This document shows, piece after piece, positions 1 to 64,000 of a stretch of 64,000 nucleotides of DNA (position 1 is its first letter; each line of letters starts with the position of its first letter). Location of the stretch: positions 608,001 to 672,000 of the forward strand of contig CBDETY010000003.1 in the NCBI GenBank assembly GCA_965243025.1, in the 5' to 3' direction. Under the pieces are notes generated by a model that searched no databases, was not told where the DNA came from, and saw nothing but the letters and a program-made list of their open reading frames with translations. The position numbers and the translations under genes are program-made. The DNA comes from Candidatus Latescibacterota bacterium (GTDB lineage Bacteria > Latescibacterota > UBA2968 > UBA8231).

Positions 1-1624
1 CGCTGTCGCACCCCAGGACCATAACCTCGCACTGGTGCAGGGTAGGCCACGGGTCCGGGGTCTGCAGGCCCTCGAGCCCGACCAGGACGAGGTTCTCCCC
101 CCTGCGGACCGGAGGGTCCTCCACCACGAGCCAGGCGCCGTACTGGTTCTCCAGCCTGCCGGCGCCGGCGAGCGGGACGTCGCGGCCGTTGACCCGGCAG
201 AAGATCCGCTCCATGCAGGCTTCGCCATCGGTCAGGCGCAGGCGCAGCTCGGTGCCGAGTATGCGGCCGTCGGCGAGGCCGGCCTCGATGTCGTCCTCGA
301 TACACAGGCTCATCTCGTACCCGGGACCGCCGGTGGCGCGCGCCGGCATGCTCAGGTCGCGGGGCACCTGCGGGTGGTGGTCGCCGGGGGAGTGGTGGAC
401 GGCCCCGCCGAGGGCTGAATCCGACACCGAGTAGCTGCGGTCCCGGCGCGCCAGCCGTTGCGGATCGGCGAGGTCGGTCAGCAGGGCGAGGTGGTCGTCG
501 TTGTACTCCTCTCCCTCGAACGGGGAGGCGCGGTGGTGCCGGTAGTCGTAGTTGAAGACGTAGACCCCAGAGGCCCCCTGCTCGTACCCGTTCAGCGCCG
601 CCCCCCGCAGGACCGCGGGCACGCCGCGGTCGTACCCCTCGTGCGGCGAGGTCAGGTGGGTGGCGCCGTCGAAGCCGACGTAGACCGGCACCCCGCTCTC
701 CGCGGCGCACGCGACCGCCTCGGCGATGTCGAACCGGGCCGGACAGTAGGACGAGGAGGAGAGCACGAAGAGGTCGGCCACCGGCTCGCGGATCCAGGCC
801 GGAGCGTCGATGCCGATGGCGCGGGCCTCGGCCAGGCAGGGAGGGACGCGGGCGATCAGGGAGACCGGCTTCGGCTTGCTTTCGCCGTGGCCGCGCACGA
901 TGGAGTGGGCCTCGCGCATGAACTCCGTGAGGGTGTCGAGGTTGTCGAGCAGGCGCCCGGGCCGGAAGTAGGGGGGGCCTCGCATCCAGTCGAGCTCGAC
1001 GCCGTCGAAGTCGTAGCGCTCCAGGGTCTCGTCGACGAGCCCGAGGAAGCGATCGCGCACCTCCTCCTGCTCGTAGTCCCACTGCCAGCAGAAGTTCCAG
1101 CGGTCGGCGCCCCCGGCCCGCGTCGGCGTTGGGGAGCCGATCAGCAGGTCGGGCCGCGACCTCTTGTGGCGGCTGCGCACCTGCCACTCGCGCGCCTCGT
1201 CCGAGGTGTGGGCGTCGTTCATCCGGATCGAGGCTATCGCCGCGATGCCGCGGCGGCGGCAGCCGTCGATGTAGATCTGCATCAGCTCGCGGCCGTCGGC
1301 GACGACGGCGTCCATGCAGTTGTAAAGCTGTTCGAGGCGGCTCAGCTCGAAGCCGCCGGCGGTCATCTTGCGCACCGGGTTGCCCTCGGCGTCGACGTCG
1401 GGGTCGGGGTCCCAGACCTCGGTGTCGTCTCCCCACATGGCCGAGTGCGGGCTGCCGCGCCAGACGACGTCGTCGTCGATGCCGATGAGCCCGGCGAGGG
1501 CGTCGACCCCGGCAGGGACCAGGGCCTCGAGCTGACGGGTGACGCCGCCGGGGTTGCGGTCCGGCAGGTAGTGGAGCATCCAGTTGCCGTCGGTGTTGAA
1601 GATCAGGCGCGGGAGTCTGGTCAT
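1..1624 (-). CDS. Glycosyl-hydrolase-like (GHL10/family-10-like) TIM-barrel protein; 3' end runs off the window
   Basis: Absent from the ORF track because it has no stop in the window. Manual translation from ATG at 1624 stays open to the edge: MTRLPRLIFNTDG...SIRMNDAH...WDYEQEEVRDRFL...ERYDFDGVELDWMR...GASGVYVFNY. Confidence 0.75.
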   Translation of the reverse strand, partial: MTRLPRLIFNTDGNWMLHYLPDRNPGGVTRQLEALVPAGVDALAGLIGIDDDVVWRGSPHSAMWGDDTEVWDPDPDVDAEGNPVRKMTAGGFELSRLEQLYNCMDAVVADGRELMQIYIDGCRRRGIAAIASIRMNDAHTSDEAREWQVRSRHKRSRPDLLIGSPTPTRAGGADRWNFCWQWDYEQEEVRDRFLGLVDETLERYDFDGVELDWMRGPPYFRPGRLLDNLDTLTEFMREAHSIVRGHGESKPKPVSLIARVPPCLAEARAIGIDAPAWIREPVADLFVLSSSSYCPARFDIAEAVACAAESGVPVYVGFDGATHLTSPHEGYDRGVPAVLRGAALNGYEQGASGVYVFNYDYRHHRASPFEGEEYNDDHLALLTDLADPQRLARRDRSYSVSDSALGGAVHHSPGDHHPQVPRDLSMPARATGGPGYEMSLCIEDDIEAGLADGRILGTELRLRLTDGEACMERIFCRVNGRDVPLAGAGRLENQYGAWLVVEDPPVRRGENLVLVGLEGLQTPDPWPTLHQCEVMVLGCDS

Positions 1625-1817
1625 CGCGGTCTCCGTTGCTTCGATTATGGGGGCGGGCGGAACCCGAGCCGGCATCTGTCCGGATCGGGTTCTGTTTTTT
1701 CGCGGGCCCTGGCGCCTTGACGGATGCCTTGCCCGTCCCGGTCGGCGGGAGCGGTTCCCGGAGCGCAGGGGCCGCCAAAATAGCTTACCCCACAGTCGCG
1801 TGAAACGGAGAGCGAAC

Positions 1818-3017
1818 ATGTACCGAACCGAACTCGTCCTGAACCGGAACTACCGCCCGGGAGCCCCCTACGGCCCGGAACAGCAGGCCCTCCTCAACTC
1901 GGGGACGATTGCCGCGGTCAGGGAAGAAGTCAGCTCCTGGCCGGGGTACGAGCCGACGCCCCTGGTCCGGCTCGACGGCCGCGCCGCGGCCTCGGGGATC
2001 GCCCGAATGTGGTGCAAGCACGAAGGGCCGCGTTTCGACATCGGCAGCTTCAAGCCGACCGGACCGACCTACGCCATGCTGACCGTGCTGCGCGGGGAGA
2101 TCGAGAAGGCCGCCGGGGTCGAACACGTGCCGACGCGGGAGCTGCTCGACGGCAGGTTCACCGAGGCGGCCGCCGGGGTCACGGTTTGCGCCGCCACCTC
2201 GGGCAACCACGGCCGCGCCCTGGCCTGGGGGGCGCGTATGTTCGGCTGCCGCTGCATCATCTACATGAACGACAAGGTGAGCCGGGGAAGGGAAGAGGTG
2301 ATCGCCTCCTTCGGAGCCGAGGTGGTGCGCGTCCCCGGCTCTTTCGACCGGGCGGTGCAGCGCTCGTTCGAGGACGCCGAGGAGAACGGCTACTTCGTCA
2401 TCTGCGACCGGCAGCGGCGCTACCCCGAGGTGCCGCTGCGGATCATCCAGGGGTACGCCCTGGTCGGGGAGGAGATCGCCTCGCAGCTGCCCCAGGCCCC
2501 GACGCATCTCTTCGTGCCGGGGGGCAGCGGCAAGCTCGCATCAGCCGTGTGCGCGCGCCTGTGGGAGCGCTACGGAGCGGCGCACCCGCGGGTGGTCACC
2601 GTCGAGCCGGAAGACTCGGCCTGCCTGCGCCAGAGCGCTCTCGCCGGCAGGGCCGTGGAAGTGGGGGGCGACGCCAGCACGGTCATGGACGGACTCGTCG
2701 TCGGCAAGGCCTGCGCCAACGCCTGGACGATCCTGGGGTCAGGGGCCTTCGCCTTCATGACGGTGGAGGACCGGGCCGCGACCGACGCCATGCGCCAGGC
2801 TGCCGAAGGGGCGGACGGGGACCCCGGGGTCGTGCTCGGGGACACCGGGAGCGCCGGCTGGGCGGGGTTCCTGGCCGCCTCGAGCGATCCCCGCCTGCGC
2901 GAGCAGCTGGGGCTGGACTCGGACAGCCGCGTGGTAATCGTGGCGACCGAAGGGGCTACCGACCCGGAGGTGTACCAGGGGATCGTCGGCAGGAGCCCGG
3001 AAGAGGTGGGGAGATAA
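1818..3017 (+). CDS. Diaminopropionate ammonia-lyase-like PLP-dependent enzyme (fold type II)
   Basis: YEPTPL, GSFK (PLP Lys), ATSGNHGRALAWGA, IIQGY, TEGATDP motifs; GGAG RBS before ATG 1818. Confidence 0.8.
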   Translation: MYRTELVLNRNYRPGAPYGPEQQALLNSGTIAAVREEVSSWPGYEPTPLVRLDGRAAASGIARMWCKHEGPRFDIGSFKPTGPTYAMLTVLRGEIEKAAGVEHVPTRELLDGRFTEAAAGVTVCAATSGNHGRALAWGARMFGCRCIIYMNDKVSRGREEVIASFGAEVVRVPGSFDRAVQRSFEDAEENGYFVICDRQRRYPEVPLRIIQGYALVGEEIASQLPQAPTHLFVPGGSGKLASAVCARLWERYGAAHPRVVTVEPEDSACLRQSALAGRAVEVGGDASTVMDGLVVGKACANAWTILGSGAFAFMTVEDRAATDAMRQAAEGADGDPGVVLGDTGSAGWAGFLAASSDPRLREQLGLDSDSRVVIVATEGATDPEVYQGIVGRSPEEVGR

Positions 3018-3026
3018 CCAGGGAAG

Positions 3027-3147
3027 TCACCTTTCCTCCAGCGCGTTCAGGGCCAGGCCCACGTCGAACACGAAACGCTTACCCTGCGCCTCCATTTCGA
3101 TAAAGGTCCCCCGGATTCCCTCGGTCCCTGTGAATGCAAACCCTCAG
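3027..3147 (-). pseudogene. N-terminal remnant of an MBL-fold (RNase J-like) metallo-hydrolase
   Basis: Manual translation LRVCIHR/(frameshift)GTEGIRGTFIEMEAQGKRFVFDVGLAL then a stop; resembles the 'IHRG..EIGG.CIE....G.R...D.G' MBL start. Confidence 0.5.
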
Positions 3148-3230
3148 ATTTGGTTCGGGAGAAAATGTGAGGGCACTCAGCGTCTTGACCGGGAGTCCAA
3201 AAAAGGTGCCTCCTTTTTCCTTTACTTTAG

Positions 3231-3368
3231 AAGGACGGCTTCGTGACCCTGCCCGACACCCCCGGCCCCGGGATCGAGCTGAACGAGGTGGTTGCCCGGG
3301 CCCACCCCTGCGTTCCGCCGCTCCGCCCGGAGCTGAGGTTCGAGGACGGGTCGGTGGAGGACAACTGA
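3231..3368 (+). pseudogene. C-terminal remnant of an enolase-superfamily (galactonate dehydratase-like) gene
   Basis: KDGFVTLPDTPGPGIELNE...RFEDGSVEDN* with no upstream coding part. Confidence 0.6.
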
Positions 3369-3494
3369 ATGGCACGTGTCGCCTCGGTCTCCATGCACAG
3401 CGCCATGGGCGACCCCGCGACCAACCTCGGCCGGATTGCCAGGTGGTCGAGAAAGGCTCACGAGCAAGGGGCCGCGTTTGCGCTCTTTCCCGAA
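3369..3494 (+). pseudogene. N-terminal remnant of a carbon-nitrogen hydrolase (nitrilase family)
   Basis: MARVASVSMHSAMGDPATNLGRIARWSRKAHEQGAAFALFPE; similarity ends right after the catalytic-Glu FPE motif. Confidence 0.65.
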
Positions 3495-3495
3495 C

Positions 3496-3808
3496 GCGGG
3501 TCCGGCTCGACTTCGACTGCCGCACCGGCAAGAGCCTGCTGGCCACCGCCACCGACTTCGCCCTCACCGGCAAGCTCGGCGGCTCCAAAGCCAGCTTCAC
3601 CATCGGTGAGCTGCTGAAGGGGGGCCGTGGCTGGCCCGTCGACGGGCTGCCCACCTGGATCGTCGCCCACCGGGCCCTGCCCCCGGCGCTCTACGCCCTC
3701 GCGGGCCACTTCATCGACCCGGGCGGGAGCCCGTCCTGCTGCTACCTGCGCGTAACCCAGGACAACGGCCAGATGGCCTGGAGCAGCCCCATCTGGTTCG
3801 AGGACTGA
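3496..3808 (+). pseudogene. C-terminal remnant of a PHP/CehA-McbA-type metallohydrolase
   Basis: Ends CYLRVTQDNGQMAWSSPIWFED*, the typical YxRVxQxDGxxAWSSPIW terminus; no N-terminal domain. Confidence 0.6.
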
Positions 3809-3887
3809 CGGGACGCATCCATCAGCCGGGTTCCCCGCTTTCACGGCTGTTTTCAAGCTCAAATACTGACTAAGGAGGCACATCTGA

Positions 3888-4925
3888 ATGCCTGAATCGA
3901 AGATCCGGATTGGTATCGTTGGTGCAGGTGGCGTCGGGGGACTTGGAGGAAGAGATAACTCACATGCCGGTGGGTATCGGCGATGTGGGGAAGTTGAGCT
4001 GGCGGCTGTCGCTGATATTAACAGCGAACGCCTGCAACAGTTCGGCGACGAATGGGAGATCGCGCCCGAGCATCGCTACAGCACCGCACAAGAGATGTAC
4101 GACAAGGCGAATCTGGACATCGTGAGCGTGACCACCCATAACTTCCATCATCACGAGCCAGTCATTGAGGCGGCGGCAGCGGGGATTAAGGTGATTATGG
4201 TGGAAAAACCGCTCGCAATCAGCGTCGAATGGGGACGGAAAATGGTCGAAGCGTGCGAAGCCAACGGGTGTCGGTTGGCTGTGGATCACACACGGCGTTT
4301 CCTGCCCCATTACCGCAGGCTGAAAAAGATGGTCGATGACGGAGCGGTGGGAGAGGTGCGAACCATCACTTACTCCGGTGCCCGTCCCTTGCTGCATAAC
4401 GGCACACACACGGTGGACTACGCGTTCTACTTCACATCCGCGCAACCCAAGCTGGTATCGGGTTTCCTCAGCGATGAACCTGTTGCAGATCCGGGTGGTG
4501 GAGGGATGGTAGTCTGCGAGGGCGGTGTGGTTGTCTTTATCAACTGCATCCCGACGCGCAAGGAATCTCTCAGTGATGTCATCATCGGAGGGACGGCGGG
4601 ACAGATCCATTTTTGTGAGCGGCGGGGGATCTGGGAGTATGGCCCTCTCGTTGATGCGAGCGAAGGGTATGGGTCACGCTACGACTTTGCGCCGCTGCCC
4701 GATATGCCCGAAACCCTTGTCCTTGATGACTATTTCTACAATGCAGCGCGAGAGGCAGTCGATTGTTTGTTGGAGGATCGGGAGAGCGTATCAACCGGGC
4801 GTGACGGACTGAAGGCGCTGGAAGTTATCACCGCCATGCACATCTCGCATAAAACCGGGACGCAGGTTCCCTTGCCATTAGGCGAAGGGCTTGACAACGT
4901 TGAAATCCGATCGACGGGACAGTAA
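3888..4925 (+). CDS. Gfo/Idh/MocA family oxidoreductase
   Basis: IGIVGAGG, VEKPLA, HNGTHTVD motifs; AAGGAGG RBS. Confidence 0.9.
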   Translation: MPESKIRIGIVGAGGVGGLGGRDNSHAGGYRRCGEVELAAVADINSERLQQFGDEWEIAPEHRYSTAQEMYDKANLDIVSVTTHNFHHHEPVIEAAAAGIKVIMVEKPLAISVEWGRKMVEACEANGCRLAVDHTRRFLPHYRRLKKMVDDGAVGEVRTITYSGARPLLHNGTHTVDYAFYFTSAQPKLVSGFLSDEPVADPGGGGMVVCEGGVVVFINCIPTRKESLSDVIIGGTAGQIHFCERRGIWEYGPLVDASEGYGSRYDFAPLPDMPETLVLDDYFYNAAREAVDCLLEDRESVSTGRDGLKALEVITAMHISHKTGTQVPLPLGEGLDNVEIRSTGQ

Positions 4926-4961
4926 GGCTCTCCGAAGCCCCGTACTCCAATTCGCAGAAGT

Positions 4962-6095
4962 TCAAGATGTGCCGAAATGATCGGAGCCGGGCATGAGATG
5001 TTCGTTCGCTGTTTCTGCATTTATTTCAACGCCCAATCCCGGCTGCTCCGGCACCACGAACGCATTTTCTTGAATGAGAGGTTCGTTCGAAATTGCCAGA
5101 TCCCACCGCCATTCAACCTGATCGGCATGATACGGGAGTTCCATGACGATGAAATTCCGCACCGCGGCACAGACGTGTGCCGTTGCCGTCATGCCAATCG
5201 GTGATGTGATGTTGTGTGCGGCAAACGGCAGAAAATACAGATCCGCCAGATCCGCAATCTTCTTTGCTTCAAGCATTCCTCCCGTTCCAGATACATCGAC
5301 ATGGAGCATATCGCAGGCTTGTGTCTGGATCAGTTCTCTGAAACCATCTCTACGAAACAGGAACTCACCGGTACAAATCGGAATAGAAGTCGCAGCGCTG
5401 ACCTTCGCCATCGCGTCGACATTGTCGTTCGGCACCGGATCCTCCAAAAACATCAAACCGAACGGTTCTAAAAGTTCCGAGAGCTTCATCGCTGAATTAA
5501 CGCTGAATAAACCATGGCAATCGATGCTGATATCGATCTCGTCACCGGCAGCTTCTCGTGCAGCAGCAACCAACGATGTCATTTTCTGCAACTCTGCCGT
5601 GCTTAATTCCCGGTTGACTGCATCATGCTTGAGCTCGTTCGCGGAGTTGTCAACATCGAACTTGATCGCCTGGTAGCCGTCTTCAACGCCTTCCCTTGCT
5701 CGCTGTGCCCAACCCTCCGGGGTATTTCCTTTTCCATGCCCTACATCGGCATAGAGCCGGATGCGGTCTCGATACTTCCCTCCCAATAACTGGTAGACCG
5801 GCACCCCGAGGCTTTTTCCGAGCAGATCCCACAACGCGGTTTCTATCCCGCCAATCGCCGATAAACCTATTCCGTATCGATTACTCGCTGCCTCAACCAT
5901 GCGGTTGTAGAGCGGTTCTACATTTCTCGGATCCTCGCCGACGAGTATCCGCTTGAATTGCAGGACAATTTCCGCGATCCCCGCGCCTGGGTGGGCCTCA
6001 CCTATCCCCGTCAATCCCTCGTCGGTTTCAATCTGAACGTAGTTCCACTGTTTGTAACCTTTCAAGGTCATCGCTTTCACATCGGCGATTTTCAT
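4962..6095 (-). CDS. Mandelate racemase/muconate lactonizing enzyme family (acid-sugar dehydratase-like)
   Basis: ETDEGLTGIGE, ALWDLLGKSLGVPVYQLLGG, KFD, IDCHG, FLEDP, TGE, PGLGVE; start trimmed to MKIAD at 6095. Confidence 0.9.
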   Translation of the reverse strand: MKIADVKAMTLKGYKQWNYVQIETDEGLTGIGEAHPGAGIAEIVLQFKRILVGEDPRNVEPLYNRMVEAASNRYGIGLSAIGGIETALWDLLGKSLGVPVYQLLGGKYRDRIRLYADVGHGKGNTPEGWAQRAREGVEDGYQAIKFDVDNSANELKHDAVNRELSTAELQKMTSLVAAAREAAGDEIDISIDCHGLFSVNSAMKLSELLEPFGLMFLEDPVPNDNVDAMAKVSAATSIPICTGEFLFRRDGFRELIQTQACDMLHVDVSGTGGMLEAKKIADLADLYFLPFAAHNITSPIGMTATAHVCAAVRNFIVMELPYHADQVEWRWDLAISNEPLIQENAFVVPEQPGLGVEINAETANEHLMPGSDHFGTS

Positions 6096-6250
6096 GTCTG
6101 TTTCCTTTCGCAGATGAAATCGGTTGAAAATCAATCGGTGTTGCGCCCCGCCCGAGGTCCGGACCGGCGAGGGGCAAAGAAGCTGCGCCCCCGGACCGTC
6201 CACAACCCGGCCCTTGCCGCCGGCTGAGCCCGTGGGTTTCCTTTGCCGCC

Positions 6251-6991
6251 ATGAGCCCTCTCGACTCCGCACAGATCGACCGCTTCAAGCGTCGGGGATT
6301 CCTCGTCCTCGAGGGGCTGGTCGAGCCCGAGACGCTCTCCGCCTGGCGCGGCCAGTTCTGGTCCCACGTCGGTGCCGACCGCGAGGATCCGGCCACCTGG
6401 CCCGACGACTACGTCATCCAGGACTTCGGCGTCGAGCCGCCCCTCGGACAGCTGCCTCGCATGCAGGCGATCGTCGAGCAGATCGGCGGCGGCATGTTCG
6501 GAGGCGGAGGCGGATCGATGCTGGTGAAGTGGCCGGGCCCCGAAGACGCGGCCTGGCAGATCCCGGACTCCGGACACATCGACGGCTACGGTCCCGCCGG
6601 CTGGAGCGGCGGCTTCATGCTCGGGGCCACCGCCTACATTGACGACGTCGAGCCCCGGGGCGGCGGCTTCGTCTACTGGCCCCGCAGCCACGGGCAGGTG
6701 CAGGCCTACTTCCGGGAACATCCGGAGCAGATCGACGGCACCTTCCAGGACCGGGACGACTGGGGGGAGAGGCAGTGGGGGTTGTTCTCCGACGAGTCAC
6801 CCGAACCGCCCGTCGAGTTCACCGGGCGGGCGGGCGACGTCATCCTCTGGCACTGCTTCCTCTGTCACACCGGATCGGCGAACGTGCGCACCCGCCCGAG
6901 GCTGGGCGTCTTCGCGCGCTGGCACCGCACCGACCGGGAGGAGATGAAGTACGACGTGCCGGAGGACTTGTGGAAGTACTGGGCGATCTGA
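6251..6991 (+). CDS. Phytanoyl-CoA dioxygenase (PhyH) family Fe(II)/2-oxoglutarate enzyme
   Basis: QIDRFKRRGFLVL, GHIDG (HxD), WPRSH, AGDVILWHCFLCHTGSAN. Confidence 0.85.
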   Translation: MSPLDSAQIDRFKRRGFLVLEGLVEPETLSAWRGQFWSHVGADREDPATWPDDYVIQDFGVEPPLGQLPRMQAIVEQIGGGMFGGGGGSMLVKWPGPEDAAWQIPDSGHIDGYGPAGWSGGFMLGATAYIDDVEPRGGGFVYWPRSHGQVQAYFREHPEQIDGTFQDRDDWGERQWGLFSDESPEPPVEFTGRAGDVILWHCFLCHTGSANVRTRPRLGVFARWHRTDREEMKYDVPEDLWKYWAI

Positions 6992-7004
6992 GCCGGCCGC
7001 CGGT

Positions 7005-7169
7005 TCAGGCCGCCAGGGCGCCCTCCCCGAAGATGACGGGGAAGGTGGCGCCGCTGCTTTACACGGTGGCCGCCTCCATGTAGCAGACGCTGAAGGCGCG
7101 CATCGACTGGGGAGTGCGGTTCACGCCGAGGAGCGGTCCATTATCGGTGCGGAGCAGGAAATCGATCAC
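7005..7169 (-). pseudogene. Chimeric remnant: putative VapC start (VIDFLL) joined to the C-terminus of a PhyH-family gene with an internal TAA
   Basis: GTG overlaps the vapB stop; reads VIDFLLRTDNGPLLGVNRTPQSMRAFSVCYMEAATV*SSGATFPVIFGEGALAA*. Confidence 0.45.
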
Positions 7170-7393
7170 AGAGTCGCCCTCTGCTGCTGATCGGGCTGAT
7201 TCCTCTCGTCCATGAGATCCCCGGAAAACCGGTCCAGACTGTCCACGAGGGAGGACCAGAGAGATTCCTTGGGCAAGAGCATGACAATGCCCTGGTATTT
7301 CTTGATATAGACATCGTCTCCGCTGAAACGAAACTCCTTCGGGAGCCTCACGGCCTGGCTGCCGCCGTTGTTGAACAGCTTAGCTGTCTGCAT
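7166..7393 (-). CDS. vapB: VapB/VagC-type antitoxin (AbrB/SpoVT fold), orphan
   Basis: MQTAKLFNNGGSQAVRLPKEFRFSGDDVYIKK; AAGGAGG RBS upstream of ATG 7393. Confidence 0.9.
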   Translation of the reverse strand: MQTAKLFNNGGSQAVRLPKEFRFSGDDVYIKKYQGIVMLLPKESLWSSLVDSLDRFSGDLMDERNQPDQQQRATL

Positions 7394-7441
7394 GGATGTA
7401 CCTCCTTCCGAGACCCGCTTCACTCCGTAAAATCCCCTCAA

Positions 7442-8374
7442 CTAATACGCCGGCGCCTCTGACAGAATCCGGTCGATGCGGGAGAGCTCGCCTTCGTCGA
7501 ACCCGACGCCGACGGCGCCGAGGTGGTCGCGCACCTGGTCCGGGTGCTTGGCCCCGACGAGGGCGCAGGTCACCGCGGGAAGGCGCAACAGCCAGGCGAC
7601 CGCCATCTGGACCATGGTGATCCCCTTTTCATCGGCGATCCCCCGGAGTTTCTCCGCGACGTCGAGGTAATCCGCAAACCTCGAGCCCGAGAAGCGCGGT
7701 CCCACGAACGGACCGGTGCGGGTCTCGCCGGAGCGCTCGTCGTCTTCCGGAAACTGGTGGCCCGGGCGGTAGCGCCCGCTCAGCAGCCCCTTGGCCAGGG
7801 CGCTGTGCGCGAGAATGCCGATACCCTCCCGTTCGCAGTAGGGGATGTCCTCCTCTTCTATGGCGCGGTTGAGCAGGTTGTAGCAGGGCTGGTTGGAGTG
7901 AAAGGGGGCGGTCCCGGCGGCGATCCGCATCTGTTCCGCGTCGAAGTTGGAAACGCCGAGGAAGCGCGTCTTCCCCTGCTCCTGGAGGCGCAGCATGGTC
8001 TCCATGCTGGTATCGATGGGATACTCGGGGTTCCAGCTGTGGATCTGGTAGAGGTCGACACAGTCTACCTGGAGCTGCCGCAGGCTGTTCTCCATCGCCG
8101 CGACTATATCCTCGCGCGAGTATTTCAGGCTGACCTTGGTGGCGAGGAAGCAGCGCTGGCGGTAGCCGTCCTGAAGGGCCTTGCCGATTACCTCTTCGCT
8201 GTGGTAGTAGGACTGCGCCGTGTCGATGAGGGTGATGCCGGAATCGATGGCGGCGCGGACCGTGGCGATTGCCGTAGCCTCGTCGACAGCCCCCATGGCC
8301 CCGCCGAGCGGCCACGTGCCGAGCCCGAGGACGGAGACGCGGTCCCCGTCTCTTCCGAGTTGCCTGCGTTCCAT
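7442..8374 (-). CDS. Aldo/keto reductase
   Basis: VSVLGLGTW, IDTAQSY, LATKV, DLYQIH, GVSNF, LAKGLLSG; real start MERRQLG at 8374. Confidence 0.92.
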   Translation of the reverse strand: MERRQLGRDGDRVSVLGLGTWPLGGAMGAVDEATAIATVRAAIDSGITLIDTAQSYYHSEEVIGKALQDGYRQRCFLATKVSLKYSREDIVAAMENSLRQLQVDCVDLYQIHSWNPEYPIDTSMETMLRLQEQGKTRFLGVSNFDAEQMRIAAGTAPFHSNQPCYNLLNRAIEEEDIPYCEREGIGILAHSALAKGLLSGRYRPGHQFPEDDERSGETRTGPFVGPRFSGSRFADYLDVAEKLRGIADEKGITMVQMAVAWLLRLPAVTCALVGAKHPDQVRDHLGAVGVGFDEGELSRIDRILSEAPAY

Positions 8375-8376
8375 TG

Positions 8377-9483
8377 TCAGGCCGGCACTGCCACCGCGGC
8401 GTTGAGCGCCGGCATCAGCTCGTTGGCGAACAGGTCGAGGTTGCGCAGCCAGGCCTCCTTGTCGTCCCAGTCGAACCCCATGATGACGAGGGTGCCGAAC
8501 GGTCCGGTTTCCTCCATAAGCTCCAGCAGCCGGCGCAGCACCTCGTCGACGTCCCCGGCGATGATCTGCTCCGACATCCAGAAATCGATGTTGCAGTCGG
8601 CGTCCGGCATTTCGAGGTCGCGCTTGAGGACGCCGCGGCCGAGGCCCTTGTCGAGGAGGCTGGCGATGTACTCGTAGTTGCGGCCGACCGAGTTGGTGCG
8701 CGCCAGCCTTACCGCCTCCTCGGTGGTGTCGGCGAGGAAGATGGCGCGCGAGACCTTCCAGCGGGAGCGGTCGGCTTCGCGGCCCGCTTCGGCCGCCGCC
8801 GCGGCGTAGGTCTCCCAGTTGTCGGCGAGCACGTTGCCTGCGGCTAGGGCCGCGGAGAAGGGGGCGTAACCGCGCTGCCCGGCGACCTTGAGACTGTGCG
8901 AGTTGCGGCTGAGCCCCGGCATGGCGATCGGCGGGTGCGGCTGCTGCAGGGGCTTGTGGATGAAGCCGATCGCCGTCTCCTCGTCGACGAACTTCTCGAG
9001 CGAGAACTGCCAGAACTCCCCGTTGTGCTCGTACGGCGGGTCCGAAGCCCAGAGATCGAGGATCACGTCGAGCGCCTCGATGGTCATGGCGCCTCCCTGC
9101 TTCGGGTCGAGTCCGTAGAGTTCCTGGTCGGCGGTGACGCTCCCCGGGCCGAAGCAGAGGTTGAGGCGGCCGTGCGCCAGGTGGTCGAGGAAGGCGATCC
9201 GGGTCGCCACGTACGCCGGGTGGTGCTGGTTTAGGCAGACCGGGGCGGGCCCGAGGCGGATGCGCCCGGTCTCGCCGAGCACGCGGCCGATGAAGACCTC
9301 GGGAACGACGATGGACTCGTACTTCATGGTGTGGTGCTCGCCGATCCAGAACTCGCTGAAACCGAGCTCCTCGGCGCGGACGACGAGCTCGATGTCCTCG
9401 TCGAAACACTGGGACAGAGGTTTGCTGGGCGGGTGGAAGGGCATGATGAACATGCCGTAGTCGATCGTTCCGTTTGCGCTCAT
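8377..9483 (-). CDS. Luciferase-like (LLM class) flavin-dependent monooxygenase
   Basis: AEELGFSEFWIGEHH, IRLG, LDHLAHGRL, KPLQQPHPPI. Confidence 0.9.
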   Translation of the reverse strand: MSANGTIDYGMFIMPFHPPSKPLSQCFDEDIELVVRAEELGFSEFWIGEHHTMKYESIVVPEVFIGRVLGETGRIRLGPAPVCLNQHHPAYVATRIAFLDHLAHGRLNLCFGPGSVTADQELYGLDPKQGGAMTIEALDVILDLWASDPPYEHNGEFWQFSLEKFVDEETAIGFIHKPLQQPHPPIAMPGLSRNSHSLKVAGQRGYAPFSAALAAGNVLADNWETYAAAAAEAGREADRSRWKVSRAIFLADTTEEAVRLARTNSVGRNYEYIASLLDKGLGRGVLKRDLEMPDADCNIDFWMSEQIIAGDVDEVLRRLLELMEETGPFGTLVIMGFDWDDKEAWLRNLDLFANELMPALNAAVAVPA

Positions 9484-9720
9484 CGGTAGGACCTATGCTG
9501 GATGAAGGTGTGGGCTGATAAAGCGGACAGGGGCAGCGGTGGTCAAGAACCGGGGCTCATCCTTACCGGGGGGCAGCGTTGAGCAACAGAAGGGTTGCCG
9601 TTCCCCGTCGGGTTTTTCTGTACGGTCGGGTTTTTCAGTGCCCGGTGGAATGGAGGGTCTGCCTCGGCTTACCCTGCCTTTCCCTCCGGCAGCAGCCCGG
9701 ATGAATCGCCGGCCGGGAGG

Positions 9721-10902
9721 TCAGGCCCGGTTGGTGCCGTACGCCGCCTCGATCAGCTCGCCGCGGGCGAAGCGGCGCAGGTTGAGGCTTGCGATGTCGA
9801 TGGAGCGGTCCGGAACCCCGAGCACTTCCTCGGCCATCACCTCGCCGACGGCGGGGCCGATCTTGAAGCCGTGGCCGCTGAACCCGGCGCACAGGAAGAA
9901 CCCCTCCACGCCGTCGACGGCGCCCAGAACCGGGTGCCAGTCCGGGGTGACGTCGTAGAGGCCGGTGTACGAGTCGACGGCGACAAGCGACCGAAAGCCT
10001 GGCCAGCGTCTCATCAGGCGCGACTCGGTCTCGGCGATGAAGGAGACGTCGACCTCCTGGTCGTACCCGTCCGGCTCCACGTTCTCGTACTCCTTGGGGA
10101 AGCCGCGTCCCACGAGCATGCGGCGCTCCCCGTGCGGCCGGTAGTAGATCGCCTCGGCCATGTCGGAGAAGCAGAGCCTCGGCGGCCCGCCAGCGGCCTC
10201 CGCGTCGTAGATGATCTCCTCCTCGCGGGTGACCTCCAGCGGCAGGTCGACCCCGGCCCACGAGGCCACCCGGTCAGCCCAGGGGCCGGCGGCGTTGACC
10301 ACGATCTCGGTGGAGACGTTTCCAGCCGCGGTGGACACACCGGCGACCGCGTCTCCGGACAGGATCAGACCTGTCGCCGGGGTGAGGGTAGCCAGGCGTC
10401 CCCCGAGGTCGGTGAAGCGGCGCACGTACGCGTGGGTGGTGGCGCGGGGGTCCGCGTACCCGGAGCCGGGCTCGTACGCGAAGCGGTGCACGTCCCCGAC
10501 CTCGATGCGGGGCTCGATCTCGAGAAGCTCCTCGCGCGTTATCTCGCGCACGTCGACCCCGAGCCGCTGCCCCATCTCGATGTTGCGGGCGAAACCCTCG
10601 GACACGTACTCGGGAACCAGGAAGGACCAGCCGCAGTTGACGAACCCGCTGTCGCCGCCGATCTCGTCGTCGAAGCGGGAGAAGATGTCGACGCTGCGGC
10701 GCACCATGCGCACGAGCACCTCGTTGGAGTAGTGCTGCCGGACGATGGCCGCCGAGCGTCCGGTCCCCCCCGAGGCGATCAGCTGCTTCTCGAGCAGGAG
10801 GACGTTCTCGACGCCGCGCCTGGCGAGGTTGAAGGCGGTGGCCGCGCCGTTGATGCCGGCGCCGATGACGACAGCGCCCGCGGTTTTCGGTAACGGGTCC
10901 AT
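9721..10902 (-). CDS. FAD-dependent oxidoreductase, DAO/sarcosine oxidase beta-like
   Basis: VVIGAGING, GGTGRSAAIVRQHY, VVNAAGPWA, YDVTPDWHPVLG, GFSGHGFKIGP. Confidence 0.9.
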   Translation of the reverse strand: MDPLPKTAGAVVIGAGINGAATAFNLARRGVENVLLLEKQLIASGGTGRSAAIVRQHYSNEVLVRMVRRSVDIFSRFDDEIGGDSGFVNCGWSFLVPEYVSEGFARNIEMGQRLGVDVREITREELLEIEPRIEVGDVHRFAYEPGSGYADPRATTHAYVRRFTDLGGRLATLTPATGLILSGDAVAGVSTAAGNVSTEIVVNAAGPWADRVASWAGVDLPLEVTREEEIIYDAEAAGGPPRLCFSDMAEAIYYRPHGERRMLVGRGFPKEYENVEPDGYDQEVDVSFIAETESRLMRRWPGFRSLVAVDSYTGLYDVTPDWHPVLGAVDGVEGFFLCAGFSGHGFKIGPAVGEVMAEEVLGVPDRSIDIASLNLRRFARGELIEAAYGTNRA

Positions 10903-11031
10903 GATTTCCAAGCTGGAAAACCGAAATGGTTTCCGCAAATGGATCGCTCATCCCGCTTGGCGGCGGTTCCGGCTTTGGGCATTATCCCCGCGGCAGGGCG
11001 GCAATCCACTTCAGGAAGCACGGAGCGAATC

Positions 11032-12519
11032 ATGGCACCCATCGACGTCGGTACCCGCAGGCAGCTGTTCATCGACGAGCGCTTCATCGCCGCATCCAGG
11101 GGCGTCCAGCTGCGCATGAACCTGCCCGTCCAGCACCCGGAGCCGGTGCTGGCCGCGGACAAGCCCTGGGAAGCCCTCGGCATCGGCGCCTACAACACCG
11201 TGTTCCGCGAGGCGGACGGCCGCTGGCGCCTGTGGTACGACGCCATGATGCTGACCGGCCTGCCCTCTGAAGGGGCGCGGCGCCTCGGGTACGCCGAGTC
11301 GGAAGACGGCATCCACTGGCGCAAGCCGGACCTCGGGCTGATCGAGTTCCGGGGCAGCCGCAGCAACAACCTCGTCGCGCCCCACAAGGAACAGCAGAGC
11401 ATGCAGGGGGCGACGGTGTTCCGGGACGAGGTTGCCCCGGCGGCGGAGCGCTACAAGCTGTGGAGCAAGTACCGCCCCAGCGACGCCGAGCTGGCCGCCG
11501 GCGCGGCGGAGGGCCTGTGGGGGATGCACTCGGCCGACGGCATCCGCTGGCAGTACTACCCCGGCCAGCCGAACCCTCCCGAGACGATGTGCGACACCCA
11601 GAACATGCTCTTCCGGGACGACCGCCTCGGGCTCTACGTCGGCTACACCCGGGTGAGGGAGACGCAGCTCGTCGAGGAAGCCGCAAAGGGAGGTTTCGGC
11701 CGCTACCGCAGCGTCGGCCGCATCACCTCGCCCGATTTCAGGAACTGGTCGCCGCTGGAGATCACCTTCGAGGCGGACGCCCGCGACCTCGCCATCCCGG
11801 TGCCCAGCCAGCGCGACGACCCGCGGCCCAACATAGATTTCTACACCTCGTGCGCCATGAAGTACGAGGGAGCGGAGGACGTGTACCTGATGTTCCCGTC
11901 GGCCTACTACCACTGGGGGGAGGAGGATTACCCGGCGACCATGGACGTGCAGCTGCTGACCAGCCGCGACGGCATCTCGTGGCAGCGGGCCGGGGGCCGC
12001 GAGCCGTTCCTGCGGCCCGGTCTCGACGGCAGCGGCAGCAGCGGCATGCTGTTCGCCAATCCCTGGCTGATCCCGGTGGGAGAGGAGCTGTGGCTCTACT
12101 ACTCGGGGACGGCGCGCAGGCACGGCCCCCGGGCGGACCCGGAGGCGGAGCGGCGGGAGTCGCGGATGGGAGGCATCTACCGGTCAAGCATCCGCCGCGA
12201 CGGCTTCGTTTCCGCGGACGCCCCCTACGACGGCGGCGAGCTGACGACGCCGGACCTCGTGTTCGCCGGCGACCGCCTCGAGCTCAACTGCGACGGCAGC
12301 GCCGGCGGCTGGCTTCAGGTCGAGCTGCAGGACGCGGAGGGAACCCCGCTTCCGGGGCACAGCCTCGCCGACGCCAACGCCCTGGTGGGAAACGGGGTGG
12401 CGAAGCCGGTAACCTGGAGGGGGAGCAGCGACGTCGGCGCCCTCGCCGGCAGGCCGTTGCGGCTGCGCATCGTCATGAGGGGGATGAAGCTGTACGCCTT
12501 CCGGTTCCGCGGGGATTGA
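11032..12519 (+). CDS. GH32/GH43-like five-bladed beta-propeller protein of unknown specificity
   Basis: RQLFID, YAESEDGIHWRKP, SADGIRW, TSRDGISW, LWLYYSG, IRRDGFVS, KLYAFRF motifs. Confidence 0.7.
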   Translation: MAPIDVGTRRQLFIDERFIAASRGVQLRMNLPVQHPEPVLAADKPWEALGIGAYNTVFREADGRWRLWYDAMMLTGLPSEGARRLGYAESEDGIHWRKPDLGLIEFRGSRSNNLVAPHKEQQSMQGATVFRDEVAPAAERYKLWSKYRPSDAELAAGAAEGLWGMHSADGIRWQYYPGQPNPPETMCDTQNMLFRDDRLGLYVGYTRVRETQLVEEAAKGGFGRYRSVGRITSPDFRNWSPLEITFEADARDLAIPVPSQRDDPRPNIDFYTSCAMKYEGAEDVYLMFPSAYYHWGEEDYPATMDVQLLTSRDGISWQRAGGREPFLRPGLDGSGSSGMLFANPWLIPVGEELWLYYSGTARRHGPRADPEAERRESRMGGIYRSSIRRDGFVSADAPYDGGELTTPDLVFAGDRLELNCDGSAGGWLQVELQDAEGTPLPGHSLADANALVGNGVAKPVTWRGSSDVGALAGRPLRLRIVMRGMKLYAFRFRGD

Positions 12520-12662
12520 GGCGGTTGCCCGGGGGACGAAGGAATTCCGCGAACTCGCGACCGCTGCCTTGTGCCAATTTCTGGCATGAGGGAGAATTCG
12601 CCGCGGCGCCAGGAGTTTTTCGGCGTTCACGGGCTTCTTCAGATAAAACTCGCAGAAAACTT

Positions 12663-12697
12663 CTTGCAGATTGATGATGCCATCATCATTTTGCAAG
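12663..12697. promoter_or_regulatory. 35-bp imperfect palindrome, putative operator of the AAA-ATPase gene
   Basis: cttgcagattgatgatg-c-catcatcattttgcaag; arms match 15/17; ends 4 bp before ATG 12702. Confidence 0.6.
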
Positions 12698-12701
12698 TAT
12701 T

Positions 12702-13937
12702 ATGTACAGGCAAAGACTGCTGACGCAAAGACTTCGGGAACTCGCCGCCGCTTTCCCTGTAGTTGTGCTTTCAGGTGCCCGACAGGTTGGCAAGAGCACC
12801 TTGTTGCAGCATCTCTACGGAGACCAGGCGGACATCGTCGTTTTCGACCCGGTTGTCGACGTGGGGAACGCGCGCCAGGATCCGGAGCTGTTTCTGGCCA
12901 ACAACCGCCCGCCCCTGATTCTCGACGAGGTCCAGTACGCGCCGGAGTTGATCGCCAGCCTCAAACGCGAGATCGACAAAGACCGGTCACCCGGGCAGTA
13001 CATTCTCAGCGGGTCCCAACAGTGGAGCGTTCTGACTTCCGTATCCGAGAGTCTTGCAGGGAGGGCTGCCTTCCTCGACCTGGAGGGGTTCTGCCTGGCA
13101 GAAGCCGCGGGATCCGGGGGTTCCTGGCTGGCCAGCTGGATAGCCGACCCGGCAAGGTTCCTGGCTTCCCCGCCATCGCGGCTGCAGGATACGCGAACGC
13201 TCTACGAGTCTCTGTGGCGAGGCGGCCTGCCGGATGCCACCCTGATCGAAGCCGCGGTCGTTCCCGACTTCCATGCAGCCTATCAACGCACCTATATCGA
13301 GCGGGACGTGCGTCTGCTCGCAGACGTAGCCGACTGGCAGCTCTTCGGACGATTCATCCGCCTTTGCGCTGCCCTTTCCGCACAGGAGGTCAACCGCAGA
13401 CAACTGGGCCGGGAACTGGGAGTAACCCCGCAGACCGCGGATCGCTGGCTGGGGCTGTTGAAGGCCACCTATCAATGGTTCGAAGTGCCGGCGTACTCGG
13501 GAAACGCCGTCAAGCGCGTAAGCGGCAAACCCAAGGGCTACCTCGCGGATACCGGCATGGCGTGCCATGCCCAACTGTTGTCCTCTCCGGAGTCGCTGGG
13601 AGGCCACCCCATGCTGGGCGCCCTTTTCGAGACCGCGGTAGTCGCTGAAATCCGCAAACAGGCGGGCGCCATGCCCACTCCTCCCCAGATGTACCACTGG
13701 CGGACGAACGGGGGAGCGGAAGTCGACCTTCTTCTCGAACGGGACGGCAGGTTCTACCCCATCGAAGTAAAGCTGGCCGGCGTTCCTTCCCGCCGGGACA
13801 CGACAGGGATCAGTGCGTTCCGCAAAACCTACCCAGGACTGCGCATCGAACCCGGACTGGTAATCGCGCCGACAAGGGAAGTATTGCAGGTATCCGAGCA
13901 GGACTGGGCAATTCCCTGGGATCTCGATGGTCGTTGA
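12702..13937 (+). CDS. AAA_14 ATPase with DUF4143 and C-terminal PD-(D/E)xK-like motif
   Basis: GARQVGKST (Walker A), ILDEVQ (Walker B), SESLAGR, TYIERDV, GALFET, EVDLLLE...PIEVK. Confidence 0.9.
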   Translation: MYRQRLLTQRLRELAAAFPVVVLSGARQVGKSTLLQHLYGDQADIVVFDPVVDVGNARQDPELFLANNRPPLILDEVQYAPELIASLKREIDKDRSPGQYILSGSQQWSVLTSVSESLAGRAAFLDLEGFCLAEAAGSGGSWLASWIADPARFLASPPSRLQDTRTLYESLWRGGLPDATLIEAAVVPDFHAAYQRTYIERDVRLLADVADWQLFGRFIRLCAALSAQEVNRRQLGRELGVTPQTADRWLGLLKATYQWFEVPAYSGNAVKRVSGKPKGYLADTGMACHAQLLSSPESLGGHPMLGALFETAVVAEIRKQAGAMPTPPQMYHWRTNGGAEVDLLLERDGRFYPIEVKLAGVPSRRDTTGISAFRKTYPGLRIEPGLVIAPTREVLQVSEQDWAIPWDLDGR

Positions 13938-14054
13938 ACGGACGGTCCCTCTCCGATGCCGCGAAGGGGTCGTCCCCGCGGACGCCGCCTGCGGCGGCGA
14001 GGCAGCAAAGAGAGTTCTTTGCATGCACACAATCGAAAGGTGTAGGAGCGAGGG

Positions 14055-15752
14055 ATGATTGCCCCTGCCCCTCCTGACAGACCGGTCCTTCTCATCGCGG
14101 CGGTGGCATTGCTGTGGGCATCCCAGTCGCTGGCGGGCCAGCCGTTCGTCGATCACGGCGGTCCGGAGCTGGCGGTTGCCGGTCCTGTGACCGCGCCGAT
14201 CCAGCACGAGAAATACTTCCGCATGGAGCGGGAGCTGTTCGGATACGACCCCCGCTTCGTGCCGGCGCCGGTATCGTTCGACGCCGAAAACCGTCCCTGG
14301 ATGGCGCTGGGGACGGAGCTGATCACCCTCGATGGCGAAGGGCGCTGGATCGCCCTCGATTTCGACGCGGCGATGAAGGCGGAGTACGAGGGCATCGGGG
14401 GGAGCGCCATCCGCAACGGCCCCTTCATCTCCTTCGACAGGGAGGGCGACGCCTACCTGCTTGCCCGCGTCAGCCATCTGCGGCGCCAGGACATCTTCCG
14501 GGAAACCCCTGCGCGGCGCATCGATGCCTTCGGCCTGGCGCACTCGCGGGACCGCCTGCGCACCTGGACCTTCTACGAAACCGTGTCGCCTGCGGTTCAC
14601 GCCACACCGTTTCAACGCAAGCTCTACACCGGCGCCCAGCGGCTGGAGCGGCTCGAAGGACACAACCAGATCAACGGGCCGCCGCCGATGGTCGAGGGGC
14701 GCGGCTGGGAGCTGAGCCTGTTCGTGGCGGAGAAGCGGCGTGACGGCCGCCTGACACCGCCCGAGACGATTCTGCTGGCGCGGGCCGATCCACCGATCGC
14801 CGGCAAGCTCAGGAACTGGATCACCCCGATCCACTCGGGGGCCGGCAATGTCAGCGCCACCTACGGAGGCAGGACCCACGTGGTGTGGCTGAGCATTCAG
14901 CCCCTCGAGCGGCACCGGGAGGAAGCCGGGGCCCTGTCGGCGGAGATGGACGGGGAGTACGTGCCCTATGCGCTGCGTTACGAGGGCTCTCTCGACGCCC
15001 TGGCTCCCAGCTACATCCGCACCTGCGATCGCCGCACCGGCGAGTTGAGCGACCCCGTGCTTCTCGGCTTCAGCCGGCGCAACAACCACGACCCGCCGGT
15101 GATCTCGGTGGACTCGAAGGGGTACCTTCACGTCGTCATCGGCGCCCACCACGACAACTTCCAGTACACCCGCTCGCTGGCGCCCAACAGCAGCACGGAA
15201 GGCTGGACCGGGCCGCGGATGTTCGGGACTCCGAGGCCGCTCGAGGGCGGGGGCAGCTACACCTACACGGCGCTGCTGTGCGATTACGACGACAACCTGC
15301 ACCTGGTAAGCCGCTGGGCCGGCACCGACGATTACCGCTTTCAACTCGTCTACCTGCGCAAGAAAGCGGGCCGGGACTGGGAGCCGCACCGGGTCCTAGT
15401 TAGCCCGTTCCGCGTCGACTACGCTGCCTGGCGCCAGAAAATCAGCATCGACCGGCTCGGCAGGCTGTTCGTCAGCTATGCATACTACCCGGATCTGATG
15501 ACGCCCGAGGAACGGCGGGCGTACGCGCGCAGATGGCCGCAAGACGCCACGGAGAACCCGGATGCTCCAGGGGGCTACGACATTGTGCTGAGGGACCGCG
15601 GCGGGGCAATGCTGATATCTGACGACGGAGGCGATTCATGGCGGCTCGCCGTCACCGCGGATTTCGTGGAAGGGCTGGAACGGGCTGCTCGTCGGAGAGC
15701 AGAAGAGCAGATAGAGGACGGAGTACCTGTCCTGAAACACCAGGCAGACTGA
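14055..15752 (+). CDS. Secreted BNR-4 repeat (sialidase-like propeller) protein
   Basis: Signal peptide LLIAAVALLWASQSLA; NHDPPVISVDSKGYLHVVIGAHH; SDDGGDSW Asp-box. Confidence 0.7.
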   Translation: MIAPAPPDRPVLLIAAVALLWASQSLAGQPFVDHGGPELAVAGPVTAPIQHEKYFRMERELFGYDPRFVPAPVSFDAENRPWMALGTELITLDGEGRWIALDFDAAMKAEYEGIGGSAIRNGPFISFDREGDAYLLARVSHLRRQDIFRETPARRIDAFGLAHSRDRLRTWTFYETVSPAVHATPFQRKLYTGAQRLERLEGHNQINGPPPMVEGRGWELSLFVAEKRRDGRLTPPETILLARADPPIAGKLRNWITPIHSGAGNVSATYGGRTHVVWLSIQPLERHREEAGALSAEMDGEYVPYALRYEGSLDALAPSYIRTCDRRTGELSDPVLLGFSRRNNHDPPVISVDSKGYLHVVIGAHHDNFQYTRSLAPNSSTEGWTGPRMFGTPRPLEGGGSYTYTALLCDYDDNLHLVSRWAGTDDYRFQLVYLRKKAGRDWEPHRVLVSPFRVDYAAWRQKISIDRLGRLFVSYAYYPDLMTPEERRAYARRWPQDATENPDAPGGYDIVLRDRGGAMLISDDGGDSWRLAVTADFVEGLERAARRRAEEQIEDGVPVLKHQAD

Positions 15753-15833
15753 TGAAGCCCGACTGGTGCTGCAGCTTCAGGTGGCCGATGTCGCCGGCAC
15801 CGAATGGACTCAACACAGGATGAAGGAGAAGAA

Positions 15834-17060
15834 ATGAACAGCGTGACCACAGGTGACGGACTCGAGCACGTCCGCTACCTAGCCGACACCATCGGCAAGC
15901 GCCCCACCGGCTTCGCCGGGGAGATCCGCGCCGCCGGGTACCAGTGCGAGCAGCTCGAGAAGTGGGGGTGCGAAGGGGTGGGCACCGAGGAGTTCCCCGC
16001 CCGCAGCTGGGACTTCGACCTGTGCAGAGTAAGCTGCGGACCGCTAGGCGAAATTGAGGCCCTGCCGATAGAGTTCTCGGCCTCGACCCCGGCGGGAGGG
16101 CTGGAGGCCGCCCTGGAGGTTCGCGAGAAGCCGGAGGCCGACTCCGGGCTCGAAGGCCGGATCGCCCTGTTCTGCAGCGGGCTCCCCGACGGCAAGACGC
16201 TTCTCGAAAGCAACCCGGCCGGGGTGATCCTGGTGACACCGGAGAAGGCCTTTGCCTGGCACCAGATCGTCGGTCCTACGGCCGCCCTGGCGGGCAGGCT
16301 GCCGATGGTCACCCTCGGATTCGCCGACGGCGTCGACCTCGTCCGCCACGGCGTCGACAGACTGAAACTCGAGATCGAGACCCGGATCGAGGACGTTACC
16401 GGCCGCAACGTGGTGGCAACCCTTCCCGGCGCTTCCGGAGACCGCCGCATCAACATCAGCGGCCACTACGATTCGGTGCCGGCGGGAGGGGCGGCGGCCG
16501 ACAACGCCACCGGGGCGGCCTGCGCCCTGGAGGTGGTGCGCAGCCTCAGCGGGCTCGACCTGCAGGCGACCGTCGACTTCGTCAACTTCAGCGCCGAGGA
16601 GATCGGGCTCTACGGGGCCGCGGCCTACGCCGGGGCGCACGCAAGCGAGCTGACTGCTACCGAGCTGGGGATCTACTTCGACGGCCAGGGGGATTTCCTC
16701 GGCCGCAACAACATCCACATCATGGGGCAGGACGGGCTTGTCGATCTCGTGCGGCAGCGCTGCGCGGCAATCGGGTACGCCGTCGACCTGCAGCACGGTT
16801 TCACCGGGCTCGACCAGGCGTTCCTCAGCGCACACGGCGTGCCTACTCTCTGGTTCCAGCGCGGCCCGCAGCTGACCTGGCACACCCGCGCCGACGTCAC
16901 CGAGGACGTCAGCCCCGCGGCGATGCGGGCGACCATTGGGGCCGCGGTCGACATCGCGCTGCACGCGGACGCCAACCCGGGCTGCTTTCCCGGCGGGATC
17001 CCCGAAGACCAGGCGCGGCAGCTTGCCGAGTACGTGAAGAACGGGGCTCCCTGCTGGTAG
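15834..17060 (+). CDS. M28 family metallopeptidase
   Basis: GHYDS, ADNATG, FSAEEIGLYG, WHTRAD; AAGGAG RBS. Confidence 0.85.
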   Translation: MNSVTTGDGLEHVRYLADTIGKRPTGFAGEIRAAGYQCEQLEKWGCEGVGTEEFPARSWDFDLCRVSCGPLGEIEALPIEFSASTPAGGLEAALEVREKPEADSGLEGRIALFCSGLPDGKTLLESNPAGVILVTPEKAFAWHQIVGPTAALAGRLPMVTLGFADGVDLVRHGVDRLKLEIETRIEDVTGRNVVATLPGASGDRRINISGHYDSVPAGGAAADNATGAACALEVVRSLSGLDLQATVDFVNFSAEEIGLYGAAAYAGAHASELTATELGIYFDGQGDFLGRNNIHIMGQDGLVDLVRQRCAAIGYAVDLQHGFTGLDQAFLSAHGVPTLWFQRGPQLTWHTRADVTEDVSPAAMRATIGAAVDIALHADANPGCFPGGIPEDQARQLAEYVKNGAPCW

Positions 17061-17162
17061 GCGGCCCCGCATGCAACCGGGTCGGGCGATTGCCCGATAC
17101 CGCAGATGAAGGAGGGCTTTTATGAGGGAGACCGGCGCAATCCCCGGGTCTTTGGTACTCCG

Positions 17163-18380
17163 ATGAAAGTCGACAGGGACCGGTTCCTCGAAGAGGGCTA
17201 CCTCATCCTGCGCCAGGTGATTCCGCCTTCCGATCTCGAGCGGGTCAGGGCTGCCGGCGAGCGCTTGGTCGAAAAGCAGAAGGAAGCGTGGCGGCGGGAG
17301 CGCGACCCCGGCGACCCTCCCGGGGGCCAGTGGGAGATCTCGTCGCAGCCCCGGGTGACGGTCCAGGAGATCGCCGGTTCCGTCGACGCCGGCTGCATCC
17401 CCGGCATCGAGATCTGGCACCACGAGAACATCCAGGGGGTCAGCAGCGAGCTTCTCGGCGTCGCGGACGCGGGGGTTACGGAGATGATGATCATGTGCAG
17501 CCCGGTCCGCGATCACGGCACCGGCGGCCACCGGGGCTGGCACCGCGACCTCTACCCTCCGTTCAGCGCCCCGGTGCAGGCCTATGCCGAGGACATCCTC
17601 GAAAACGGCCCGCGCTACGTGCAGTGGAACATCCCGCTCTACGACGACGACGTGCTCTGGGTGATCCCCGGCAGCCACAACCGGCTCAACACGGCCGAGG
17701 AGAACCGCTTGCTCGCCGGGGACGAGCGCGTGCCGTTTCCAGGCGGGGTGCAGACCGATCTGAAGGCCGGGGACGGCGTCGTCTACATCCTGCCGATCCT
17801 GCACTGGGGAAGCCGCTACGACCGGACCCTGCGCCGCACCCTGCACGGGGGCTTCTCGACGCATACCCAGGTTCATGACCTCAGCTACGCCGAACACCTG
17901 CCGGCGCCTGCCCGCGAGAGGTTCGAGCGCTGGAACCGGCGCAGCGGGCGCACCCAGGATCTGACCGAGGCGGCCCTGCGCGCCGCGATCGACGGCGACG
18001 GCGCCCGCTACAGGGAGGTCCTGAATAAGCTGCACCCCGGACGGGGAGCCAGGGGGGAAGCGCTGACCACGGTGTACATGAGCAAGAGCGCGCGCCGCAT
18101 CCACGACCTGCGGGGTCCCGGGGCGGGCAAGGTGCCGGAGAGCGGCCGCAACATGGCGCTGTTCGAGCACCCCATCACCCTGCACTGGGGCGGGGAGTTC
18201 GCCGGGCGCTTCTCCCCGGAGGAGGCCGAGGCCCTGTGGGAGCGGCTGCGGCCGATCGAGGAGGGGATGCAGGCGCAGGAGGAGCTGGCGCCGCCCGGGT
18301 ACGAGGACCGGCCGTCGCGGTACTATTTCTACGAGATGCCGGCAGACCTCGATATCGCCGCGGAAATAGACGGGTGGTAA
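17163..18380 (+). CDS. PhyH family dioxygenase with C-terminal extension
   Basis: FLEEGYLILR, WHRD, QWNIPLYDD, VIPGSH, LKAGDG, ILHWGS. Confidence 0.85.
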   Translation: MKVDRDRFLEEGYLILRQVIPPSDLERVRAAGERLVEKQKEAWRRERDPGDPPGGQWEISSQPRVTVQEIAGSVDAGCIPGIEIWHHENIQGVSSELLGVADAGVTEMMIMCSPVRDHGTGGHRGWHRDLYPPFSAPVQAYAEDILENGPRYVQWNIPLYDDDVLWVIPGSHNRLNTAEENRLLAGDERVPFPGGVQTDLKAGDGVVYILPILHWGSRYDRTLRRTLHGGFSTHTQVHDLSYAEHLPAPARERFERWNRRSGRTQDLTEAALRAAIDGDGARYREVLNKLHPGRGARGEALTTVYMSKSARRIHDLRGPGAGKVPESGRNMALFEHPITLHWGGEFAGRFSPEEAEALWERLRPIEEGMQAQEELAPPGYEDRPSRYYFYEMPADLDIAAEIDGW

Positions 18381-18564
18381 AGGGTTGCTCCGCGCCCTCA
18401 TTTCACTGGTACAGCCCGCACGTTGCTGATACTCTTCTTTCCGGCCTTTTCGATCTCCCGGACAATGGAAGCCGAATCCACGGATTGCTTCAGCCTAGAC
18501 ATTGAACGCGACGACGGCCGTACCGTCCTGATTCTTGACCACGTCGGCCAACTGCCACCACCTG

Positions 18565-18860
18565 GTAGAGGTGATTGCCCGGCCCTTCGATGCCGGGGCC
18601 GCCGACTACGTGGTCAAGCCCTTCTCGCCGACGGAACTGACGGCCCGGATCCGGGCGGCCCTGCGCAAGCAGACGGCCATGGGCCCGGACCAGCCCACCG
18701 ATCCGTATGTGCTGGGAGGGCTGGCCATCGACTACACGGGACGCGGTGTGACCGTAGCCGGACAGCGGGTGCGCTTGACCGACATCGAGTACCGCCTGTT
18801 GGTGGAGCTGTCGATCCACGCCGGCCAAGTGGTGACCTACGATCACTTGCTGCGGAAAGG
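18565..18860 (+). pseudogene. Internal remnant of an OmpR/KdpE-type response regulator
   Basis: AGAADYVVKPFSPTELTARIRAALR...VRLTDIEYRLLVEL...GQVVTYDHLL; lacks the phospho-Asp N-terminus and the end of the winged helix. Confidence 0.75.
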
Positions 18861-19026
18861 CCTCCTGCGTGGGGGTGGCGAATCTCGCTTGGATGCTGCT
18901 AACTCCCATGCGATTCGGGTCCGCCGCAGGAGCCTTGAGGGTGCAGGGGGTCTGTAGGGTTTCACCATCGAGGAACTCGAGAACCAGAGGCGGGACGGCA
19001 AGCGGGGAACAAACGAAGGAGCGGGG

Positions 19027-22000
19027 ATGGACATCATCTATGGGCGAATCCGGTTTCGGAGGACGGTCGCGGGACTCCTGTTCCTGCTGCCCGTCACTCT
19101 GGCCGCACCGATCGACCTTGCCGGGGCGACCAGGCCGGAGCCGGCATATCGGTTTACCGCGGACTACAATATCGTCGGCGATGTGCCCATTTCCCGGTTT
19201 GCCGCCCTGCCGGTGCGCGAAGAGCATCCCGACTGGTCGCCCGACGGCCAGTGGATCGCCTACGGCGTCAACCGGGACGGCAATCGCGACATCTGGATCA
19301 AACCGGTCTCCGGGGGCGACCCTGTGCGCATCACCTCAGACCCGGGGAACGACCGGGTGCCGAGGTGGTCTCCCGATGGCGGCAAACTGCTCTTCGCCTC
19401 CGACCGCGGCGGGCGCTGGAACCTGTGGACGGTGGCCCCCTTCTCCGGTGAAAGCAGCCTGATCAAGATCACGAAGGATGAGGACGCAGTCATTTCTCAT
19501 GCCCTCCCGGCCGGCTGGTCCCCTGACGGCAATGAGATCGTCTTTACCGGGTCGCGAGGTGGGTATGAGCTCTGGATCGCCTCCGCGGCCGGGGGTGACA
19601 GAAGACAGCTCGATACGCATGGACTGAGAGGCTGGGATCCGGACTGGTCCCCGGACGGCCGCTGGATCGCCTTCAACGCGCACGGCGAGGAGGGGTATGC
19701 CAAGTTGTGGGCGATACCGGCGGCCGGCGGCGAGGTGCGCCGGCTGACCTCCCTGGCGCAGAACAGCTACAATCCGGCGTGGTCTCCCGACGGCCGCTGG
19801 ATCGCTTTCACCGCCCGCGACCAGGGGCCGTTCAACCTGTACGCCATCCCGTTTGCGGGAGGCCCCCTCGTTCAGCTGACCGACTCGACCGCGGGGCACA
19901 TCGGGCCCAGGTGGTCCCCGGACGGCGGCAGGCTCGTCTTCGAGTCCCACAGGGGGGATATCGCCATCGCCGAGGTGGGCGACCTCGACCTCGCCGAAGA
20001 ACGCGCGGGGCGTATCGCACGGATGGAGATCGAGCATGGCGGTGCGCACTGGTACGTCGACGACGATGCGCAGGTCGGCGGCGACGGATCGGAGGAGCGT
20101 CCGTTCCGAACCATAGGGGAAGCGCTGAATGCGAGCAGCAGAGGCGACACCGTACGACTCGCAGCCGGCACCTACAGTCAGCCGCTCGAGCTCGTCAGCG
20201 GCGTGACCCTGCTGGGAGCCGGTGCGGACAGCACGCGGGTTGCCGGTGAAGCGCACTTCGGCCTGGCGCTGCGCCCCTTCATCCAGTACTACGAGCGGCC
20301 GGGGGCGGACGAAGGCCTGTTTTCGGTCGGGCTGCGGGACGTCGCGATGGAGGGGTTCACCTTCGACGGCGGGGAGGAGTACCCGTCCCGTCCCGCCGAG
20401 GAGGTCGCCGCGCAGCTGGCGCTGGCCATGGCCGCCGACCGGAACGACGTGGCCGCAGCGGAGGCCCTGCTCGAGCGCGACCCGGGACTGGCGGCATCCC
20501 GGATCCTGTCCCCGGACGCGCCGGCCGCCGGCAGCACCTTCCTGCACCGCATCGTCGGGGCGTACGGCACCAGCGCCGAAGACGTCGAGATCGCCCGCCT
20601 GCTGATCGCGCGCGGCGCGGACGTCAACGCCGAGGGAGGCCAGGCCCGGGGATCGGGCGAGTCGGCCCTCGGGTACGCCGGCTTCTTCGGCAGCCCGCCT
20701 CTCGTCCAGCTGTACCTTGAGCACGGCGGCGATCCCGACTACGTCAGCTCGACCGGGAACAGCGTCGTCTCCGCAACCGCCCACGAGGGCTCGCACGTCA
20801 TGGGCAAGCGCTACCTCGACTGCCTGGACCTGCTGATCGCCGCAGGGGGGCGCTTCGACCTCGTCCATCTGGTCATGCTCGACTACCGGGAGCGGCTGGG
20901 TGAGGAGCTCGAACGGGATCCGTCCCGGGTCGACGAGTGGAAGCCGCTCGGCCACGGGGGAGAGGGAACTCCCCTGCACGAGGCCGCCGACCACTGCAAC
21001 GGGGATATGGCTGCGCTGCTGCTGGAGCGGGGGGCCGGCGTCGACGCCGTCGACAGCGACGGACGGACCGCCCTCATGCGGGCGGCCGATCAATGCCGCG
21101 ACGAACCGGACCGCGACGGGCCGGACAGCAGCCGCATCATCCGGATCCTGGTCGAGGCAGGTGCGGCCATCGACCTCGGGATCGCGATCATCCTCGGCGA
21201 CGCCGAAAAGGCGCGGGCCCTGATCGAGTCGGACCCGCAGCTGGTCAACCAGCCCCGCCGGGGATGGACCCCGCTGGACCTCGCCGTCAGGCACGGCCGC
21301 CCCGAAATCGGGCGCCTGCTGCGGGAAGCCGGCGCCGGGTTCGCCCAGAACCTCGAGGCCATGCTGCGCGAGGCGCCCCCGGGGCACGGGGTCCACGAGG
21401 TGCTTTCGCAGAGCCCCGCGGCGAAGACCGCCCCGGGCTACATCGAGCTGAAGCCTTCCCCGTCCCTCGACATCCGCGACGAAATCACGCTGGCCGCCTG
21501 GATCTACCGGCTCGGGGAAAGGGGCACCGTCATCGGCAAGTGGTACCAGCGGGGTTCCTGGTCGTACGTGCTCCACCTGCCGGGAAACGGGTTCCACCTG
21601 CACTGGGAAGACCGGACCCAGACCAACATCCGCGGGTTCACGCTCCCGTACCTGGAGTGGGCCCACTACGCCGGCACGTACGACGGCAGCCGCATGCGGG
21701 TCTACGTCAACGGCGAGCTTGCAGTCGAGCGGGCTGTCCCGGGCAAGCGCATCAACTCGACGGACAGCCCGGTCTGGATCGGCGCCAGCGGCTACCTCGA
21801 CCGCACCCCCGCTCTCATCGACGGCGTCGAGATCTGGAACGTGGCGCGGACGCAGAAGGAGATCCGGCAGTCGATGCGGGACGGACTGAGGGGGGACGAG
21901 CCCGGCCTGGTGGCCTGGCTCCCGATGGAGGAGGACCCGCCGGGGGACCGGTCGCCGCACGGCAACCACGGCTCCTTGCAGGGAGAGGCGACCATTCACT

Positions 22001-22122
22001 CGGTCGACGTTCCGACCGACGAACACCACGCCCCGGATCAGGTGTTATGGCTGCTCCCGTTGGAATCCGACAATTCAGAAGCCAACGGCGAGAAGTCGGC
22101 GACGACCGAAGTCGAGGAGTGA
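19027..22122 (+). CDS. Secreted multidomain protein: 6x PD40/TolB repeats + DUF1565-like beta-helix start + ankyrin repeats + LamG-like domain
   Basis: Six WSPDG motifs; WYVDDDAQVGGDGSEERPFRTIGEAL; GTPLHEAA, GRTALMRAA, WTPLDLAV; ITLAAWI...WAHYAGTYDGSRMRVYVNG...IDGVEIWNVART. Confidence 0.85.
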   Translation: MDIIYGRIRFRRTVAGLLFLLPVTLAAPIDLAGATRPEPAYRFTADYNIVGDVPISRFAALPVREEHPDWSPDGQWIAYGVNRDGNRDIWIKPVSGGDPVRITSDPGNDRVPRWSPDGGKLLFASDRGGRWNLWTVAPFSGESSLIKITKDEDAVISHALPAGWSPDGNEIVFTGSRGGYELWIASAAGGDRRQLDTHGLRGWDPDWSPDGRWIAFNAHGEEGYAKLWAIPAAGGEVRRLTSLAQNSYNPAWSPDGRWIAFTARDQGPFNLYAIPFAGGPLVQLTDSTAGHIGPRWSPDGGRLVFESHRGDIAIAEVGDLDLAEERAGRIARMEIEHGGAHWYVDDDAQVGGDGSEERPFRTIGEALNASSRGDTVRLAAGTYSQPLELVSGVTLLGAGADSTRVAGEAHFGLALRPFIQYYERPGADEGLFSVGLRDVAMEGFTFDGGEEYPSRPAEEVAAQLALAMAADRNDVAAAEALLERDPGLAASRILSPDAPAAGSTFLHRIVGAYGTSAEDVEIARLLIARGADVNAEGGQARGSGESALGYAGFFGSPPLVQLYLEHGGDPDYVSSTGNSVVSATAHEGSHVMGKRYLDCLDLLIAAGGRFDLVHLVMLDYRERLGEELERDPSRVDEWKPLGHGGEGTPLHEAADHCNGDMAALLLERGAGVDAVDSDGRTALMRAADQCRDEPDRDGPDSSRIIRILVEAGAAIDLGIAIILGDAEKARALIESDPQLVNQPRRGWTPLDLAVRHGRPEIGRLLREAGAGFAQNLEAMLREAPPGHGVHEVLSQSPAAKTAPGYIELKPSPSLDIRDEITLAAWIYRLGERGTVIGKWYQRGSWSYVLHLPGNGFHLHWEDRTQTNIRGFTLPYLEWAHYAGTYDGSRMRVYVNGELAVERAVPGKRINSTDSPVWIGASGYLDRTPALIDGVEIWNVARTQKEIRQSMRDGLRGDEPGLVAWLPMEEDPPGDRSPHGNHGSLQGEATIHSVDVPTDEHHAPDQVLWLLPLESDNSEANGEKSATTEVEE

Positions 22123-22198
22123 GCCCGGTTTCCCGATTTGCTAGTCGAGATCTTGAAGATATCCTCATCACCGGCGGGGCGACGCCGGCGGGCATCCG

Positions 22199-22696
22199 AT
22201 GGACGGACATCGTCGCCACTTTGGAGGCGGCGACATGGCCTGGTATTACAAGGATGCGGTGGCGCTGTTCCTCGACCTCGCGGGGGGAGAAAGGGACGGC
22301 AGGCTGGATGCCGGGGAACATGCCTTCGCCTTTGTTGCCGACCCGGGGTATCCGTCCTGGGGCAAGTGGTGGCGGCACGGCACGGCGTCGGCGGGCAACG
22401 TGGAGAGTCCTGCCCCTCCCGAAACCCGGCTGGCGGTGCGCATTGTGGACGACACCGGCTACGACCTCGAGGCGGCGATCCCGATGTCGGCCTTGAGCGA
22501 GCACACGCAAGGGTGGACCCCGCCGTTCCCGGGCCGCACCGTCCGTTTCATGGTCTACATCACCGACCCCGACGGCGGTCCCGAGCCCTGGGGAGGCGCC
22601 CTCACCTACGCCGGCGCCGGGGGCCATGACGGGGAGCCGTGGGGCCGGCTCCGCTTCAGCGCCGCTTCGACAGTGGGTGCGCCGTACGAAGAGTAG
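22199..22696 (+). CDS. CBM9/DOMON-like sugar-binding domain fragment, possibly a pseudogene
   Basis: DAVALFLD...GYDLEAAIP...GRTVRFMVYITDPD; N-terminus appears missing. Confidence 0.5.
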   Translation: MDGHRRHFGGGDMAWYYKDAVALFLDLAGGERDGRLDAGEHAFAFVADPGYPSWGKWWRHGTASAGNVESPAPPETRLAVRIVDDTGYDLEAAIPMSALSEHTQGWTPPFPGRTVRFMVYITDPDGGPEPWGGALTYAGAGGHDGEPWGRLRFSAASTVGAPYEE

Positions 22697-23011
22697 GGGA
22701 GTGGATCATACATGAGCGGACCGGAGCGGATCGAAGGTCCGCCGCACCACCTTGCATGCAGACCAACGGTGAGCAGAAAGCATGACTCCAGAGCAGACAA
22801 GAGGATTCTGGACCCGCGCCTTCTCATCCTACCAGGAGCGGCCACTTACAGGCTCGAAGCGGCATTCGTCTATGCCGCCGTCTATGGTTCCCGGGAAGCC
22901 CGGGTTCGCCGGGTTCGCGAGCTACAGAAACAGAGGGGACTACTCTTCACCCGACCGGGAAATGGACTCCCTCCTGCAGCAGGAGCCCACCCTGCTCGAA
23001 AAGGAGAGATG

Positions 23012-23584
23012 ATGGAATCGACTGGCGAAAGCGACCGTATTTGGAAGTCCCTACTCCATGGCGAAGATCTTGAAGGATGGGAACCTGATGACCCCAGAGT
23101 TTGGTCGCGAGATGGGGACACCTTGGTCATCGATTCGGCTGGCCTCAACGAGTCGAACGCGCTGACTTATCAGAAGGGCAATTGGTCGAACTTCGAGCTA
23201 AGTGTGCAGGCTACGCTCGTTCACGGGGCCAACTTGCAGATAGACTTCGGAATAGCTGCGGAGCGCCCGACAGTCTACATGCTCGATTGGCTCAGGCCCA
23301 TGAAGAAGATGTCAATAAGCAGCTACGAACGAGGCAAGCATGGAACCAACGTGATCCAGCTGTTAGACCTCGAGATCGAGTGGGGTCGGGAGTATGACCT
23401 GCTGCTTTTCGTCGAGGGGACGTCAGTCAAGAGCTTTGTCGATGAACAGCCCATTCACGATGTCACCGTGAAGGACGATGTCAGCGGTACGATCTCCTTA
23501 GCGACCTACGGGTACCGCGCGATTGCCCGCTTTCGAGACCCTAACAGGCTGTTGAAAAAGTCCTATTTCCTAATAAAAACATAG
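23012..23584 (+). CDS. DUF1080 (3-keto-disaccharide hydrolase-like) protein whose last 5 codons are displaced by an IS
   Basis: WKSLLHGEDLEGW, NFELSV, SGTISL...ARFRDP; the native end KVRVG* lies at 25104-25121 beyond the IS. Confidence 0.75.
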   Translation: MESTGESDRIWKSLLHGEDLEGWEPDDPRVWSRDGDTLVIDSAGLNESNALTYQKGNWSNFELSVQATLVHGANLQIDFGIAAERPTVYMLDWLRPMKKMSISSYERGKHGTNVIQLLDLEIEWGREYDLLLFVEGTSVKSFVDEQPIHDVTVKDDVSGTISLATYGYRAIARFRDPNRLLKKSYFLIKT

Positions 23585-25101
23585 CCTCAGACGATTGCCC
23601 GTCGTACCCGCCCTTTTCTAGATTTATGAAAGATCCAAGAAAAACGAGCCGATGCCCCAAGGAGGCCGGTGATGTCGATGAGCAAACGTCGGAAAAGTCA
23701 GCAGCAGGAGATCTGGGTGCCGACCCATACCCTCCCCGAGACCCCGAGCCATCCGTTTTACACCCAACTCAACCGGCTGCTGGAAGAGCATGGGTTTGAT
23801 TCCTTTGTAGAAGAGCAGTGCGCCCCGTATTACGCCCAGAGGTTGGGCCGTCCCAGTATTGCTCCCGGGGTGTATTTCCGCATGCTCATGATCGGCTATT
23901 TCGAAGGCCTGGGATCGGAGCGGGCCATTGCCTGGCGGGTCGCCGATTCGTTGGCTCTGCGTCGCTTTCTCGGCTACGCCCTGACCGAGTCCACCCCGGA
24001 TCATTCGAGCCTGTCGCGTATTCGTCAGCGCCTGCCCGAAGCGGTGCACGAAGCGGTCTTCGACTGGGTGCTGAAGGTGTTGTCCGACCGGGACCTGCTG
24101 CAGGGAAAGACGGTGGCGGTGGACGCCACCACGCTGGAGGCCAACGCGGCGATGCGCAGCATCGTGCGCCGGGATACGGGCCAGGGCTACCGCGAGTATC
24201 TGGAAGGGTTGGCCCGGGCCGAAGGCATTCCGGAGCCGACCCGGCAGGAGGTGGCCCGGCTCGACCGCAAGCGGGCCAACAAGGCGTCCAACCGGGACTG
24301 GGCGCATCCCCATGATCGGGAGGCCCGCATAACCAGGATGAAAGACGGCCGCACGCATATGGCCCACAAGGCCGAACATACGGTCGATCTGGACACGCAG
24401 GCGCTGGTGGCCCTGCAGGTGTGCGGCGCCGATGAAGGGGATACCGCGTCGCTGCTGTGGAGTCTGGTGCAGGCGGACCGCAGCCTGAAAGAGGTCGGTG
24501 TCGATGAGCAGATCAGGCTGAGCGAAGTGGTGGCGGACCGGGGGTATCACAGCAATGACACGATGAAGATGCTGAGGACGGCGGAGATCCGCAGCTACGT
24601 GGCCGAACCGGATCGCGGTCGGCGCAACTGGAAGAAGGATGCGCCGGCCAAGACGGCGGTGTATGCGAATCGTCGGCGTATACGGGGAGACCGCGGCAAG
24701 AGGCTGCAGCGGCTTCGCGCCGAGCACGTGGAGCGCAGTTTCGCTCATACCTACGAAACGGGAGGCATGCGCCGCACTCACCTGCGCGGCCACACCAACA
24801 TCTACAAGCGTCTGTGTATTCATGGCGGCGCCTTCAATCTCGGGCTGGTGATGCGCAAGCTCACCGGAAAGGGAACGCCGAAAGGGTTGTATGGATTGGC
24901 ATCGGTTTTCTCGACTTTTGCCGATCGCGCAAACGCTCTTTTGGGTCGAATTTTCGGTTATTTGCGATTGTTGAGCTGTCCTTTTCGGGACCATTTCTAT
25001 AAATGGGAATGTTTAGCCTGATAACCGATTTTCTTGGGAAAGGAAATCATACATCCGCGACGTCCGGGGTTTCCGGAATAACCCGGATTTTCAACGGCCT
25101 G
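23545..25101 (+). mobile_element. Complete insertion sequence, IS5/IS1182-like, 1557 bp
   Basis: Left end CAGGCTGTTGAAAA and right end (reverse complement) CAGGCCGTTGAAAA; CTAA duplicated at 23541-23544 and 25102-25105. Confidence 0.92.
23669..25021 (+). CDS. DDE transposase (DUF772 + DDE; IS5/IS1182-like)
   Basis: GRPSIAP, SERAI, PDHSSLSRIR, VAVDAT, VVADRGY, VERSFAH. Confidence 0.92.
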   Translation: MMSMSKRRKSQQQEIWVPTHTLPETPSHPFYTQLNRLLEEHGFDSFVEEQCAPYYAQRLGRPSIAPGVYFRMLMIGYFEGLGSERAIAWRVADSLALRRFLGYALTESTPDHSSLSRIRQRLPEAVHEAVFDWVLKVLSDRDLLQGKTVAVDATTLEANAAMRSIVRRDTGQGYREYLEGLARAEGIPEPTRQEVARLDRKRANKASNRDWAHPHDREARITRMKDGRTHMAHKAEHTVDLDTQALVALQVCGADEGDTASLLWSLVQADRSLKEVGVDEQIRLSEVVADRGYHSNDTMKMLRTAEIRSYVAEPDRGRRNWKKDAPAKTAVYANRRRIRGDRGKRLQRLRAEHVERSFAHTYETGGMRRTHLRGHTNIYKRLCIHGGAFNLGLVMRKLTGKGTPKGLYGLASVFSTFADRANALLGRIFGYLRLLSCPFRDHFYKWECLA

Positions 25102-25395
25102 CTAAGGTCAGAGTCGGCTGATACGCTCACAGGTCATCCTGTTTTGATCCGTGTTATTTGAGACGGCAACCAGGGTTCTTAACTACCCGCAGGAAGTGAT
25201 AGCCGCTTTCGCCGGCACAGAACTGGTCGGGATCGTTCGCGTGAGTATTGATGGTCTTGTGGTGCGACGCTCAACGCCGAGGCAATCCAGTTTCTTGATG
25301 ACCAACGGTCTTGAGTTTGGTACAAGATTGGCAATGGGAACTGCTCCTGACCGGCGTGTCCGGCAACATCCGGCAGCTTGAGCCGATATGTAGTT

Positions 25396-27066
25396 ATGAA
25401 CCCACTGAAACCAGCGGAGATCCAGGCCGCGCTCGAAGCCGTCGAAGCCGGGGACGCCAGGAGGCTCGAGCCACTTCTGAAAACGAACCCGGCGCTCGTC
25501 CACCAGATCCTCGAGCACGACGGCCACAGCGTAATGCTCAGGCCGACACTGTTGCACCGGACCAACGCCAGGGCCGATCGGGAGCGGCGGCCCCGCAGAA
25601 GGAACAAGGGTGACCTCGACTGCGCCCGACTGCTCATCGACTACGGCGCCGACATCAACAGCCGGGTCCTGGACTCTCTGCCGCCGCTGGAGATGGCAGC
25701 GTGGACGCGCCACCACGATCTCTTCGAGCTGCTGCTGGCCAACGGGGCCGACGTGGAATGCCACACCGAGCTGCCCCCGATCGAGGTTGCGGTCGCCACG
25801 GCTTACGGCAGGGACATGTTCAAAGGCCTGGCGGCTGCCGGCGCGCAGTACGACATCTCCCATACGCTTCGACTCGGACTGCTTCGGGAGACGCGGACAC
25901 TCCTCGAGGTCGACCCAAGCCTCGCCAACACCGAGACGGACCACGGTCTCCCGCTCAATCTGGCGGTCAGCAAGCCGGGCAGCACCAAGCCAAGTCCGGG
26001 GTTGTTCAAGCTGCTGATCCGGTTTGGCGCCGACATCCACGCCGAGGACCGGTTCGGCCTGACGCCGCTGAAGGCAGCCCGCCTGCCCGGCAACGACAGG
26101 ATCGTGCTGGCTCTGCTGGACATGGGCGTAGAGGACGACATTTACGGCGCCCTCCTGGCGCGCGACGAGGACAGGGTCAGGGCAATCCTGCGGGCTGATC
26201 CCTCCCAGGCACACCCGGTCGCCGCCTGGCCCGATCGGGGGCCAACGCCCCCCATCGTCTGGGCGGTCTGGTCCGGCTCGACTCGTCTCGTGAAGATGAT
26301 TCTCGAGCACGATGTCGTCCTCAACATGTCGGGGAATCCGCTCGGCATCGCCATCCAATACGGCTACGACGAGATCGTCCGTCTCCTGCTCGACCACGGC
26401 GCTTCGCCCGAATGCGGCGACTGCAGCGGCTGGGCGGGCGTTCGCACCGGCAACTGGGACCGGGTCCCGGGGGGCGGTCCTGCACCGGACGACGATCCGC
26501 CGGTCTCGGTGCCGCTCTACACGGCGCTGCGCAACGGCACGACCGCCGCCGTGGAGATGCTGCTGGATGCGGGCGCCGATCCGAACTCCACGCTGACCGG
26601 GACAGGAACTATGGAGCTGCGCAAAAGCGAAGGAGCGTACCCATGCCCGATCCCATGGCACATCCAGGCAATCTGGAGACGTGAAGTCGATTCGGTTCGG
26701 AATGTCCGGCCCGACCTGGTTGATGCCTGGCTGACAGGTGATTCCTGGCCGAACGAGTTCTCTGGAGAAGGGTGGGATTCCCGCGGATTCGAGGCTCCAC
26801 GCGGACTGGATCCACTGGCCTGTGCGAGTGTGTTGGGCGCCACTGATTGTGTGGACCCGTTGCTCGCCGCGGGAGCGGCCGTCGAGTCGGTGAGTGATGG
26901 GGCGGATATGGGCTGGTGTACACCCTGGATCCAAGCCCCTTCAAAGACAAAGAAAAGAAGAAGTCGTAGACAGGATCAGGGCATAAGTATGGACACACCG
27001 CATCTGGTGATGGGCATTGTGGCTATTGCACGCGATGTGCTTCTCGTCGGCGGAGAGGGTACATGA
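25396..27066 (+). CDS. Ankyrin repeat protein
   Basis: LLIDYGADIN, LLANGADV, FGADIHAEDRFGLTPL, NPLGIAIQYGYDEIVRLLLDHGA, LLDAGADPN. Confidence 0.85.
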   Translation: MNPLKPAEIQAALEAVEAGDARRLEPLLKTNPALVHQILEHDGHSVMLRPTLLHRTNARADRERRPRRRNKGDLDCARLLIDYGADINSRVLDSLPPLEMAAWTRHHDLFELLLANGADVECHTELPPIEVAVATAYGRDMFKGLAAAGAQYDISHTLRLGLLRETRTLLEVDPSLANTETDHGLPLNLAVSKPGSTKPSPGLFKLLIRFGADIHAEDRFGLTPLKAARLPGNDRIVLALLDMGVEDDIYGALLARDEDRVRAILRADPSQAHPVAAWPDRGPTPPIVWAVWSGSTRLVKMILEHDVVLNMSGNPLGIAIQYGYDEIVRLLLDHGASPECGDCSGWAGVRTGNWDRVPGGGPAPDDDPPVSVPLYTALRNGTTAAVEMLLDAGADPNSTLTGTGTMELRKSEGAYPCPIPWHIQAIWRREVDSVRNVRPDLVDAWLTGDSWPNEFSGEGWDSRGFEAPRGLDPLACASVLGATDCVDPLLAAGAAVESVSDGADMGWCTPWIQAPSKTKKRRSRRQDQGISMDTPHLVMGIVAIARDVLLVGGEGT

Positions 27067-27872
27067 CGACATCAAGGATCGTCTTCGTGAGCACAATGGA
27101 CGGAGAGATGGACATCTGGACGATGGCGCCAGACGGGTCTGACCGGCGTAATCTGACGTCCACGCCAGCTTGGGAGGAGGATCATCCGGCTTGGTCGCCG
27201 GACGGGATGATCGCTTTCTGCACGCGTCGGCACGGCAAGGGCGAGATCTACCTGATGGACGCCGACGGTGGCTCGCTAACGCGGATCACAGAGAACGACT
27301 TTCCCGACCTGCGGGCCCATTTCTCCTGGGATGGGCAAACGATCCTATTCTCCAGCGACCGCATCGGGCAGGCTGACATCTACGCAATGGGTCGCGACGG
27401 ATCGAACCAACGTCCCCTAAGCAACCATCCCTCTTTCGAAGTGGAGTCAGCCTACGACCCCGACGGGTCCCGGATCGTGTTCACCACGGACCGGGATGGC
27501 CACCGGCGGCTCTACGTGATGAACCCTGACGGCAGTGACCAACGGCGGCTGGAGGCGTCGCACGGCGACGGGGACAGCCCTTCGTTTTCCGCCGACGGAA
27601 AGTGGATCACATTCACCTCGGAGCGGTACGGAGCCCAAGCCGTCTACGTCATGCGGGCGGATGCGACCGAGCAGCGTCGTGTGACGCCGGACGGGCTCGC
27701 CGCCTGGCAATCGAGTTTCTCACCAGACGGATCGAAACTGGTTTTCACCGCCCGTAGCGGCAACAACCGGCAGCTGTACCGGATCGACGTGGACGGCTCG
27801 AATCTGACAAACCTTTCCAACCACGACGCCGAGGACTTCGCCGCCCACTGGGGACCAGAACTCACCTCGTGA
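27063..27872 (+). CDS. TolB-like PD40 beta-propeller protein
   Basis: Repeated PAWSPDG/FSPDG with IYLMDADG, LYVMNPDGS; ATGA overlap with the ankyrin gene stop. Confidence 0.88.
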   Translation: MTTSRIVFVSTMDGEMDIWTMAPDGSDRRNLTSTPAWEEDHPAWSPDGMIAFCTRRHGKGEIYLMDADGGSLTRITENDFPDLRAHFSWDGQTILFSSDRIGQADIYAMGRDGSNQRPLSNHPSFEVESAYDPDGSRIVFTTDRDGHRRLYVMNPDGSDQRRLEASHGDGDSPSFSADGKWITFTSERYGAQAVYVMRADATEQRRVTPDGLAAWQSSFSPDGSKLVFTARSGNNRQLYRIDVDGSNLTNLSNHDAEDFAAHWGPELTS

Positions 27873-28015
27873 GGGAACACTGTGCCTTTGGGGAAAGGTC
27901 GAACGTCAGCCCTGATTAGAGGCAAAGCCTGCGGGCCGCCCCTTGTAACTGTGCTTGATTGCCTTGTCCCGCCGTCGCTCTCGGCGAAAACCTCGCAGGC
28001 GATCTCAGCTTCAAC

Positions 28016-29338
28016 TCACCAGGTCACCTCGACGACGTCGGGCAACTCGGTGCGGGCGCTCTCCGGCACCGACACCGACAGGGTGCCGGCCGCGAACTCG
28101 GCGTCGAGCTCCTGACCCGTTCTCAGCAGCCGCACCCGGCGCGGCTCCCCGCAGTTGCGGATCTGCGCCGCATCGTGGAAGTCACGCAGGAAGAACAGGT
28201 AGGTGATCCCCGCGCGCTCGCTGGACGGAACGCTGCAGGCGCCGGGCCAGTCCCCGCCGTAGCAGTCCTGCACCGCGGCGCCGTTGTGCTTCATCCAGTC
28301 CCGCAACTCCGACAGCAGCCGGTAGGCCTGCGGCGGCAGCTCGCCGCTCCCGGTGGGCCCGAAGTTGAGCAGGTAGTTGCCTCCCCAGGCGGCGACCAGG
28401 GCCAGCTCCTCGAGCACGAGGGAGAGGTCGCGGTACCCGGCCCCCTCGATGTGCCCCCAGCTCGGGGCCCCGAGGTGGCGGGTGACGCAGTGGTCGTACT
28501 GGTCGATGCTGGTGGTGCAGAACTCGAACGGCCGCTGCGGCCGCTTGGGCTCGAGCTTTTCGTAGCGGCACTCGAAGGTGCTGAAGTCGCCGCTCCCCTC
28601 GCCGTGGCCGCGGTCGTTGATCATGACGTCCGGCTGCAGCTCGCGGACGCGCTCGTTGGTCATGGCCGAGCCGCCGTCGTACCAGAAGACGTCGAGGTCG
28701 CCGTACCGGGTCAGCAGCTCCTCCATCTGGCCGGTGACGTAGGGACCCTCCTCCTCTTCCTGCTTCCTCTTCTCGTTGGTCACCCACTCCTGCTGCGGCA
28801 TCCCGGAGTCCGGGTCCCACTGTTCGAGCTCGACCGGTTGGTGGCGCAGGCCGAGGGTCTCGGAGTAGCCGAACGAGCGGCGGTGGCGCTCGCGGTACCA
28901 GTCCCCGGGGGAGTAGTAGAAGCCGACCTTGATGCCGTTGCCGCGGCAGGCCTCGACGAACGGCCGCAGCAGGTCGCGGCCCCCCATGTGGGTGCGGGTG
29001 CTGAAATCGCCGAACTCGCTCGGCCACAGGGCGTAGCCGTCGTGGTGGCGGGTGGTCAGTACGGCGTAGCGGAACCCGGCCTCCCGCGCCGCCCGCATCC
29101 AGAGGTCGGGGTCGTAGCGGTCGGGATCGAACTCGTCCGCCTGCTTCCAGTACTCCTCGGGGGTCAGCTTGTTGCGGTTTTCGAGCTCGGCGTCGTAGGG
29201 GGTGTCCTTGATCATGCACCAGGACAGGTCGCCGACGGCGCGGACGCTGGATAGGCCCCAGTGGAGGAACATCCCGAGGCCAGCGGTTTCGTACCAGTGC
29301 GTCGAAGGGGGCGCACCGGCAGGGGTAAGCTTTCTCAT
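28016..29338 (-). CDS. Alpha-L-fucosidase (GH29)
   Basis: GMFLHWG, AGFRYAVLTTRHHDGYALWPS, KVGFYYS, ELLTRYG..DVFWYDG, INDR, NYLLNFGP. Confidence 0.9.
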   Translation of the reverse strand: MRKLTPAGAPPSTHWYETAGLGMFLHWGLSSVRAVGDLSWCMIKDTPYDAELENRNKLTPEEYWKQADEFDPDRYDPDLWMRAAREAGFRYAVLTTRHHDGYALWPSEFGDFSTRTHMGGRDLLRPFVEACRGNGIKVGFYYSPGDWYRERHRRSFGYSETLGLRHQPVELEQWDPDSGMPQQEWVTNEKRKQEEEEGPYVTGQMEELLTRYGDLDVFWYDGGSAMTNERVRELQPDVMINDRGHGEGSGDFSTFECRYEKLEPKRPQRPFEFCTTSIDQYDHCVTRHLGAPSWGHIEGAGYRDLSLVLEELALVAAWGGNYLLNFGPTGSGELPPQAYRLLSELRDWMKHNGAAVQDCYGGDWPGACSVPSSERAGITYLFFLRDFHDAAQIRNCGEPRRVRLLRTGQELDAEFAAGTLSVSVPESARTELPDVVEVTW

Positions 29339-29372
29339 CGTTCGAGCTCCGTTTCGGTTTTGGGCGTGATGG

Positions 29373-30377
29373 TCACTGGTCCCGCCCGATGCCGTGCAGC
29401 CCCGCCACTTCCCACCAGCGCTCCCCGGGAGCCGGCGGCGGAGCCAGCACCAGGCGGCGCAGCAGGTCGAACTGCTTCTCCATGCCGTCGTCGATGTCCA
29501 TGTAGTCGGACTCCATCTCCACCGACAGCGCCCCCTCGTAACCGACGAACCGCAGGTTGGTGACGAAGTCGCGCCAGAAGCTCTCGTCGTGCCCCCAGCC
29601 GACGCAGGTGAACGTCCACACGCGGTTCTTCGGATCGGTCGGGGGAACGGTGGTGTCGAGCAACCCCTGCAGCCGCAGGTTGTGGGGGTCGATGCGGGTG
29701 TCCTTCATGTGGATGTGCCAGACGAGGTCGCCGAGGTAGCGGATCGATTCGAGCACGTCGACGTGCTGCACGAACAGGTGGGACGGGTCGAAGTTGCAGC
29801 CGATCTCCTTTCCGACTGCATCGCGCAGCTTCATCAGGGTGGCGGGGGTGTGCACGACGTCGCCGATCCAAGGCTCGATGCAGAGCCGGCAGCCGTGGTC
29901 GGAGGCGATCTTCGCCTGCTCGCGCCAGAACGGGATCACCCGCTCCTCCCACTGCCACTTCAGTATGCCGCGGGATTCGGCGTTGAAGACGTCGGTGATC
30001 CAGCAGGGAGCGGTGTCTCCCTCTGCCCCTTCCGGGCAGCCGGAGTTGAGGGTGATCAGCTCTACTCCGGACAGCTCGGCAAGCTCGCACGCCGTGCGGA
30101 ATCCCCGCGCCCACTCCGCGGCGGCCTCCCGGTCCGGTGAGAGCATGTCGCCGTGGGCGGCCAGGGCGCTGATTTCGAGGCCGTGCGCGGCGATGGCGTC
30201 GAGCCAGCGGCGCAGCTCGCCGCGGTCGGCAACGAGCTTCCCGGGGTCGCAGTGCTTCTTCGACGCCTCTCCCATGCCAGCGACTTCGATGCAGCCGGCG
30301 CCGAGGTGCTTCGCGTAGCGGAGGGCTTCCTCGAAGTCGTACTTGAGAATGAACAGGGTGTTGATGCCGAGTTTCAT
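29373..30377 (-). CDS. Sugar phosphate isomerase/epimerase (xylose-isomerase-like TIM barrel)
   Basis: LCIEP, GCNFDPSHL, HIHMKD, VGWGH, GYEGALSVEME. Confidence 0.88.
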   Translation of the reverse strand: MKLGINTLFILKYDFEEALRYAKHLGAGCIEVAGMGEASKKHCDPGKLVADRGELRRWLDAIAAHGLEISALAAHGDMLSPDREAAAEWARGFRTACELAELSGVELITLNSGCPEGAEGDTAPCWITDVFNAESRGILKWQWEERVIPFWREQAKIASDHGCRLCIEPWIGDVVHTPATLMKLRDAVGKEIGCNFDPSHLFVQHVDVLESIRYLGDLVWHIHMKDTRIDPHNLRLQGLLDTTVPPTDPKNRVWTFTCVGWGHDESFWRDFVTNLRFVGYEGALSVEMESDYMDIDDGMEKQFDLLRRLVLAPPPAPGERWWEVAGLHGIGRDQ

Positions 30378-30502
30378 GTGGGTACCCGCCGAACAGGTTT
30401 TTAACCGAATATGATGGAGAACGCCGGAACCTCGGTCAGGGGCGGTGTTTCCTGTGGTTCAATTTTATTGCCGCGCGACATTCGCCGGAGTATCTTCCCG
30501 GT

Positions 30503-31168
30503 ATGGCCACCGCACGAATACCGCAGGACCGGCTTCCCGGGCCCCCGGCCGACCCCAACGGCGACCCCGCCAGGCAACTGGCTCCCGCCAACGAGCTGGA
30601 GGCGGCCATCGGCCGCCAGATCCGCGACTTCCGCACCCAGCTCCACATGACCGCGGCCGAGCTCGCCAGCCAGGCCGGGCTGTCGCCGGGCATGCTCTCC
30701 AAGATCGAGAACGGCCTCGCCTCGCCTTCGCTGGCCACCCTCAAGGCCCTGTCGCGGGCGCTCAATGTCCCGGTAACCGCCTTCTTCCGCAAATACGAGG
30801 AGGAGCGGGAGGTGTCCTTCGTGCGCAGGGGAGAGGGGCTCAACATCGAACGCCGCGGCACCCGCGCCGGGCACCAGTACCAGCTGCTCGGGCACACCGT
30901 CAACAGGCAGCTGCTCGTCGAGCCGTACCTGATCTCGCTGACCGAGGAGTCGGACGTGTTCCCGCTCTTTCAGCACCGCGGCGTCGAGTTCATCCACATG
31001 CTCGAGGGGCGGGTCACCTACCGCCACGGCAACCGGACCTACCGCATGGAGGCCGGGGACTCCCTGTTCTTCGACGCCGACGCCCCGCACGGGCCCGAGG
31101 AGCTGGTCGAGCTGCCGATCCGCTTTCTGTCGATCATCATCGAGCCGCGGGCCGGCAGCGGAGACTGA
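30503..31168 (+). CDS. XRE-family HTH-cupin regulator of the type found beside methylamine/sarcosine operons
   Basis: LSPGMLSKIENGLASPSL, ERRGTRAGHQYQLLGH, FQHRGVEF, GDSLFFDADAPHGPEEL. Confidence 0.9.
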   Translation: MATARIPQDRLPGPPADPNGDPARQLAPANELEAAIGRQIRDFRTQLHMTAAELASQAGLSPGMLSKIENGLASPSLATLKALSRALNVPVTAFFRKYEEEREVSFVRRGEGLNIERRGTRAGHQYQLLGHTVNRQLLVEPYLISLTEESDVFPLFQHRGVEFIHMLEGRVTYRHGNRTYRMEAGDSLFFDADAPHGPEELVELPIRFLSIIIEPRAGSGD

Positions 31169-31200
31169 GCAGAAAAGCCGGTAGATAGGAGCAAAAGCGC

Positions 31201-32100
31201 ATGTGTGGAATCGCCGGAATCATGTACAAGGGGAAGCTGCTGGGCACCGGGCAGGCCCTGATCGACATGCTCGACGGCTGCCAGCACCGCGGCCCGGACT
31301 CGACCGGGTTCGCCCTCTACACCCGGGAGGAGGAAGGGCGGCTGCGGCTGCGTTTCTTCGTCGGCGAGGGGGAGGAGGCGGAAACCGCGATCGCCCGCAT
31401 CGCCGAGGCGGTCGCCGGGCAGGGCGCCACTGTCGTCTCCGAAGAGAGGACCGGCAAAAACTACAAGCTGACCGTCGAGTACGACGGCGACGTACAGAAG
31501 TTCTCCTACGCCGTCGAGCAGGCCGCCAAGGTGGTCTCGATCGGCGCCAGCCTCGAGATCATCAAGGACGTCGGCGGGGCGCACGACGTCGACGAGCGCT
31601 ACGGCGTCGACAGCTTCACCGGCAGCCACGGCCTCGGCCACGTCCGCCTCGCCACCGAGTCCGACGTCAAGCCGGAGGCTTCGCACCCGTTCTGGGCTAC
31701 CGGGTTCGCCGACGTCGCCATCGTCCACAACGGCCAGATCACCAACTACTGGAAGATGCGCCGCCGCCTCGAGCGCCGCGGCTTCCAGTTCACCACCGAC
31801 AACGACAGCGAGCTGATCGCCGTGTACCTCGCCGACAAGCTGTCGCAGGGGATCGCCCTCAAGCAGGCGCTGGCCGACTCGATCGACGACCTCGACGGCA
31901 CCTTCTCCTTCCTCGTGTCGACCCGGGACGAGATCGGCTACGCCAAGGACCGGCTCGCCGCCAAGCCGATGATCCTCTACGAGAACGACGACCTCATCGC
32001 CGTCGCCTCCGAGGAGGTGTCCCTCAACCGCCTGTTCCCCGGCCAGGCCCTCGACACCCGCGAGCCCCCGCCCGGAGATTTCGACACATGGTCCAGGTAG
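31201..32100 (+). CDS. glxB: Class II glutamine amidotransferase (GlxB / N-methylglutamate synthase subunit A-like)
   Basis: N-terminal MCGIAG, HRGPDSTG, GHVRLATES, HPF, VHNGQITNY, DSE, LDGTF. Confidence 0.85.
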   Translation: MCGIAGIMYKGKLLGTGQALIDMLDGCQHRGPDSTGFALYTREEEGRLRLRFFVGEGEEAETAIARIAEAVAGQGATVVSEERTGKNYKLTVEYDGDVQKFSYAVEQAAKVVSIGASLEIIKDVGGAHDVDERYGVDSFTGSHGLGHVRLATESDVKPEASHPFWATGFADVAIVHNGQITNYWKMRRRLERRGFQFTTDNDSELIAVYLADKLSQGIALKQALADSIDDLDGTFSFLVSTRDEIGYAKDRLAAKPMILYENDDLIAVASEEVSLNRLFPGQALDTREPPPGDFDTWSR

Positions 32101-34042
32101 ACCTCGCCGAGATCCCGGTCCGCCGCGCCAACGAGCTGATCCGCGAACACGGGGAGGCCGGTGAGGACGTCGAGGTCCTCAACCCCGACGCCCGCCACCA
32201 CATCGGCGTCGGGCTGACCGCGCCGGTCCGGGTGCGCGTGCGCGGCTCGGCCGGGTACTTCTGCGCCGGCCTCACCGACCGCGCCCGCTTCGAGGTCGAC
32301 AACAACGCCGGCTGGGGCCTGGGGGACAACATGTACACCGGCTCGGTGGTGGTCCGGGGGAACGCCGGGGCCATTGCCGGGGTCGCCATCCGCGGCGCCG
32401 AGCTGGTGGTCCACGGCAACGTCGGCTCGCGCGCCGGCCAGGTGATGAAGGCCGGCACCCTCTGCTGCGCCGGCAACGCCAACTTCATGGCCGGGTACAT
32501 GATGTACGGGGGGCGCATCATCATCCTCGGCGACTCGGGCGAGCGCGTCGGCGAGGACATGACCGGCGGCGAGATCTTCGTCGGCGGCAGGGTGCGGGAC
32601 CTCGGCAGCGACGCCGCTCTGACCGACGCCGGCAGCGACGAGATCGACGGCGTCCGCGAGTTCCTCGACCGCTGGGAGATCCCCTTCCGCGGCGGCTTCA
32701 GCAAGATCGTCAACGCCGGCGGCAAGCTGCGCTACGGGACCGAGGAGCCGACGGTGCGCAGCCTGCCGTTCTTCACCTACTCCGGCGGCTCGCAGTACTG
32801 GAACGGGAAGATCCAGGAGGACATCGGCATCAAGTCGCGGATCGGGCGCTACCGCATCCGCGGGTACGGCGCGGCGCGGCCGCTGCCCCACCTCGCCGAC
32901 CTGGGGTTCCGCGCCGACCTGTCGCGGGCCGGCAGCGACCCCGAGGTCCTCTCGAGGGTGCGCATGCGCACCGAGATCGGCGGCCTCAACGGCGCCGAGC
33001 CGCTGAAGCTGAGCATGCCGGTGATGGTGGCGCCGATGAGCTACGGCGCCCTCAGCCGCTCGACGAAGCAGGCGGTGGCGATCGCCTCGGGGATGTCGGA
33101 CATCGCCGAGAACACCGGCGAGGGGGGGATGAGCGACGCCCAGAGGACTCGGCCAAGCAGCTGATCTTCCAGTGCCTCGGGGGGCGCCTCGGCTGGAACA
33201 TCCACGACATGAAGCGGGCCGACGGCCTCGAGATCTACATCTCGCAGGGGGCCAAGCCCGGGCTCGGGGGCCAGCTGATGGCGAAGAAGGTGACCCCGGA
33301 GCTGGCCGCCATCCGGGGCATACCGGCCGGCATCGACCTGCGCTCGCCGTCGCGGCATCCCGACATCCTCGGGGCCGACGACCTCGTCATCAAGATCGAG
33401 GAGTTCCGCGAGGCCACCGGGTACCGCCTGCCGGTGAGCGTCAAGCTCGGGGCCGGCAGGGTGCGCGACGACATCAAGATCGCGGTGAAGGACGGCTTCG
33501 ACTTCGTCGAGCTCGACGGCATGCAGGGGGCCACCGGCGCCGGCAGCGGCGAGGTCATCGACCACGTCGGCATCCCGACCCTGTCGGCGATCATCGAGGC
33601 CGAGGAGGCGCTGGCCGAGATCGGCCGCCGCCGGGACATACAGATCGTGCTCATGGGCGGCCTGCGCGACGGCGTCGACGCCGTCAAGGCGCTCTGCCTG
33701 GGAGCGGACGCGGCGGCGTTCGGCACCTCGGTGCTGATCGCCGGCGGCTGCATCGCCTGCATGCAGTGCCACGTCGGCCAGTGCGTCACCGGCATCGCCA
33801 CCCAGGACCCGGAGCACGAGGAGCGCTACCACGCCAACACCGAGGCCCTCAACATCCACCGCTTCCTCGAGTTCGTGCGCTGGCAGATCGCCGCCATCAC
33901 CCAGGCCCTCGGATACGCCGACACCGGCGACCTCAACCGCGGCGACCTCGTCGCCCTGACCCCGGACGCCGCGGCCATCACCGGGCTGCCGTACCAACCC
34001 CGGCCGCAAGCGGAAGCGCCCGCGGGAGTCAGCCTGCCGTGA
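32088..34042 (+). pseudogene. GXGXG (GlxC-like) + FMN-binding glutamate synthase (GlxD-like) fusion with a 1-nt frameshift near 33146 (real or sequencing error)
   Basis: MVQVDL...GSAGYFCAG...GERVGEDMTGG...PMSYGALS...NTGEGGM in one frame, then IFQCLGGRLG...SQGAKPGLGG...VSVKLG...DGMQGATGA...CIACMQCHVGQC.TGIATQD in the next; one extra G in 'cagaggactc' restores QRDSAKQ. Confidence 0.85.
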
Positions 34043-36585
34043 GCGTCTACGACCTCCACCGCATCGAGATGCCGCAGGCCCCCTCGGGGTTCGCCGACGA
34101 CAGCGGGGGGACGCATTTCGTGCCGGCCCCCTGCCAGGTCGCCTGCCCGGTGGGGACCGACGCCCCCTCGTACATCGCCCTCATCTGGGAGGAGAAGTAC
34201 GCCGAGGCGTTCGAGGCGATCACCGCCACCAACCCGTTCAGCTCGATCTGCGGGCGCGTCTGCGACGCCCCGTGCGAGCCGGCCTGCCGGCGCACCGACA
34301 GCGACGGGCCGCTGCAGATCCGCAACCTCAAGCGCTTCGTCATGGACAAGGTGGGGCACCGGTACGACCCGCCGCCGGTGCCGGTGACGAAGAAGGAGAG
34401 CGTCGGCATCGTCGGCTCCGGACCTGCCGGGCTGACCGCCGCCCACGACCTCTGCGTCGCCGGGTACACCGTCGACGTCTACGAGATGAGCGACCGCCTC
34501 GGCGGCATGATGGCCTGGGGCATACCGGCGTTCCGGCTGCCGCCCGGGATCATCGACGAGGACATCGACCGCCTTACAGGCAAGTGCCAGGGGCTCAACG
34601 TCCACCTCAACACCGAGCTGGGGAAGCACGTTCACCTCGAGGAGCTCAAGGAGCGGCACGACGCCGTGCTGCTGGCGATCGGCTCCTGGTGGGGCAAGCC
34701 GATGGAGATCCCGGGGGAGGAGCACCCGCTGGTGGTCGACGGGGTCGGTTTCCTGCGCCGCGTCAACGCCGGCGAGAGGCCTACCCTGCCGGAGAAGGTG
34801 GTGGTCGTCGGCGGCGGCGACGTCGCCATGGACGCCTGCCGCGTCGCCAGGCGGCTGCCCGGCTGCGAGCACGTGACGGTCATCTACCGCCGCGGGCCCG
34901 ACGAGATCCCGGCGCGCCGCATCGAGCTCGAGGGGGCCGTCGCCGAGGGGATCGAGTTCGTCTACCACACGCAGCAGGTCTCCGTCGCGGAGCACGGGGA
35001 CGGACTGCGGCTGCGGTGCGTGAAAACCGGGCTCGGGGAGCCGGACGAGAGCGGCCGCCGCAGCCCGGTCGCGGTGCCGGGCAGCGAGCACGAGATCGAG
35101 TGCGGCATGGTGATCGCCGCGGTCGGACAGAAAGGGGTGTGCGGGGAGCTCGACCGCATCGGCATGATGCTGCCCGACCGGGTGCGCACCCGCTGGGAGA
35201 CCATGCGCACCGACGATCCCAAGGTCTTCGCCGCCGGGGACGGCGCCTTCGGGGGCTCGACCATCGTCCTGGCCATGCACCACGGACAGCGGGCCGCCTA
35301 CTACATCGACCAGTACCTCGAGGGGAACGACGACCCCATGCCGTACCGCACCCCCTACCGGACCCGGCAGGTCGACGTCGCCCAGGACATGATGTGGGAG
35401 CGCTTCAAGCTGCAGCACCCCGAGTTCTTCGGGCTCGGCGCCGTGCCGGTCGAGTTCCCCGAGATCGAGGCGACCTACGACGACGACACCGCGAAGAAGG
35501 AGGCGGCCCGCTGCTACCGCTGCGACGCCGAGACCGGAACCCCCGACTACTCCGTGCAGCACCGCGAGGACCTGTTCTCGATGGCCCGCATCGGCCCCGA
35601 CGAGCACGACAAGCGCCGGGCGATGCTGCAGCGCCGCCTCGAGCCCCGGGAAAACCCGTTCCCCGAGGAGCGCCCCGCGCAGCTCGACGACATCGTCTTC
35701 CTGCCGGCCAACCTGTCGCGGCTGGTCATCGACCCGTACCGCGAGGCCTGCCGCGTCGACTTCGATCTCGGCGGCCGGATGCGGCTGGAGCACCCCTTCC
35801 TCGTCACCGGGTTCGACGGGACGCCGCGCGAGGTGCGCACCGCCGTTGCCCGGGGGCTGAGCGAGGCCGGGGGCGTCTACCTCGGGGCCCGGAAGCTTCC
35901 CGGGGAGGAGGAGGTCCCCTGGGTTCAACTCCTGGTAGGGGGAGGGGATGGGGCGGACCCCGGGGCCGCGGGCTTCGTACAGCCGTTCGCCGCGGATAGA
36001 CCGCCGCCCACCGGCCTGGAGCGGGTCGTCGAAGGCCAGTTGCTCGGGCTGGCGGTGTCGTCGGCGAGGGACCTCGAAGCGGCGCTCGCTTACGCTCTGG
36101 AAGGCGGGCTCGACCTGCTGGTGCTCGACGGCACCGGCGGGCTCGCCGCAAGTGCCTGGCCCGAGCTGCGGGGGGCTCCCGACCTCGGGCTGCTGCGGGA
36201 CGCGGTCGCCATCCTCAGGCGCCTCGACCGCGAGGAGGAGGTCGACCTCGTCTGGTTCGGAGGGGTGCGCTCGGGAACCGACGCCGCCAAGCTCGTCGGC
36301 CTCGGGGCGGTCGCCATGGTTCTGGGAGTCTCCACCGGGATCGCCGCCGGAGGCCGGATCTCCGGGGATTCCCTGGTCTTCGAGGCCGGCCTGGGAACGG
36401 ACGAGCGGGCCGAAGCGGTGGCCAACCTGATCAGGGCGAACACCGGCGAGGCCTCGATGATGGCGCGCTGCACGGGCAAGACCGATCTCCACAACATCGA
36501 GCCGGAAGACCTGCGCGCCCTCACCCTGGCGACCGCGGAGAGCGCCGGCCTGCCGCTGGCCGGGACCAGGGAAGAGAGCGGCTGA
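34039..36585 (+). CDS. GltD-like FAD/NAD(P)H Fe-S oxidoreductase fused to a degenerate glutamate-synthase FMN-barrel domain
   Basis: PCQVACP, CGRVCDAPCEPACRR, IVGSGPAG, VVGGGDVAMD, FAAGD, EAARCYRC, then LDDIVFLPANLSR...FGGVRSGTDAAK...MARCTGKTDLHNIEPEDL; GTG overlaps the upstream TGA. Confidence 0.88.
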   Translation: MSVYDLHRIEMPQAPSGFADDSGGTHFVPAPCQVACPVGTDAPSYIALIWEEKYAEAFEAITATNPFSSICGRVCDAPCEPACRRTDSDGPLQIRNLKRFVMDKVGHRYDPPPVPVTKKESVGIVGSGPAGLTAAHDLCVAGYTVDVYEMSDRLGGMMAWGIPAFRLPPGIIDEDIDRLTGKCQGLNVHLNTELGKHVHLEELKERHDAVLLAIGSWWGKPMEIPGEEHPLVVDGVGFLRRVNAGERPTLPEKVVVVGGGDVAMDACRVARRLPGCEHVTVIYRRGPDEIPARRIELEGAVAEGIEFVYHTQQVSVAEHGDGLRLRCVKTGLGEPDESGRRSPVAVPGSEHEIECGMVIAAVGQKGVCGELDRIGMMLPDRVRTRWETMRTDDPKVFAAGDGAFGGSTIVLAMHHGQRAAYYIDQYLEGNDDPMPYRTPYRTRQVDVAQDMMWERFKLQHPEFFGLGAVPVEFPEIEATYDDDTAKKEAARCYRCDAETGTPDYSVQHREDLFSMARIGPDEHDKRRAMLQRRLEPRENPFPEERPAQLDDIVFLPANLSRLVIDPYREACRVDFDLGGRMRLEHPFLVTGFDGTPREVRTAVARGLSEAGGVYLGARKLPGEEEVPWVQLLVGGGDGADPGAAGFVQPFAADRPPPTGLERVVEGQLLGLAVSSARDLEAALAYALEGGLDLLVLDGTGGLAASAWPELRGAPDLGLLRDAVAILRRLDREEEVDLVWFGGVRSGTDAAKLVGLGAVAMVLGVSTGIAAGGRISGDSLVFEAGLGTDERAEAVANLIRANTGEASMMARCTGKTDLHNIEPEDLRALTLATAESAGLPLAGTREESG

Positions 36586-36595
36586 GGCGGGCGAG

Positions 36596-36760
36596 TCCGC
36601 TTCACTTTTTCAGCTACTCCATCGACACGCGGGCAAGGTAGGTCGAGCAGGGCGGCGGCTTGCGGCTCCCCTGCCCGGAGTGGGTCTGGGCGTGGCCCTT
36701 CTTCCGCTTCACTTCTTCAGCTACTCCATTGACACCGGGGGCGAGGTAGGACCGGGGAGG
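36596..36760. repeat. Two imperfect ~55-bp intergenic direct repeats
   Basis: tccgcttcactttttcagctactccatcgacac...aggtagg at ~36596 and tccgcttcacttcttcagctactccattgacac...aggtagg at ~36702. Confidence 0.7.
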
Positions 36761-36806
36761 CTGAGGGCTCGCGCCACCTGCGCGGGGCTTGGCCTTCCCG
36801 CCGCCT

Positions 36807-39800
36807 TCAGCGCAGCAGCGTGAGCTTGCGCGTCCGCACCCCTTCGGGGGTCACCAGCCTGTACAGGTAGATGCCGCTGGCAAGGGAACGGCCCTCGTTG
36901 TCGCGCCCGTCCCAGTGGAGGCGGTGACTGCCGGCTTTCTGGTCTCCCCGGCGCAGGACCGCCACCCGTTGTCCGGTGAGCGCGAAGATCTCCAGGCGCG
37001 CCGGCCCCGGAGAGAGGAGGACGTAGGGGATGACGGTGTTGCTGTTGAACGGGTTGGGGGCGTTCTGCTGCAACAGGAGCTCCTGCTGCCGGTTCTGCCT
37101 GAGGCCCGGGGGCTTTGCCGGGATTCCCGGGTGCAGGTGAAGCCGCGTGTCCAGCAGCAGGATCCCGCCGTCCTGCAACCCGCAGGCCAGGCTCGTCCCA
37201 TCCGGGGAAAACGCCACGGAATTGACCTTGCGCACATGTCTTGCGAGGGTGGCGGCGATCTCCTTCCCGGGTACGTCCCACAGCTTGACCCTGCCGTCGT
37301 GGGACGCCGAGGCAAGGGCTGTTCCATCGGGAGAAAACGCCACGGAGCGGACCGCGGCGGTATGCCCGGAGAAAGTGACGGCGCTTCCTTCGTCCAGGTC
37401 CCACAGGCGGACGGTTCCGTCCTCGGATCCGGAGGCGAGGATCGAGCCGCCCGGGGAGATCGCCACCGAATGGACCGCACCCCCGCTTCCGCGGAGTCCA
37501 TTCCCTTTTCTTCTGGCGTCCCAGACCTTTATGGAACCGTTGTTCAATCCGACGGCGAGGGTGGTGTCGTCGGAGACCGCCACCGAAAGGACAGGGACCG
37601 AAGCCCAGTAAAGGGTGATCAGGTTCGCCCCGGCCGGATCCCAGAGCCTGACTGTCTTGTCCTCCGATCCGGAGGCCAGCAGCGCGCCGCTTGGGGAAAA
37701 CGCCACGGAACTGACCACATCCAGGTGGTCGTACAGGGTGGCGGTACTCTTCCCCGTATCGAGGTCCCACAGCTTGACGGTCTTGTCCTCCGACCCGGAA
37801 GCGAGGGTCCTCCCATCGGGGGAGAAGTCAACCGACCGGACAACTGCCGTATGGTCCTCCAGACTGGAGGTGCTGCCCGTTCCCGGGTCCCACAGCAGGA
37901 CCGAGTTTTCCGACCCGGAGGCCAGGGTCGCCCCGTCGGGGGAGAAGGAAACCGAAGCGACCTTCCCTGCATGTCCTTCGAGGCTGCTGCTGCTTCCCGT
38001 CGCCGCGTCCCACAGTCTGACCGTGCCGTCAGCCGAGCCGGAAGCCAGCCGTGATCCGTCCGGGAAGAAGGCCACCGAGTTGATCCAGGCCGTATGTCCG
38101 GAGAAGGTTTCGGCGCTCCGCGCCGCCATGTCCCACAGAAGAACCGCACCGCCCTCCGACCCGCAGGCCAGGCTGCCTCCATCCGGGGAGAAGGCGACCG
38201 ACCTGACCCCGCCCCTGTGCACCAGGAGGGTGGCGGTATTCGTTCCCGCCCCTGCGTCCCAGAGCTCAACCGACCTGTCGGATCCCGAGGCCAGCGTCCT
38301 GCCGTCGGGCGAGAAGGCCACGGAATTGACCGCGTCCCTGTGCGCCGGAAGGGTGGCGGTATTCGTTCCCGATGCAAAATCCCAGAGCCTGACCGATTTG
38401 TCGGCGGACCCGGACGCCAGGGTGGCGCCGTCCGGTGAGAACGCCAGGGAATGGACGAGACCTGAATGCCCTTCGAGGGTGCCGGCGTCGGTTCCGGCCG
38501 CCACGTCCCACAGCCCGACGGCTCCCCCGGGCGAGCCGAAGGCCAGTGTGGCCCCGTCCGGTGCGAAGGCAACGCATCCGCTCCCGGGCCCGATGTCGGC
38601 GATACGCTGTCCGGCGTCGACGTGCCAGAGCTCGACGGAGCCCCCCTCCGGGCCGCCCGCGGCGAGGAGGGTCCCGTCGGGCGAGAAGGCCAGGGAATGG
38701 GCTTCTTCGGCGGGGAGGCGCAGCAGGGGAGCGCCCGGCGGCGCCGCGTCGTACAGCCAGATGCCGATGCCGCTGGCCACCGCGAGGCGGCTGCCGTCGG
38801 GGGAAACGGCTACCGCCCTGTCCCCGAGTCCGATCCTGCCTTTCCCCAGGCGGACGGTCCCGTCGTCGAGCACCCGCCGGGTCTGCAGGTCGTCCTCGAA
38901 GACGGGAATGCCGATCCCCGTGGCGTCGAAGGTCACCCGTCCGAGCCCCGGAACCGCTGCCTCGACCCTGTTGGTTCCCGGGTTCGGACCCAGGGTGAGG
39001 AAACATTCCGCCCTTCCCCCGGCAGCGGTGGTCACCTTCTCGACCGCGAACTTTTCGCGCAGCCTCCCGGACCCCGCAGTGACGGAAAATGCGACAGCGA
39101 CGTTTTCCAGTCCCCTGCCGTTCCGGTCCCTTACGGAAACGACGAACGGATCCTCCAACCGGGAGCCGGTCCATCCCCGGCCGTCGTCCCCGGAGATTTT
39201 CACCAGCCTGTGCGGGATGGGACGAATCCACTCCGACACGTCCCACAGGCGCAGGGTGCCGTCGAGCGCGGCCGAGGCGAGAATCCCGCCTTGCGGTGAA
39301 AACTTCACCGAAGTGATCCGGAAGTCATGCCCCCTGAAGGTGGCGGTGGCTTCCCCTGTGCCGACGTCCCACAGCCGGATCGTGCCGTCCGACGCCGAAG
39401 CGATGGTGGCCCCGTCCGGGGAAAAGGCCAGGGAATTGACGTTCGTTCCATGTCCGGACAGGGTGGCGGTGTTTATCCCGGACGCCACCTCCCACAGCCT
39501 GGCCGTGGCATAGGCCCCCGAGGCGAGCAGCTGCGAGTCCGGTGAGAAGGCCAGCCACCTCACCCGGCCTCTGTGCCCCTCGAAAGCCATGGAAAGTTGC
39601 CCCGTATTCACCTCCCACAGGAGCAGCCAGCCGTAGGCTGACCCAGCCGCCAGAGTGGCCCCGTCGGGAGACACGGCCATGGCTCCGACCCGGCCTTTGT
39701 GTCTCCCAAGGGAGTAGGTTCTGTTGGTCCGCTCGACCAGGTCCCACAGCTTGATCGTGGAGTGGGACCTGGAGGCCAGCGTCCTCCCGTCGGGGGCGAA

Positions 39801-41177
39801 CACCACCGAGGTCCAGCCATGGTGCGTAAAGGTTGAGGTGATCTCTCCCGTATCCAGGTCCCTCAGCTCGATCGAGGTGTAGGTTCCCGAGGCCAGCGTC
39901 CTGCCGTCGGGGGAAATCGCCAACTCGCCCCAGGAGTCGTCGAACTCCAGGGTAGCCGTGGGTGTGCGCGTCCCCAGGTCCCAGAGTTTGACGGTGCGGT
40001 CCTTCGACGCCGAAGCCAGGGTCTTTCCGTCGGGGGCAAAGGACAGCGAGCTGACCAGGTCCGAGTGTCCCCGGAGAGCGGCGATCTGGTTGGGGGAAGT
40101 CTGCCAGAGAACGACAGCCTTCCAGGCCCTGTTCCCATTAACATCGACTGCCGAGACCCGCACTTTGTGGGCGGCGGAATCGGCAAGGCCCGAATTGAGG
40201 GCGGACGGCACGACACCGTCGAAATCGAATTCGGCGACGGCTCTTTTCCCGGACAACCTGCGGCACGCCTTGACCTCAAAAAATCCGGCGGAGCTGTGCG
40301 GTTCCCGCGTAGTCACGAACAGGGACACCTGCTGAAGACCCTCCGCATCCTGGATCTCGAGGCGTACCGGGACGGTTTCAGACCCTGCGGGATACTCGGG
40401 CAGCGAAAGGAGCTCGACCGTCGGGGCGGTCGTCTCTTCGGCCGGCGCGCCCGGCAGGAAGTAGGGGTGCACGGCCAGGAACCCGGCGCTGCACGCGGAC
40501 AACCGGTTCCTGGTGCGGCCGTAGGACATGAGGTAGGAGTCATCGCGGAAATCGTGAGGCAATCCGAAGGCGTGGCCGAGCTCATGGGCGGCCAGAACCC
40601 AGTCGAAGTCCGCCGAAACCACTGCGCTGCCGCTGTTTCTTCCCTTCCTGCCCCCCTTGCCCCGCGCGCTTCCGGCGCCCACCAGGTTGCTGCTGTTGTC
40701 GCTGACGATCAGGTAGACGCTCTGGGAGAAGTCGAATGACCCGGCGACCTCGACGGCTTCACCTTCGTGAGTGAGGTAGTGGCTGTCAGGGTGCCGGCCA
40801 TTCACCCGGTGAACCAGCGGCTCTCCACGGACATCGGTCTCGATGCGGAAGGTCCGGTCGCCGTACCCGTGCCACCGCAGCTGCCTGGCATAGAAGGACT
40901 GAACCTGCCTGATGACGGTTTTCATCGAATCGACCACGCCGGGCCGAAAGGGACGGTCGCTCGGCAGGAAGTAGATCAGCCGCACCGTGCGCGGGGCTGC
41001 GGAGTCGAGGTCGGCCAGCCGCTTGGCGGCGGCCGTGGTGTCGCGGGTCAGGTGATCGAAATCGAGGGGGCGGCAGAAATGCACGCTGCCGGGAGGGGAA
41101 GACGCGTGACCGGCGGCGGCCGTGAACAGAACGAGGCCGAACTGGAGAAATGCAAAACGAAGAACCCGGGGTTTCAT
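36807..41177 (-). CDS. Secreted metzincin-like protease + 7 WD40 + Ig-like + 14 WD40 + FlgD/T9SS-A-like C-terminal domain (paralog A)
   Basis: Signal peptide MKPRVLRFAFLQFGLVLFTAAAGHA; HELGHAFGLPHD...LMSY; GH..V.SVAFSPDG..LASGS.D.TV.LWD repeats; QNAPNPFNS...WDGRD..G..LASGIYLYRL. Confidence 0.9.
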   Translation of the reverse strand: MKPRVLRFAFLQFGLVLFTAAAGHASSPPGSVHFCRPLDFDHLTRDTTAAAKRLADLDSAAPRTVRLIYFLPSDRPFRPGVVDSMKTVIRQVQSFYARQLRWHGYGDRTFRIETDVRGEPLVHRVNGRHPDSHYLTHEGEAVEVAGSFDFSQSVYLIVSDNSSNLVGAGSARGKGGRKGRNSGSAVVSADFDWVLAAHELGHAFGLPHDFRDDSYLMSYGRTRNRLSACSAGFLAVHPYFLPGAPAEETTAPTVELLSLPEYPAGSETVPVRLEIQDAEGLQQVSLFVTTREPHSSAGFFEVKACRRLSGKRAVAEFDFDGVVPSALNSGLADSAAHKVRVSAVDVNGNRAWKAVVLWQTSPNQIAALRGHSDLVSSLSFAPDGKTLASASKDRTVKLWDLGTRTPTATLEFDDSWGELAISPDGRTLASGTYTSIELRDLDTGEITSTFTHHGWTSVVFAPDGRTLASRSHSTIKLWDLVERTNRTYSLGRHKGRVGAMAVSPDGATLAAGSAYGWLLLWEVNTGQLSMAFEGHRGRVRWLAFSPDSQLLASGAYATARLWEVASGINTATLSGHGTNVNSLAFSPDGATIASASDGTIRLWDVGTGEATATFRGHDFRITSVKFSPQGGILASAALDGTLRLWDVSEWIRPIPHRLVKISGDDGRGWTGSRLEDPFVVSVRDRNGRGLENVAVAFSVTAGSGRLREKFAVEKVTTAAGGRAECFLTLGPNPGTNRVEAAVPGLGRVTFDATGIGIPVFEDDLQTRRVLDDGTVRLGKGRIGLGDRAVAVSPDGSRLAVASGIGIWLYDAAPPGAPLLRLPAEEAHSLAFSPDGTLLAAGGPEGGSVELWHVDAGQRIADIGPGSGCVAFAPDGATLAFGSPGGAVGLWDVAAGTDAGTLEGHSGLVHSLAFSPDGATLASGSADKSVRLWDFASGTNTATLPAHRDAVNSVAFSPDGRTLASGSDRSVELWDAGAGTNTATLLVHRGGVRSVAFSPDGGSLACGSEGGAVLLWDMAARSAETFSGHTAWINSVAFFPDGSRLASGSADGTVRLWDAATGSSSSLEGHAGKVASVSFSPDGATLASGSENSVLLWDPGTGSTSSLEDHTAVVRSVDFSPDGRTLASGSEDKTVKLWDLDTGKSTATLYDHLDVVSSVAFSPSGALLASGSEDKTVRLWDPAGANLITLYWASVPVLSVAVSDDTTLAVGLNNGSIKVWDARRKGNGLRGSGGAVHSVAISPGGSILASGSEDGTVRLWDLDEGSAVTFSGHTAAVRSVAFSPDGTALASASHDGRVKLWDVPGKEIAATLARHVRKVNSVAFSPDGTSLACGLQDGGILLLDTRLHLHPGIPAKPPGLRQNRQQELLLQQNAPNPFNSNTVIPYVLLSPGPARLEIFALTGQRVAVLRRGDQKAGSHRLHWDGRDNEGRSLASGIYLYRLVTPEGVRTRKLTLLR

Positions 41178-41254
41178 GGCTGGTCTCCGTTGATTTCGGT
41201 GCAAGCCGCAACAACCGCCGCTGACCAGAAGGTAGTTCAGGGCGGGCGAATACA

Positions 41255-41736
41255 AAGGCGGGCTCGACCTGCTGCTGCTCGACGGCACCGGCGGGATCGC
41301 CGCAGGCCCCTGGCCCGAGCTGCGGGGCGCTCCCGACCTCGGGCTGCTGCGGGACGCGGTCGCCATCCTCAGGCGCCTCGACCGCGAGGAGGAGGTCGAT
41401 CTCGTCTGGTTCGGGGGGGTGCGCTCGGGAACCGACGCCGCCAAGCTCGTCGGCCTCGGCGCGGTCGCCATGGTCCTCGGGGTCTCCACCGGAATCGCCG
41501 CCGGAGGCCGGATCGCCGGGGATTCCCTGGTTTTCGAGGCCGGCCTGGGAACCGCGGAGCGCGCAGAAGCGGTGGCCAACCTGATCAGGGCGAACACCGG
41601 CGAGGCCTCGATGATGGCGCGCTGCACGGGCAAGACCGATCTCCACAACATCGAGCCCGAAGACCTGCGCGCCCTCACCCTGGCGACCGCGGAGAGCGCC
41701 GGCCTGCCGCTGGCCGGGACCAGGGAAAGCGGCTGA
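41255..41736 (+). pseudogene. Duplicated 3' stub (~160 codons) of the GltD-like fusion gene
   Basis: Near-identical to 36101-36585; frame open to TGA but no 5' part. Confidence 0.9.
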
Positions 41737-41848
41737 GCGCGGCCCTGCCTCCACTTCACTTCTTCAGCAAACACATCGCACTCGGAGGCAGACCGGGCAG
41801 GGGCGCTGGCTTTCGGCATCCCTTCCCCGCCTGGCCTGCCCGCCGCCT

Positions 41849-44800
41849 TCAGCGCAGCAGCGTGAGCTTGCGCGTCCGCACCCCTTCGGGGGTCACCAGC
41901 CTGTACAGGTAGATGCCGCTGGCCAGGGGGCGGCCCTCGCTGTCGCGGCCGTCCCAGTGGAGGCGGTGACTGCCGGCTTTCTGGTCTCCCCGGCGCAGGA
42001 CCGCCACCCGTTGTCCGGTGAGCGCGAAGATCTCCAGGCGCGCCGGCCCCGGAGAGAGGAGGACGTAGGGGATGACGGTGTTGCTGTTGAACGGGTTGGG
42101 GGCGTTCTGCTGCAACAGGAGCTCCTGCTGCCGGTTCTGCCTGAGGCCCGGGGGCTTTGCCGGGATTCCCGGGTGCAGGTGCAGCCGCGTGTCCAGCAGC
42201 AGGATCCCGCCGTCCTGCAACCCGCAGGCCAGGCTCGTCCCATCCGGGGAAAACGCCACCGAATTGACCTTGCGCACGTGCCTTTCAAGGGTGGTGATGA
42301 TCTCCTTCCCGGGTACGTCCCACAGCTTGACCCTGCCTCCATGCGACGCCGAGGCGAGGGCAGTACCGTCGGGGGAAAAGGCCACCGAGCGGACCGGTGC
42401 GGCATGCCCGGACAAGGTGGTGGCGCTGCCTTCGGCCAGGTCCCACAATTGGACGATTCCCTCCTCGGATCCCGAGGCGAGCATCGTCCCATCCGGGGAG
42501 AATGCCACTGAATGGACCCCTTCTCCGCGTTCCGAGAACAGCCTCATTTTCCTCTTTTTCACGTCCCACAGCTTGACCAGGCCGTTGGCCAGGCCGACTG
42601 CGAGGGTGGTGTCGTCCGTGATCGCCACGGAAAGGACCGGGGACAAGGCCATGATGAGGGTGTCGGTGTTCCCGGTGGCCGGGTTCCACAAGCGGACCGT
42701 TCTGTCCGCGGATCCCGTTGCGAGCAGAGTTCCGTCAGGGGAGAAATCCACGGAAAGGACCGCCTTCCTGTGACCGTTCAGGGTGGCGGTATTCCTTCTC
42801 GTGACGGGATCCCACAGCCGAACCGTCCCGTCCTCGGAAACGGAAGCGAGAATCGCACCGTCCGGCGAGAAGGCAACGGACCGGACGAAATCCGTATGCC
42901 CCTCGAAGGTGGAGGTCCTTCCTGAGTCGACGTCCCAGACCAGGACCGAGTGTTCCGATCCGGACGCGAGCGTCGCCCCGTCGGGTGAGAACGCCACCGA
43001 AGGGACCTCCCCCGTATGCCCTCCGAGGCTGCTGCTGCTTCCCGTCGCCACCTCCCACAGTCTCACCGTGCCGTCAGCCGAGCCAGAAGCCAGCCGTGTC
43101 CCGTCCGGGGAGAAAGCCACCGATTTGACCCAGGCCAGATGCCCGGGAAGGGTTACGGGGCTCTGCGTCGCCACGTCCCAGAGCAGAATCGCGCCGGCGC
43201 CAAACCCGCAGGCCAGGTTTCCTCCGTCCGGTGAGAAGGCTACCGACCTGAACGGGCCTGTATGCGGCAGGAGGGTGGCGGTATTCGTTTCGATACCTAC
43301 ATCCCAGAGCTCGATCGCGCTGTCCGAACAGGATGCGAGCATCCTGCCGTCGGGCGAGAAGGCAACCGAATTGACCCCGTCCCTGTGCGCGGAAAGGGTG
43401 GCGGTATTCGCGCCCGTTCCGGCATCCCAGAGCTTGACCGTGTTGTCGTCGGACCCCGAGGCCAGGGTGGCGCCGTCTGGTGAGAACGCCAGGGAATTGA
43501 CGAGACCTGAATGCTCTTCGAGGGTGGCGGTGTGCGATCGCGTCGTCACGTCCCACAGCCTGACGGCCCCCTCCGCTGAACCGGAAGCCAGAGTTGTCCC
43601 GTCCGGGGAAATGGCCAGGCATCGGCTTCCCCGGCCAAGAGCGGCAATTTCCCGTCCGGTGCCAGCCTCCCACAGCACCACCCCGTCGTCACCCGGCCCG
43701 ACCCCGGCCAGGATCGTCCCATTGCGGGAGAAGGCCAAGGAATGGACTTCCCCCGCGGCATGCAGTAGCACCGGGGCCCCAACCCCTTCGGCGTCGTACA
43801 GCCAGATTCCGATCCCGCTGGCCACCGCGAGGCGCCTTCCGTCGGGCGAAAAGGCTACCGACCTGTCCCTGAGTCCGATCCTGCCTTTCCCCAGGCGGAT
43901 GGTCCCGTCATCGAGCACCCTCCTGGTCTGCGGGTCGTCCGCGGCGAAGACGGGTATGCCGATCCCAGCGGCCTCGAAGGTCACCCGTCCAAGGCCCGGA
44001 ACCGCTGCCTCGACCCTGTTGATCCCCGGATCCGGGCCCAGGGTGAGGAAACATTCCGCTCTTCCTCCGGCAGCGGTGGCAACCGTTTCAACGCCGAACC
44101 TTTCGCGCAGCTTTCCACCGCCCTCGGTGACGGTGAAGGTGACGGCGACGTTTTCAAGCCCCCTGCCGTCTCGATCCCGCACGGCAACGACAAACGGCTC
44201 CTCCAGTCGATATCCCGTCCACCCCCTGCGGCTGTCTCCGGATATTTTCACCAATCTGTGAGGATGGGGCCGCAGCCACTCGGACACATCCCAGAGTCGT
44301 ACCGTGGCGTCGCGCGAGGCGGAGGCGAGAATTCCTCCCTGGGGGGAAAACGCGAGCGCATTGATCCAGCCCCCATGCCCTGTAATAGTGGCGACGTGTT
44401 CCCCGGTCTCCAGGTCCCACAGGAGAATGTTGCGATCCGACACCCAGCCAAGGGTGGCCCCGTCGGGGGAAAACGCCACGGAACTGGCGTGCCTCCGTTT
44501 CCCGGATAAGGTGGCGGTATTCAATCCCGACGCCGTGTCCCACAACTTGACCCCACCGTAGTCGGCAGAGGCGAGCACCTTCGAGTCGGGGGAGAAGGCC
44601 ACCGAGTTCACCGGGCGGACATGCCCCTTGAAGACGGCGGAAAGACGTCCCGTCTTCACGTCCCACAACTGCAGCATTCCGTCAGCCAACCCGCAGGCGA
44701 GCATCGCCCCGTCGGGGGAAAGGGCCACGGAGCCGACCCGGCCCTTGAGCCCTTCCAGGGAAGCGGTATTGGTTTGCGTCCCCAGGTTCCACAGCTTGAC

Positions 44801-46222
44801 CGAGGAATGGGATCCGGAGACGAGCGTCATCCCATCGGGTGAGAAGGCCACCGAGGTCCAGCCGTCGTGCTCCAGGGTACCGGTATGGGTTCGCGTCGCC
44901 AGGTCCCAGAGCCTGATCCCGGAGTAGACCCCGGCAGCCAGGGTCCTGCCGTCGGGTGAAAACGCCACCTCGATCCGGGAGTCCTCGAGCTCCAGGGTAG
45001 CGGCAGGCGCTCGCGTTTCCAGGTCCCACAGCTTGACGGTGCGGTCTCTCGACGCCGAAGCCAGGATCGTCCCATCGGGCGAAAAGGCTACGGAGCCGAC
45101 CCAGTCGGAGTGCCCCTCGAGGCTGGCGATCTGGTTCGGGGAGATCCGCACAGGGGTGAAGACCCTCCGGGTCTTGTTCCCGTTGATATCGACTGCCAGG
45201 ACTCGCACAACGTGGCCCACGGTGTCGGAAAGACTCGCGTGCCCGGTGGACGGAACAACGCCGTCGTAGTCGAATTCGACGACGGCCCTCTTTCCCGACA
45301 GCCGGCGGCACGACTTCACTTCGAAGAATCCGGCGGCGCCGTGCGGCTCCCGCGTCGTGACGAACAGGGACACCTGCTGAAGGCCCTCCCCGTCTTCGAG
45401 CTTGATGCGCACCGGGACGCTGCTCGACCCTGCGCGATACTCGAGCCGCGACAGGAACTGGACGGCCGGCGCGGTCGTCTCTTCGGCCGGCACCCCCTGA
45501 ACGAAGTAGGGGTGCACCGCCAGGAATCCTGCGCTGCACGCGGACAGCCGGTTCCTTCTCCTGCCGTAGGACATGACGTATGAGGCGTCGCGGAAATCGT
45601 GAGGCAATCCGAAGGCGTGGCCGAGCTCATGGGCTGCAAGATTCCAGTCGAAATCCGCGGGAATCAGTGCAGCCCCACTGTTTCCTCCTACCCTGCCTCC
45701 CATGCCGCGCGCGGTTCCGCCCCCTACCAGGTTGCTGCTGTTGTCGCTTACGATGAAAAAGACGTTCTCCGAATAATCGAACCACTTCGCAACCTCGATT
45801 GTCTCACCACCCTCGGCGACGTAACGGCTGTCAGGGTGCCGGCCATCGACGCGGTGAACCAGGGGCTCTCCACGGGCATCGGTTTCGATGCGGAAGGTCC
45901 GGTCGCCGTACCCGTGCGACCGCAGCTGCCGGGCATAGAAGGACTGAACCTGCCTGATAACGGTTTTCATCGAATCGACCACGCCGGGGCGGTAGGGGCG
46001 ATCGCTCGGAAGGAAGTACATCAGCCGCACGGTGCGAGACCGCCCGGCGTCGAGGTCGGCCAGCCGCTTGGCGGCGGCCGCGGTGTCGCGGGCCGGGTGA
46101 TCGAAGTCGAGGGGCCGGCAGTAATGCACGCTGCCGGAAGGAGAAGACGCGTGACCGGCGGCGGCCGTGAACAGAACGAGGCCGAACTGGAGAAATGCAA
46201 AACGAAGAACCCGGGGTTTCAT
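41849..46222 (-). CDS. Secreted metzincin-like protease + 7 WD40 + Ig-like + 14 WD40 + FlgD/T9SS-A-like C-terminal domain (paralog B)
   Basis: Collinear with paralog A; HELGHAFGLPHD...VMSY; 21 WD40 units counted by eye. Confidence 0.9.
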   Translation of the reverse strand: MKPRVLRFAFLQFGLVLFTAAAGHASSPSGSVHYCRPLDFDHPARDTAAAAKRLADLDAGRSRTVRLMYFLPSDRPYRPGVVDSMKTVIRQVQSFYARQLRSHGYGDRTFRIETDARGEPLVHRVDGRHPDSRYVAEGGETIEVAKWFDYSENVFFIVSDNSSNLVGGGTARGMGGRVGGNSGAALIPADFDWNLAAHELGHAFGLPHDFRDASYVMSYGRRRNRLSACSAGFLAVHPYFVQGVPAEETTAPAVQFLSRLEYRAGSSSVPVRIKLEDGEGLQQVSLFVTTREPHGAAGFFEVKSCRRLSGKRAVVEFDYDGVVPSTGHASLSDTVGHVVRVLAVDINGNKTRRVFTPVRISPNQIASLEGHSDWVGSVAFSPDGTILASASRDRTVKLWDLETRAPAATLELEDSRIEVAFSPDGRTLAAGVYSGIRLWDLATRTHTGTLEHDGWTSVAFSPDGMTLVSGSHSSVKLWNLGTQTNTASLEGLKGRVGSVALSPDGAMLACGLADGMLQLWDVKTGRLSAVFKGHVRPVNSVAFSPDSKVLASADYGGVKLWDTASGLNTATLSGKRRHASSVAFSPDGATLGWVSDRNILLWDLETGEHVATITGHGGWINALAFSPQGGILASASRDATVRLWDVSEWLRPHPHRLVKISGDSRRGWTGYRLEEPFVVAVRDRDGRGLENVAVTFTVTEGGGKLRERFGVETVATAAGGRAECFLTLGPDPGINRVEAAVPGLGRVTFEAAGIGIPVFAADDPQTRRVLDDGTIRLGKGRIGLRDRSVAFSPDGRRLAVASGIGIWLYDAEGVGAPVLLHAAGEVHSLAFSRNGTILAGVGPGDDGVVLWEAGTGREIAALGRGSRCLAISPDGTTLASGSAEGAVRLWDVTTRSHTATLEEHSGLVNSLAFSPDGATLASGSDDNTVKLWDAGTGANTATLSAHRDGVNSVAFSPDGRMLASCSDSAIELWDVGIETNTATLLPHTGPFRSVAFSPDGGNLACGFGAGAILLWDVATQSPVTLPGHLAWVKSVAFSPDGTRLASGSADGTVRLWEVATGSSSSLGGHTGEVPSVAFSPDGATLASGSEHSVLVWDVDSGRTSTFEGHTDFVRSVAFSPDGAILASVSEDGTVRLWDPVTRRNTATLNGHRKAVLSVDFSPDGTLLATGSADRTVRLWNPATGNTDTLIMALSPVLSVAITDDTTLAVGLANGLVKLWDVKKRKMRLFSERGEGVHSVAFSPDGTMLASGSEEGIVQLWDLAEGSATTLSGHAAPVRSVAFSPDGTALASASHGGRVKLWDVPGKEIITTLERHVRKVNSVAFSPDGTSLACGLQDGGILLLDTRLHLHPGIPAKPPGLRQNRQQELLLQQNAPNPFNSNTVIPYVLLSPGPARLEIFALTGQRVAVLRRGDQKAGSHRLHWDGRDSEGRPLASGIYLYRLVTPEGVRTRKLTLLR

Positions 46223-46410
46223 GGGCTGGTCTCCGTTGATTTCGGTGCAAGCCGGCAACAACCGCCGCTGACCAGAAGGTAGTTCAGGGCGGGCGAATAC
46301 AGAAGCTCGATCCAGTGATTCCTGGTTTCCTGTCCTGTTCCTTGTCTTCGCTTTCTTGATGAAAAGGAAATGGCATGGCGGCCATCTTGTGCGCGCCCCG
46401 ATTGAACCGG

Positions 46411-47352
46411 CTATTCAGAAAGGCTGGCCTTGATCCGGCCCCAGGCGGCGCTTTCGACAGCGGTGTCTCTTGTGGGATCCATTGCGCCAAGAAGGATTCC
46501 CTGGGCCCACACCCCAGACTCATCGGTAAATAGCGGCGGGAGCTTCGTTGGCGGATAATCATCGTAAGAAGCCCCTGGTCCGAGCAACTGGTGGTATCGG
46601 TCTCCCAGAAGCGGTTCTGTATCCGTGTCGGTGTCGACCATTCGAAAATAAAAACGTATGGTCTTTCCGGCATTCAGACTCGAGACCAGACTCTGGTCAG
46701 GGTCTTCCCATATCAAGCGGTCGAAGGGCGTTACATAAAATTCGACGAACGCGTGAACCGGCTGACTTGCAAGCAAATCCCCGCCGGAATCGGAATATGG
46801 GGGCAGGTGCACCCATTCCGTTTGCCGGCTCACTCCATCCAGAATGAGGTGGCTGCCATTGATATGAGGAATGGGAAACCCAATGTATTTCTGTGCCTGG
46901 AGCATGAGATTGTCGAGAGTCTCTTCAAATTCGCCAAGATTTCCACCGCTTTCATCCCCGTCCACATGGAACTGAACGGAAAGGTCCACGGGCCAAATGC
47001 TACGGAGACCTGGATAGGTGTCGTACACATTGATGAAGAGGTCGTCGAGAATTTCAGCTCCTACGAACAGTTGATCGGATGCGTCGTGCCAAGCCAGCCA
47101 GATCCGGAAATCGAACGACGAGGGGTCGTAAACGGGGTAGGACGGGGGAGTGACGAAATCCAGTGGGGTCAGGGTTGGTTCGCCGAGAACCTCCAGCCAG
47201 TCCTCCACGGAACCATCTTTCAAGTCTATTCGGTCCCGCATCTCATCGGTCAGCTCGAAAAAGGGATACAGGCGGTCCGGAAAAAACTGCGCTTCAAGAG
47301 AGAATGCGGTCAGCAGCACAGCAATGGCGATACGGAATGGAATGCCTTGCAT
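46411..47352 (-). CDS. Secreted CBM9/DOMON-like protein ending in TAVESAAWGRIKASLSE
   Basis: Signal peptide; IDLKDGSVEDW, FRIWLAWHD...LFVGAEILDD, VEFYVTPFD, GKTIRF. Confidence 0.7.
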   Translation of the reverse strand: MQGIPFRIAIAVLLTAFSLEAQFFPDRLYPFFELTDEMRDRIDLKDGSVEDWLEVLGEPTLTPLDFVTPPSYPVYDPSSFDFRIWLAWHDASDQLFVGAEILDDLFINVYDTYPGLRSIWPVDLSVQFHVDGDESGGNLGEFEETLDNLMLQAQKYIGFPIPHINGSHLILDGVSRQTEWVHLPPYSDSGGDLLASQPVHAFVEFYVTPFDRLIWEDPDQSLVSSLNAGKTIRFYFRMVDTDTDTEPLLGDRYHQLLGPGASYDDYPPTKLPPLFTDESGVWAQGILLGAMDPTRDTAVESAAWGRIKASLSE

Positions 47353-47454
47353 TGGGAAATCCTCCGGTGAGGGAATGTAAAAGAAGAAACCTTCAGACAG
47401 TAGGCAGTTCCCGAGGCGGTAACCTGAGGGCGTATACTCGATTCTCCGGGTCGG

Positions 47455-48386
47455 TTATTCCGAAAGGCTGGCCTTTATGCGGCCCCAGGTAATGCTTTCT
47501 ACAGCGGTGCCATCAATGCGACCGCCTGCGCCCAGAAGAATTCCATCAGCCCACAAGTCAGACGTCCAACTCAAATTTTCCCATGACGCATCCGGTCCAT
47601 TCAAGGCGTGTGAACGATCTGGCAGGAACTGGCCCCGACCCGGATCTTCGTCTTTGTCCGTCATTGACATAGAAAACCCCATCGTCCTACCGGGGGAAAG
47701 GTCCGTGACGAGGCTCTGCTCCGGGGCATCCCAAATCAATCTGTCAAAAGGAGTGATGTAGAATTCGACCACGTAGAAGATGGGCCGATTGTCCAATATG
47801 CTCCCGCCTCCATTGGCATACGGCAGGTAGGTTATCCAAGGCGCCTCACCGCTCAGCCATTGCAGGGTGAGATTGCTGTCGTTCTCATAGTTTTTCGCAA
47901 CCGCGAAATATACTTGTGCCTGTACCATCAGAACATCCCGGTTTGGCATACCGTTCTCATCAAATTCAATCATCGGACCACCACTTTTGTCGGCGTCGAC
48001 ATTAAACCATACGATTGCCTCGGTAGGGGGAAATTCAGGATGGCGAATTCAGTACTCCTCATTATGGACATGGATATCGTCCACGATCTCAGCGGCCACG
48101 AACAGGTGGTTTCCGGCATCGTGCCAGGCCAGCCAGATGCGAAAGTCGAACGACGACGGGTCGTATCCTGCAGAAAATCTCGGGGACGTGGCGAAATCCA
48201 GTGGGGTCAAGGTCGGCTCGCCCATGACCTCGACCCAGTCGTCAATCGACCTTCCCGGAGGTCGATTTCAGCCAGCATGTCGTCGGTCAGCTCGATGAAT
48301 GGATAGAGGCGGTCCTGCCATTGGGCTTCCAGGCAGACCGCCGTAATCAGAAAGGGGATTGCAATCCGGGATGCCAGGGCTCTCAT
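47455..48386 (-). pseudogene. Disrupted paralog of 46411-47352
   Basis: MRALASRIAIPF...DRLYPFIELTD; frameshift near 48250; GEPTLTPLDF...FRIWLAWHD; in-frame TGA at 48049-48051; ends TAVESITWGRIKASLSE. Confidence 0.8.
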
Positions 48387-48399
48387 ACGGGAATTTTCC

Positions 48400-48560
48400 A
48401 TGCGAGCTTTTCGCAGGCGGGCGCAGGGAGTCTCGATGCCATACTTGCGGCACAGGCGGCCGAAGGTGCCTTTGGCAATTCCCAGGGCTTGCCGGCTTCC
48501 GAGTTGCTTTTGTAGACGCGGGCTGCCCGCTCCACCCACTTCTTCGGAATCGCATGCACA
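48400..48560 (-). pseudogene. Frameshifted small HTH-like protein
   Basis: IPKKWVERAARVYKSNSEAG/(frameshift ~48490)/QALGIAKGTFGRLCRKYGIETP; resembles a Fis-like HTH. Confidence 0.5.
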
Positions 48561-48969
48561 GGTGCTTTCCAGGTACCTGGTGTCCCGTCCCCTAGCGCGA
48601 CGGCCTGCGAAGCGCGCCAACCACCCCTGATTGCGAATAACTGCCGGAAGTCGGCAATAAGCGTCCGGAGCACCGGATTGCTGTAGTCGGCCCGGGACGC
48701 GCGTCTCTGATCGTTTGGCCCTTGACACTGTTCAACCCGCCCGGTGGGTTTGATAGGTGACGCGCTGAGACTTCGCCTTTTCTGCTCGATCGACGGCGCG
48801 TCGCAGACCCCGGAAAAAACCCCTCGACGGAGGCGCACTTGCAGGCGCGTACGGACGAGTACGTCCCGGCCGCCGGCCAGCGCCTGGCCAGCGCCTAGAT
48901 GGATCGGAGAGGGAAAACGGCCGGGACCCCTGCGGACCTGATCCACATTTCGATTCGACAGGACGGACG

Positions 48970-51486
48970 ATGCACCGAATCACCGCGGCCCTGGCCGCCG
49001 TTTGCTTCCTTCCGGGAGCAGCCGCATCGGATGAGCAGCCCTCCCGCAGCGACACCAGCGGCGCCCGCATGCAGCGCTGGATGGACCACCCCCAGCGCAC
49101 CGCCCGCGCCGTGCGCGCGGACGTCCCGCCGCGCCTCGACGGCGTCATCGACGACGAGGTCTGGCAGCGGGCCCCCGTCCAAGAGGGGTTCACGCAGACC
49201 GACCCGGACAACGGCGAGCCCTCCTCGCTGCCGACCACCTTCCAGGTCGCCTACGACGACGAGGCTCTGTACTTCGCGGCCGTCTGCTACGACACCCGCC
49301 CCGACAGCATCACGGCGCGGCTGACGCGGCGCGACCAGTGGCGGGAGCGCGACCTGATCGAGGTCAGCCTCGACCCCCACCACGACCATCAGACGGGGGT
49401 CTATTTCGCGGTCGGTCCCTCCGGCTGGATCGAGGACGGGATCGTCTACCACGACGACGACTTCGACGACAGCTGGGACAGCGTGGTCGAGGCCAGGACG
49501 GCGCGCCGCGCCGACGGCTGGAGCCTGGAGCTGAAGATCCCCTACCACGTGCTGCGCTTCGGCGAGAAGGAGACCTACACCTGGGGGATCAACGTCGCCC
49601 GCAAGATCGCCCGCCGCGCCGAGTGGGCGCAGTGGAGCTTCACCCCCCGGGGAGTCGGAGGCTACGCTTCGCGCTTCGGCCACCTGGAGGGGATCGGGGA
49701 CATCCGGCCGCGGCGCAGCCTGGAAATCTTCCCCTTCGCCCTGGGCCGCGGCACCCTGTCGCCGGGAACCGCAGGCCGCGGCAGCCTGTTCTCCTCCGCC
49801 GGCCTGGATCTGCGCTACGGGCTGTCGATGAACATCTCCCTCAATGCCGCCGTCAACCCGGACTTCGGCCAGGTCGAGGGGGACCCGGCGGTGCTCAACC
49901 TGGGGGTCTTCGAGACTTTTTACCGCGAGCGCAGGCCCTTCTTCCTGGAGGGCATCCAGATCTTCGAGGCCCCCGGCCCCGGCATCGTCGGCATCCGCCG
50001 GCCCTCGACCCTGTTCCACTCGCGGCGCATCGGAAGGCCGCCGGCGCGCTTCGACCTGCCGGAAGACAGCGACGAAGTGGAGCGGCCCGACCGCACCACC
50101 ATCCTGGGCGCGGTCAAGGTCTCGGGGAAGACGGACCGGGGCACCGCCTTCGGCCTGCTCGACGCGGTCACGGGGCGGGAGGAGGCGCTGATCGACCAGC
50201 GCCTCCTGCGCCCGGAGACGGGCCGGGTCGACACGGTGCGCCGCCGGGTCGAGGTCGAGCCGGTCACCAACTACTTCATCGGCCGCCTGCAGCAGGACCT
50301 GCTCGCCCATTCGACCGCCGGGGTTCAGCTCACCGCCGTCAACGGCTCCGGTTTCGATCCGGCCTACGTCGGCGCCGGCGACGTGCACCTGAAGTGGGCG
50401 GACAACGCCTACCGCCTGTTCAGCCGGATGGCCCTCAGCCGCGCCGGACAGCGGCAGGAGCGCGACAGCGGCTGGGAGGGGGCGCTTTACTTCGACAAGT
50501 CGGCCGGCGCCTTCGGCGGCCAGGCCTACGCCGACGCGCAGTCGCCCGGGTTCGAGGCCAACGACCTGGGGTTCATGCGCCGCAACGACCGCATCCAGGC
50601 CGGCGCCCACGTTTTTTTCAAGAAGCTCGATCCCTACTGGTTTGCGCGCAGCTCCGGGTTCAACCTCAACGTCTGGAACCACTGGAACTTCGCCGGCCGG
50701 CGGCTGGCCCGCGGCGTCAACGTCAACACCTGGAACAACCTCCACAACTACTGGGGGTTCTGGATGGGCCTCAGCCGCAACCTGGCCGCCTACGACGACC
50801 TGGCCACTCGCGGTGGACCGCTCATGGCCTCCCCGGCCAGCACCTGGATCGGCCTGGACGTGTGGGCGGACGACCGCAAGCCGGTCAGCGGCTGGATCGG
50901 CGGGAACCTCTGGTGGAGCCGCGGCGGCGACAACCTGGGATCGTGGGTGGGCGTCGAAGTCGAGCTGCGCCCGGTATCCCGGTTCGAGCTGGAGGTCGAG
51001 CCGGGATACAGCTTCAACCGCAACTTCGCGCAGTGGGTGGAGAACGTCGACGAGGACGGCGACGGTCAGGACGACCGCTTCGTCTTCGGGGAGCTGGTGA
51101 GCCGCGTCGTCGAGATCGGCGTGCGCGGCACCTGGGCCTTCGTCCCCGGCCTCACCTTGCAGCTGTTCGCCCAGCCCTTCGCGACCACCGGCGACTTCGG
51201 CCCCATCAAGGAGCTGGCGCAGCCCGGGTCCTACGAGTTTTCACCCTACGCCGGCCTTCAGGAGAACCCCGACTTCCACCGCCGGGCCGTGCGCTTCAAC
51301 CTGGTGCTGCGCTGGGAGTACAAGCCCGGAAGCACCCTGTTCGCGGTCTGGCAGCAGAACCGGGACCGCGAATTCGAGGAAGCCGGCGCTCCCCGGTTCC
51401 GGCCCGCCGGGGATCTGCGCCGCGCCTTCTCCGATCCGGGCGACAGCATCTTCCTGATCAAGGCCAACCGCTGGTTCGGGCTGTAG
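48970..51486 (+). CDS. CBM9-like + DUF5916 secreted/outer-membrane protein
   Basis: Signal peptide; PRLDGVIDDEVW, VAYDDEALY, GWSLELKIP, VNPDFGQVEGD, FYRERRPFFLEG, NLVLRWEYKPGSTLF. Confidence 0.85.
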   Translation: MHRITAALAAVCFLPGAAASDEQPSRSDTSGARMQRWMDHPQRTARAVRADVPPRLDGVIDDEVWQRAPVQEGFTQTDPDNGEPSSLPTTFQVAYDDEALYFAAVCYDTRPDSITARLTRRDQWRERDLIEVSLDPHHDHQTGVYFAVGPSGWIEDGIVYHDDDFDDSWDSVVEARTARRADGWSLELKIPYHVLRFGEKETYTWGINVARKIARRAEWAQWSFTPRGVGGYASRFGHLEGIGDIRPRRSLEIFPFALGRGTLSPGTAGRGSLFSSAGLDLRYGLSMNISLNAAVNPDFGQVEGDPAVLNLGVFETFYRERRPFFLEGIQIFEAPGPGIVGIRRPSTLFHSRRIGRPPARFDLPEDSDEVERPDRTTILGAVKVSGKTDRGTAFGLLDAVTGREEALIDQRLLRPETGRVDTVRRRVEVEPVTNYFIGRLQQDLLAHSTAGVQLTAVNGSGFDPAYVGAGDVHLKWADNAYRLFSRMALSRAGQRQERDSGWEGALYFDKSAGAFGGQAYADAQSPGFEANDLGFMRRNDRIQAGAHVFFKKLDPYWFARSSGFNLNVWNHWNFAGRRLARGVNVNTWNNLHNYWGFWMGLSRNLAAYDDLATRGGPLMASPASTWIGLDVWADDRKPVSGWIGGNLWWSRGGDNLGSWVGVEVELRPVSRFELEVEPGYSFNRNFAQWVENVDEDGDGQDDRFVFGELVSRVVEIGVRGTWAFVPGLTLQLFAQPFATTGDFGPIKELAQPGSYEFSPYAGLQENPDFHRRAVRFNLVLRWEYKPGSTLFAVWQQNRDREFEEAGAPRFRPAGDLRRAFSDPGDSIFLIKANRWFGL

Positions 51487-51626
51487 GCGGAGGTCGGCCG
51501 CCGGTTGAACCGCTAAAGGCCCGATGTTCAGACACACTCGCTATCGGGCCGGCTGCCGACTGTTGAGAACCGCCCCGGAGCAGGACCCGACGGACGAACA
51601 GGACGCGATGGGCGTGCAAGGTCGGG

Positions 51627-52808
51627 TTACTCCAACGACACGCGGGCGAGGTAGATCGAGCAGGGCGCCATCTTGCCCGGCAGCGGTCCCGGCCCCATGC
51701 GCAGCTTGTCGTCGGTGCTCTCGGAGCAGCTGTAGTAGACGACGAGCAGCTCCCCCTCTTCGGTGACCTCGATTCCGGGGTACGATCCGTCCCCCCAGCT
51801 CGGCAGCGTCGTTTGCGCCCTCACCACCCCGGTCTCCTCGTCGAGCAGCCAGATGCGCGTGGGGCACCAGGCATCGCTCTCGATGCCCGGGGCGAAGCGG
51901 GACGGCACGCTGGTCCCCTCGACGAGGCCGCGGCCGGCGACGATCCAGCGGCCGCTGACGCGGCGCACCGCCGGGGCCTGGAGGGGCTCGCTCAGGGGGA
52001 TCCGCCGCCACGTGCGGAACGGGGGCTCGCTGCTGTAGGCCATGGCGGGCCGCTTGAGGCTGGCGCCGGTGCGGCTGACCAGCAGGATGCGGCCGTCTTC
52101 GGTGAAATCGAAGTCCGGCTCGTCGTTGTCGTCGGTTGCGATGTCGGCGGTCTTCTCCCAGTGCTCGCCGTCCTCCGAGGCGAACAGCGAGGCGCTCTCG
52201 AACATCTCGATCTCATCCGCGTCCGGAATCATGCGCTCCAGCTCCGGGGTCAGGCTCCAGGACTGGCCGTGGCACAAGTACCCTGCCAGGTAATGCCTGC
52301 CGCCGAAACTGTGCGGCCGCCAGACGCGCCAGCCGGGTCCGAGCAGGGGGCGCGGCTCGGAGAAGGTGCGCCCGTCCTCGCTCCAGGCGATGCCGCTCTG
52401 GTGCAGGGCCTCGTGGTGCCGCGCCCAGCGCTCGAAGCTCTGCGGCGATCCTCCGAGCTGGCGCCAGCGGCGGGCAAGCGACTCCCTGGGCCCGGCGTCG
52501 GCGTCGCCGACTCCCTGGCGGTAGTAGTTGAAGACCACGTAGAGCCGCTCTTCGGTCGGCAGCAGCTTCGGGCAGGTGCCGCCGCGGGTGGCGTCGTCCG
52601 AGGGGGCCCACTCGTCGGGGCCGGTCGCGTGCTCCCGCACCCACTCGACGCCGTCTGCCGAGGAGAGGAAGCAGAGGCCGTGGCCGCCGCCGTGGCCGCC
52701 TCCGCCGCAGTTGAAGGCGACGTACCAGCGCCCCCTCCAGCGGCAGATGTCGGGCCAGGCGTTGTGGCGGCCGTCGGCGTAGATCTCCTGCACGTTGAGC
52801 CATCGCAT
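51627..52808 (-). CDS. Sialidase-like/BNR beta-propeller protein
   Basis: HNAWPDICRWRGRWYVAF, SSADGVEW, SEDGEHW, GDGSYPG, VVYYS; start trimmed to MRWLNV. Confidence 0.65.
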   Translation of the reverse strand: MRWLNVQEIYADGRHNAWPDICRWRGRWYVAFNCGGGGHGGGHGLCFLSSADGVEWVREHATGPDEWAPSDDATRGGTCPKLLPTEERLYVVFNYYRQGVGDADAGPRESLARRWRQLGGSPQSFERWARHHEALHQSGIAWSEDGRTFSEPRPLLGPGWRVWRPHSFGGRHYLAGYLCHGQSWSLTPELERMIPDADEIEMFESASLFASEDGEHWEKTADIATDDNDEPDFDFTEDGRILLVSRTGASLKRPAMAYSSEPPFRTWRRIPLSEPLQAPAVRRVSGRWIVAGRGLVEGTSVPSRFAPGIESDAWCPTRIWLLDEETGVVRAQTTLPSWGDGSYPGIEVTEEGELLVVYYSCSESTDDKLRMGPGPLPGKMAPCSIYLARVSLE

Positions 52809-52912
52809 GGCAGCTTGCTCCTGCGTATTGTTGGGGGAGCAATATACCCCCCCTGCCCCAGGGGAACGATCATGACCGAGCTGACACGGCAGTACCGCGA
52901 GAAGGGACCGGG

Positions 52913-54103
52913 ATGAGCCTCTACCGCCGGGCGCTGCGCCCCTTGCTGTTCCGCCTCGACCCGGAGCGGGCCCACAACGGCGCAATCGCCATGGGAGCGG
53001 CGCTTGGCAGGACGGGATTCGGGGCCGCGGCTGCCGGCCGGCTCTTCCGCTTCGAGGACGACCGCCTGCGGCAGCAGGTTGCGGGGATGACCTTCGCCAA
53101 CCCGGTCGGCCTCGCCGCCGGCTTCGACAAGAGCGGCAGGGCGGTGCGCGGGCTGGCGGCCCTCGGCTTCGGCAGCATCGAGGTCGGCTCGGTGTCGGCG
53201 CGCCCCTCCCGGGGAAACCCCGACCGGCCGCGGCTGTTCCGCCTGCCCGCGGACGAGGCCATCGTCGTCTACTACGGCGTCCCCAACGACGGCGCCGAGG
53301 TGGTGGCGCGGCGGCTGGCGCGCTGCGGGGTGAAGGTTCCGCTCGGGGTCAACCTCGTCGAGACCAACACCGGGATCCCGGCCCCGGCGGGCGAAGTGAT
53401 GGCGGAGCTGGGCGAGGCGGCGCGGGCATTCTCCGGGGTCGCCGGCTACCTCGCGTTGAATCTCAACTGCCCCAACACCAGCGGCGGCCGCAGCCCGTTC
53501 GACGACGCGGCGATGATCCGCGAACTGCTGGGCCTGCTCGCCGGCATCCCCGGGCTGCCCCCGGTGTTCCTCAAGCTGACCGCCAGCGCCGATCCTGCCC
53601 GCCGCGACGGGGTGCTGGAGGCGATCGACGGTTTCCCGTTCGTAAAGGGGATCATCTTCAACCTGCCCCCGGGGATACCTGCGCAGGGACTGAGGACCCC
53701 CGCCGCGGAGCTGGCGCGCATGCCGGGAACGCTGTGCGGCCCACCCGTCAGGGAGCTCGTCAACCGGGCGATCAGCGCCTGGTACCCCCACCTCGACCAC
53801 TCCCGTCACGTCATCGTCGGCAGCGGCGGCATCTCCTCCGCGGAGGACGCGTACGGGAAGATCCGCCTCGGGGCGACCCTGCTGCAGCTGTACACCGCCC
53901 TCGTTTTCAGGGGGCCGGGGATCGTCCGGGAGATCAACCGCGGCCTGTGCCGGCTCCTCGAACGGGACGGATTCTCCCACCTGAGCGAAGCGGTCGGGGC
54001 GGACTGCGTTTCCGGGGGCCGCCCGGCGGCCGGGGCGGCACCAGGACCGGGGGGCATCGGTTCGACTGCCATTCCGGGCGCGAGCCGGGGATCGAGCGGG
54101 TGA
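52913..54103 (+). CDS. pyrD: Quinone-type (class 2) dihydroorotate dehydrogenase homolog with a divergent active site
   Basis: RPLLFRLDPERAH, NPVGLAAGFDK, PRLFRL, GGISSAEDAYGKIRLGATLLQLYTAL. Confidence 0.8.
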   Translation: MSLYRRALRPLLFRLDPERAHNGAIAMGAALGRTGFGAAAAGRLFRFEDDRLRQQVAGMTFANPVGLAAGFDKSGRAVRGLAALGFGSIEVGSVSARPSRGNPDRPRLFRLPADEAIVVYYGVPNDGAEVVARRLARCGVKVPLGVNLVETNTGIPAPAGEVMAELGEAARAFSGVAGYLALNLNCPNTSGGRSPFDDAAMIRELLGLLAGIPGLPPVFLKLTASADPARRDGVLEAIDGFPFVKGIIFNLPPGIPAQGLRTPAAELARMPGTLCGPPVRELVNRAISAWYPHLDHSRHVIVGSGGISSAEDAYGKIRLGATLLQLYTALVFRGPGIVREINRGLCRLLERDGFSHLSEAVGADCVSGGRPAAGAAPGPGGIGSTAIPGASRGSSG

Positions 54104-54341
54104 CCGGTCGCGGGAGCGGCCGCATCCTGGCCGAGGTCTTCGAGCTCGAACGATTGGGAAACCTGTCGCGGCTTTCGGGCAGCTTCCTGCCTTGGGGCCG
54201 GCGTTTTAAATGGAACGGTCGCTGCCGGCAGGACTCGTCTGCCAGAACCGAAAAGCGGGAGAAGGAACCGGGTTGCTGGACCTCCCCGGCGGCCGCTGCT
54301 ACCTTGGCGTTTTCCCCCATGACTCCGGACCGGAAGGACCG

Positions 54342-55754
54342 ATGTACGGCGAACTGCACCGGCCGCAGTTTCACTTCACTCCGCGGGCGCACTGGATGAA
54401 CGATCCCAACGGGCTCGTCTGTTACAAGGGGGAGTACCACCTCTTCTTCCAGCACAGCCCGGGCTTCGTCTACCACGCCCCCAACTCGTGGGGACACGCC
54501 GTCAGCACCGACCTCGTGCACTGGGAGCAGCTGGAGGATGCGATCACCCCGGACGAGTACGGATTCATCTGGTCCGGTTCCGGGCTGGTCGACTGGAACG
54601 ACACCGCCGGCCTGAAACGGGGGAGCGAGGACACCCTCGTCGCCGTCTACACCACCGGGGGCTTCGGCGATCCGGTGAGTCCCTGCGTGCAGGCGATCGC
54701 CTTCAGCAACGACCGCGGCCGCACCTTTTCCCCGTACGAAGGCAACCCGGTGCTCGGCCACGTCCGCGCCCGCAACCGCGACCCCAAGGTCGTCTGGCAC
54801 GAGCCGACACGGCGATGGATCATGGCCCTCTACCTCGACGGGATCGATTTCGCCCTCTACGGATCCGGCGACCTGAAACAGTGGGAGTTCCTCTCCGAGC
54901 TGCAGGTCGAAGGGACCGGCGAATGTCCCGACCTGTTCGAGCTGCCCGTCGACGGCGATCCCGGCAACCGGCGCTGGGTCTTCTGGGGAGCCGCCGGGGT
55001 GTACCTGGTCGGGAGGTTCGACGGCACCCGGTTCGTTCCCGAAACCCCGCCGCTGGTGTGTGAGGCAGGACCCAACGGCTACGCCGCGCAAACCTTCAGC
55101 GACGTGCCGCCCGGAGACGGGCGCACGATCCAGATGTCCTGGATGAGGGGAGGCCGCTACCCGGGAATGCCGTTCAACCAGCAGCAGTCGTTCCCGGTGG
55201 AGCTGACCCTGCGCACGACCGCGGCCGGCATCCGTCTGTTCCGCGAGCCGGTCGGGGAGATCGAGCTGATCTACGAACGGAAGCTCGAGTGGCGCGCTCT
55301 CGACCTGAAGCCGGGTATGAACCGCCGGGCGGTGTTCGTCCGCTACGGTCCGGCCTGGAAGGAGCGCATGGCCGATGCCCACGACAACCTGATTCCGGAA
55401 ACCCGCGGCGACCTGTTCGACATCCGCGCCACCGTCGCCCCTGGCGACGCGGCCGGTTTCGGGGTCCGGATCCACGGGGAGGAGCTGCACTGCGACGCGG
55501 CCGGAACCATCCGCTTTCTCGACCGCGAGGTGGCCGCGCCCACCGGACCGGAGGGCAGGCTCGACCTGCGGCTGCTCGTCGACAGGACCTCGCTGGAGCT
55601 GTTCGCCAACGGCGGCGAGGTCTCGGCTTCGTTCTGCTACCTGCCCGGACCGCGCGACTGCGCGCTCGAGTTCTACGCCGAAGGGGGCACCGTCCGCTTC
55701 GACGAGCTGACCGTTTGGGAACTGAAACCAGCATGGAAGGAAACGCAACCATGA
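54342..55754 (+). CDS. GH32 beta-fructosidase/levanase
   Basis: RPQFHFTP, WMNDPNG, WGHAVSTDLVHW, WSGS, RDPKV, ECPDLF, YAAQT, VDRTSLELF. Confidence 0.92.
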   Translation: MYGELHRPQFHFTPRAHWMNDPNGLVCYKGEYHLFFQHSPGFVYHAPNSWGHAVSTDLVHWEQLEDAITPDEYGFIWSGSGLVDWNDTAGLKRGSEDTLVAVYTTGGFGDPVSPCVQAIAFSNDRGRTFSPYEGNPVLGHVRARNRDPKVVWHEPTRRWIMALYLDGIDFALYGSGDLKQWEFLSELQVEGTGECPDLFELPVDGDPGNRRWVFWGAAGVYLVGRFDGTRFVPETPPLVCEAGPNGYAAQTFSDVPPGDGRTIQMSWMRGGRYPGMPFNQQQSFPVELTLRTTAAGIRLFREPVGEIELIYERKLEWRALDLKPGMNRRAVFVRYGPAWKERMADAHDNLIPETRGDLFDIRATVAPGDAAGFGVRIHGEELHCDAAGTIRFLDREVAAPTGPEGRLDLRLLVDRTSLELFANGGEVSASFCYLPGPRDCALEFYAEGGTVRFDELTVWELKPAWKETQP

Positions 55755-56749
55755 CAAACCTCGGATTCATCGGCCTCGGCGGCATGTCGCGCAGCCAGAT
55801 GTCGGCGTTCGAGCCGCTTCGGGGCTGCCGCCTGCGCGCCGGCGCCGACCCTTCGGAAGAGGCGCGCGAGCTGGCCGCCGAGCGCGTTCCCGGCATGAAG
55901 CTGTACGCCGACCACCGGGAGATGCTCGCCGACCCGGAGATCGACGCGGTGGTGGTGGCGACGCAGACGCTTTACCACAAGGCGACAGCCATCGACGCCA
56001 TGCGCGCCGGCAAGCCGGTGATGACGGAGAAGCCGATGGCGCGCACGGTCGCCGACTGCCGGCGGATGATAGAGGTGTCGAGGCAGACCGGGCAGCTGCT
56101 GATGGTCGCCCACTGCCGGCGCTTCGATTCGATCTGGGGGGCCTGGGGCAAGGCCGTCGTCGAGGGGCGCATCGGCGCCCCGGTGCTGTGGCGCGACGTC
56201 TCGGCCAGCCTCAACGGCAGGTGGTTCATGGACGACCGGATCGGCGGCGGCCCGCTCATCGACGGGGCGGTGCACAACTACGACTTCGCCAACATGATCT
56301 GGGGAGATCCGCAGAGCGTGGTGGCGAGCTCGATCAAGCTGAACCCGGAGGTCACCGCGGTCGACACAGGCACCGCGGTCGTCGAGTACCCGGGCGGCAA
56401 CAAGCTGATGATGAGCTGGTCCTGGGCGACGCGCGGCACGCGCCTGTTCGACGTTCTCGGCAGCAGGGGATCGATAACGACCGGCACCGGCTCGCTGGGG
56501 GTCCCCGCCAACGCCCGGCCGGGGCAGACCTTCTACTGCCTGACCGATTCCCGGGGCAGGGAGAAGCTGATCCGGACGCGGGGCGTGGCCGCGGACATGT
56601 ACCGGAGGCAGGCGCGCCATTTCCTCGCCTGCATCGCCGGGAAGGAGGAGTGCATCACTCCCGGCACCGAGGCGATCAAGGCGGTCGCCGTCGCCGAAGC
56701 GGTGTTGAAGGCCGGGCCCCGGGGCGGGGCCCGCAAGGTAACCTGGTAG
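55751..56749 (+). CDS. Gfo/Idh/MocA family oxidoreductase
   Basis: LGFIGLGG, TEKPMA, GGGPLIDGAVHNYD; ATGA overlap with the GH32 stop. Confidence 0.9.
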   Translation: MTNLGFIGLGGMSRSQMSAFEPLRGCRLRAGADPSEEARELAAERVPGMKLYADHREMLADPEIDAVVVATQTLYHKATAIDAMRAGKPVMTEKPMARTVADCRRMIEVSRQTGQLLMVAHCRRFDSIWGAWGKAVVEGRIGAPVLWRDVSASLNGRWFMDDRIGGGPLIDGAVHNYDFANMIWGDPQSVVASSIKLNPEVTAVDTGTAVVEYPGGNKLMMSWSWATRGTRLFDVLGSRGSITTGTGSLGVPANARPGQTFYCLTDSRGREKLIRTRGVAADMYRRQARHFLACIAGKEECITPGTEAIKAVAVAEAVLKAGPRGGARKVTW

Positions 56750-56783
56750 CGCGCGAGCGCATTGACATGATGGGAGAAGCAGA

Positions 56784-57740
56784 ATGATCAGAATAGCCGG
56801 ATGGTGCCACGACCTTTCCGATTCCAACCTGAAGCGGCTGTGCCAGCTCGGGGTCGACTGCTGCGACGGCATGCCGCTGCCGGCGGACGACCGCGGCGTA
56901 TTCGATCTCGACGAGGCGCTGAAGATCAGGAAGAAGATCCACTCCTGGGGGATGCAGGTGAACCGCGTCAGCCTGCCGAACCTCGGCGAGGCCTTCATGG
57001 ACGGGAAGGAGGGGGCCGATGACAACCTCGACGCGGTCTGCGACGCGCTGCGGGTGCTCGGGGAAGCGGGGTATCCCCTCGGCAGGGTCAACTTCCATTA
57101 CAGCACCTACGACTGGATGGTCGGGGGGTACGAGGCCCCCCACCGGGGCGGCTACCTCGCCCGCGGCGGCAGCCTGGCGAGGGCGGAGGACAAGTCCCCG
57201 CCGCCGCCCGCCGAGGTGCAGGAGCAGCGCTGGTCGAGAGTGTGCGCCGCGTACGAGCGCCTCGTGCCGATCGCCGAGGAGAACGGGGTGAAGCTGATGA
57301 TGCACCCCTCGGATCCGCCCAACCCCGACGCCCTCTTCGGCGGCCTCGGGCTGCACCGGCTGATCGACGCCTTCCCCAGCCCGAGCGTGGGGTACCTGTA
57401 CTGCTGCGGCACCCGCGCCCAGGCCGGCGGCCTGCCCCTGGTGCTCGACGAGCTGCACAACTACGGCCGCAAGGGGAAGCTGTTCGAGGTCCACTTCCGC
57501 AACGTGCGCGCCAGCCTCGCCACCGCCGGCGCCTTCGAGGAGACCCTGCTCGACGACGGCGACATGAACATGTTCAAGATCCTGCTCGAGCTCAGGCGCG
57601 TCGGCTTCGACGGCTGCCTCAACCCCGACCACTACCCGCGTCTCGAGGGGGACGTCGTCAAGGTCGACGGCAACACCCACTCGTTCGCCTACTCGGTCGG
57701 GTACATCAAGGCGCTGCTCGCCGCCCTGGCCTGCGTGTAG
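56784..57740 (+). CDS. uxuA: Mannonate dehydratase (UxuA)-like
   Basis: HPSDPP, YCCGT, VHFRNV, FEETLLDDGDMNM, PDHYP, AYSVGYIKAL. Confidence 0.8.
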   Translation: MIRIAGWCHDLSDSNLKRLCQLGVDCCDGMPLPADDRGVFDLDEALKIRKKIHSWGMQVNRVSLPNLGEAFMDGKEGADDNLDAVCDALRVLGEAGYPLGRVNFHYSTYDWMVGGYEAPHRGGYLARGGSLARAEDKSPPPPAEVQEQRWSRVCAAYERLVPIAEENGVKLMMHPSDPPNPDALFGGLGLHRLIDAFPSPSVGYLYCCGTRAQAGGLPLVLDELHNYGRKGKLFEVHFRNVRASLATAGAFEETLLDDGDMNMFKILLELRRVGFDGCLNPDHYPRLEGDVVKVDGNTHSFAYSVGYIKALLAALACV

Positions 57741-57915
57741 GGGTTCCTGTAATCCAAGTGACGAAAGTCCCGCAGACCGCCCCGCGCATCGCCGGCCAAC
57801 ACCAAATCTGCAGTCTGCGCGACGACAATCAGCTTGAGGAAAGCACCGCTTTCCGTCGTGCGCCGGAAATTGAAAATGGCTCCTGAATGCCGGATTACCT
57901 GGAGTCGTTGACGCC

Positions 57916-58107
57916 GTGCCCAAAGTATCGGATGCGATTCGCAGAATCGAAGATGATGGTTGGCGACAGGTTCGCCACAAAGGCAGCCATCGCCATTACA
58001 AGCATCCTTCCAAGCCAGGCCTTGTAACCATAGCCGGGAAGCCCAGCAAAGACTTGTCCCCAAAAACATTTCGCAGCATCCTAAGGCAAGCCGGCCTGTT
58101 GCAATAG
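57916..58107 (+). CDS. hicA: HicA toxin (mRNA interferase)
   Basis: DGWRQVRHKGSHRHYKHPSKPGLVTI...SILRQAGL. Confidence 0.92.
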   Translation: MPKVSDAIRRIEDDGWRQVRHKGSHRHYKHPSKPGLVTIAGKPSKDLSPKTFRSILRQAGLLQ

Positions 58108-58117
58108 AGGTGCATCA

Positions 58118-58342
58118 ATGAACCCAACGACCATGAAAGTCTATACCGTAGTCTTCGAACGGACGGGCACCGGCTATTCCGCTTACTTGCCCGATTTGCC
58201 CGGTTGCGTAGCCGCCGGCGATACCAAGGAAGAGACCGAACGACTGATAGCCGAAGCCGTCTCCGAACACCTGGACATGCTCGCAAACGAAGGGATCCCT
58301 ATCCCACAACCCGTCGATGCAGTCCTTGTCTCCCCCGCCTGA
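58118..58342 (+). CDS. hicB: HicB antitoxin (short form, no C-terminal DNA-binding domain)
   Basis: YSAYLPDLPGCVAAGDTKEE...EAVSEHL...GIPIPQP. Confidence 0.92.
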   Translation: MNPTTMKVYTVVFERTGTGYSAYLPDLPGCVAAGDTKEETERLIAEAVSEHLDMLANEGIPIPQPVDAVLVSPA

Positions 58343-58460
58343 CTAAAAAATAGGAACTTATACCGGTGGGTTACGGAAGCTGATTTCTTAGCTTTCAGCT
58401 TCCCGGCGTGAGAGCCGAAAAAAAGGGCCTCAGGGAAACACTTTGAAGGGGAGATGTCCT

Positions 58461-58760
58461 ATGGCCGCTTACCAGACATTTCATCAGGCATATGATGAAG
58501 CCATTCTGAGAATCGGATGGAAACAGATACAGAATGGAGCAGCCGCATTTCAGGAGGTGGAATTAGAGATAGAGTCCGTATTAGTTTCAGAACTACGATC
58601 TCATAAGAAGGCTCGTTTTATCGAGGTCAATAATGCGTTAATGATTCAGCTGACTGATGACGGGAAAAACGCCTTTATTGCATTGGCAATGGAGCGGAAA
58701 CAATCAGCTGATCAGTACACAGAAAAGAGCTTGATGGAGGCTCTCTTACTCACCTCCTGA
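58461..58760 (+). CDS. Hypothetical protein (99 aa)
   Basis: GGGGAG RBS, open frame, protein-like composition. Confidence 0.55.
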   Translation: MAAYQTFHQAYDEAILRIGWKQIQNGAAAFQEVELEIESVLVSELRSHKKARFIEVNNALMIQLTDDGKNAFIALAMERKQSADQYTEKSLMEALLLTS

Positions 58761-58958
58761 TTCTTCCTCACCTTCCGTGCCGCTTCTGTCACCTTGTATC
58801 CGCTCGATCTCTAACAGCTTCAAGCAGAGATCGATACGTTGATTAAGACAGTTACTCGGATCCGCGATGAACTTTTTCAGATCCATCTTTAGGCTGAGTA
58901 CTGCCGCATCTGTGCTGAGTGACGGTTGTTCTTTTTTGCTGGTTTCCACTTGAATCAT
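58746..58958 (-). CDS. Hypothetical protein (70 aa)
   Basis: AAGGAG directly upstream of ATG; co-oriented with neighbours. Confidence 0.45.
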   Translation of the reverse strand: MIQVETSKKEQPSLSTDAAVLSLKMDLKKFIADPSNCLNQRIDLCLKLLEIERIQGDRSGTEGEEESGGE

Positions 58959-58972
58959 TCTCCTTGAGCGTG

Positions 58973-59007
58973 AAAAACGTCCCTCCGCGCAGGAGCAGAG
59001 GGGCGTT
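58973..59007 (-). terminator. Putative intrinsic terminator
   Basis: Minus strand aacgcccctc...gagggacgtt stem running into a T tract, just after the 59035 stop. Confidence 0.5.
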
Positions 59008-59034
59008 GGTGTTTTCGATTCGCGTCAGGTTGAC

Positions 59035-59286
59035 CTATTTCAGGCGCCGGTAGAAGCCATCCTGAATCATCTCGATTTTACCCTGACGTGGAAGTTGTCG
59101 AGTCAAAACTTCTGAAAGAGAATTATATGGGTTCTCTGCTCTTGATTTTGTCTTTTTCAAAATCCTGTCAAACCGAACCCTGACCTTGAGATCGGCAGCA
59201 TAGAAAGTGCACCCGCAGGGTACGAAACTCACGATTTCATCCCATACGGCTTGTTTCCATGAGATTCTCTTTTCAGACTGGCTCAT
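59035..59286 (-). CDS. Stand-alone winged-helix protein resembling the DpnI/Dam-replacing wH domain
   Basis: SWKQAV...TKSRAENPYNSLSEVLTRQLPRQGKIEMIQDGFYRR pattern; AAGGAGG upstream. Confidence 0.55.
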   Translation of the reverse strand: MSQSEKRISWKQAVWDEIVSFVPCGCTFYAADLKVRVRFDRILKKTKSRAENPYNSLSEVLTRQLPRQGKIEMIQDGFYRRLK

Positions 59287-59593
59287 CTTGCTCGGTTCCG
59301 CCTCCTTCCCGGTTCCGGTTCGGCGAATCCGCTCACCGGTCATGACCGGTCAGGGATCGCCAGCAAGCCGGTGGGGTTCCCCCTCTATGTAGATATGGAT
59401 ACGGAAAGGAATGATCCAGATCGGCTTGGATGTATTATCAATAAATTTGCTTCATGCGGTTTTCGATCTATGTGATGATTCCACTCATCGATTCCGGACT
59501 TGATGGTGGCCGGGGTCAGGAGGCGCCAGCTTTTCTGGTCAGCCACCATCTCGCGGAGGGAATTGCTCTTCCTTGACTTGAAATCTTCCCCTC

Positions 59594-59929
59594 CTACCAG
59601 AATTTCAGCATAACAAAGGTCCATCTAAGCCACTCGGATAGGGATTTTCGTCTAGAAAGACGTGGGTTAGGGGATAGTATGTTAGGTTCCTCGCATAGCC
59701 TACGGATAAGACTCATGTCTTTTGTGATCGTCTCATTGAGGAGGTGTAATGATTCCCTAGGCATACCCGATCCATTATCTTCCGAAGCTAGGCCAATGGT
59801 GTTTCTAAGGTGAGATTGGATGTCCTCAGTTGACATGCCTCTGCTCTTAAAGTCTCTGGCACACATTAGAGCAACGATAATTCTAAGAGAGTATATGTGT
59901 GCCAGTAGCTGATGTTCTTGACATGACAT
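59594..59929 (-). CDS. Hypothetical protein (111 aa)
   Basis: AT-rich open frame starting 3 bp after the upstream ORF stop. Confidence 0.45.
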   Translation of the reverse strand: MSCQEHQLLAHIYSLRIIVALMCARDFKSRGMSTEDIQSHLRNTIGLASEDNGSGMPRESLHLLNETITKDMSLIRRLCEEPNILSPNPRLSRRKSLSEWLRWTFVMLKFW

Positions 59930-59932
59930 ATA

Positions 59933-60187
59933 TCATACCTCTGGTATGTTAAATTCATCCACTATATTCTGTACTGGAATGTCTCTGTTAATACACCACT
60001 CAACGGCCGATTGCGTTGTGAAAAGAACTTTCCAACTATTCGTCCTATCTTGAGTCAAATAATAGATGTTTCCTCTGGATCGGTACCGAAATAGCTTTTC
60101 GAGTTTGGTGGAACATGTGTCTATGGGTTCCGCATTCTCGGTGTTAAAAGCCATCTGTCCGTCAATAGTCTCTCCGATTATTTTCAT
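59933..60187 (-). CDS. Hypothetical protein (84 aa)
   Basis: GGGAG RBS; AT-rich open frame. Confidence 0.55.
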   Translation of the reverse strand: MKIIGETIDGQMAFNTENAEPIDTCSTKLEKLFRYRSRGNIYYLTQDRTNSWKVLFTTQSAVEWCINRDIPVQNIVDEFNIPEV

Positions 60188-60428
60188 AATACTCCCTCAG
60201 TCTCGTAGATCCGGGACCACAGCGGCGACTCTCGCCGCTATTCCAGTCTGACGGCCCAGAGCGGATAGCTCGCTCAGGGCCTTCTGGCGTTTCTGCTCCG
60301 CCCGATTGCAAGACATGGCTACCTGATGGATTTCTTCATGGTATGGACGCGAGAGGAGATGGGCGAACTCCGGCTTGCGGTTAGTGTCATGCACAATCCA
60401 CGACCGCGCTCTTCCAGTTACCCGGTAG

Positions 60429-60632
60429 CTAACCTGAATCGCCATCAGCCGGTCCTTTCGATCCTTCTGAGGTGTCATCTGGCCGATTGGGCTTACGCAG
60501 CGACGGATCTGGCGGGTTGGCGGTGGCGAAGATGGCCTGAGCCAGCTCCTCCGGGGTGCAGTCGATCTTCAGGCGCCACTCAGGGCGGCCCTTCTGCTTG
60601 GCGCTGTCGTCTGAATCTGCGCGGTCAGTCAT
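60429..60632 (-). CDS. Small hypothetical protein (KGRP...IDCTPEELAQAIF), possibly IS1595-associated
   Basis: The motif recalls short ORFs seen downstream of IS1595 transposases (recollection, unverified). Confidence 0.5.
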   Translation of the reverse strand: MTDRADSDDSAKQKGRPEWRLKIDCTPEELAQAIFATANPPDPSLRKPNRPDDTSEGSKGPADGDSG

Positions 60633-60653
60633 GCTCGGAAATTACCCCCCGGC

Positions 60654-61484
60654 TCATTCTGGGTCAATTACGAAAGCGTCGTAGGAGACGGGCAGGCTGA
60701 CCCGCTGGCCTACGGCCTGAAGATGCTCTATTCCATTAGAAGGTTCTTCTGTGAATCCGAGCGGCTCCCACATGGCTGCGGAGTCCCGGACCATGATGAC
60801 GGCCCGCCCGTCAGGGGCCAACATCATGTGGATCTTGTCCACGTCCTTTGCGCTCAGGAGTCCGTCATGGCCGTGCAACACGAGGATCTGGTCGTACGGC
60901 TCCGTGGGATACCAGTGACCGAATGAGCAGTTGTGCAGCCGATCTGCGAATAACGGGTTCCTGCTGGCGCACACGCGGAGCATGTTTTCCGACAGGTCGA
61001 TTCCGCAGTAGTTCTGGGGTCGGATGTCCGGGCAGTTTCTCAGTAACCAGCCGGTGCCGCAGCCTACGTCGAGGATGCGCTGGCCGGTCAGATCGCCCAA
61101 CAGGGCCAGGAGGGGCTCGCCTCCGTGGTCATTAACCATTGCCTGATCGTACTGGTGGGCAACCTCATCATATGGCGTCTCGTAGTGCATCCGGGCGCGA
61201 TTCAGGATGGTGGTTTTGGCTGGCGGCCATCCCATCGTCCAGTAGTAGTGCCCGTTCAGCGTCAGGCTGCGGTAGTACTGGCGATTACCGTACCTGCGCC
61301 GGTAGCCGTAGGTCTGGACCATCTCCACGACTTCCTCGAACTCGTCCTCCGGCCAATTCACCCTGACGGTGTAGAAATGAGGTTTTTCGGGTATCGTCTT
61401 GGCGAATCGGAACGAGGCCGCGCCTACCAGCTCGGCCACCCGGAAAAGGCGCTCATGACTAATGGTGGGATCATTATCGAACAT
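60654..61484 (-). CDS. Class I SAM-dependent methyltransferase with an uncharacterised N-terminal domain
   Basis: ILDVGCGTG, GIDLSENML; N-terminal FAKTIPEKPHFYTVR...YYWTMGWP...TTILNRA; AAGGA RBS. Confidence 0.8.
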   Translation of the reverse strand: MFDNDPTISHERLFRVAELVGAASFRFAKTIPEKPHFYTVRVNWPEDEFEEVVEMVQTYGYRRRYGNRQYYRSLTLNGHYYWTMGWPPAKTTILNRARMHYETPYDEVAHQYDQAMVNDHGGEPLLALLGDLTGQRILDVGCGTGWLLRNCPDIRPQNYCGIDLSENMLRVCASRNPLFADRLHNCSFGHWYPTEPYDQILVLHGHDGLLSAKDVDKIHMMLAPDGRAVIMVRDSAAMWEPLGFTEEPSNGIEHLQAVGQRVSLPVSYDAFVIDPE

Positions 61485-61509
61485 GGCTGATTCCTTGATA
61501 GGGGAAGGA

Positions 61510-62091
61510 CTACCCGGCCAGCAGAATGCCCAGATAACTGCCGTATCGGATCAGTCCATCGGGGTCCGTGATGACGATCTTGCCATCGGAAATTTCACAC
61601 GTCGGGGCCGTCTGGAAGGACGAGGCGAACAGCTCGCCCCAGGCACCAAACTCCATCCAGTTGGAGCCGCCTACATCGTCGTACCCGGTTACGTCGACAA
61701 TGTCCTCTGAGACCCTGCTGCGTTCCAGATAGACGCCGAGGATATTGTCTTCCGAGAAGTTTTCGTTCGTGATGGTCCAGGATCGGGCCCCTCGACTGTT
61801 CCCGGAACCCGCGTGAAGTCCTACTTCGATGAAGGCGAACAGATTCCCAAAGGTAGTGGTAGTACTGCCGGTATCGACCGCTACGGTGTCGTAAACCGTG
61901 ACGGTGTTTGTGTCTGGATTATCGCCTTGGTAGACGACAGTTTCACCGGTGATATTGATCACCACACAGGCGGTGGTATCGGCGGCTTGTTCGGCGGTGG
62001 TCTTGGGAGAGGTGGCCGGGCCCATCGGGCCCTCGGGGCCCTGACAGGCCGACAGCAGGTAGGCGGCGAGCAGGATGGCTGAATACTGCAT
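61510..62091 (-). CDS. Lipoprotein with a short collagen-like GXX segment
   Basis: Lipobox LLSA-C followed by QGPEGPMGPA; AAGGAG RBS. Confidence 0.7.
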   Translation of the reverse strand: MQYSAILLAAYLLSACQGPEGPMGPATSPKTTAEQAADTTACVVINITGETVVYQGDNPDTNTVTVYDTVAVDTGSTTTTFGNLFAFIEVGLHAGSGNSRGARSWTITNENFSEDNILGVYLERSRVSEDIVDVTGYDDVGGSNWMEFGAWGELFASSFQTAPTCEISDGKIVITDPDGLIRYGSYLGILLAG

Positions 62092-62380
62092 GGTCCCTGT
62101 CTCCTTGAGGCGGGTGGGTTGACCCCGGCTCCGCTGTGGGGCCGGGCCTTGTCAAGCCTACACGCCAAGAGACAGCGGGAAGGATCCTGCTATTCGCCAG
62201 CTGAGAGGTAGCTAGCCCCCCAGCTCGGATGGTACGGCTGTTGTATTCACAGGAGACCCGACATCAGGGACCTCCTGACGCATAGACTTGACGGGTGGTA
62301 ATTTGCAGCCTGAGCGGCTGGCCATCAAGTCAATTCTGCGCTAATTGCTTATTCCAGCTTGTGTTAGGTGGTTGATCTCG

Positions 62381-63358
62381 TCAGATCGCGATCCCCCGCT
62401 CGCCCCCGGTCAGCTCGTCATATCGAAGACGCTTTCCGGTCATACCTCGGGCGAGAACCACCATCATCTCAATCGTGTCCTTGTCGCGGATGTTATGACG
62501 GCCGGCGAACTCGTTCAGGTATCGCTGCAGGTGCTTGAATGACATACGGAAGAAAGTACCTCCATAAGCCCGTTTCAGCACCGCCCAGTATCCCTCGGCG
62601 GAGTTGGTATGCGCCATGCCCCGGACGTATTCCCCGACACCGTGATTCACGGACTCATGGTTGGGGAGCCCCTTGTAGCCGTGGTGCTGATCGGTGTACT
62701 TCTTGGCATTCGGCTTGACGTTCGCCATCACCTGAGCCTGAAGCGTGATGGCCGTCACGTCAGGCACCGTTACGGCCCGGATTTCATTGGTTTTCCGATC
62801 CACGATTGCGACGACCGCCTGTTTGCCCACCGTGCCGCGCCCTTTCCGTAGCTTCTTGCGAGCGTGCTTGTTGGGCTCCTTGCCGCCGAAGTAGCTCTCG
62901 TCAATTTCCACCGGACCTTCCATCAGCTCGCCGGTGTTTTTCACGAATGCTTCCCGGATGCGGTGCATCAGGAACCAGGCACTCTTGTACGTGATTCCAA
63001 GGTGACGGCGTACCTGTATGGCGCTCACACCTCGCAGATGAGTGGTCACCAGAAACAGGCCGATTGCCCACTTCTGGTACCCCAACTTGGAGCCCTCCAT
63101 CACGGTACCCTTTTTCACCGAGAAAAACTGATGACAGTCCCGACACCGATACGGCATTTTCGGGTGCTTCGAAACCGAGGTGCTGACCGATCCGCAGGCC
63201 GGACAATACCGCTGGTCATTTGGCCACCTCTGCTCCTCGAACCATTTCTCCGCCGCCTTGTCGTCAGGGAACATGCGCATCAGTTCAGGGAGAGTAATCC
63301 CCTTGCGGTAGGCCCGTCCGGGTCCCTTGGAGCTATAGTTTGTCGGAAACTTGCTCAT
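62381..63358 (-). CDS. IS1595-family transposase
   Basis: Zn ribbon CPACGS...YRCRDC; SAWFLMHRIRE; VEIDESYFGG; YTD; HTNSAEGYWAVLKR; KHLQRYLNEF. Confidence 0.92.
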   Translation of the reverse strand: MSKFPTNYSSKGPGRAYRKGITLPELMRMFPDDKAAEKWFEEQRWPNDQRYCPACGSVSTSVSKHPKMPYRCRDCHQFFSVKKGTVMEGSKLGYQKWAIGLFLVTTHLRGVSAIQVRRHLGITYKSAWFLMHRIREAFVKNTGELMEGPVEIDESYFGGKEPNKHARKKLRKGRGTVGKQAVVAIVDRKTNEIRAVTVPDVTAITLQAQVMANVKPNAKKYTDQHHGYKGLPNHESVNHGVGEYVRGMAHTNSAEGYWAVLKRAYGGTFFRMSFKHLQRYLNEFAGRHNIRDKDTIEMMVVLARGMTGKRLRYDELTGGERGIAI

Positions 63359-63780
63359 ATCGGTATATGCTCGCTCATCGTCGTAATAAATATCAGCCAT
63401 TATCCGCTTTTTGTCAAGGTCTAAGTCGTTGTTTTCAAAGAGTTTAGGCTTAAGGAGACGGTGAGGGATCGCCCTGGTGGGCTCTGGCGGTACACCCGGT
63501 GAATTGGGCTTGACAACTCGTTTCTTAGTCCTGAACTTAGTACGCATAACGCCCTCCTTACTGTAGGTGGGTGGAGGTCAGCAAAAAGCTCATCCCGCGA
63601 ATCGAGAGTGGCTTTCTGCTGACTGTGGATGCGAGAAGTAACGGAATCAGCCGATCTGGTCGTCGTCAGCGACCTGATCGGCTTTTTTCGTGCTTCTCGT
63701 CGAAATTCACATACAATATACATATCCCGCTGGGTTTCCGCAGGGGGCGGGATACTTCCACATATGACTGGGTACTGAAA

Positions 63781-64000
63781 ATGGATGCTCTCAAACCCTT
63801 TAGCGATGTCCTCGTTTCGCTACTGCCCGAATCCGATTCAGGCAAAATAATCTGGCTGATTGTTTTCGGTCTTTTCGTCTTGATTGTAACTGGACGTCTG
63901 AAATTGGAATGGATTGGACAAGGGATTCTATGGATCGTACAAGTCGTTATACGGATTGCAAAACACTTTTGGAGCCAAGCACAGAACAGGAAGGAACGAG
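63781..64000 (+). CDS. Putative membrane protein, truncated by the window end
   Basis: Manual translation MDALKPFSDVLVSLLPESDSGKIIWLIVFGLFVLIVTG... is open to the edge. Confidence 0.5.
   Translation, partial: MDALKPFSDVLVSLLPESDSGKIIWLIVFGLFVLIVTGRLKLEWIGQGILWIVQVVIRIAKHFWSQAQNRKER

Follow-up and report, generated by a model that had tools for sequence, protein, structure and literature searches.

A putative NAD(P)H-coupled amidotransferase operon of the MgsABC branch with a degenerate second barrel on its reductase in a Latescibacterota genome

The N-methylglutamate pathway is a main bacterial route by which methylamine is used as a source of carbon and nitrogen. Its synthase, MgsABC (also GlxBCD; EC 2.1.1.21), encoded for example by mgsABC-gmaS of Methylobacterium extorquens DM4, comprises a GlxB-type amidotransferase of ~300 aa, a GXGXG protein and an FMN barrel in that gene order, with associated genes for a gmaS-like type III glutamine synthetase (GS) and Sox/Mgd-like proteins; according to one account, the redox cofactors of the synthase are unknown and the pathway lacks detailed biochemical characterisation (PMC6237917). 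In NADPH glutamate synthase (GltB/GltD; PDB 1ea0, 2vdc, 6s6s, 7mfm), a Cys-1 amidotransferase, an FMN barrel with QGAKPG and a C-x5-C-x4-C site, and a GXGXG beta-helix are combined with the GltD reductase, and GltB holds beside its catalytic barrel a truncated one, the central domain, which lines the ammonia tunnel (PMC8097209). Dihydropyrimidine dehydrogenase (DPD; PDB 1h7x and others) places a GltD-like module ahead of a TIM barrel on one chain, and its barrel is described as DHODH-like, FMN-binding and catalytic, with an 8Fe ferredoxin domain after it (PMC8097209).

The locus described here shares features with each of these systems and lies in a stretch of 64,000 nucleotides from a Candidatus Latescibacterota genome (contig CBDETY010000003.1), hereafter the window. 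The original prediction had read four genes within 30503-36585, namely an XRE-cupin regulator, an amidotransferase with an N-terminal Cys, a GXGXG plus FMN-barrel fusion and a GltD-like flavoprotein with a second barrel, and open reading frames, Pfam and NCBIfam confirm all four, the flavoprotein being 848 aa long. The regulator (30503..31168, + strand as for all features given here) combines an XRE-family helix-turn-helix with a cupin in a PuuR-like arrangement (HTH_3 2.3e-15, Cupin_2 2.2e-12) and matches the NCBIfam PuuR model weakly, under its cut-off; an orthologue lies 5' of the operon in loci L002, L008 and L037 (77% identity in the last). The class-II (Ntn) glutamine amidotransferase (31201..32100) is a GlxB/MgsA-type protein of 299 aa with Cys at position 2, its translation beginning MCGIAG (GATase_6 8e-20, GATase_7 4e-19). 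Orthologues with 66-95% identity occur in 17 loci, and identity to the genes in the MgsA position of classical clusters is 34-43%; by comparison with the glutaminase domain of GltB (residues 1-422; PMC8097209) it is ~120 residues shorter.

The following gene (32088..34042) encodes an MgsB-MgsC-like fusion of a GXGXG beta-helix (1.2e-14, residues 35-166, 32190-32585) to an FMN/2-oxoglutarate barrel, the latter matching Glu_synthase (PF01645) from 32997 to 34042 over two frames (1.9e-10 and 2.6e-76). These two modules form a single 651-aa protein, fused in 18 of 18 loci, whereas they are separate in the classical clusters of relatives L034-L036. With the GltD-like gene (34039-36585) the enzyme thus spans three chains, permuted relative to GltB in that GXGXG precedes the barrel. 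Residues 1-547 of the flavoprotein (34039..35679) constitute the NAD(P)H:FAD reductase module, with an N-terminal 2x[4Fe-4S] region and a linker (Fer4_20, PF14691, residues 30-105, 1.4e-22; Pyr_redox_2, PF07992, 122-416, 7.7e-28; NF009410 6e-120; TIGR01318 1.8e-75, under its cut-off), and Foldseek matches it to NfnB, the GltS beta subunit and DPD at E 1e-27 to 1e-40 (6s6s_E 7e-30). The remainder (35680..36585) is a degenerate MgsC/GltS-type TIM barrel, here termed the pseudo-barrel. A GltD-like reductase carrying a second barrel is a fourth module, encoded by the third enzyme gene, that sets the operon apart from MgsABC. The start of the barrel fusion overlaps the amidotransferase stop and the GTG start of the reductase overlaps the stop of the barrel fusion, so that both junctions among the three enzyme genes are predicted to be translationally coupled through overlapping start and stop codons. 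A terminator-like hairpin with a T-run (36583..36604), identified by consensus match only, places a nine-pair stem over the last stop codon at the putative end of the operon; a scan for sigma-70-like promoters returned no sites, from which nothing follows in this lineage. Some 5 kb downstream lies a truncated second copy of the operon's 3' end.

The reading frame of the barrel fusion is broken near 33145, where the GG run at 33145-33146 is one G short, and it had been supposed that expression of the operon would call for repair of this frameshift. Public contigs of four runs from three studies carry an additional G after 33144, restoring the 651-aa protein, with a depth for the extra G of 7.7/7.7 in X1, 9.78/9.78 in X3, 4.39/4.39 in X5 and 5.8/20.4 in the RNA run X19, whose contigs over the stretch cannot show transcription. 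Apart from this G, two of the contigs match the window exactly. Once corrected, the reading is MSDAQRDSAKQLIFQ, the same as in the intact 95%-identical orthologue L002, and unbroken frames of 647-657 aa encode the barrel fusion in 18 loci. The frame break in the window is an assembly error or a strain variant, and repair of the operon is therefore unneeded. That the operon is instead a decaying pseudogene cluster in its source genome, as the frame break and the truncated downstream copy might suggest, is barely credible in view of the restoring G, the open state of all other frames at 91-97% identity to full-length relatives, and the frame changes in the assembly of the nearest relative, which are as expected of long-read consensus errors.

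The active barrel has NTGEGG, QGAKPG and the cysteine cluster CIACMQCHVGQC. This cluster is a GltB-type C-x5-C-x4-C site, a putative three-Cys [3Fe-4S] site, and the barrel is without the 17-residue insertion of classical MgsC; the corresponding cysteines are absent from three of the five classical MgsC sequences aligned (L034, L035, L008b). They align with those of GltB from the same genome, and the barrel profile matches GltB chains at 1.8e-45. A complete electron path, running from the GltD-like module to the GltB-type Fe-S cysteines of the active barrel, is therefore predicted to be encoded, as domains and cysteines indicate, which supports the proposal of an NAD(P)H-coupled enzyme. In a tree of the barrels, the active barrel joins the single canonical GltB sequence (99/95), a grouping flagged as a possible long-branch artefact. 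The lone GltB row sits on a branch of 3.2 substitutions and 10 of 18 inner branches are unresolved; the tree does not discriminate between MgsC and GltB as the nearer relative of the active barrel.

The C-terminal ~300 aa of the flavoprotein fall short of the PF01645 threshold, reaching 17.9 bits (E 0.0019) where 20.4 are required, but profile alignment with the active barrel of the operon is strong (hhalign, 97.5% probability, E 7.4e-12, 165 columns), and the pseudo-barrel is a paralogue of it; against GltB of its own genome the match is weak (E 0.23) and falls on the FMN domain. It retains the MgsC-type N-terminal motif FDDLVFL..LSR....YRE.C and C-terminal motif ARC.GK...N.EPEDL.A.T......G.PLAGT. 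Its AF2 model (pLDDT about 90) has the fold of an FMN-oxidoreductase TIM barrel, and structure alignment (VIA) gave Z 18.3 with flavocytochrome b2 and Z 15.4 with the GltS FMN domain (residues 839-1188). The fold search alone does not single out GltS, which stands at rank 21 behind alpha-hydroxyacid oxidases and type II IPP isomerase (Z 17-18). Kinship with the central domain of GltB is likewise unsupported, as PF04898 has no match here at E 0.01 and the extra barrel, which lies on the reductase chain, aligns with the FMN domain of GltB rather than its central domain; functional analogy alone remains. The idea that the pseudo-barrel supplies in trans an N-terminal motif lost from its partner was dropped, the active barrel keeping a diverged version of that motif (PHLADLGF..LSR).

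In the alignment the pseudo-barrel lacks MS.G, TGEGG/NTGEGG, SRYG, QGAKPG and VK.GA, a segment of ~45 residues and the Fe-S cysteine region. The domain also evolves much faster than the rest of the protein: it reached E 1e-10 in just 5 of 24 loci while the reductase part was 62-95% identical, and its own identity was 36-46% in L001, L003 and L020 and 75-83% in L002, a 95% relative. Of the inactive barrel envisaged in the original prediction, the loss of catalytic motifs and cysteines stands, and inactivity is presumed. A phosphate-binding-type motif, GG.RSGTD..K, is kept and is invariant in 110 sequences. That motif invites another reading, in which the C-terminal barrel would be a second redox or catalytic centre occupied by a flavin or some other phosphorylated ligand, like the FMN barrel of DPD. 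With E values of 1e-6 to 1e-4, the domain profile picks up IMPDH, lactate oxidase and flavocytochrome b2 at their phosphate-binding strand, PF01070 (FMN_dh) matches in several homologues, and the whole-protein model aligns with DPD end to end (Foldseek, up to ~980 columns). This reading is nonetheless improbable, in that neither the catalytic motifs nor the ~45-residue segment nor the Fe-S region is retained, the domain diverges rapidly, and the conserved loop sits in a protein-protein interface in the complex model described below; the barrel further differs from that of DPD in being of degenerate GltS/MgsC type with no ferredoxin domain after it (Pfam).

Docking of the reductase onto the active barrel through the second barrel, also part of the original prediction, gains support from modelling of the complex. 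Pairing of the pseudo-barrel with the active barrel scored ipSAE 0.80, 0.82 and 0.80 against 0.00 for the best of three controls, these scores being the confidence of the model computed from custom alignments; partner pLDDT was at least 86, and at least 79% of contacts were common between runs. The modelled interface includes the invariant segment LPANLSRLVID, disordered when the protein is modelled as a monomer, and the GG.RSGT loop, along with the counterparts of these elements in the partner barrel. Fusion proteins also occur: P0130, on three contigs, joins GXGXG, barrel and pseudo-barrel and has no GltD, and P0127 is on one contig. Binding of the pseudo-barrel to the active barrel is thus supported at the level of prediction, and a dead barrel borne by a reductase would neatly exemplify the recruitment of a pseudo-enzyme domain as an assembly module.

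Homologues of the reductase fusion number at least 120, and those among the matches listed are mostly ~840 aa, 65-97% identical and labelled as from Gamma- and Alphaproteobacteria and Planctomycetes. A survey of synteny had been proposed for such fusions, and the order amidotransferase, fused barrel, reductase plus barrel is kept in 17 of 24 loci spread over several phyla; six of the remaining seven end at contig edges and the other (L001) is without an amidotransferase match. As judged from these homologues, the architecture is widespread rather than rare. The literature covered, made up of non-subscription sources and including PMC8097209, PMC6237917, PMC3870248 and PMC5023230, contained no paper on a fusion of GltD to a GltS-type barrel or on a fourth subunit of N-methylglutamate synthase. 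Type III GS adjoins the operon in four of the 24 loci and is not adjacent in the other 20. Other neighbours vary (LarA-like, MFS, DAO, ABC transporter); neighbour analysis was noisy in high-GC loci, where clusters 3 and 5 consisted of antisense shadow ORFs, and neighbour families were used solely where Pfam or NCBIfam confirmed them.

As had been noted, and unlike classical mgsABC, the operon is not beside gmaS or mgd in the source genome, neither being found within the annotated ~22.7-47.4 kb of the window. gmaS-like and mgd-like genes are clustered together 4 Mb away, where the single type III GS of the genome above the model cut-off (603 bits) adjoins SoxB/SoxA/SoxG-like genes, and the sole GlxBCD-type set in this genome is the operon itself. 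Among 41 related genomes, one and the same set of 24 carries type III GS, the SoxA-A3 domain and a barrel that is either of MgsC type or a pseudo-barrel. Of these, 15 have the operon and no barrel of MgsC size near GS/Sox; nine have no operon and a barrel of MgsC size within 10 kb of type III GS and/or SoxA, the full cluster of mgsA, mgsB, mgsC, type III GS and sox being confirmed in three of these (L034-L036); the remaining 17 have neither operon, type III GS, SoxA nor MgsC-type barrel. Co-occurrence with the gmaS-like and mgd-like genes is perfect in the 41 relatives and in 5 of 5 genomes from a separate check, one of which is G003. The operon lies 3.7 kb from a sox-GS III cluster in G019, and the GS III and SoxA matches are 3.3 Mb apart in G012. 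Four of the 15 relatives with the operon (G004, G010, G016, G023) have additional PF01645 barrels at other sites. None of the 41 genomes combines the operon with classical mgsABC; as these genomes are kin, the pattern may go back to just a few evolutionary events. The methylamine link put forward in the original prediction is strengthened by this exclusion and by the distant gmaS-like/mgd-like cluster, and in the source lineage the operon seems to take the place of the usual N-methylglutamate synthase.

The same components could instead constitute a split, permuted GOGAT, a glutamine-dependent NAD(P)H glutamate synthase acting with type III GS in ammonium assimilation and with no special tie to methylamine. 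All modules of NADPH-GltS save the central domain are present, the Fe-S site resembles that of GltB, as do the 2-oxoglutarate/FMN motifs, the tree groups the active barrel with GltB (subject to the long-branch warning), and TIGR03105 is named as glutamate-ammonia ligase. In addition, all four proteobacterial genomes checked (G041-G044) carry the operon together with a classical barrel of MgsC size beside type III GS; there the operon is an addition rather than a replacement, and it may have another substrate or purpose. Aestuariivirga litoralis, a carrier available in culture, likewise combines the operon with a classical set. We consider this function unlikely, although less so than a ligand-binding second barrel: a canonical GltB of ~1,500 aa is already present in 41 of 41 relatives, and a separate GltB in the source genome; the operon is confined to genomes with type III GS and SoxA-like genes, which all 15 carriers have, and is absent from all 17 genomes without them; it and classical mgsABC exclude each other in this family; and its amidotransferase is of GlxB rather than GltB type.

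We therefore favour, with a probability of roughly 0.55, a reading in which the three enzyme genes encode an NAD(P)H-driven multi-subunit amidotransferase of the GlxBCD/MgsABC branch that would perform the N-methylglutamate-synthase step in this lineage, the complex, substrate and reaction being those that we infer here. The Cys-1 amidotransferase would hydrolyse a gamma-glutamyl amide, and the freed amine would pass to the FMN barrel and add to 2-oxoglutarate, the resulting imine being reduced by FMN. Electrons from NAD(P)H would recharge the flavin, travelling by way of the FAD and the two [4Fe-4S] clusters of the GltD-like protein and then the GltB-type Fe-S site of the barrel. The pseudo-barrel and the active barrel would form a pair with approximate two-fold symmetry, the former tethering the reductase and perhaps covering the catalytic face in the manner of the GltB central domain. 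The putative reaction, gamma-glutamylmethylamide + 2-oxoglutarate + NAD(P)H -> N-methylglutamate + glutamate, would be net reductive, in which it would differ from that of MgsABC. Probable partners are the gmaS-like type III GS and the mgdABCD-like dehydrogenase 4 Mb away, with the XRE-cupin regulator in control.

Thus, we infer that the operon is an NAD(P)H-coupled variant of N-methylglutamate synthase. A more far-reaching proposal, offered tentatively, is that this reductive synthase gives the pathway its electron donor, with GmaS and the synthase cycling like GS and GOGAT, and that it arose from an MgsC barrel dimer in which one degenerate protomer became fused to GltD, an independent re-invention of the pair of active and dead barrels (FMN and central domains) in GltB. 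A widespread and highly conserved variant that brings its own NAD(P)H reductase would provide a testable answer on the electron source of the pathway. If this is correct, methylamine nitrogen would enter glutamate without free ammonia, and genome-based prediction of methylamine use would need revision, since carriers in this lineage would otherwise be scored as without mgsABC. The nearest sequencing runs containing this DNA are sponge metagenomes.

Four plus-strand genes fill 30503-36585. A regulator combining HTH_3 and Cupin_2 domains (30503-31168) precedes a class II amidotransferase of 299 aa with the N-terminus MCGIAG (31201-32100), a barrel fusion in which a GXGXG beta-helix (residues 35-166) leads into a glutamate-synthase FMN barrel (PF01645) carrying NTGEGG, QGAKPG and CIACMQCHVGQC (32088-34042), and a reductase fusion of 848 aa (34039-36585). 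Residues 1 to about 500 of the latter are GltD-like (Fer4_20, Pyr_redox_2 and NF009410 at 6e-120), and the final 300 or so form a second barrel, the pseudo-barrel, which matches PF01645 only below threshold (E 0.0019). The amidotransferase stop and the barrel-fusion start overlap by 13 bases, the reductase fusion begins with a GTG that overlaps the barrel-fusion stop, and a terminator-like hairpin sits on the operon's last stop codon; the neighbours on either side, both unrelated and on the opposite strand, encode a giant WD40 protein and a barrel resembling sugar-phosphate isomerases. The amidotransferase, barrel fusion and reductase fusion are read here as one NAD(P)H-driven GltS-type enzyme (probability about 0.85), and the operon itself is real, intact, widespread and uncharacterised.

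In the window copy the barrel-fusion gene switches frame near 33145. Logan contigs from four public runs of three studies, compared over 32000-34500, all carry an extra G inserted behind 33144 (depth 7.7/7.7 in X1, 9.78/9.78 in X3, 4.39/4.39 in X5 and 5.8/20.4 in the RNA library X19), and apart from this base those of X1 and X3 do not differ from the window. Once the G is included, the protein reads NTGEGGMSDAQRDSAKQLIFQ, an exact match to the intact 651-aa orthologue in L002, a relative with 95% identity. The genome's own assembly comprises three contigs, and that of its nearest relative also contains frame changes within the operon; on the long MAG contig of L002 (10567-13114) the reductase-barrel gene shifts frame twice in its C-terminal part. 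Because the breaks in the window and in L002 affect different genes, they fit assembly errors and not shared decay. We interpret the window break as an error in the consensus or as a minor strain variant, and not as a sign of gene decay. The original prediction called for a frameshift-repaired operon, but on this reading no repair is needed; the contigs of four runs already include the missing base.

Homologues of the reductase fusion number at least 120 among the matches listed, mostly about 840 aa in length and 65-97% identical, with source labels spanning Gamma- and Alphaproteobacteria, Planctomycetes and others, and with generic protein names only. The order amidotransferase, fused barrel, reductase plus barrel is kept in 17 of the 24 loci taken from species genomes; in six others a contig end truncates the locus, and L001 has no detectable amidotransferase match. 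No break interrupts the barrel-fusion ORF in any of the 18 loci examined. Among the carriers is a cultured species, Aestuariivirga litoralis. When the pseudo-barrel profile was run against 1.84 billion cluster representatives, 105 proteins, many of them fragments, were recovered at E <=1e-30. Operon neighbours differ among other phyla. Three marine alphaproteobacterial MAGs (L004, L006, L007) have a LarA-like nickel-pincer racemase homologue, an MFS transporter and a DAO-family flavoprotein 3' of the operon. A Rhodospirillales MAG (L008:1128-16169) carries three GlxBCD-type sets in a row: one classical set, together with a type III glutamine synthetase (GS III), on the minus strand, the reductase-coupled operon with GntR-like and XRE-cupin regulators, and a second classical set.

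The pseudo-barrel had been described from sequence as a second glutamate-synthase-type barrel devoid of the usual motifs and cysteines, and this description holds. When 18 such C-terminal domains and 15 barrel fusions were each made into a profile, the two profiles aligned over 165 columns with 29% identity (97.5% probability, E 7.4e-12); the pseudo-barrel's match to the genome's canonical GltB was weak (E 0.23) and landed on the FMN domain. Alignment shows the loss of the MS.G.LS, TGEGG, SRYG, QGAKPG and VK.GA strands, a segment of about 45 residues, the DGMQGGTGA loop and the entire Fe-S region; what remains is an invariant GG.RSGTD..K strand and, at the two ends, MgsC-type sequence: the N-terminal motif FDDLVFLPANLSRLVIDPYREAC and a C-terminal tail. 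AlphaFold modelled the domain with confidence, giving a pLDDT of 82.5 for the whole reductase fusion, with most 10-residue blocks of the pseudo-barrel at 77-97, and 79.4 for the pseudo-barrel alone. By Foldseek and VIA it belongs with the FMN-linked TIM barrels; VIA scored Z 18.3 for flavocytochrome b2, Z 17.7 for IPP isomerase II and Z 15.4 for GltS alpha, where 243 residues align to positions 839-1188. GltS-type kinship is singled out by the profile match to the partner barrel and not by fold alone. The domain is also evolving faster than the remainder of the reductase fusion: of the 24 loci, only 5 gave a C-terminal barrel match reaching E 1e-10 (identity 36-46% for L001, L003 and L020, 75-83% for the close relative L002); for the reductase part, identity across loci is 62-95%.

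The idea that this barrel docks onto the active one gained support from complex prediction. The L002 barrel fusion and the window pseudo-barrel, modelled using our own alignments, scored ipSAE 0.80, 0.82 and 0.80 against 0.00 in all three controls, with partner pLDDT of 86 or higher and no less than 79% of contacts common to the runs. In the tool's calibration, 58 of 80 solved complexes scored this high, as did 2 of 110 mismatched pairs; these counts apply only roughly here because our own alignments were used. In the roughly two-fold modelled interface, the pseudo-barrel's invariant IVFLPANLSRLVID, which has a pLDDT below 50 in the monomer model, packs on the HVGIPT loop (493-497) of the active barrel, whose equivalent N-terminal segment (264-283) contacts the pseudo-barrel's equivalent loop (186-190); the pseudo-barrel GG.RSGT loop, the active-barrel QGAKPG loop and residues 422-433 are also in contact. 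The model supports binding of the two barrels. Flavin binding by the pseudo-barrel appears improbable. The place of the GG.RSGT loop in the interface could explain why a phosphate-type motif was kept without flavin. Two fusion proteins offer independent hints of barrel pairing, namely P0130, a 1,031-aa GXGXG-barrel-pseudo-barrel protein lacking GltD and found on three contigs, and P0127, a 1,486-aa all-in-one chain from a single contig that is possibly a read-through artefact. The degenerate barrel is probably a docking module. Apparently free-standing forms of about 365 aa also occur (P0159, P0165, P0189).

At its Fe-S site the active barrel is GltB-like, with cysteines present and no insertion, which fits electrons arriving from GltD. 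Of five classical MgsC sequences in the alignment, three have no such cysteines. Classical MgsC-size barrels have an insertion of about 17 residues in this region in two forms, one without cysteines (L034, L035, L008b) and one keeping a C..C..C....C pattern (L036, L008a); the latter may also take electrons from some partner. The GltB-like site would suit a plain GOGAT, but that reading seems unlikely. A canonical GltB is already present in the own genome (1,545 aa) and in 41 of 41 related genomes, so the operon does not encode the housekeeping GOGAT. The enzyme would work like NADPH-GltS but falls outside that family's architectural definition; it is assembled from MgsABC-type parts plus GltD and lies outside the definition of MgsABC too, while its sole likeness to DPD is a barrel behind a GltD-like module. 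In GltB, according to one study, the catalytic barrel has beside it a truncated one, known as the central domain, which lines the ammonia tunnel and may stem from duplication (PMC8097209). By analogy, the operon's barrel pair looks like an independent version of this solution, put on the reductase chain. A search of the openly accessible literature found no published description of the architecture.

As originally noted, neither gmaS nor mgd adjoins the operon. The genome has one GS III above the TIGR03105 cut-off, the family to which gamma-glutamylmethylamide synthetase belongs (PMC6237917, Table 3). This gene is an immediate neighbour of SoxB-, SoxA- and SoxG-like genes, a combination matching mgdABCD, and is separated from the operon by about 4 Mb. 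No GlxBCD-type set other than the operon occurs in the genome. Among 41 relatives, G000 included, 15 have GS III, SoxA-A3 and the operon with no MgsC-size barrel (440-540 aa) near GS III/SoxA, nine have GS III and SoxA-A3 with such a barrel within 10 kb and no operon, and 17 have none of these. In 14 of the 15 (the exception is G012) no more than 3.5 kb separates GS III from SoxA, and a full mgsA-mgsB-mgsC-gmaS-sox cluster is present in the three fetched of the nine classical genomes (L034-L036). In the relative G019 (L037) a gap of 3.7 kb separates the operon and its regulator from the sox-GS III cluster, and GS III adjoins the operon in four of 24 loci (L003, L008, L009, L023). This pattern and neighbourhood indicate that the operon fills the position for which this lineage requires an N-methylglutamate synthase, and the odds lean slightly towards its performing that step, though because the 41 genomes are kin the pattern may reflect few gains and losses. 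Four proteobacterial genomes (reached through L013, L008, L006 and L017) hold the operon plus a classical MgsC-size barrel beside GS III; there the two are not simple substitutes and may differ in substrate, net redox chemistry or regulation. Four operon-bearing relatives have additional PF01645 barrels elsewhere in the genome. A further class of PF01645 barrel, in ORFs of about 540-575 aa away from GS III/Sox genes, was seen in G004, G010, G015, G016, G021 and G023.

A tandem duplication of about 5.05 kb (36101-46300) copies the last 159 or so codons of the reductase-barrel gene at 41257-41736 on the plus strand, with 95% nucleotide identity, an open frame up to the stop and no upstream reductase part; this fragment looks like a duplication remnant. 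The duplication also takes in the giant WD40 gene on the minus strand (36807-41819 and 41849-46261; 69-98% identity by segment), the copies encoding 1,670 and 1,470 aa, and a 562-aa ankyrin-repeat protein (25378-27066) is another eukaryote-like repeat protein of the window. Public runs containing window DNA are mostly sponge metagenomes.
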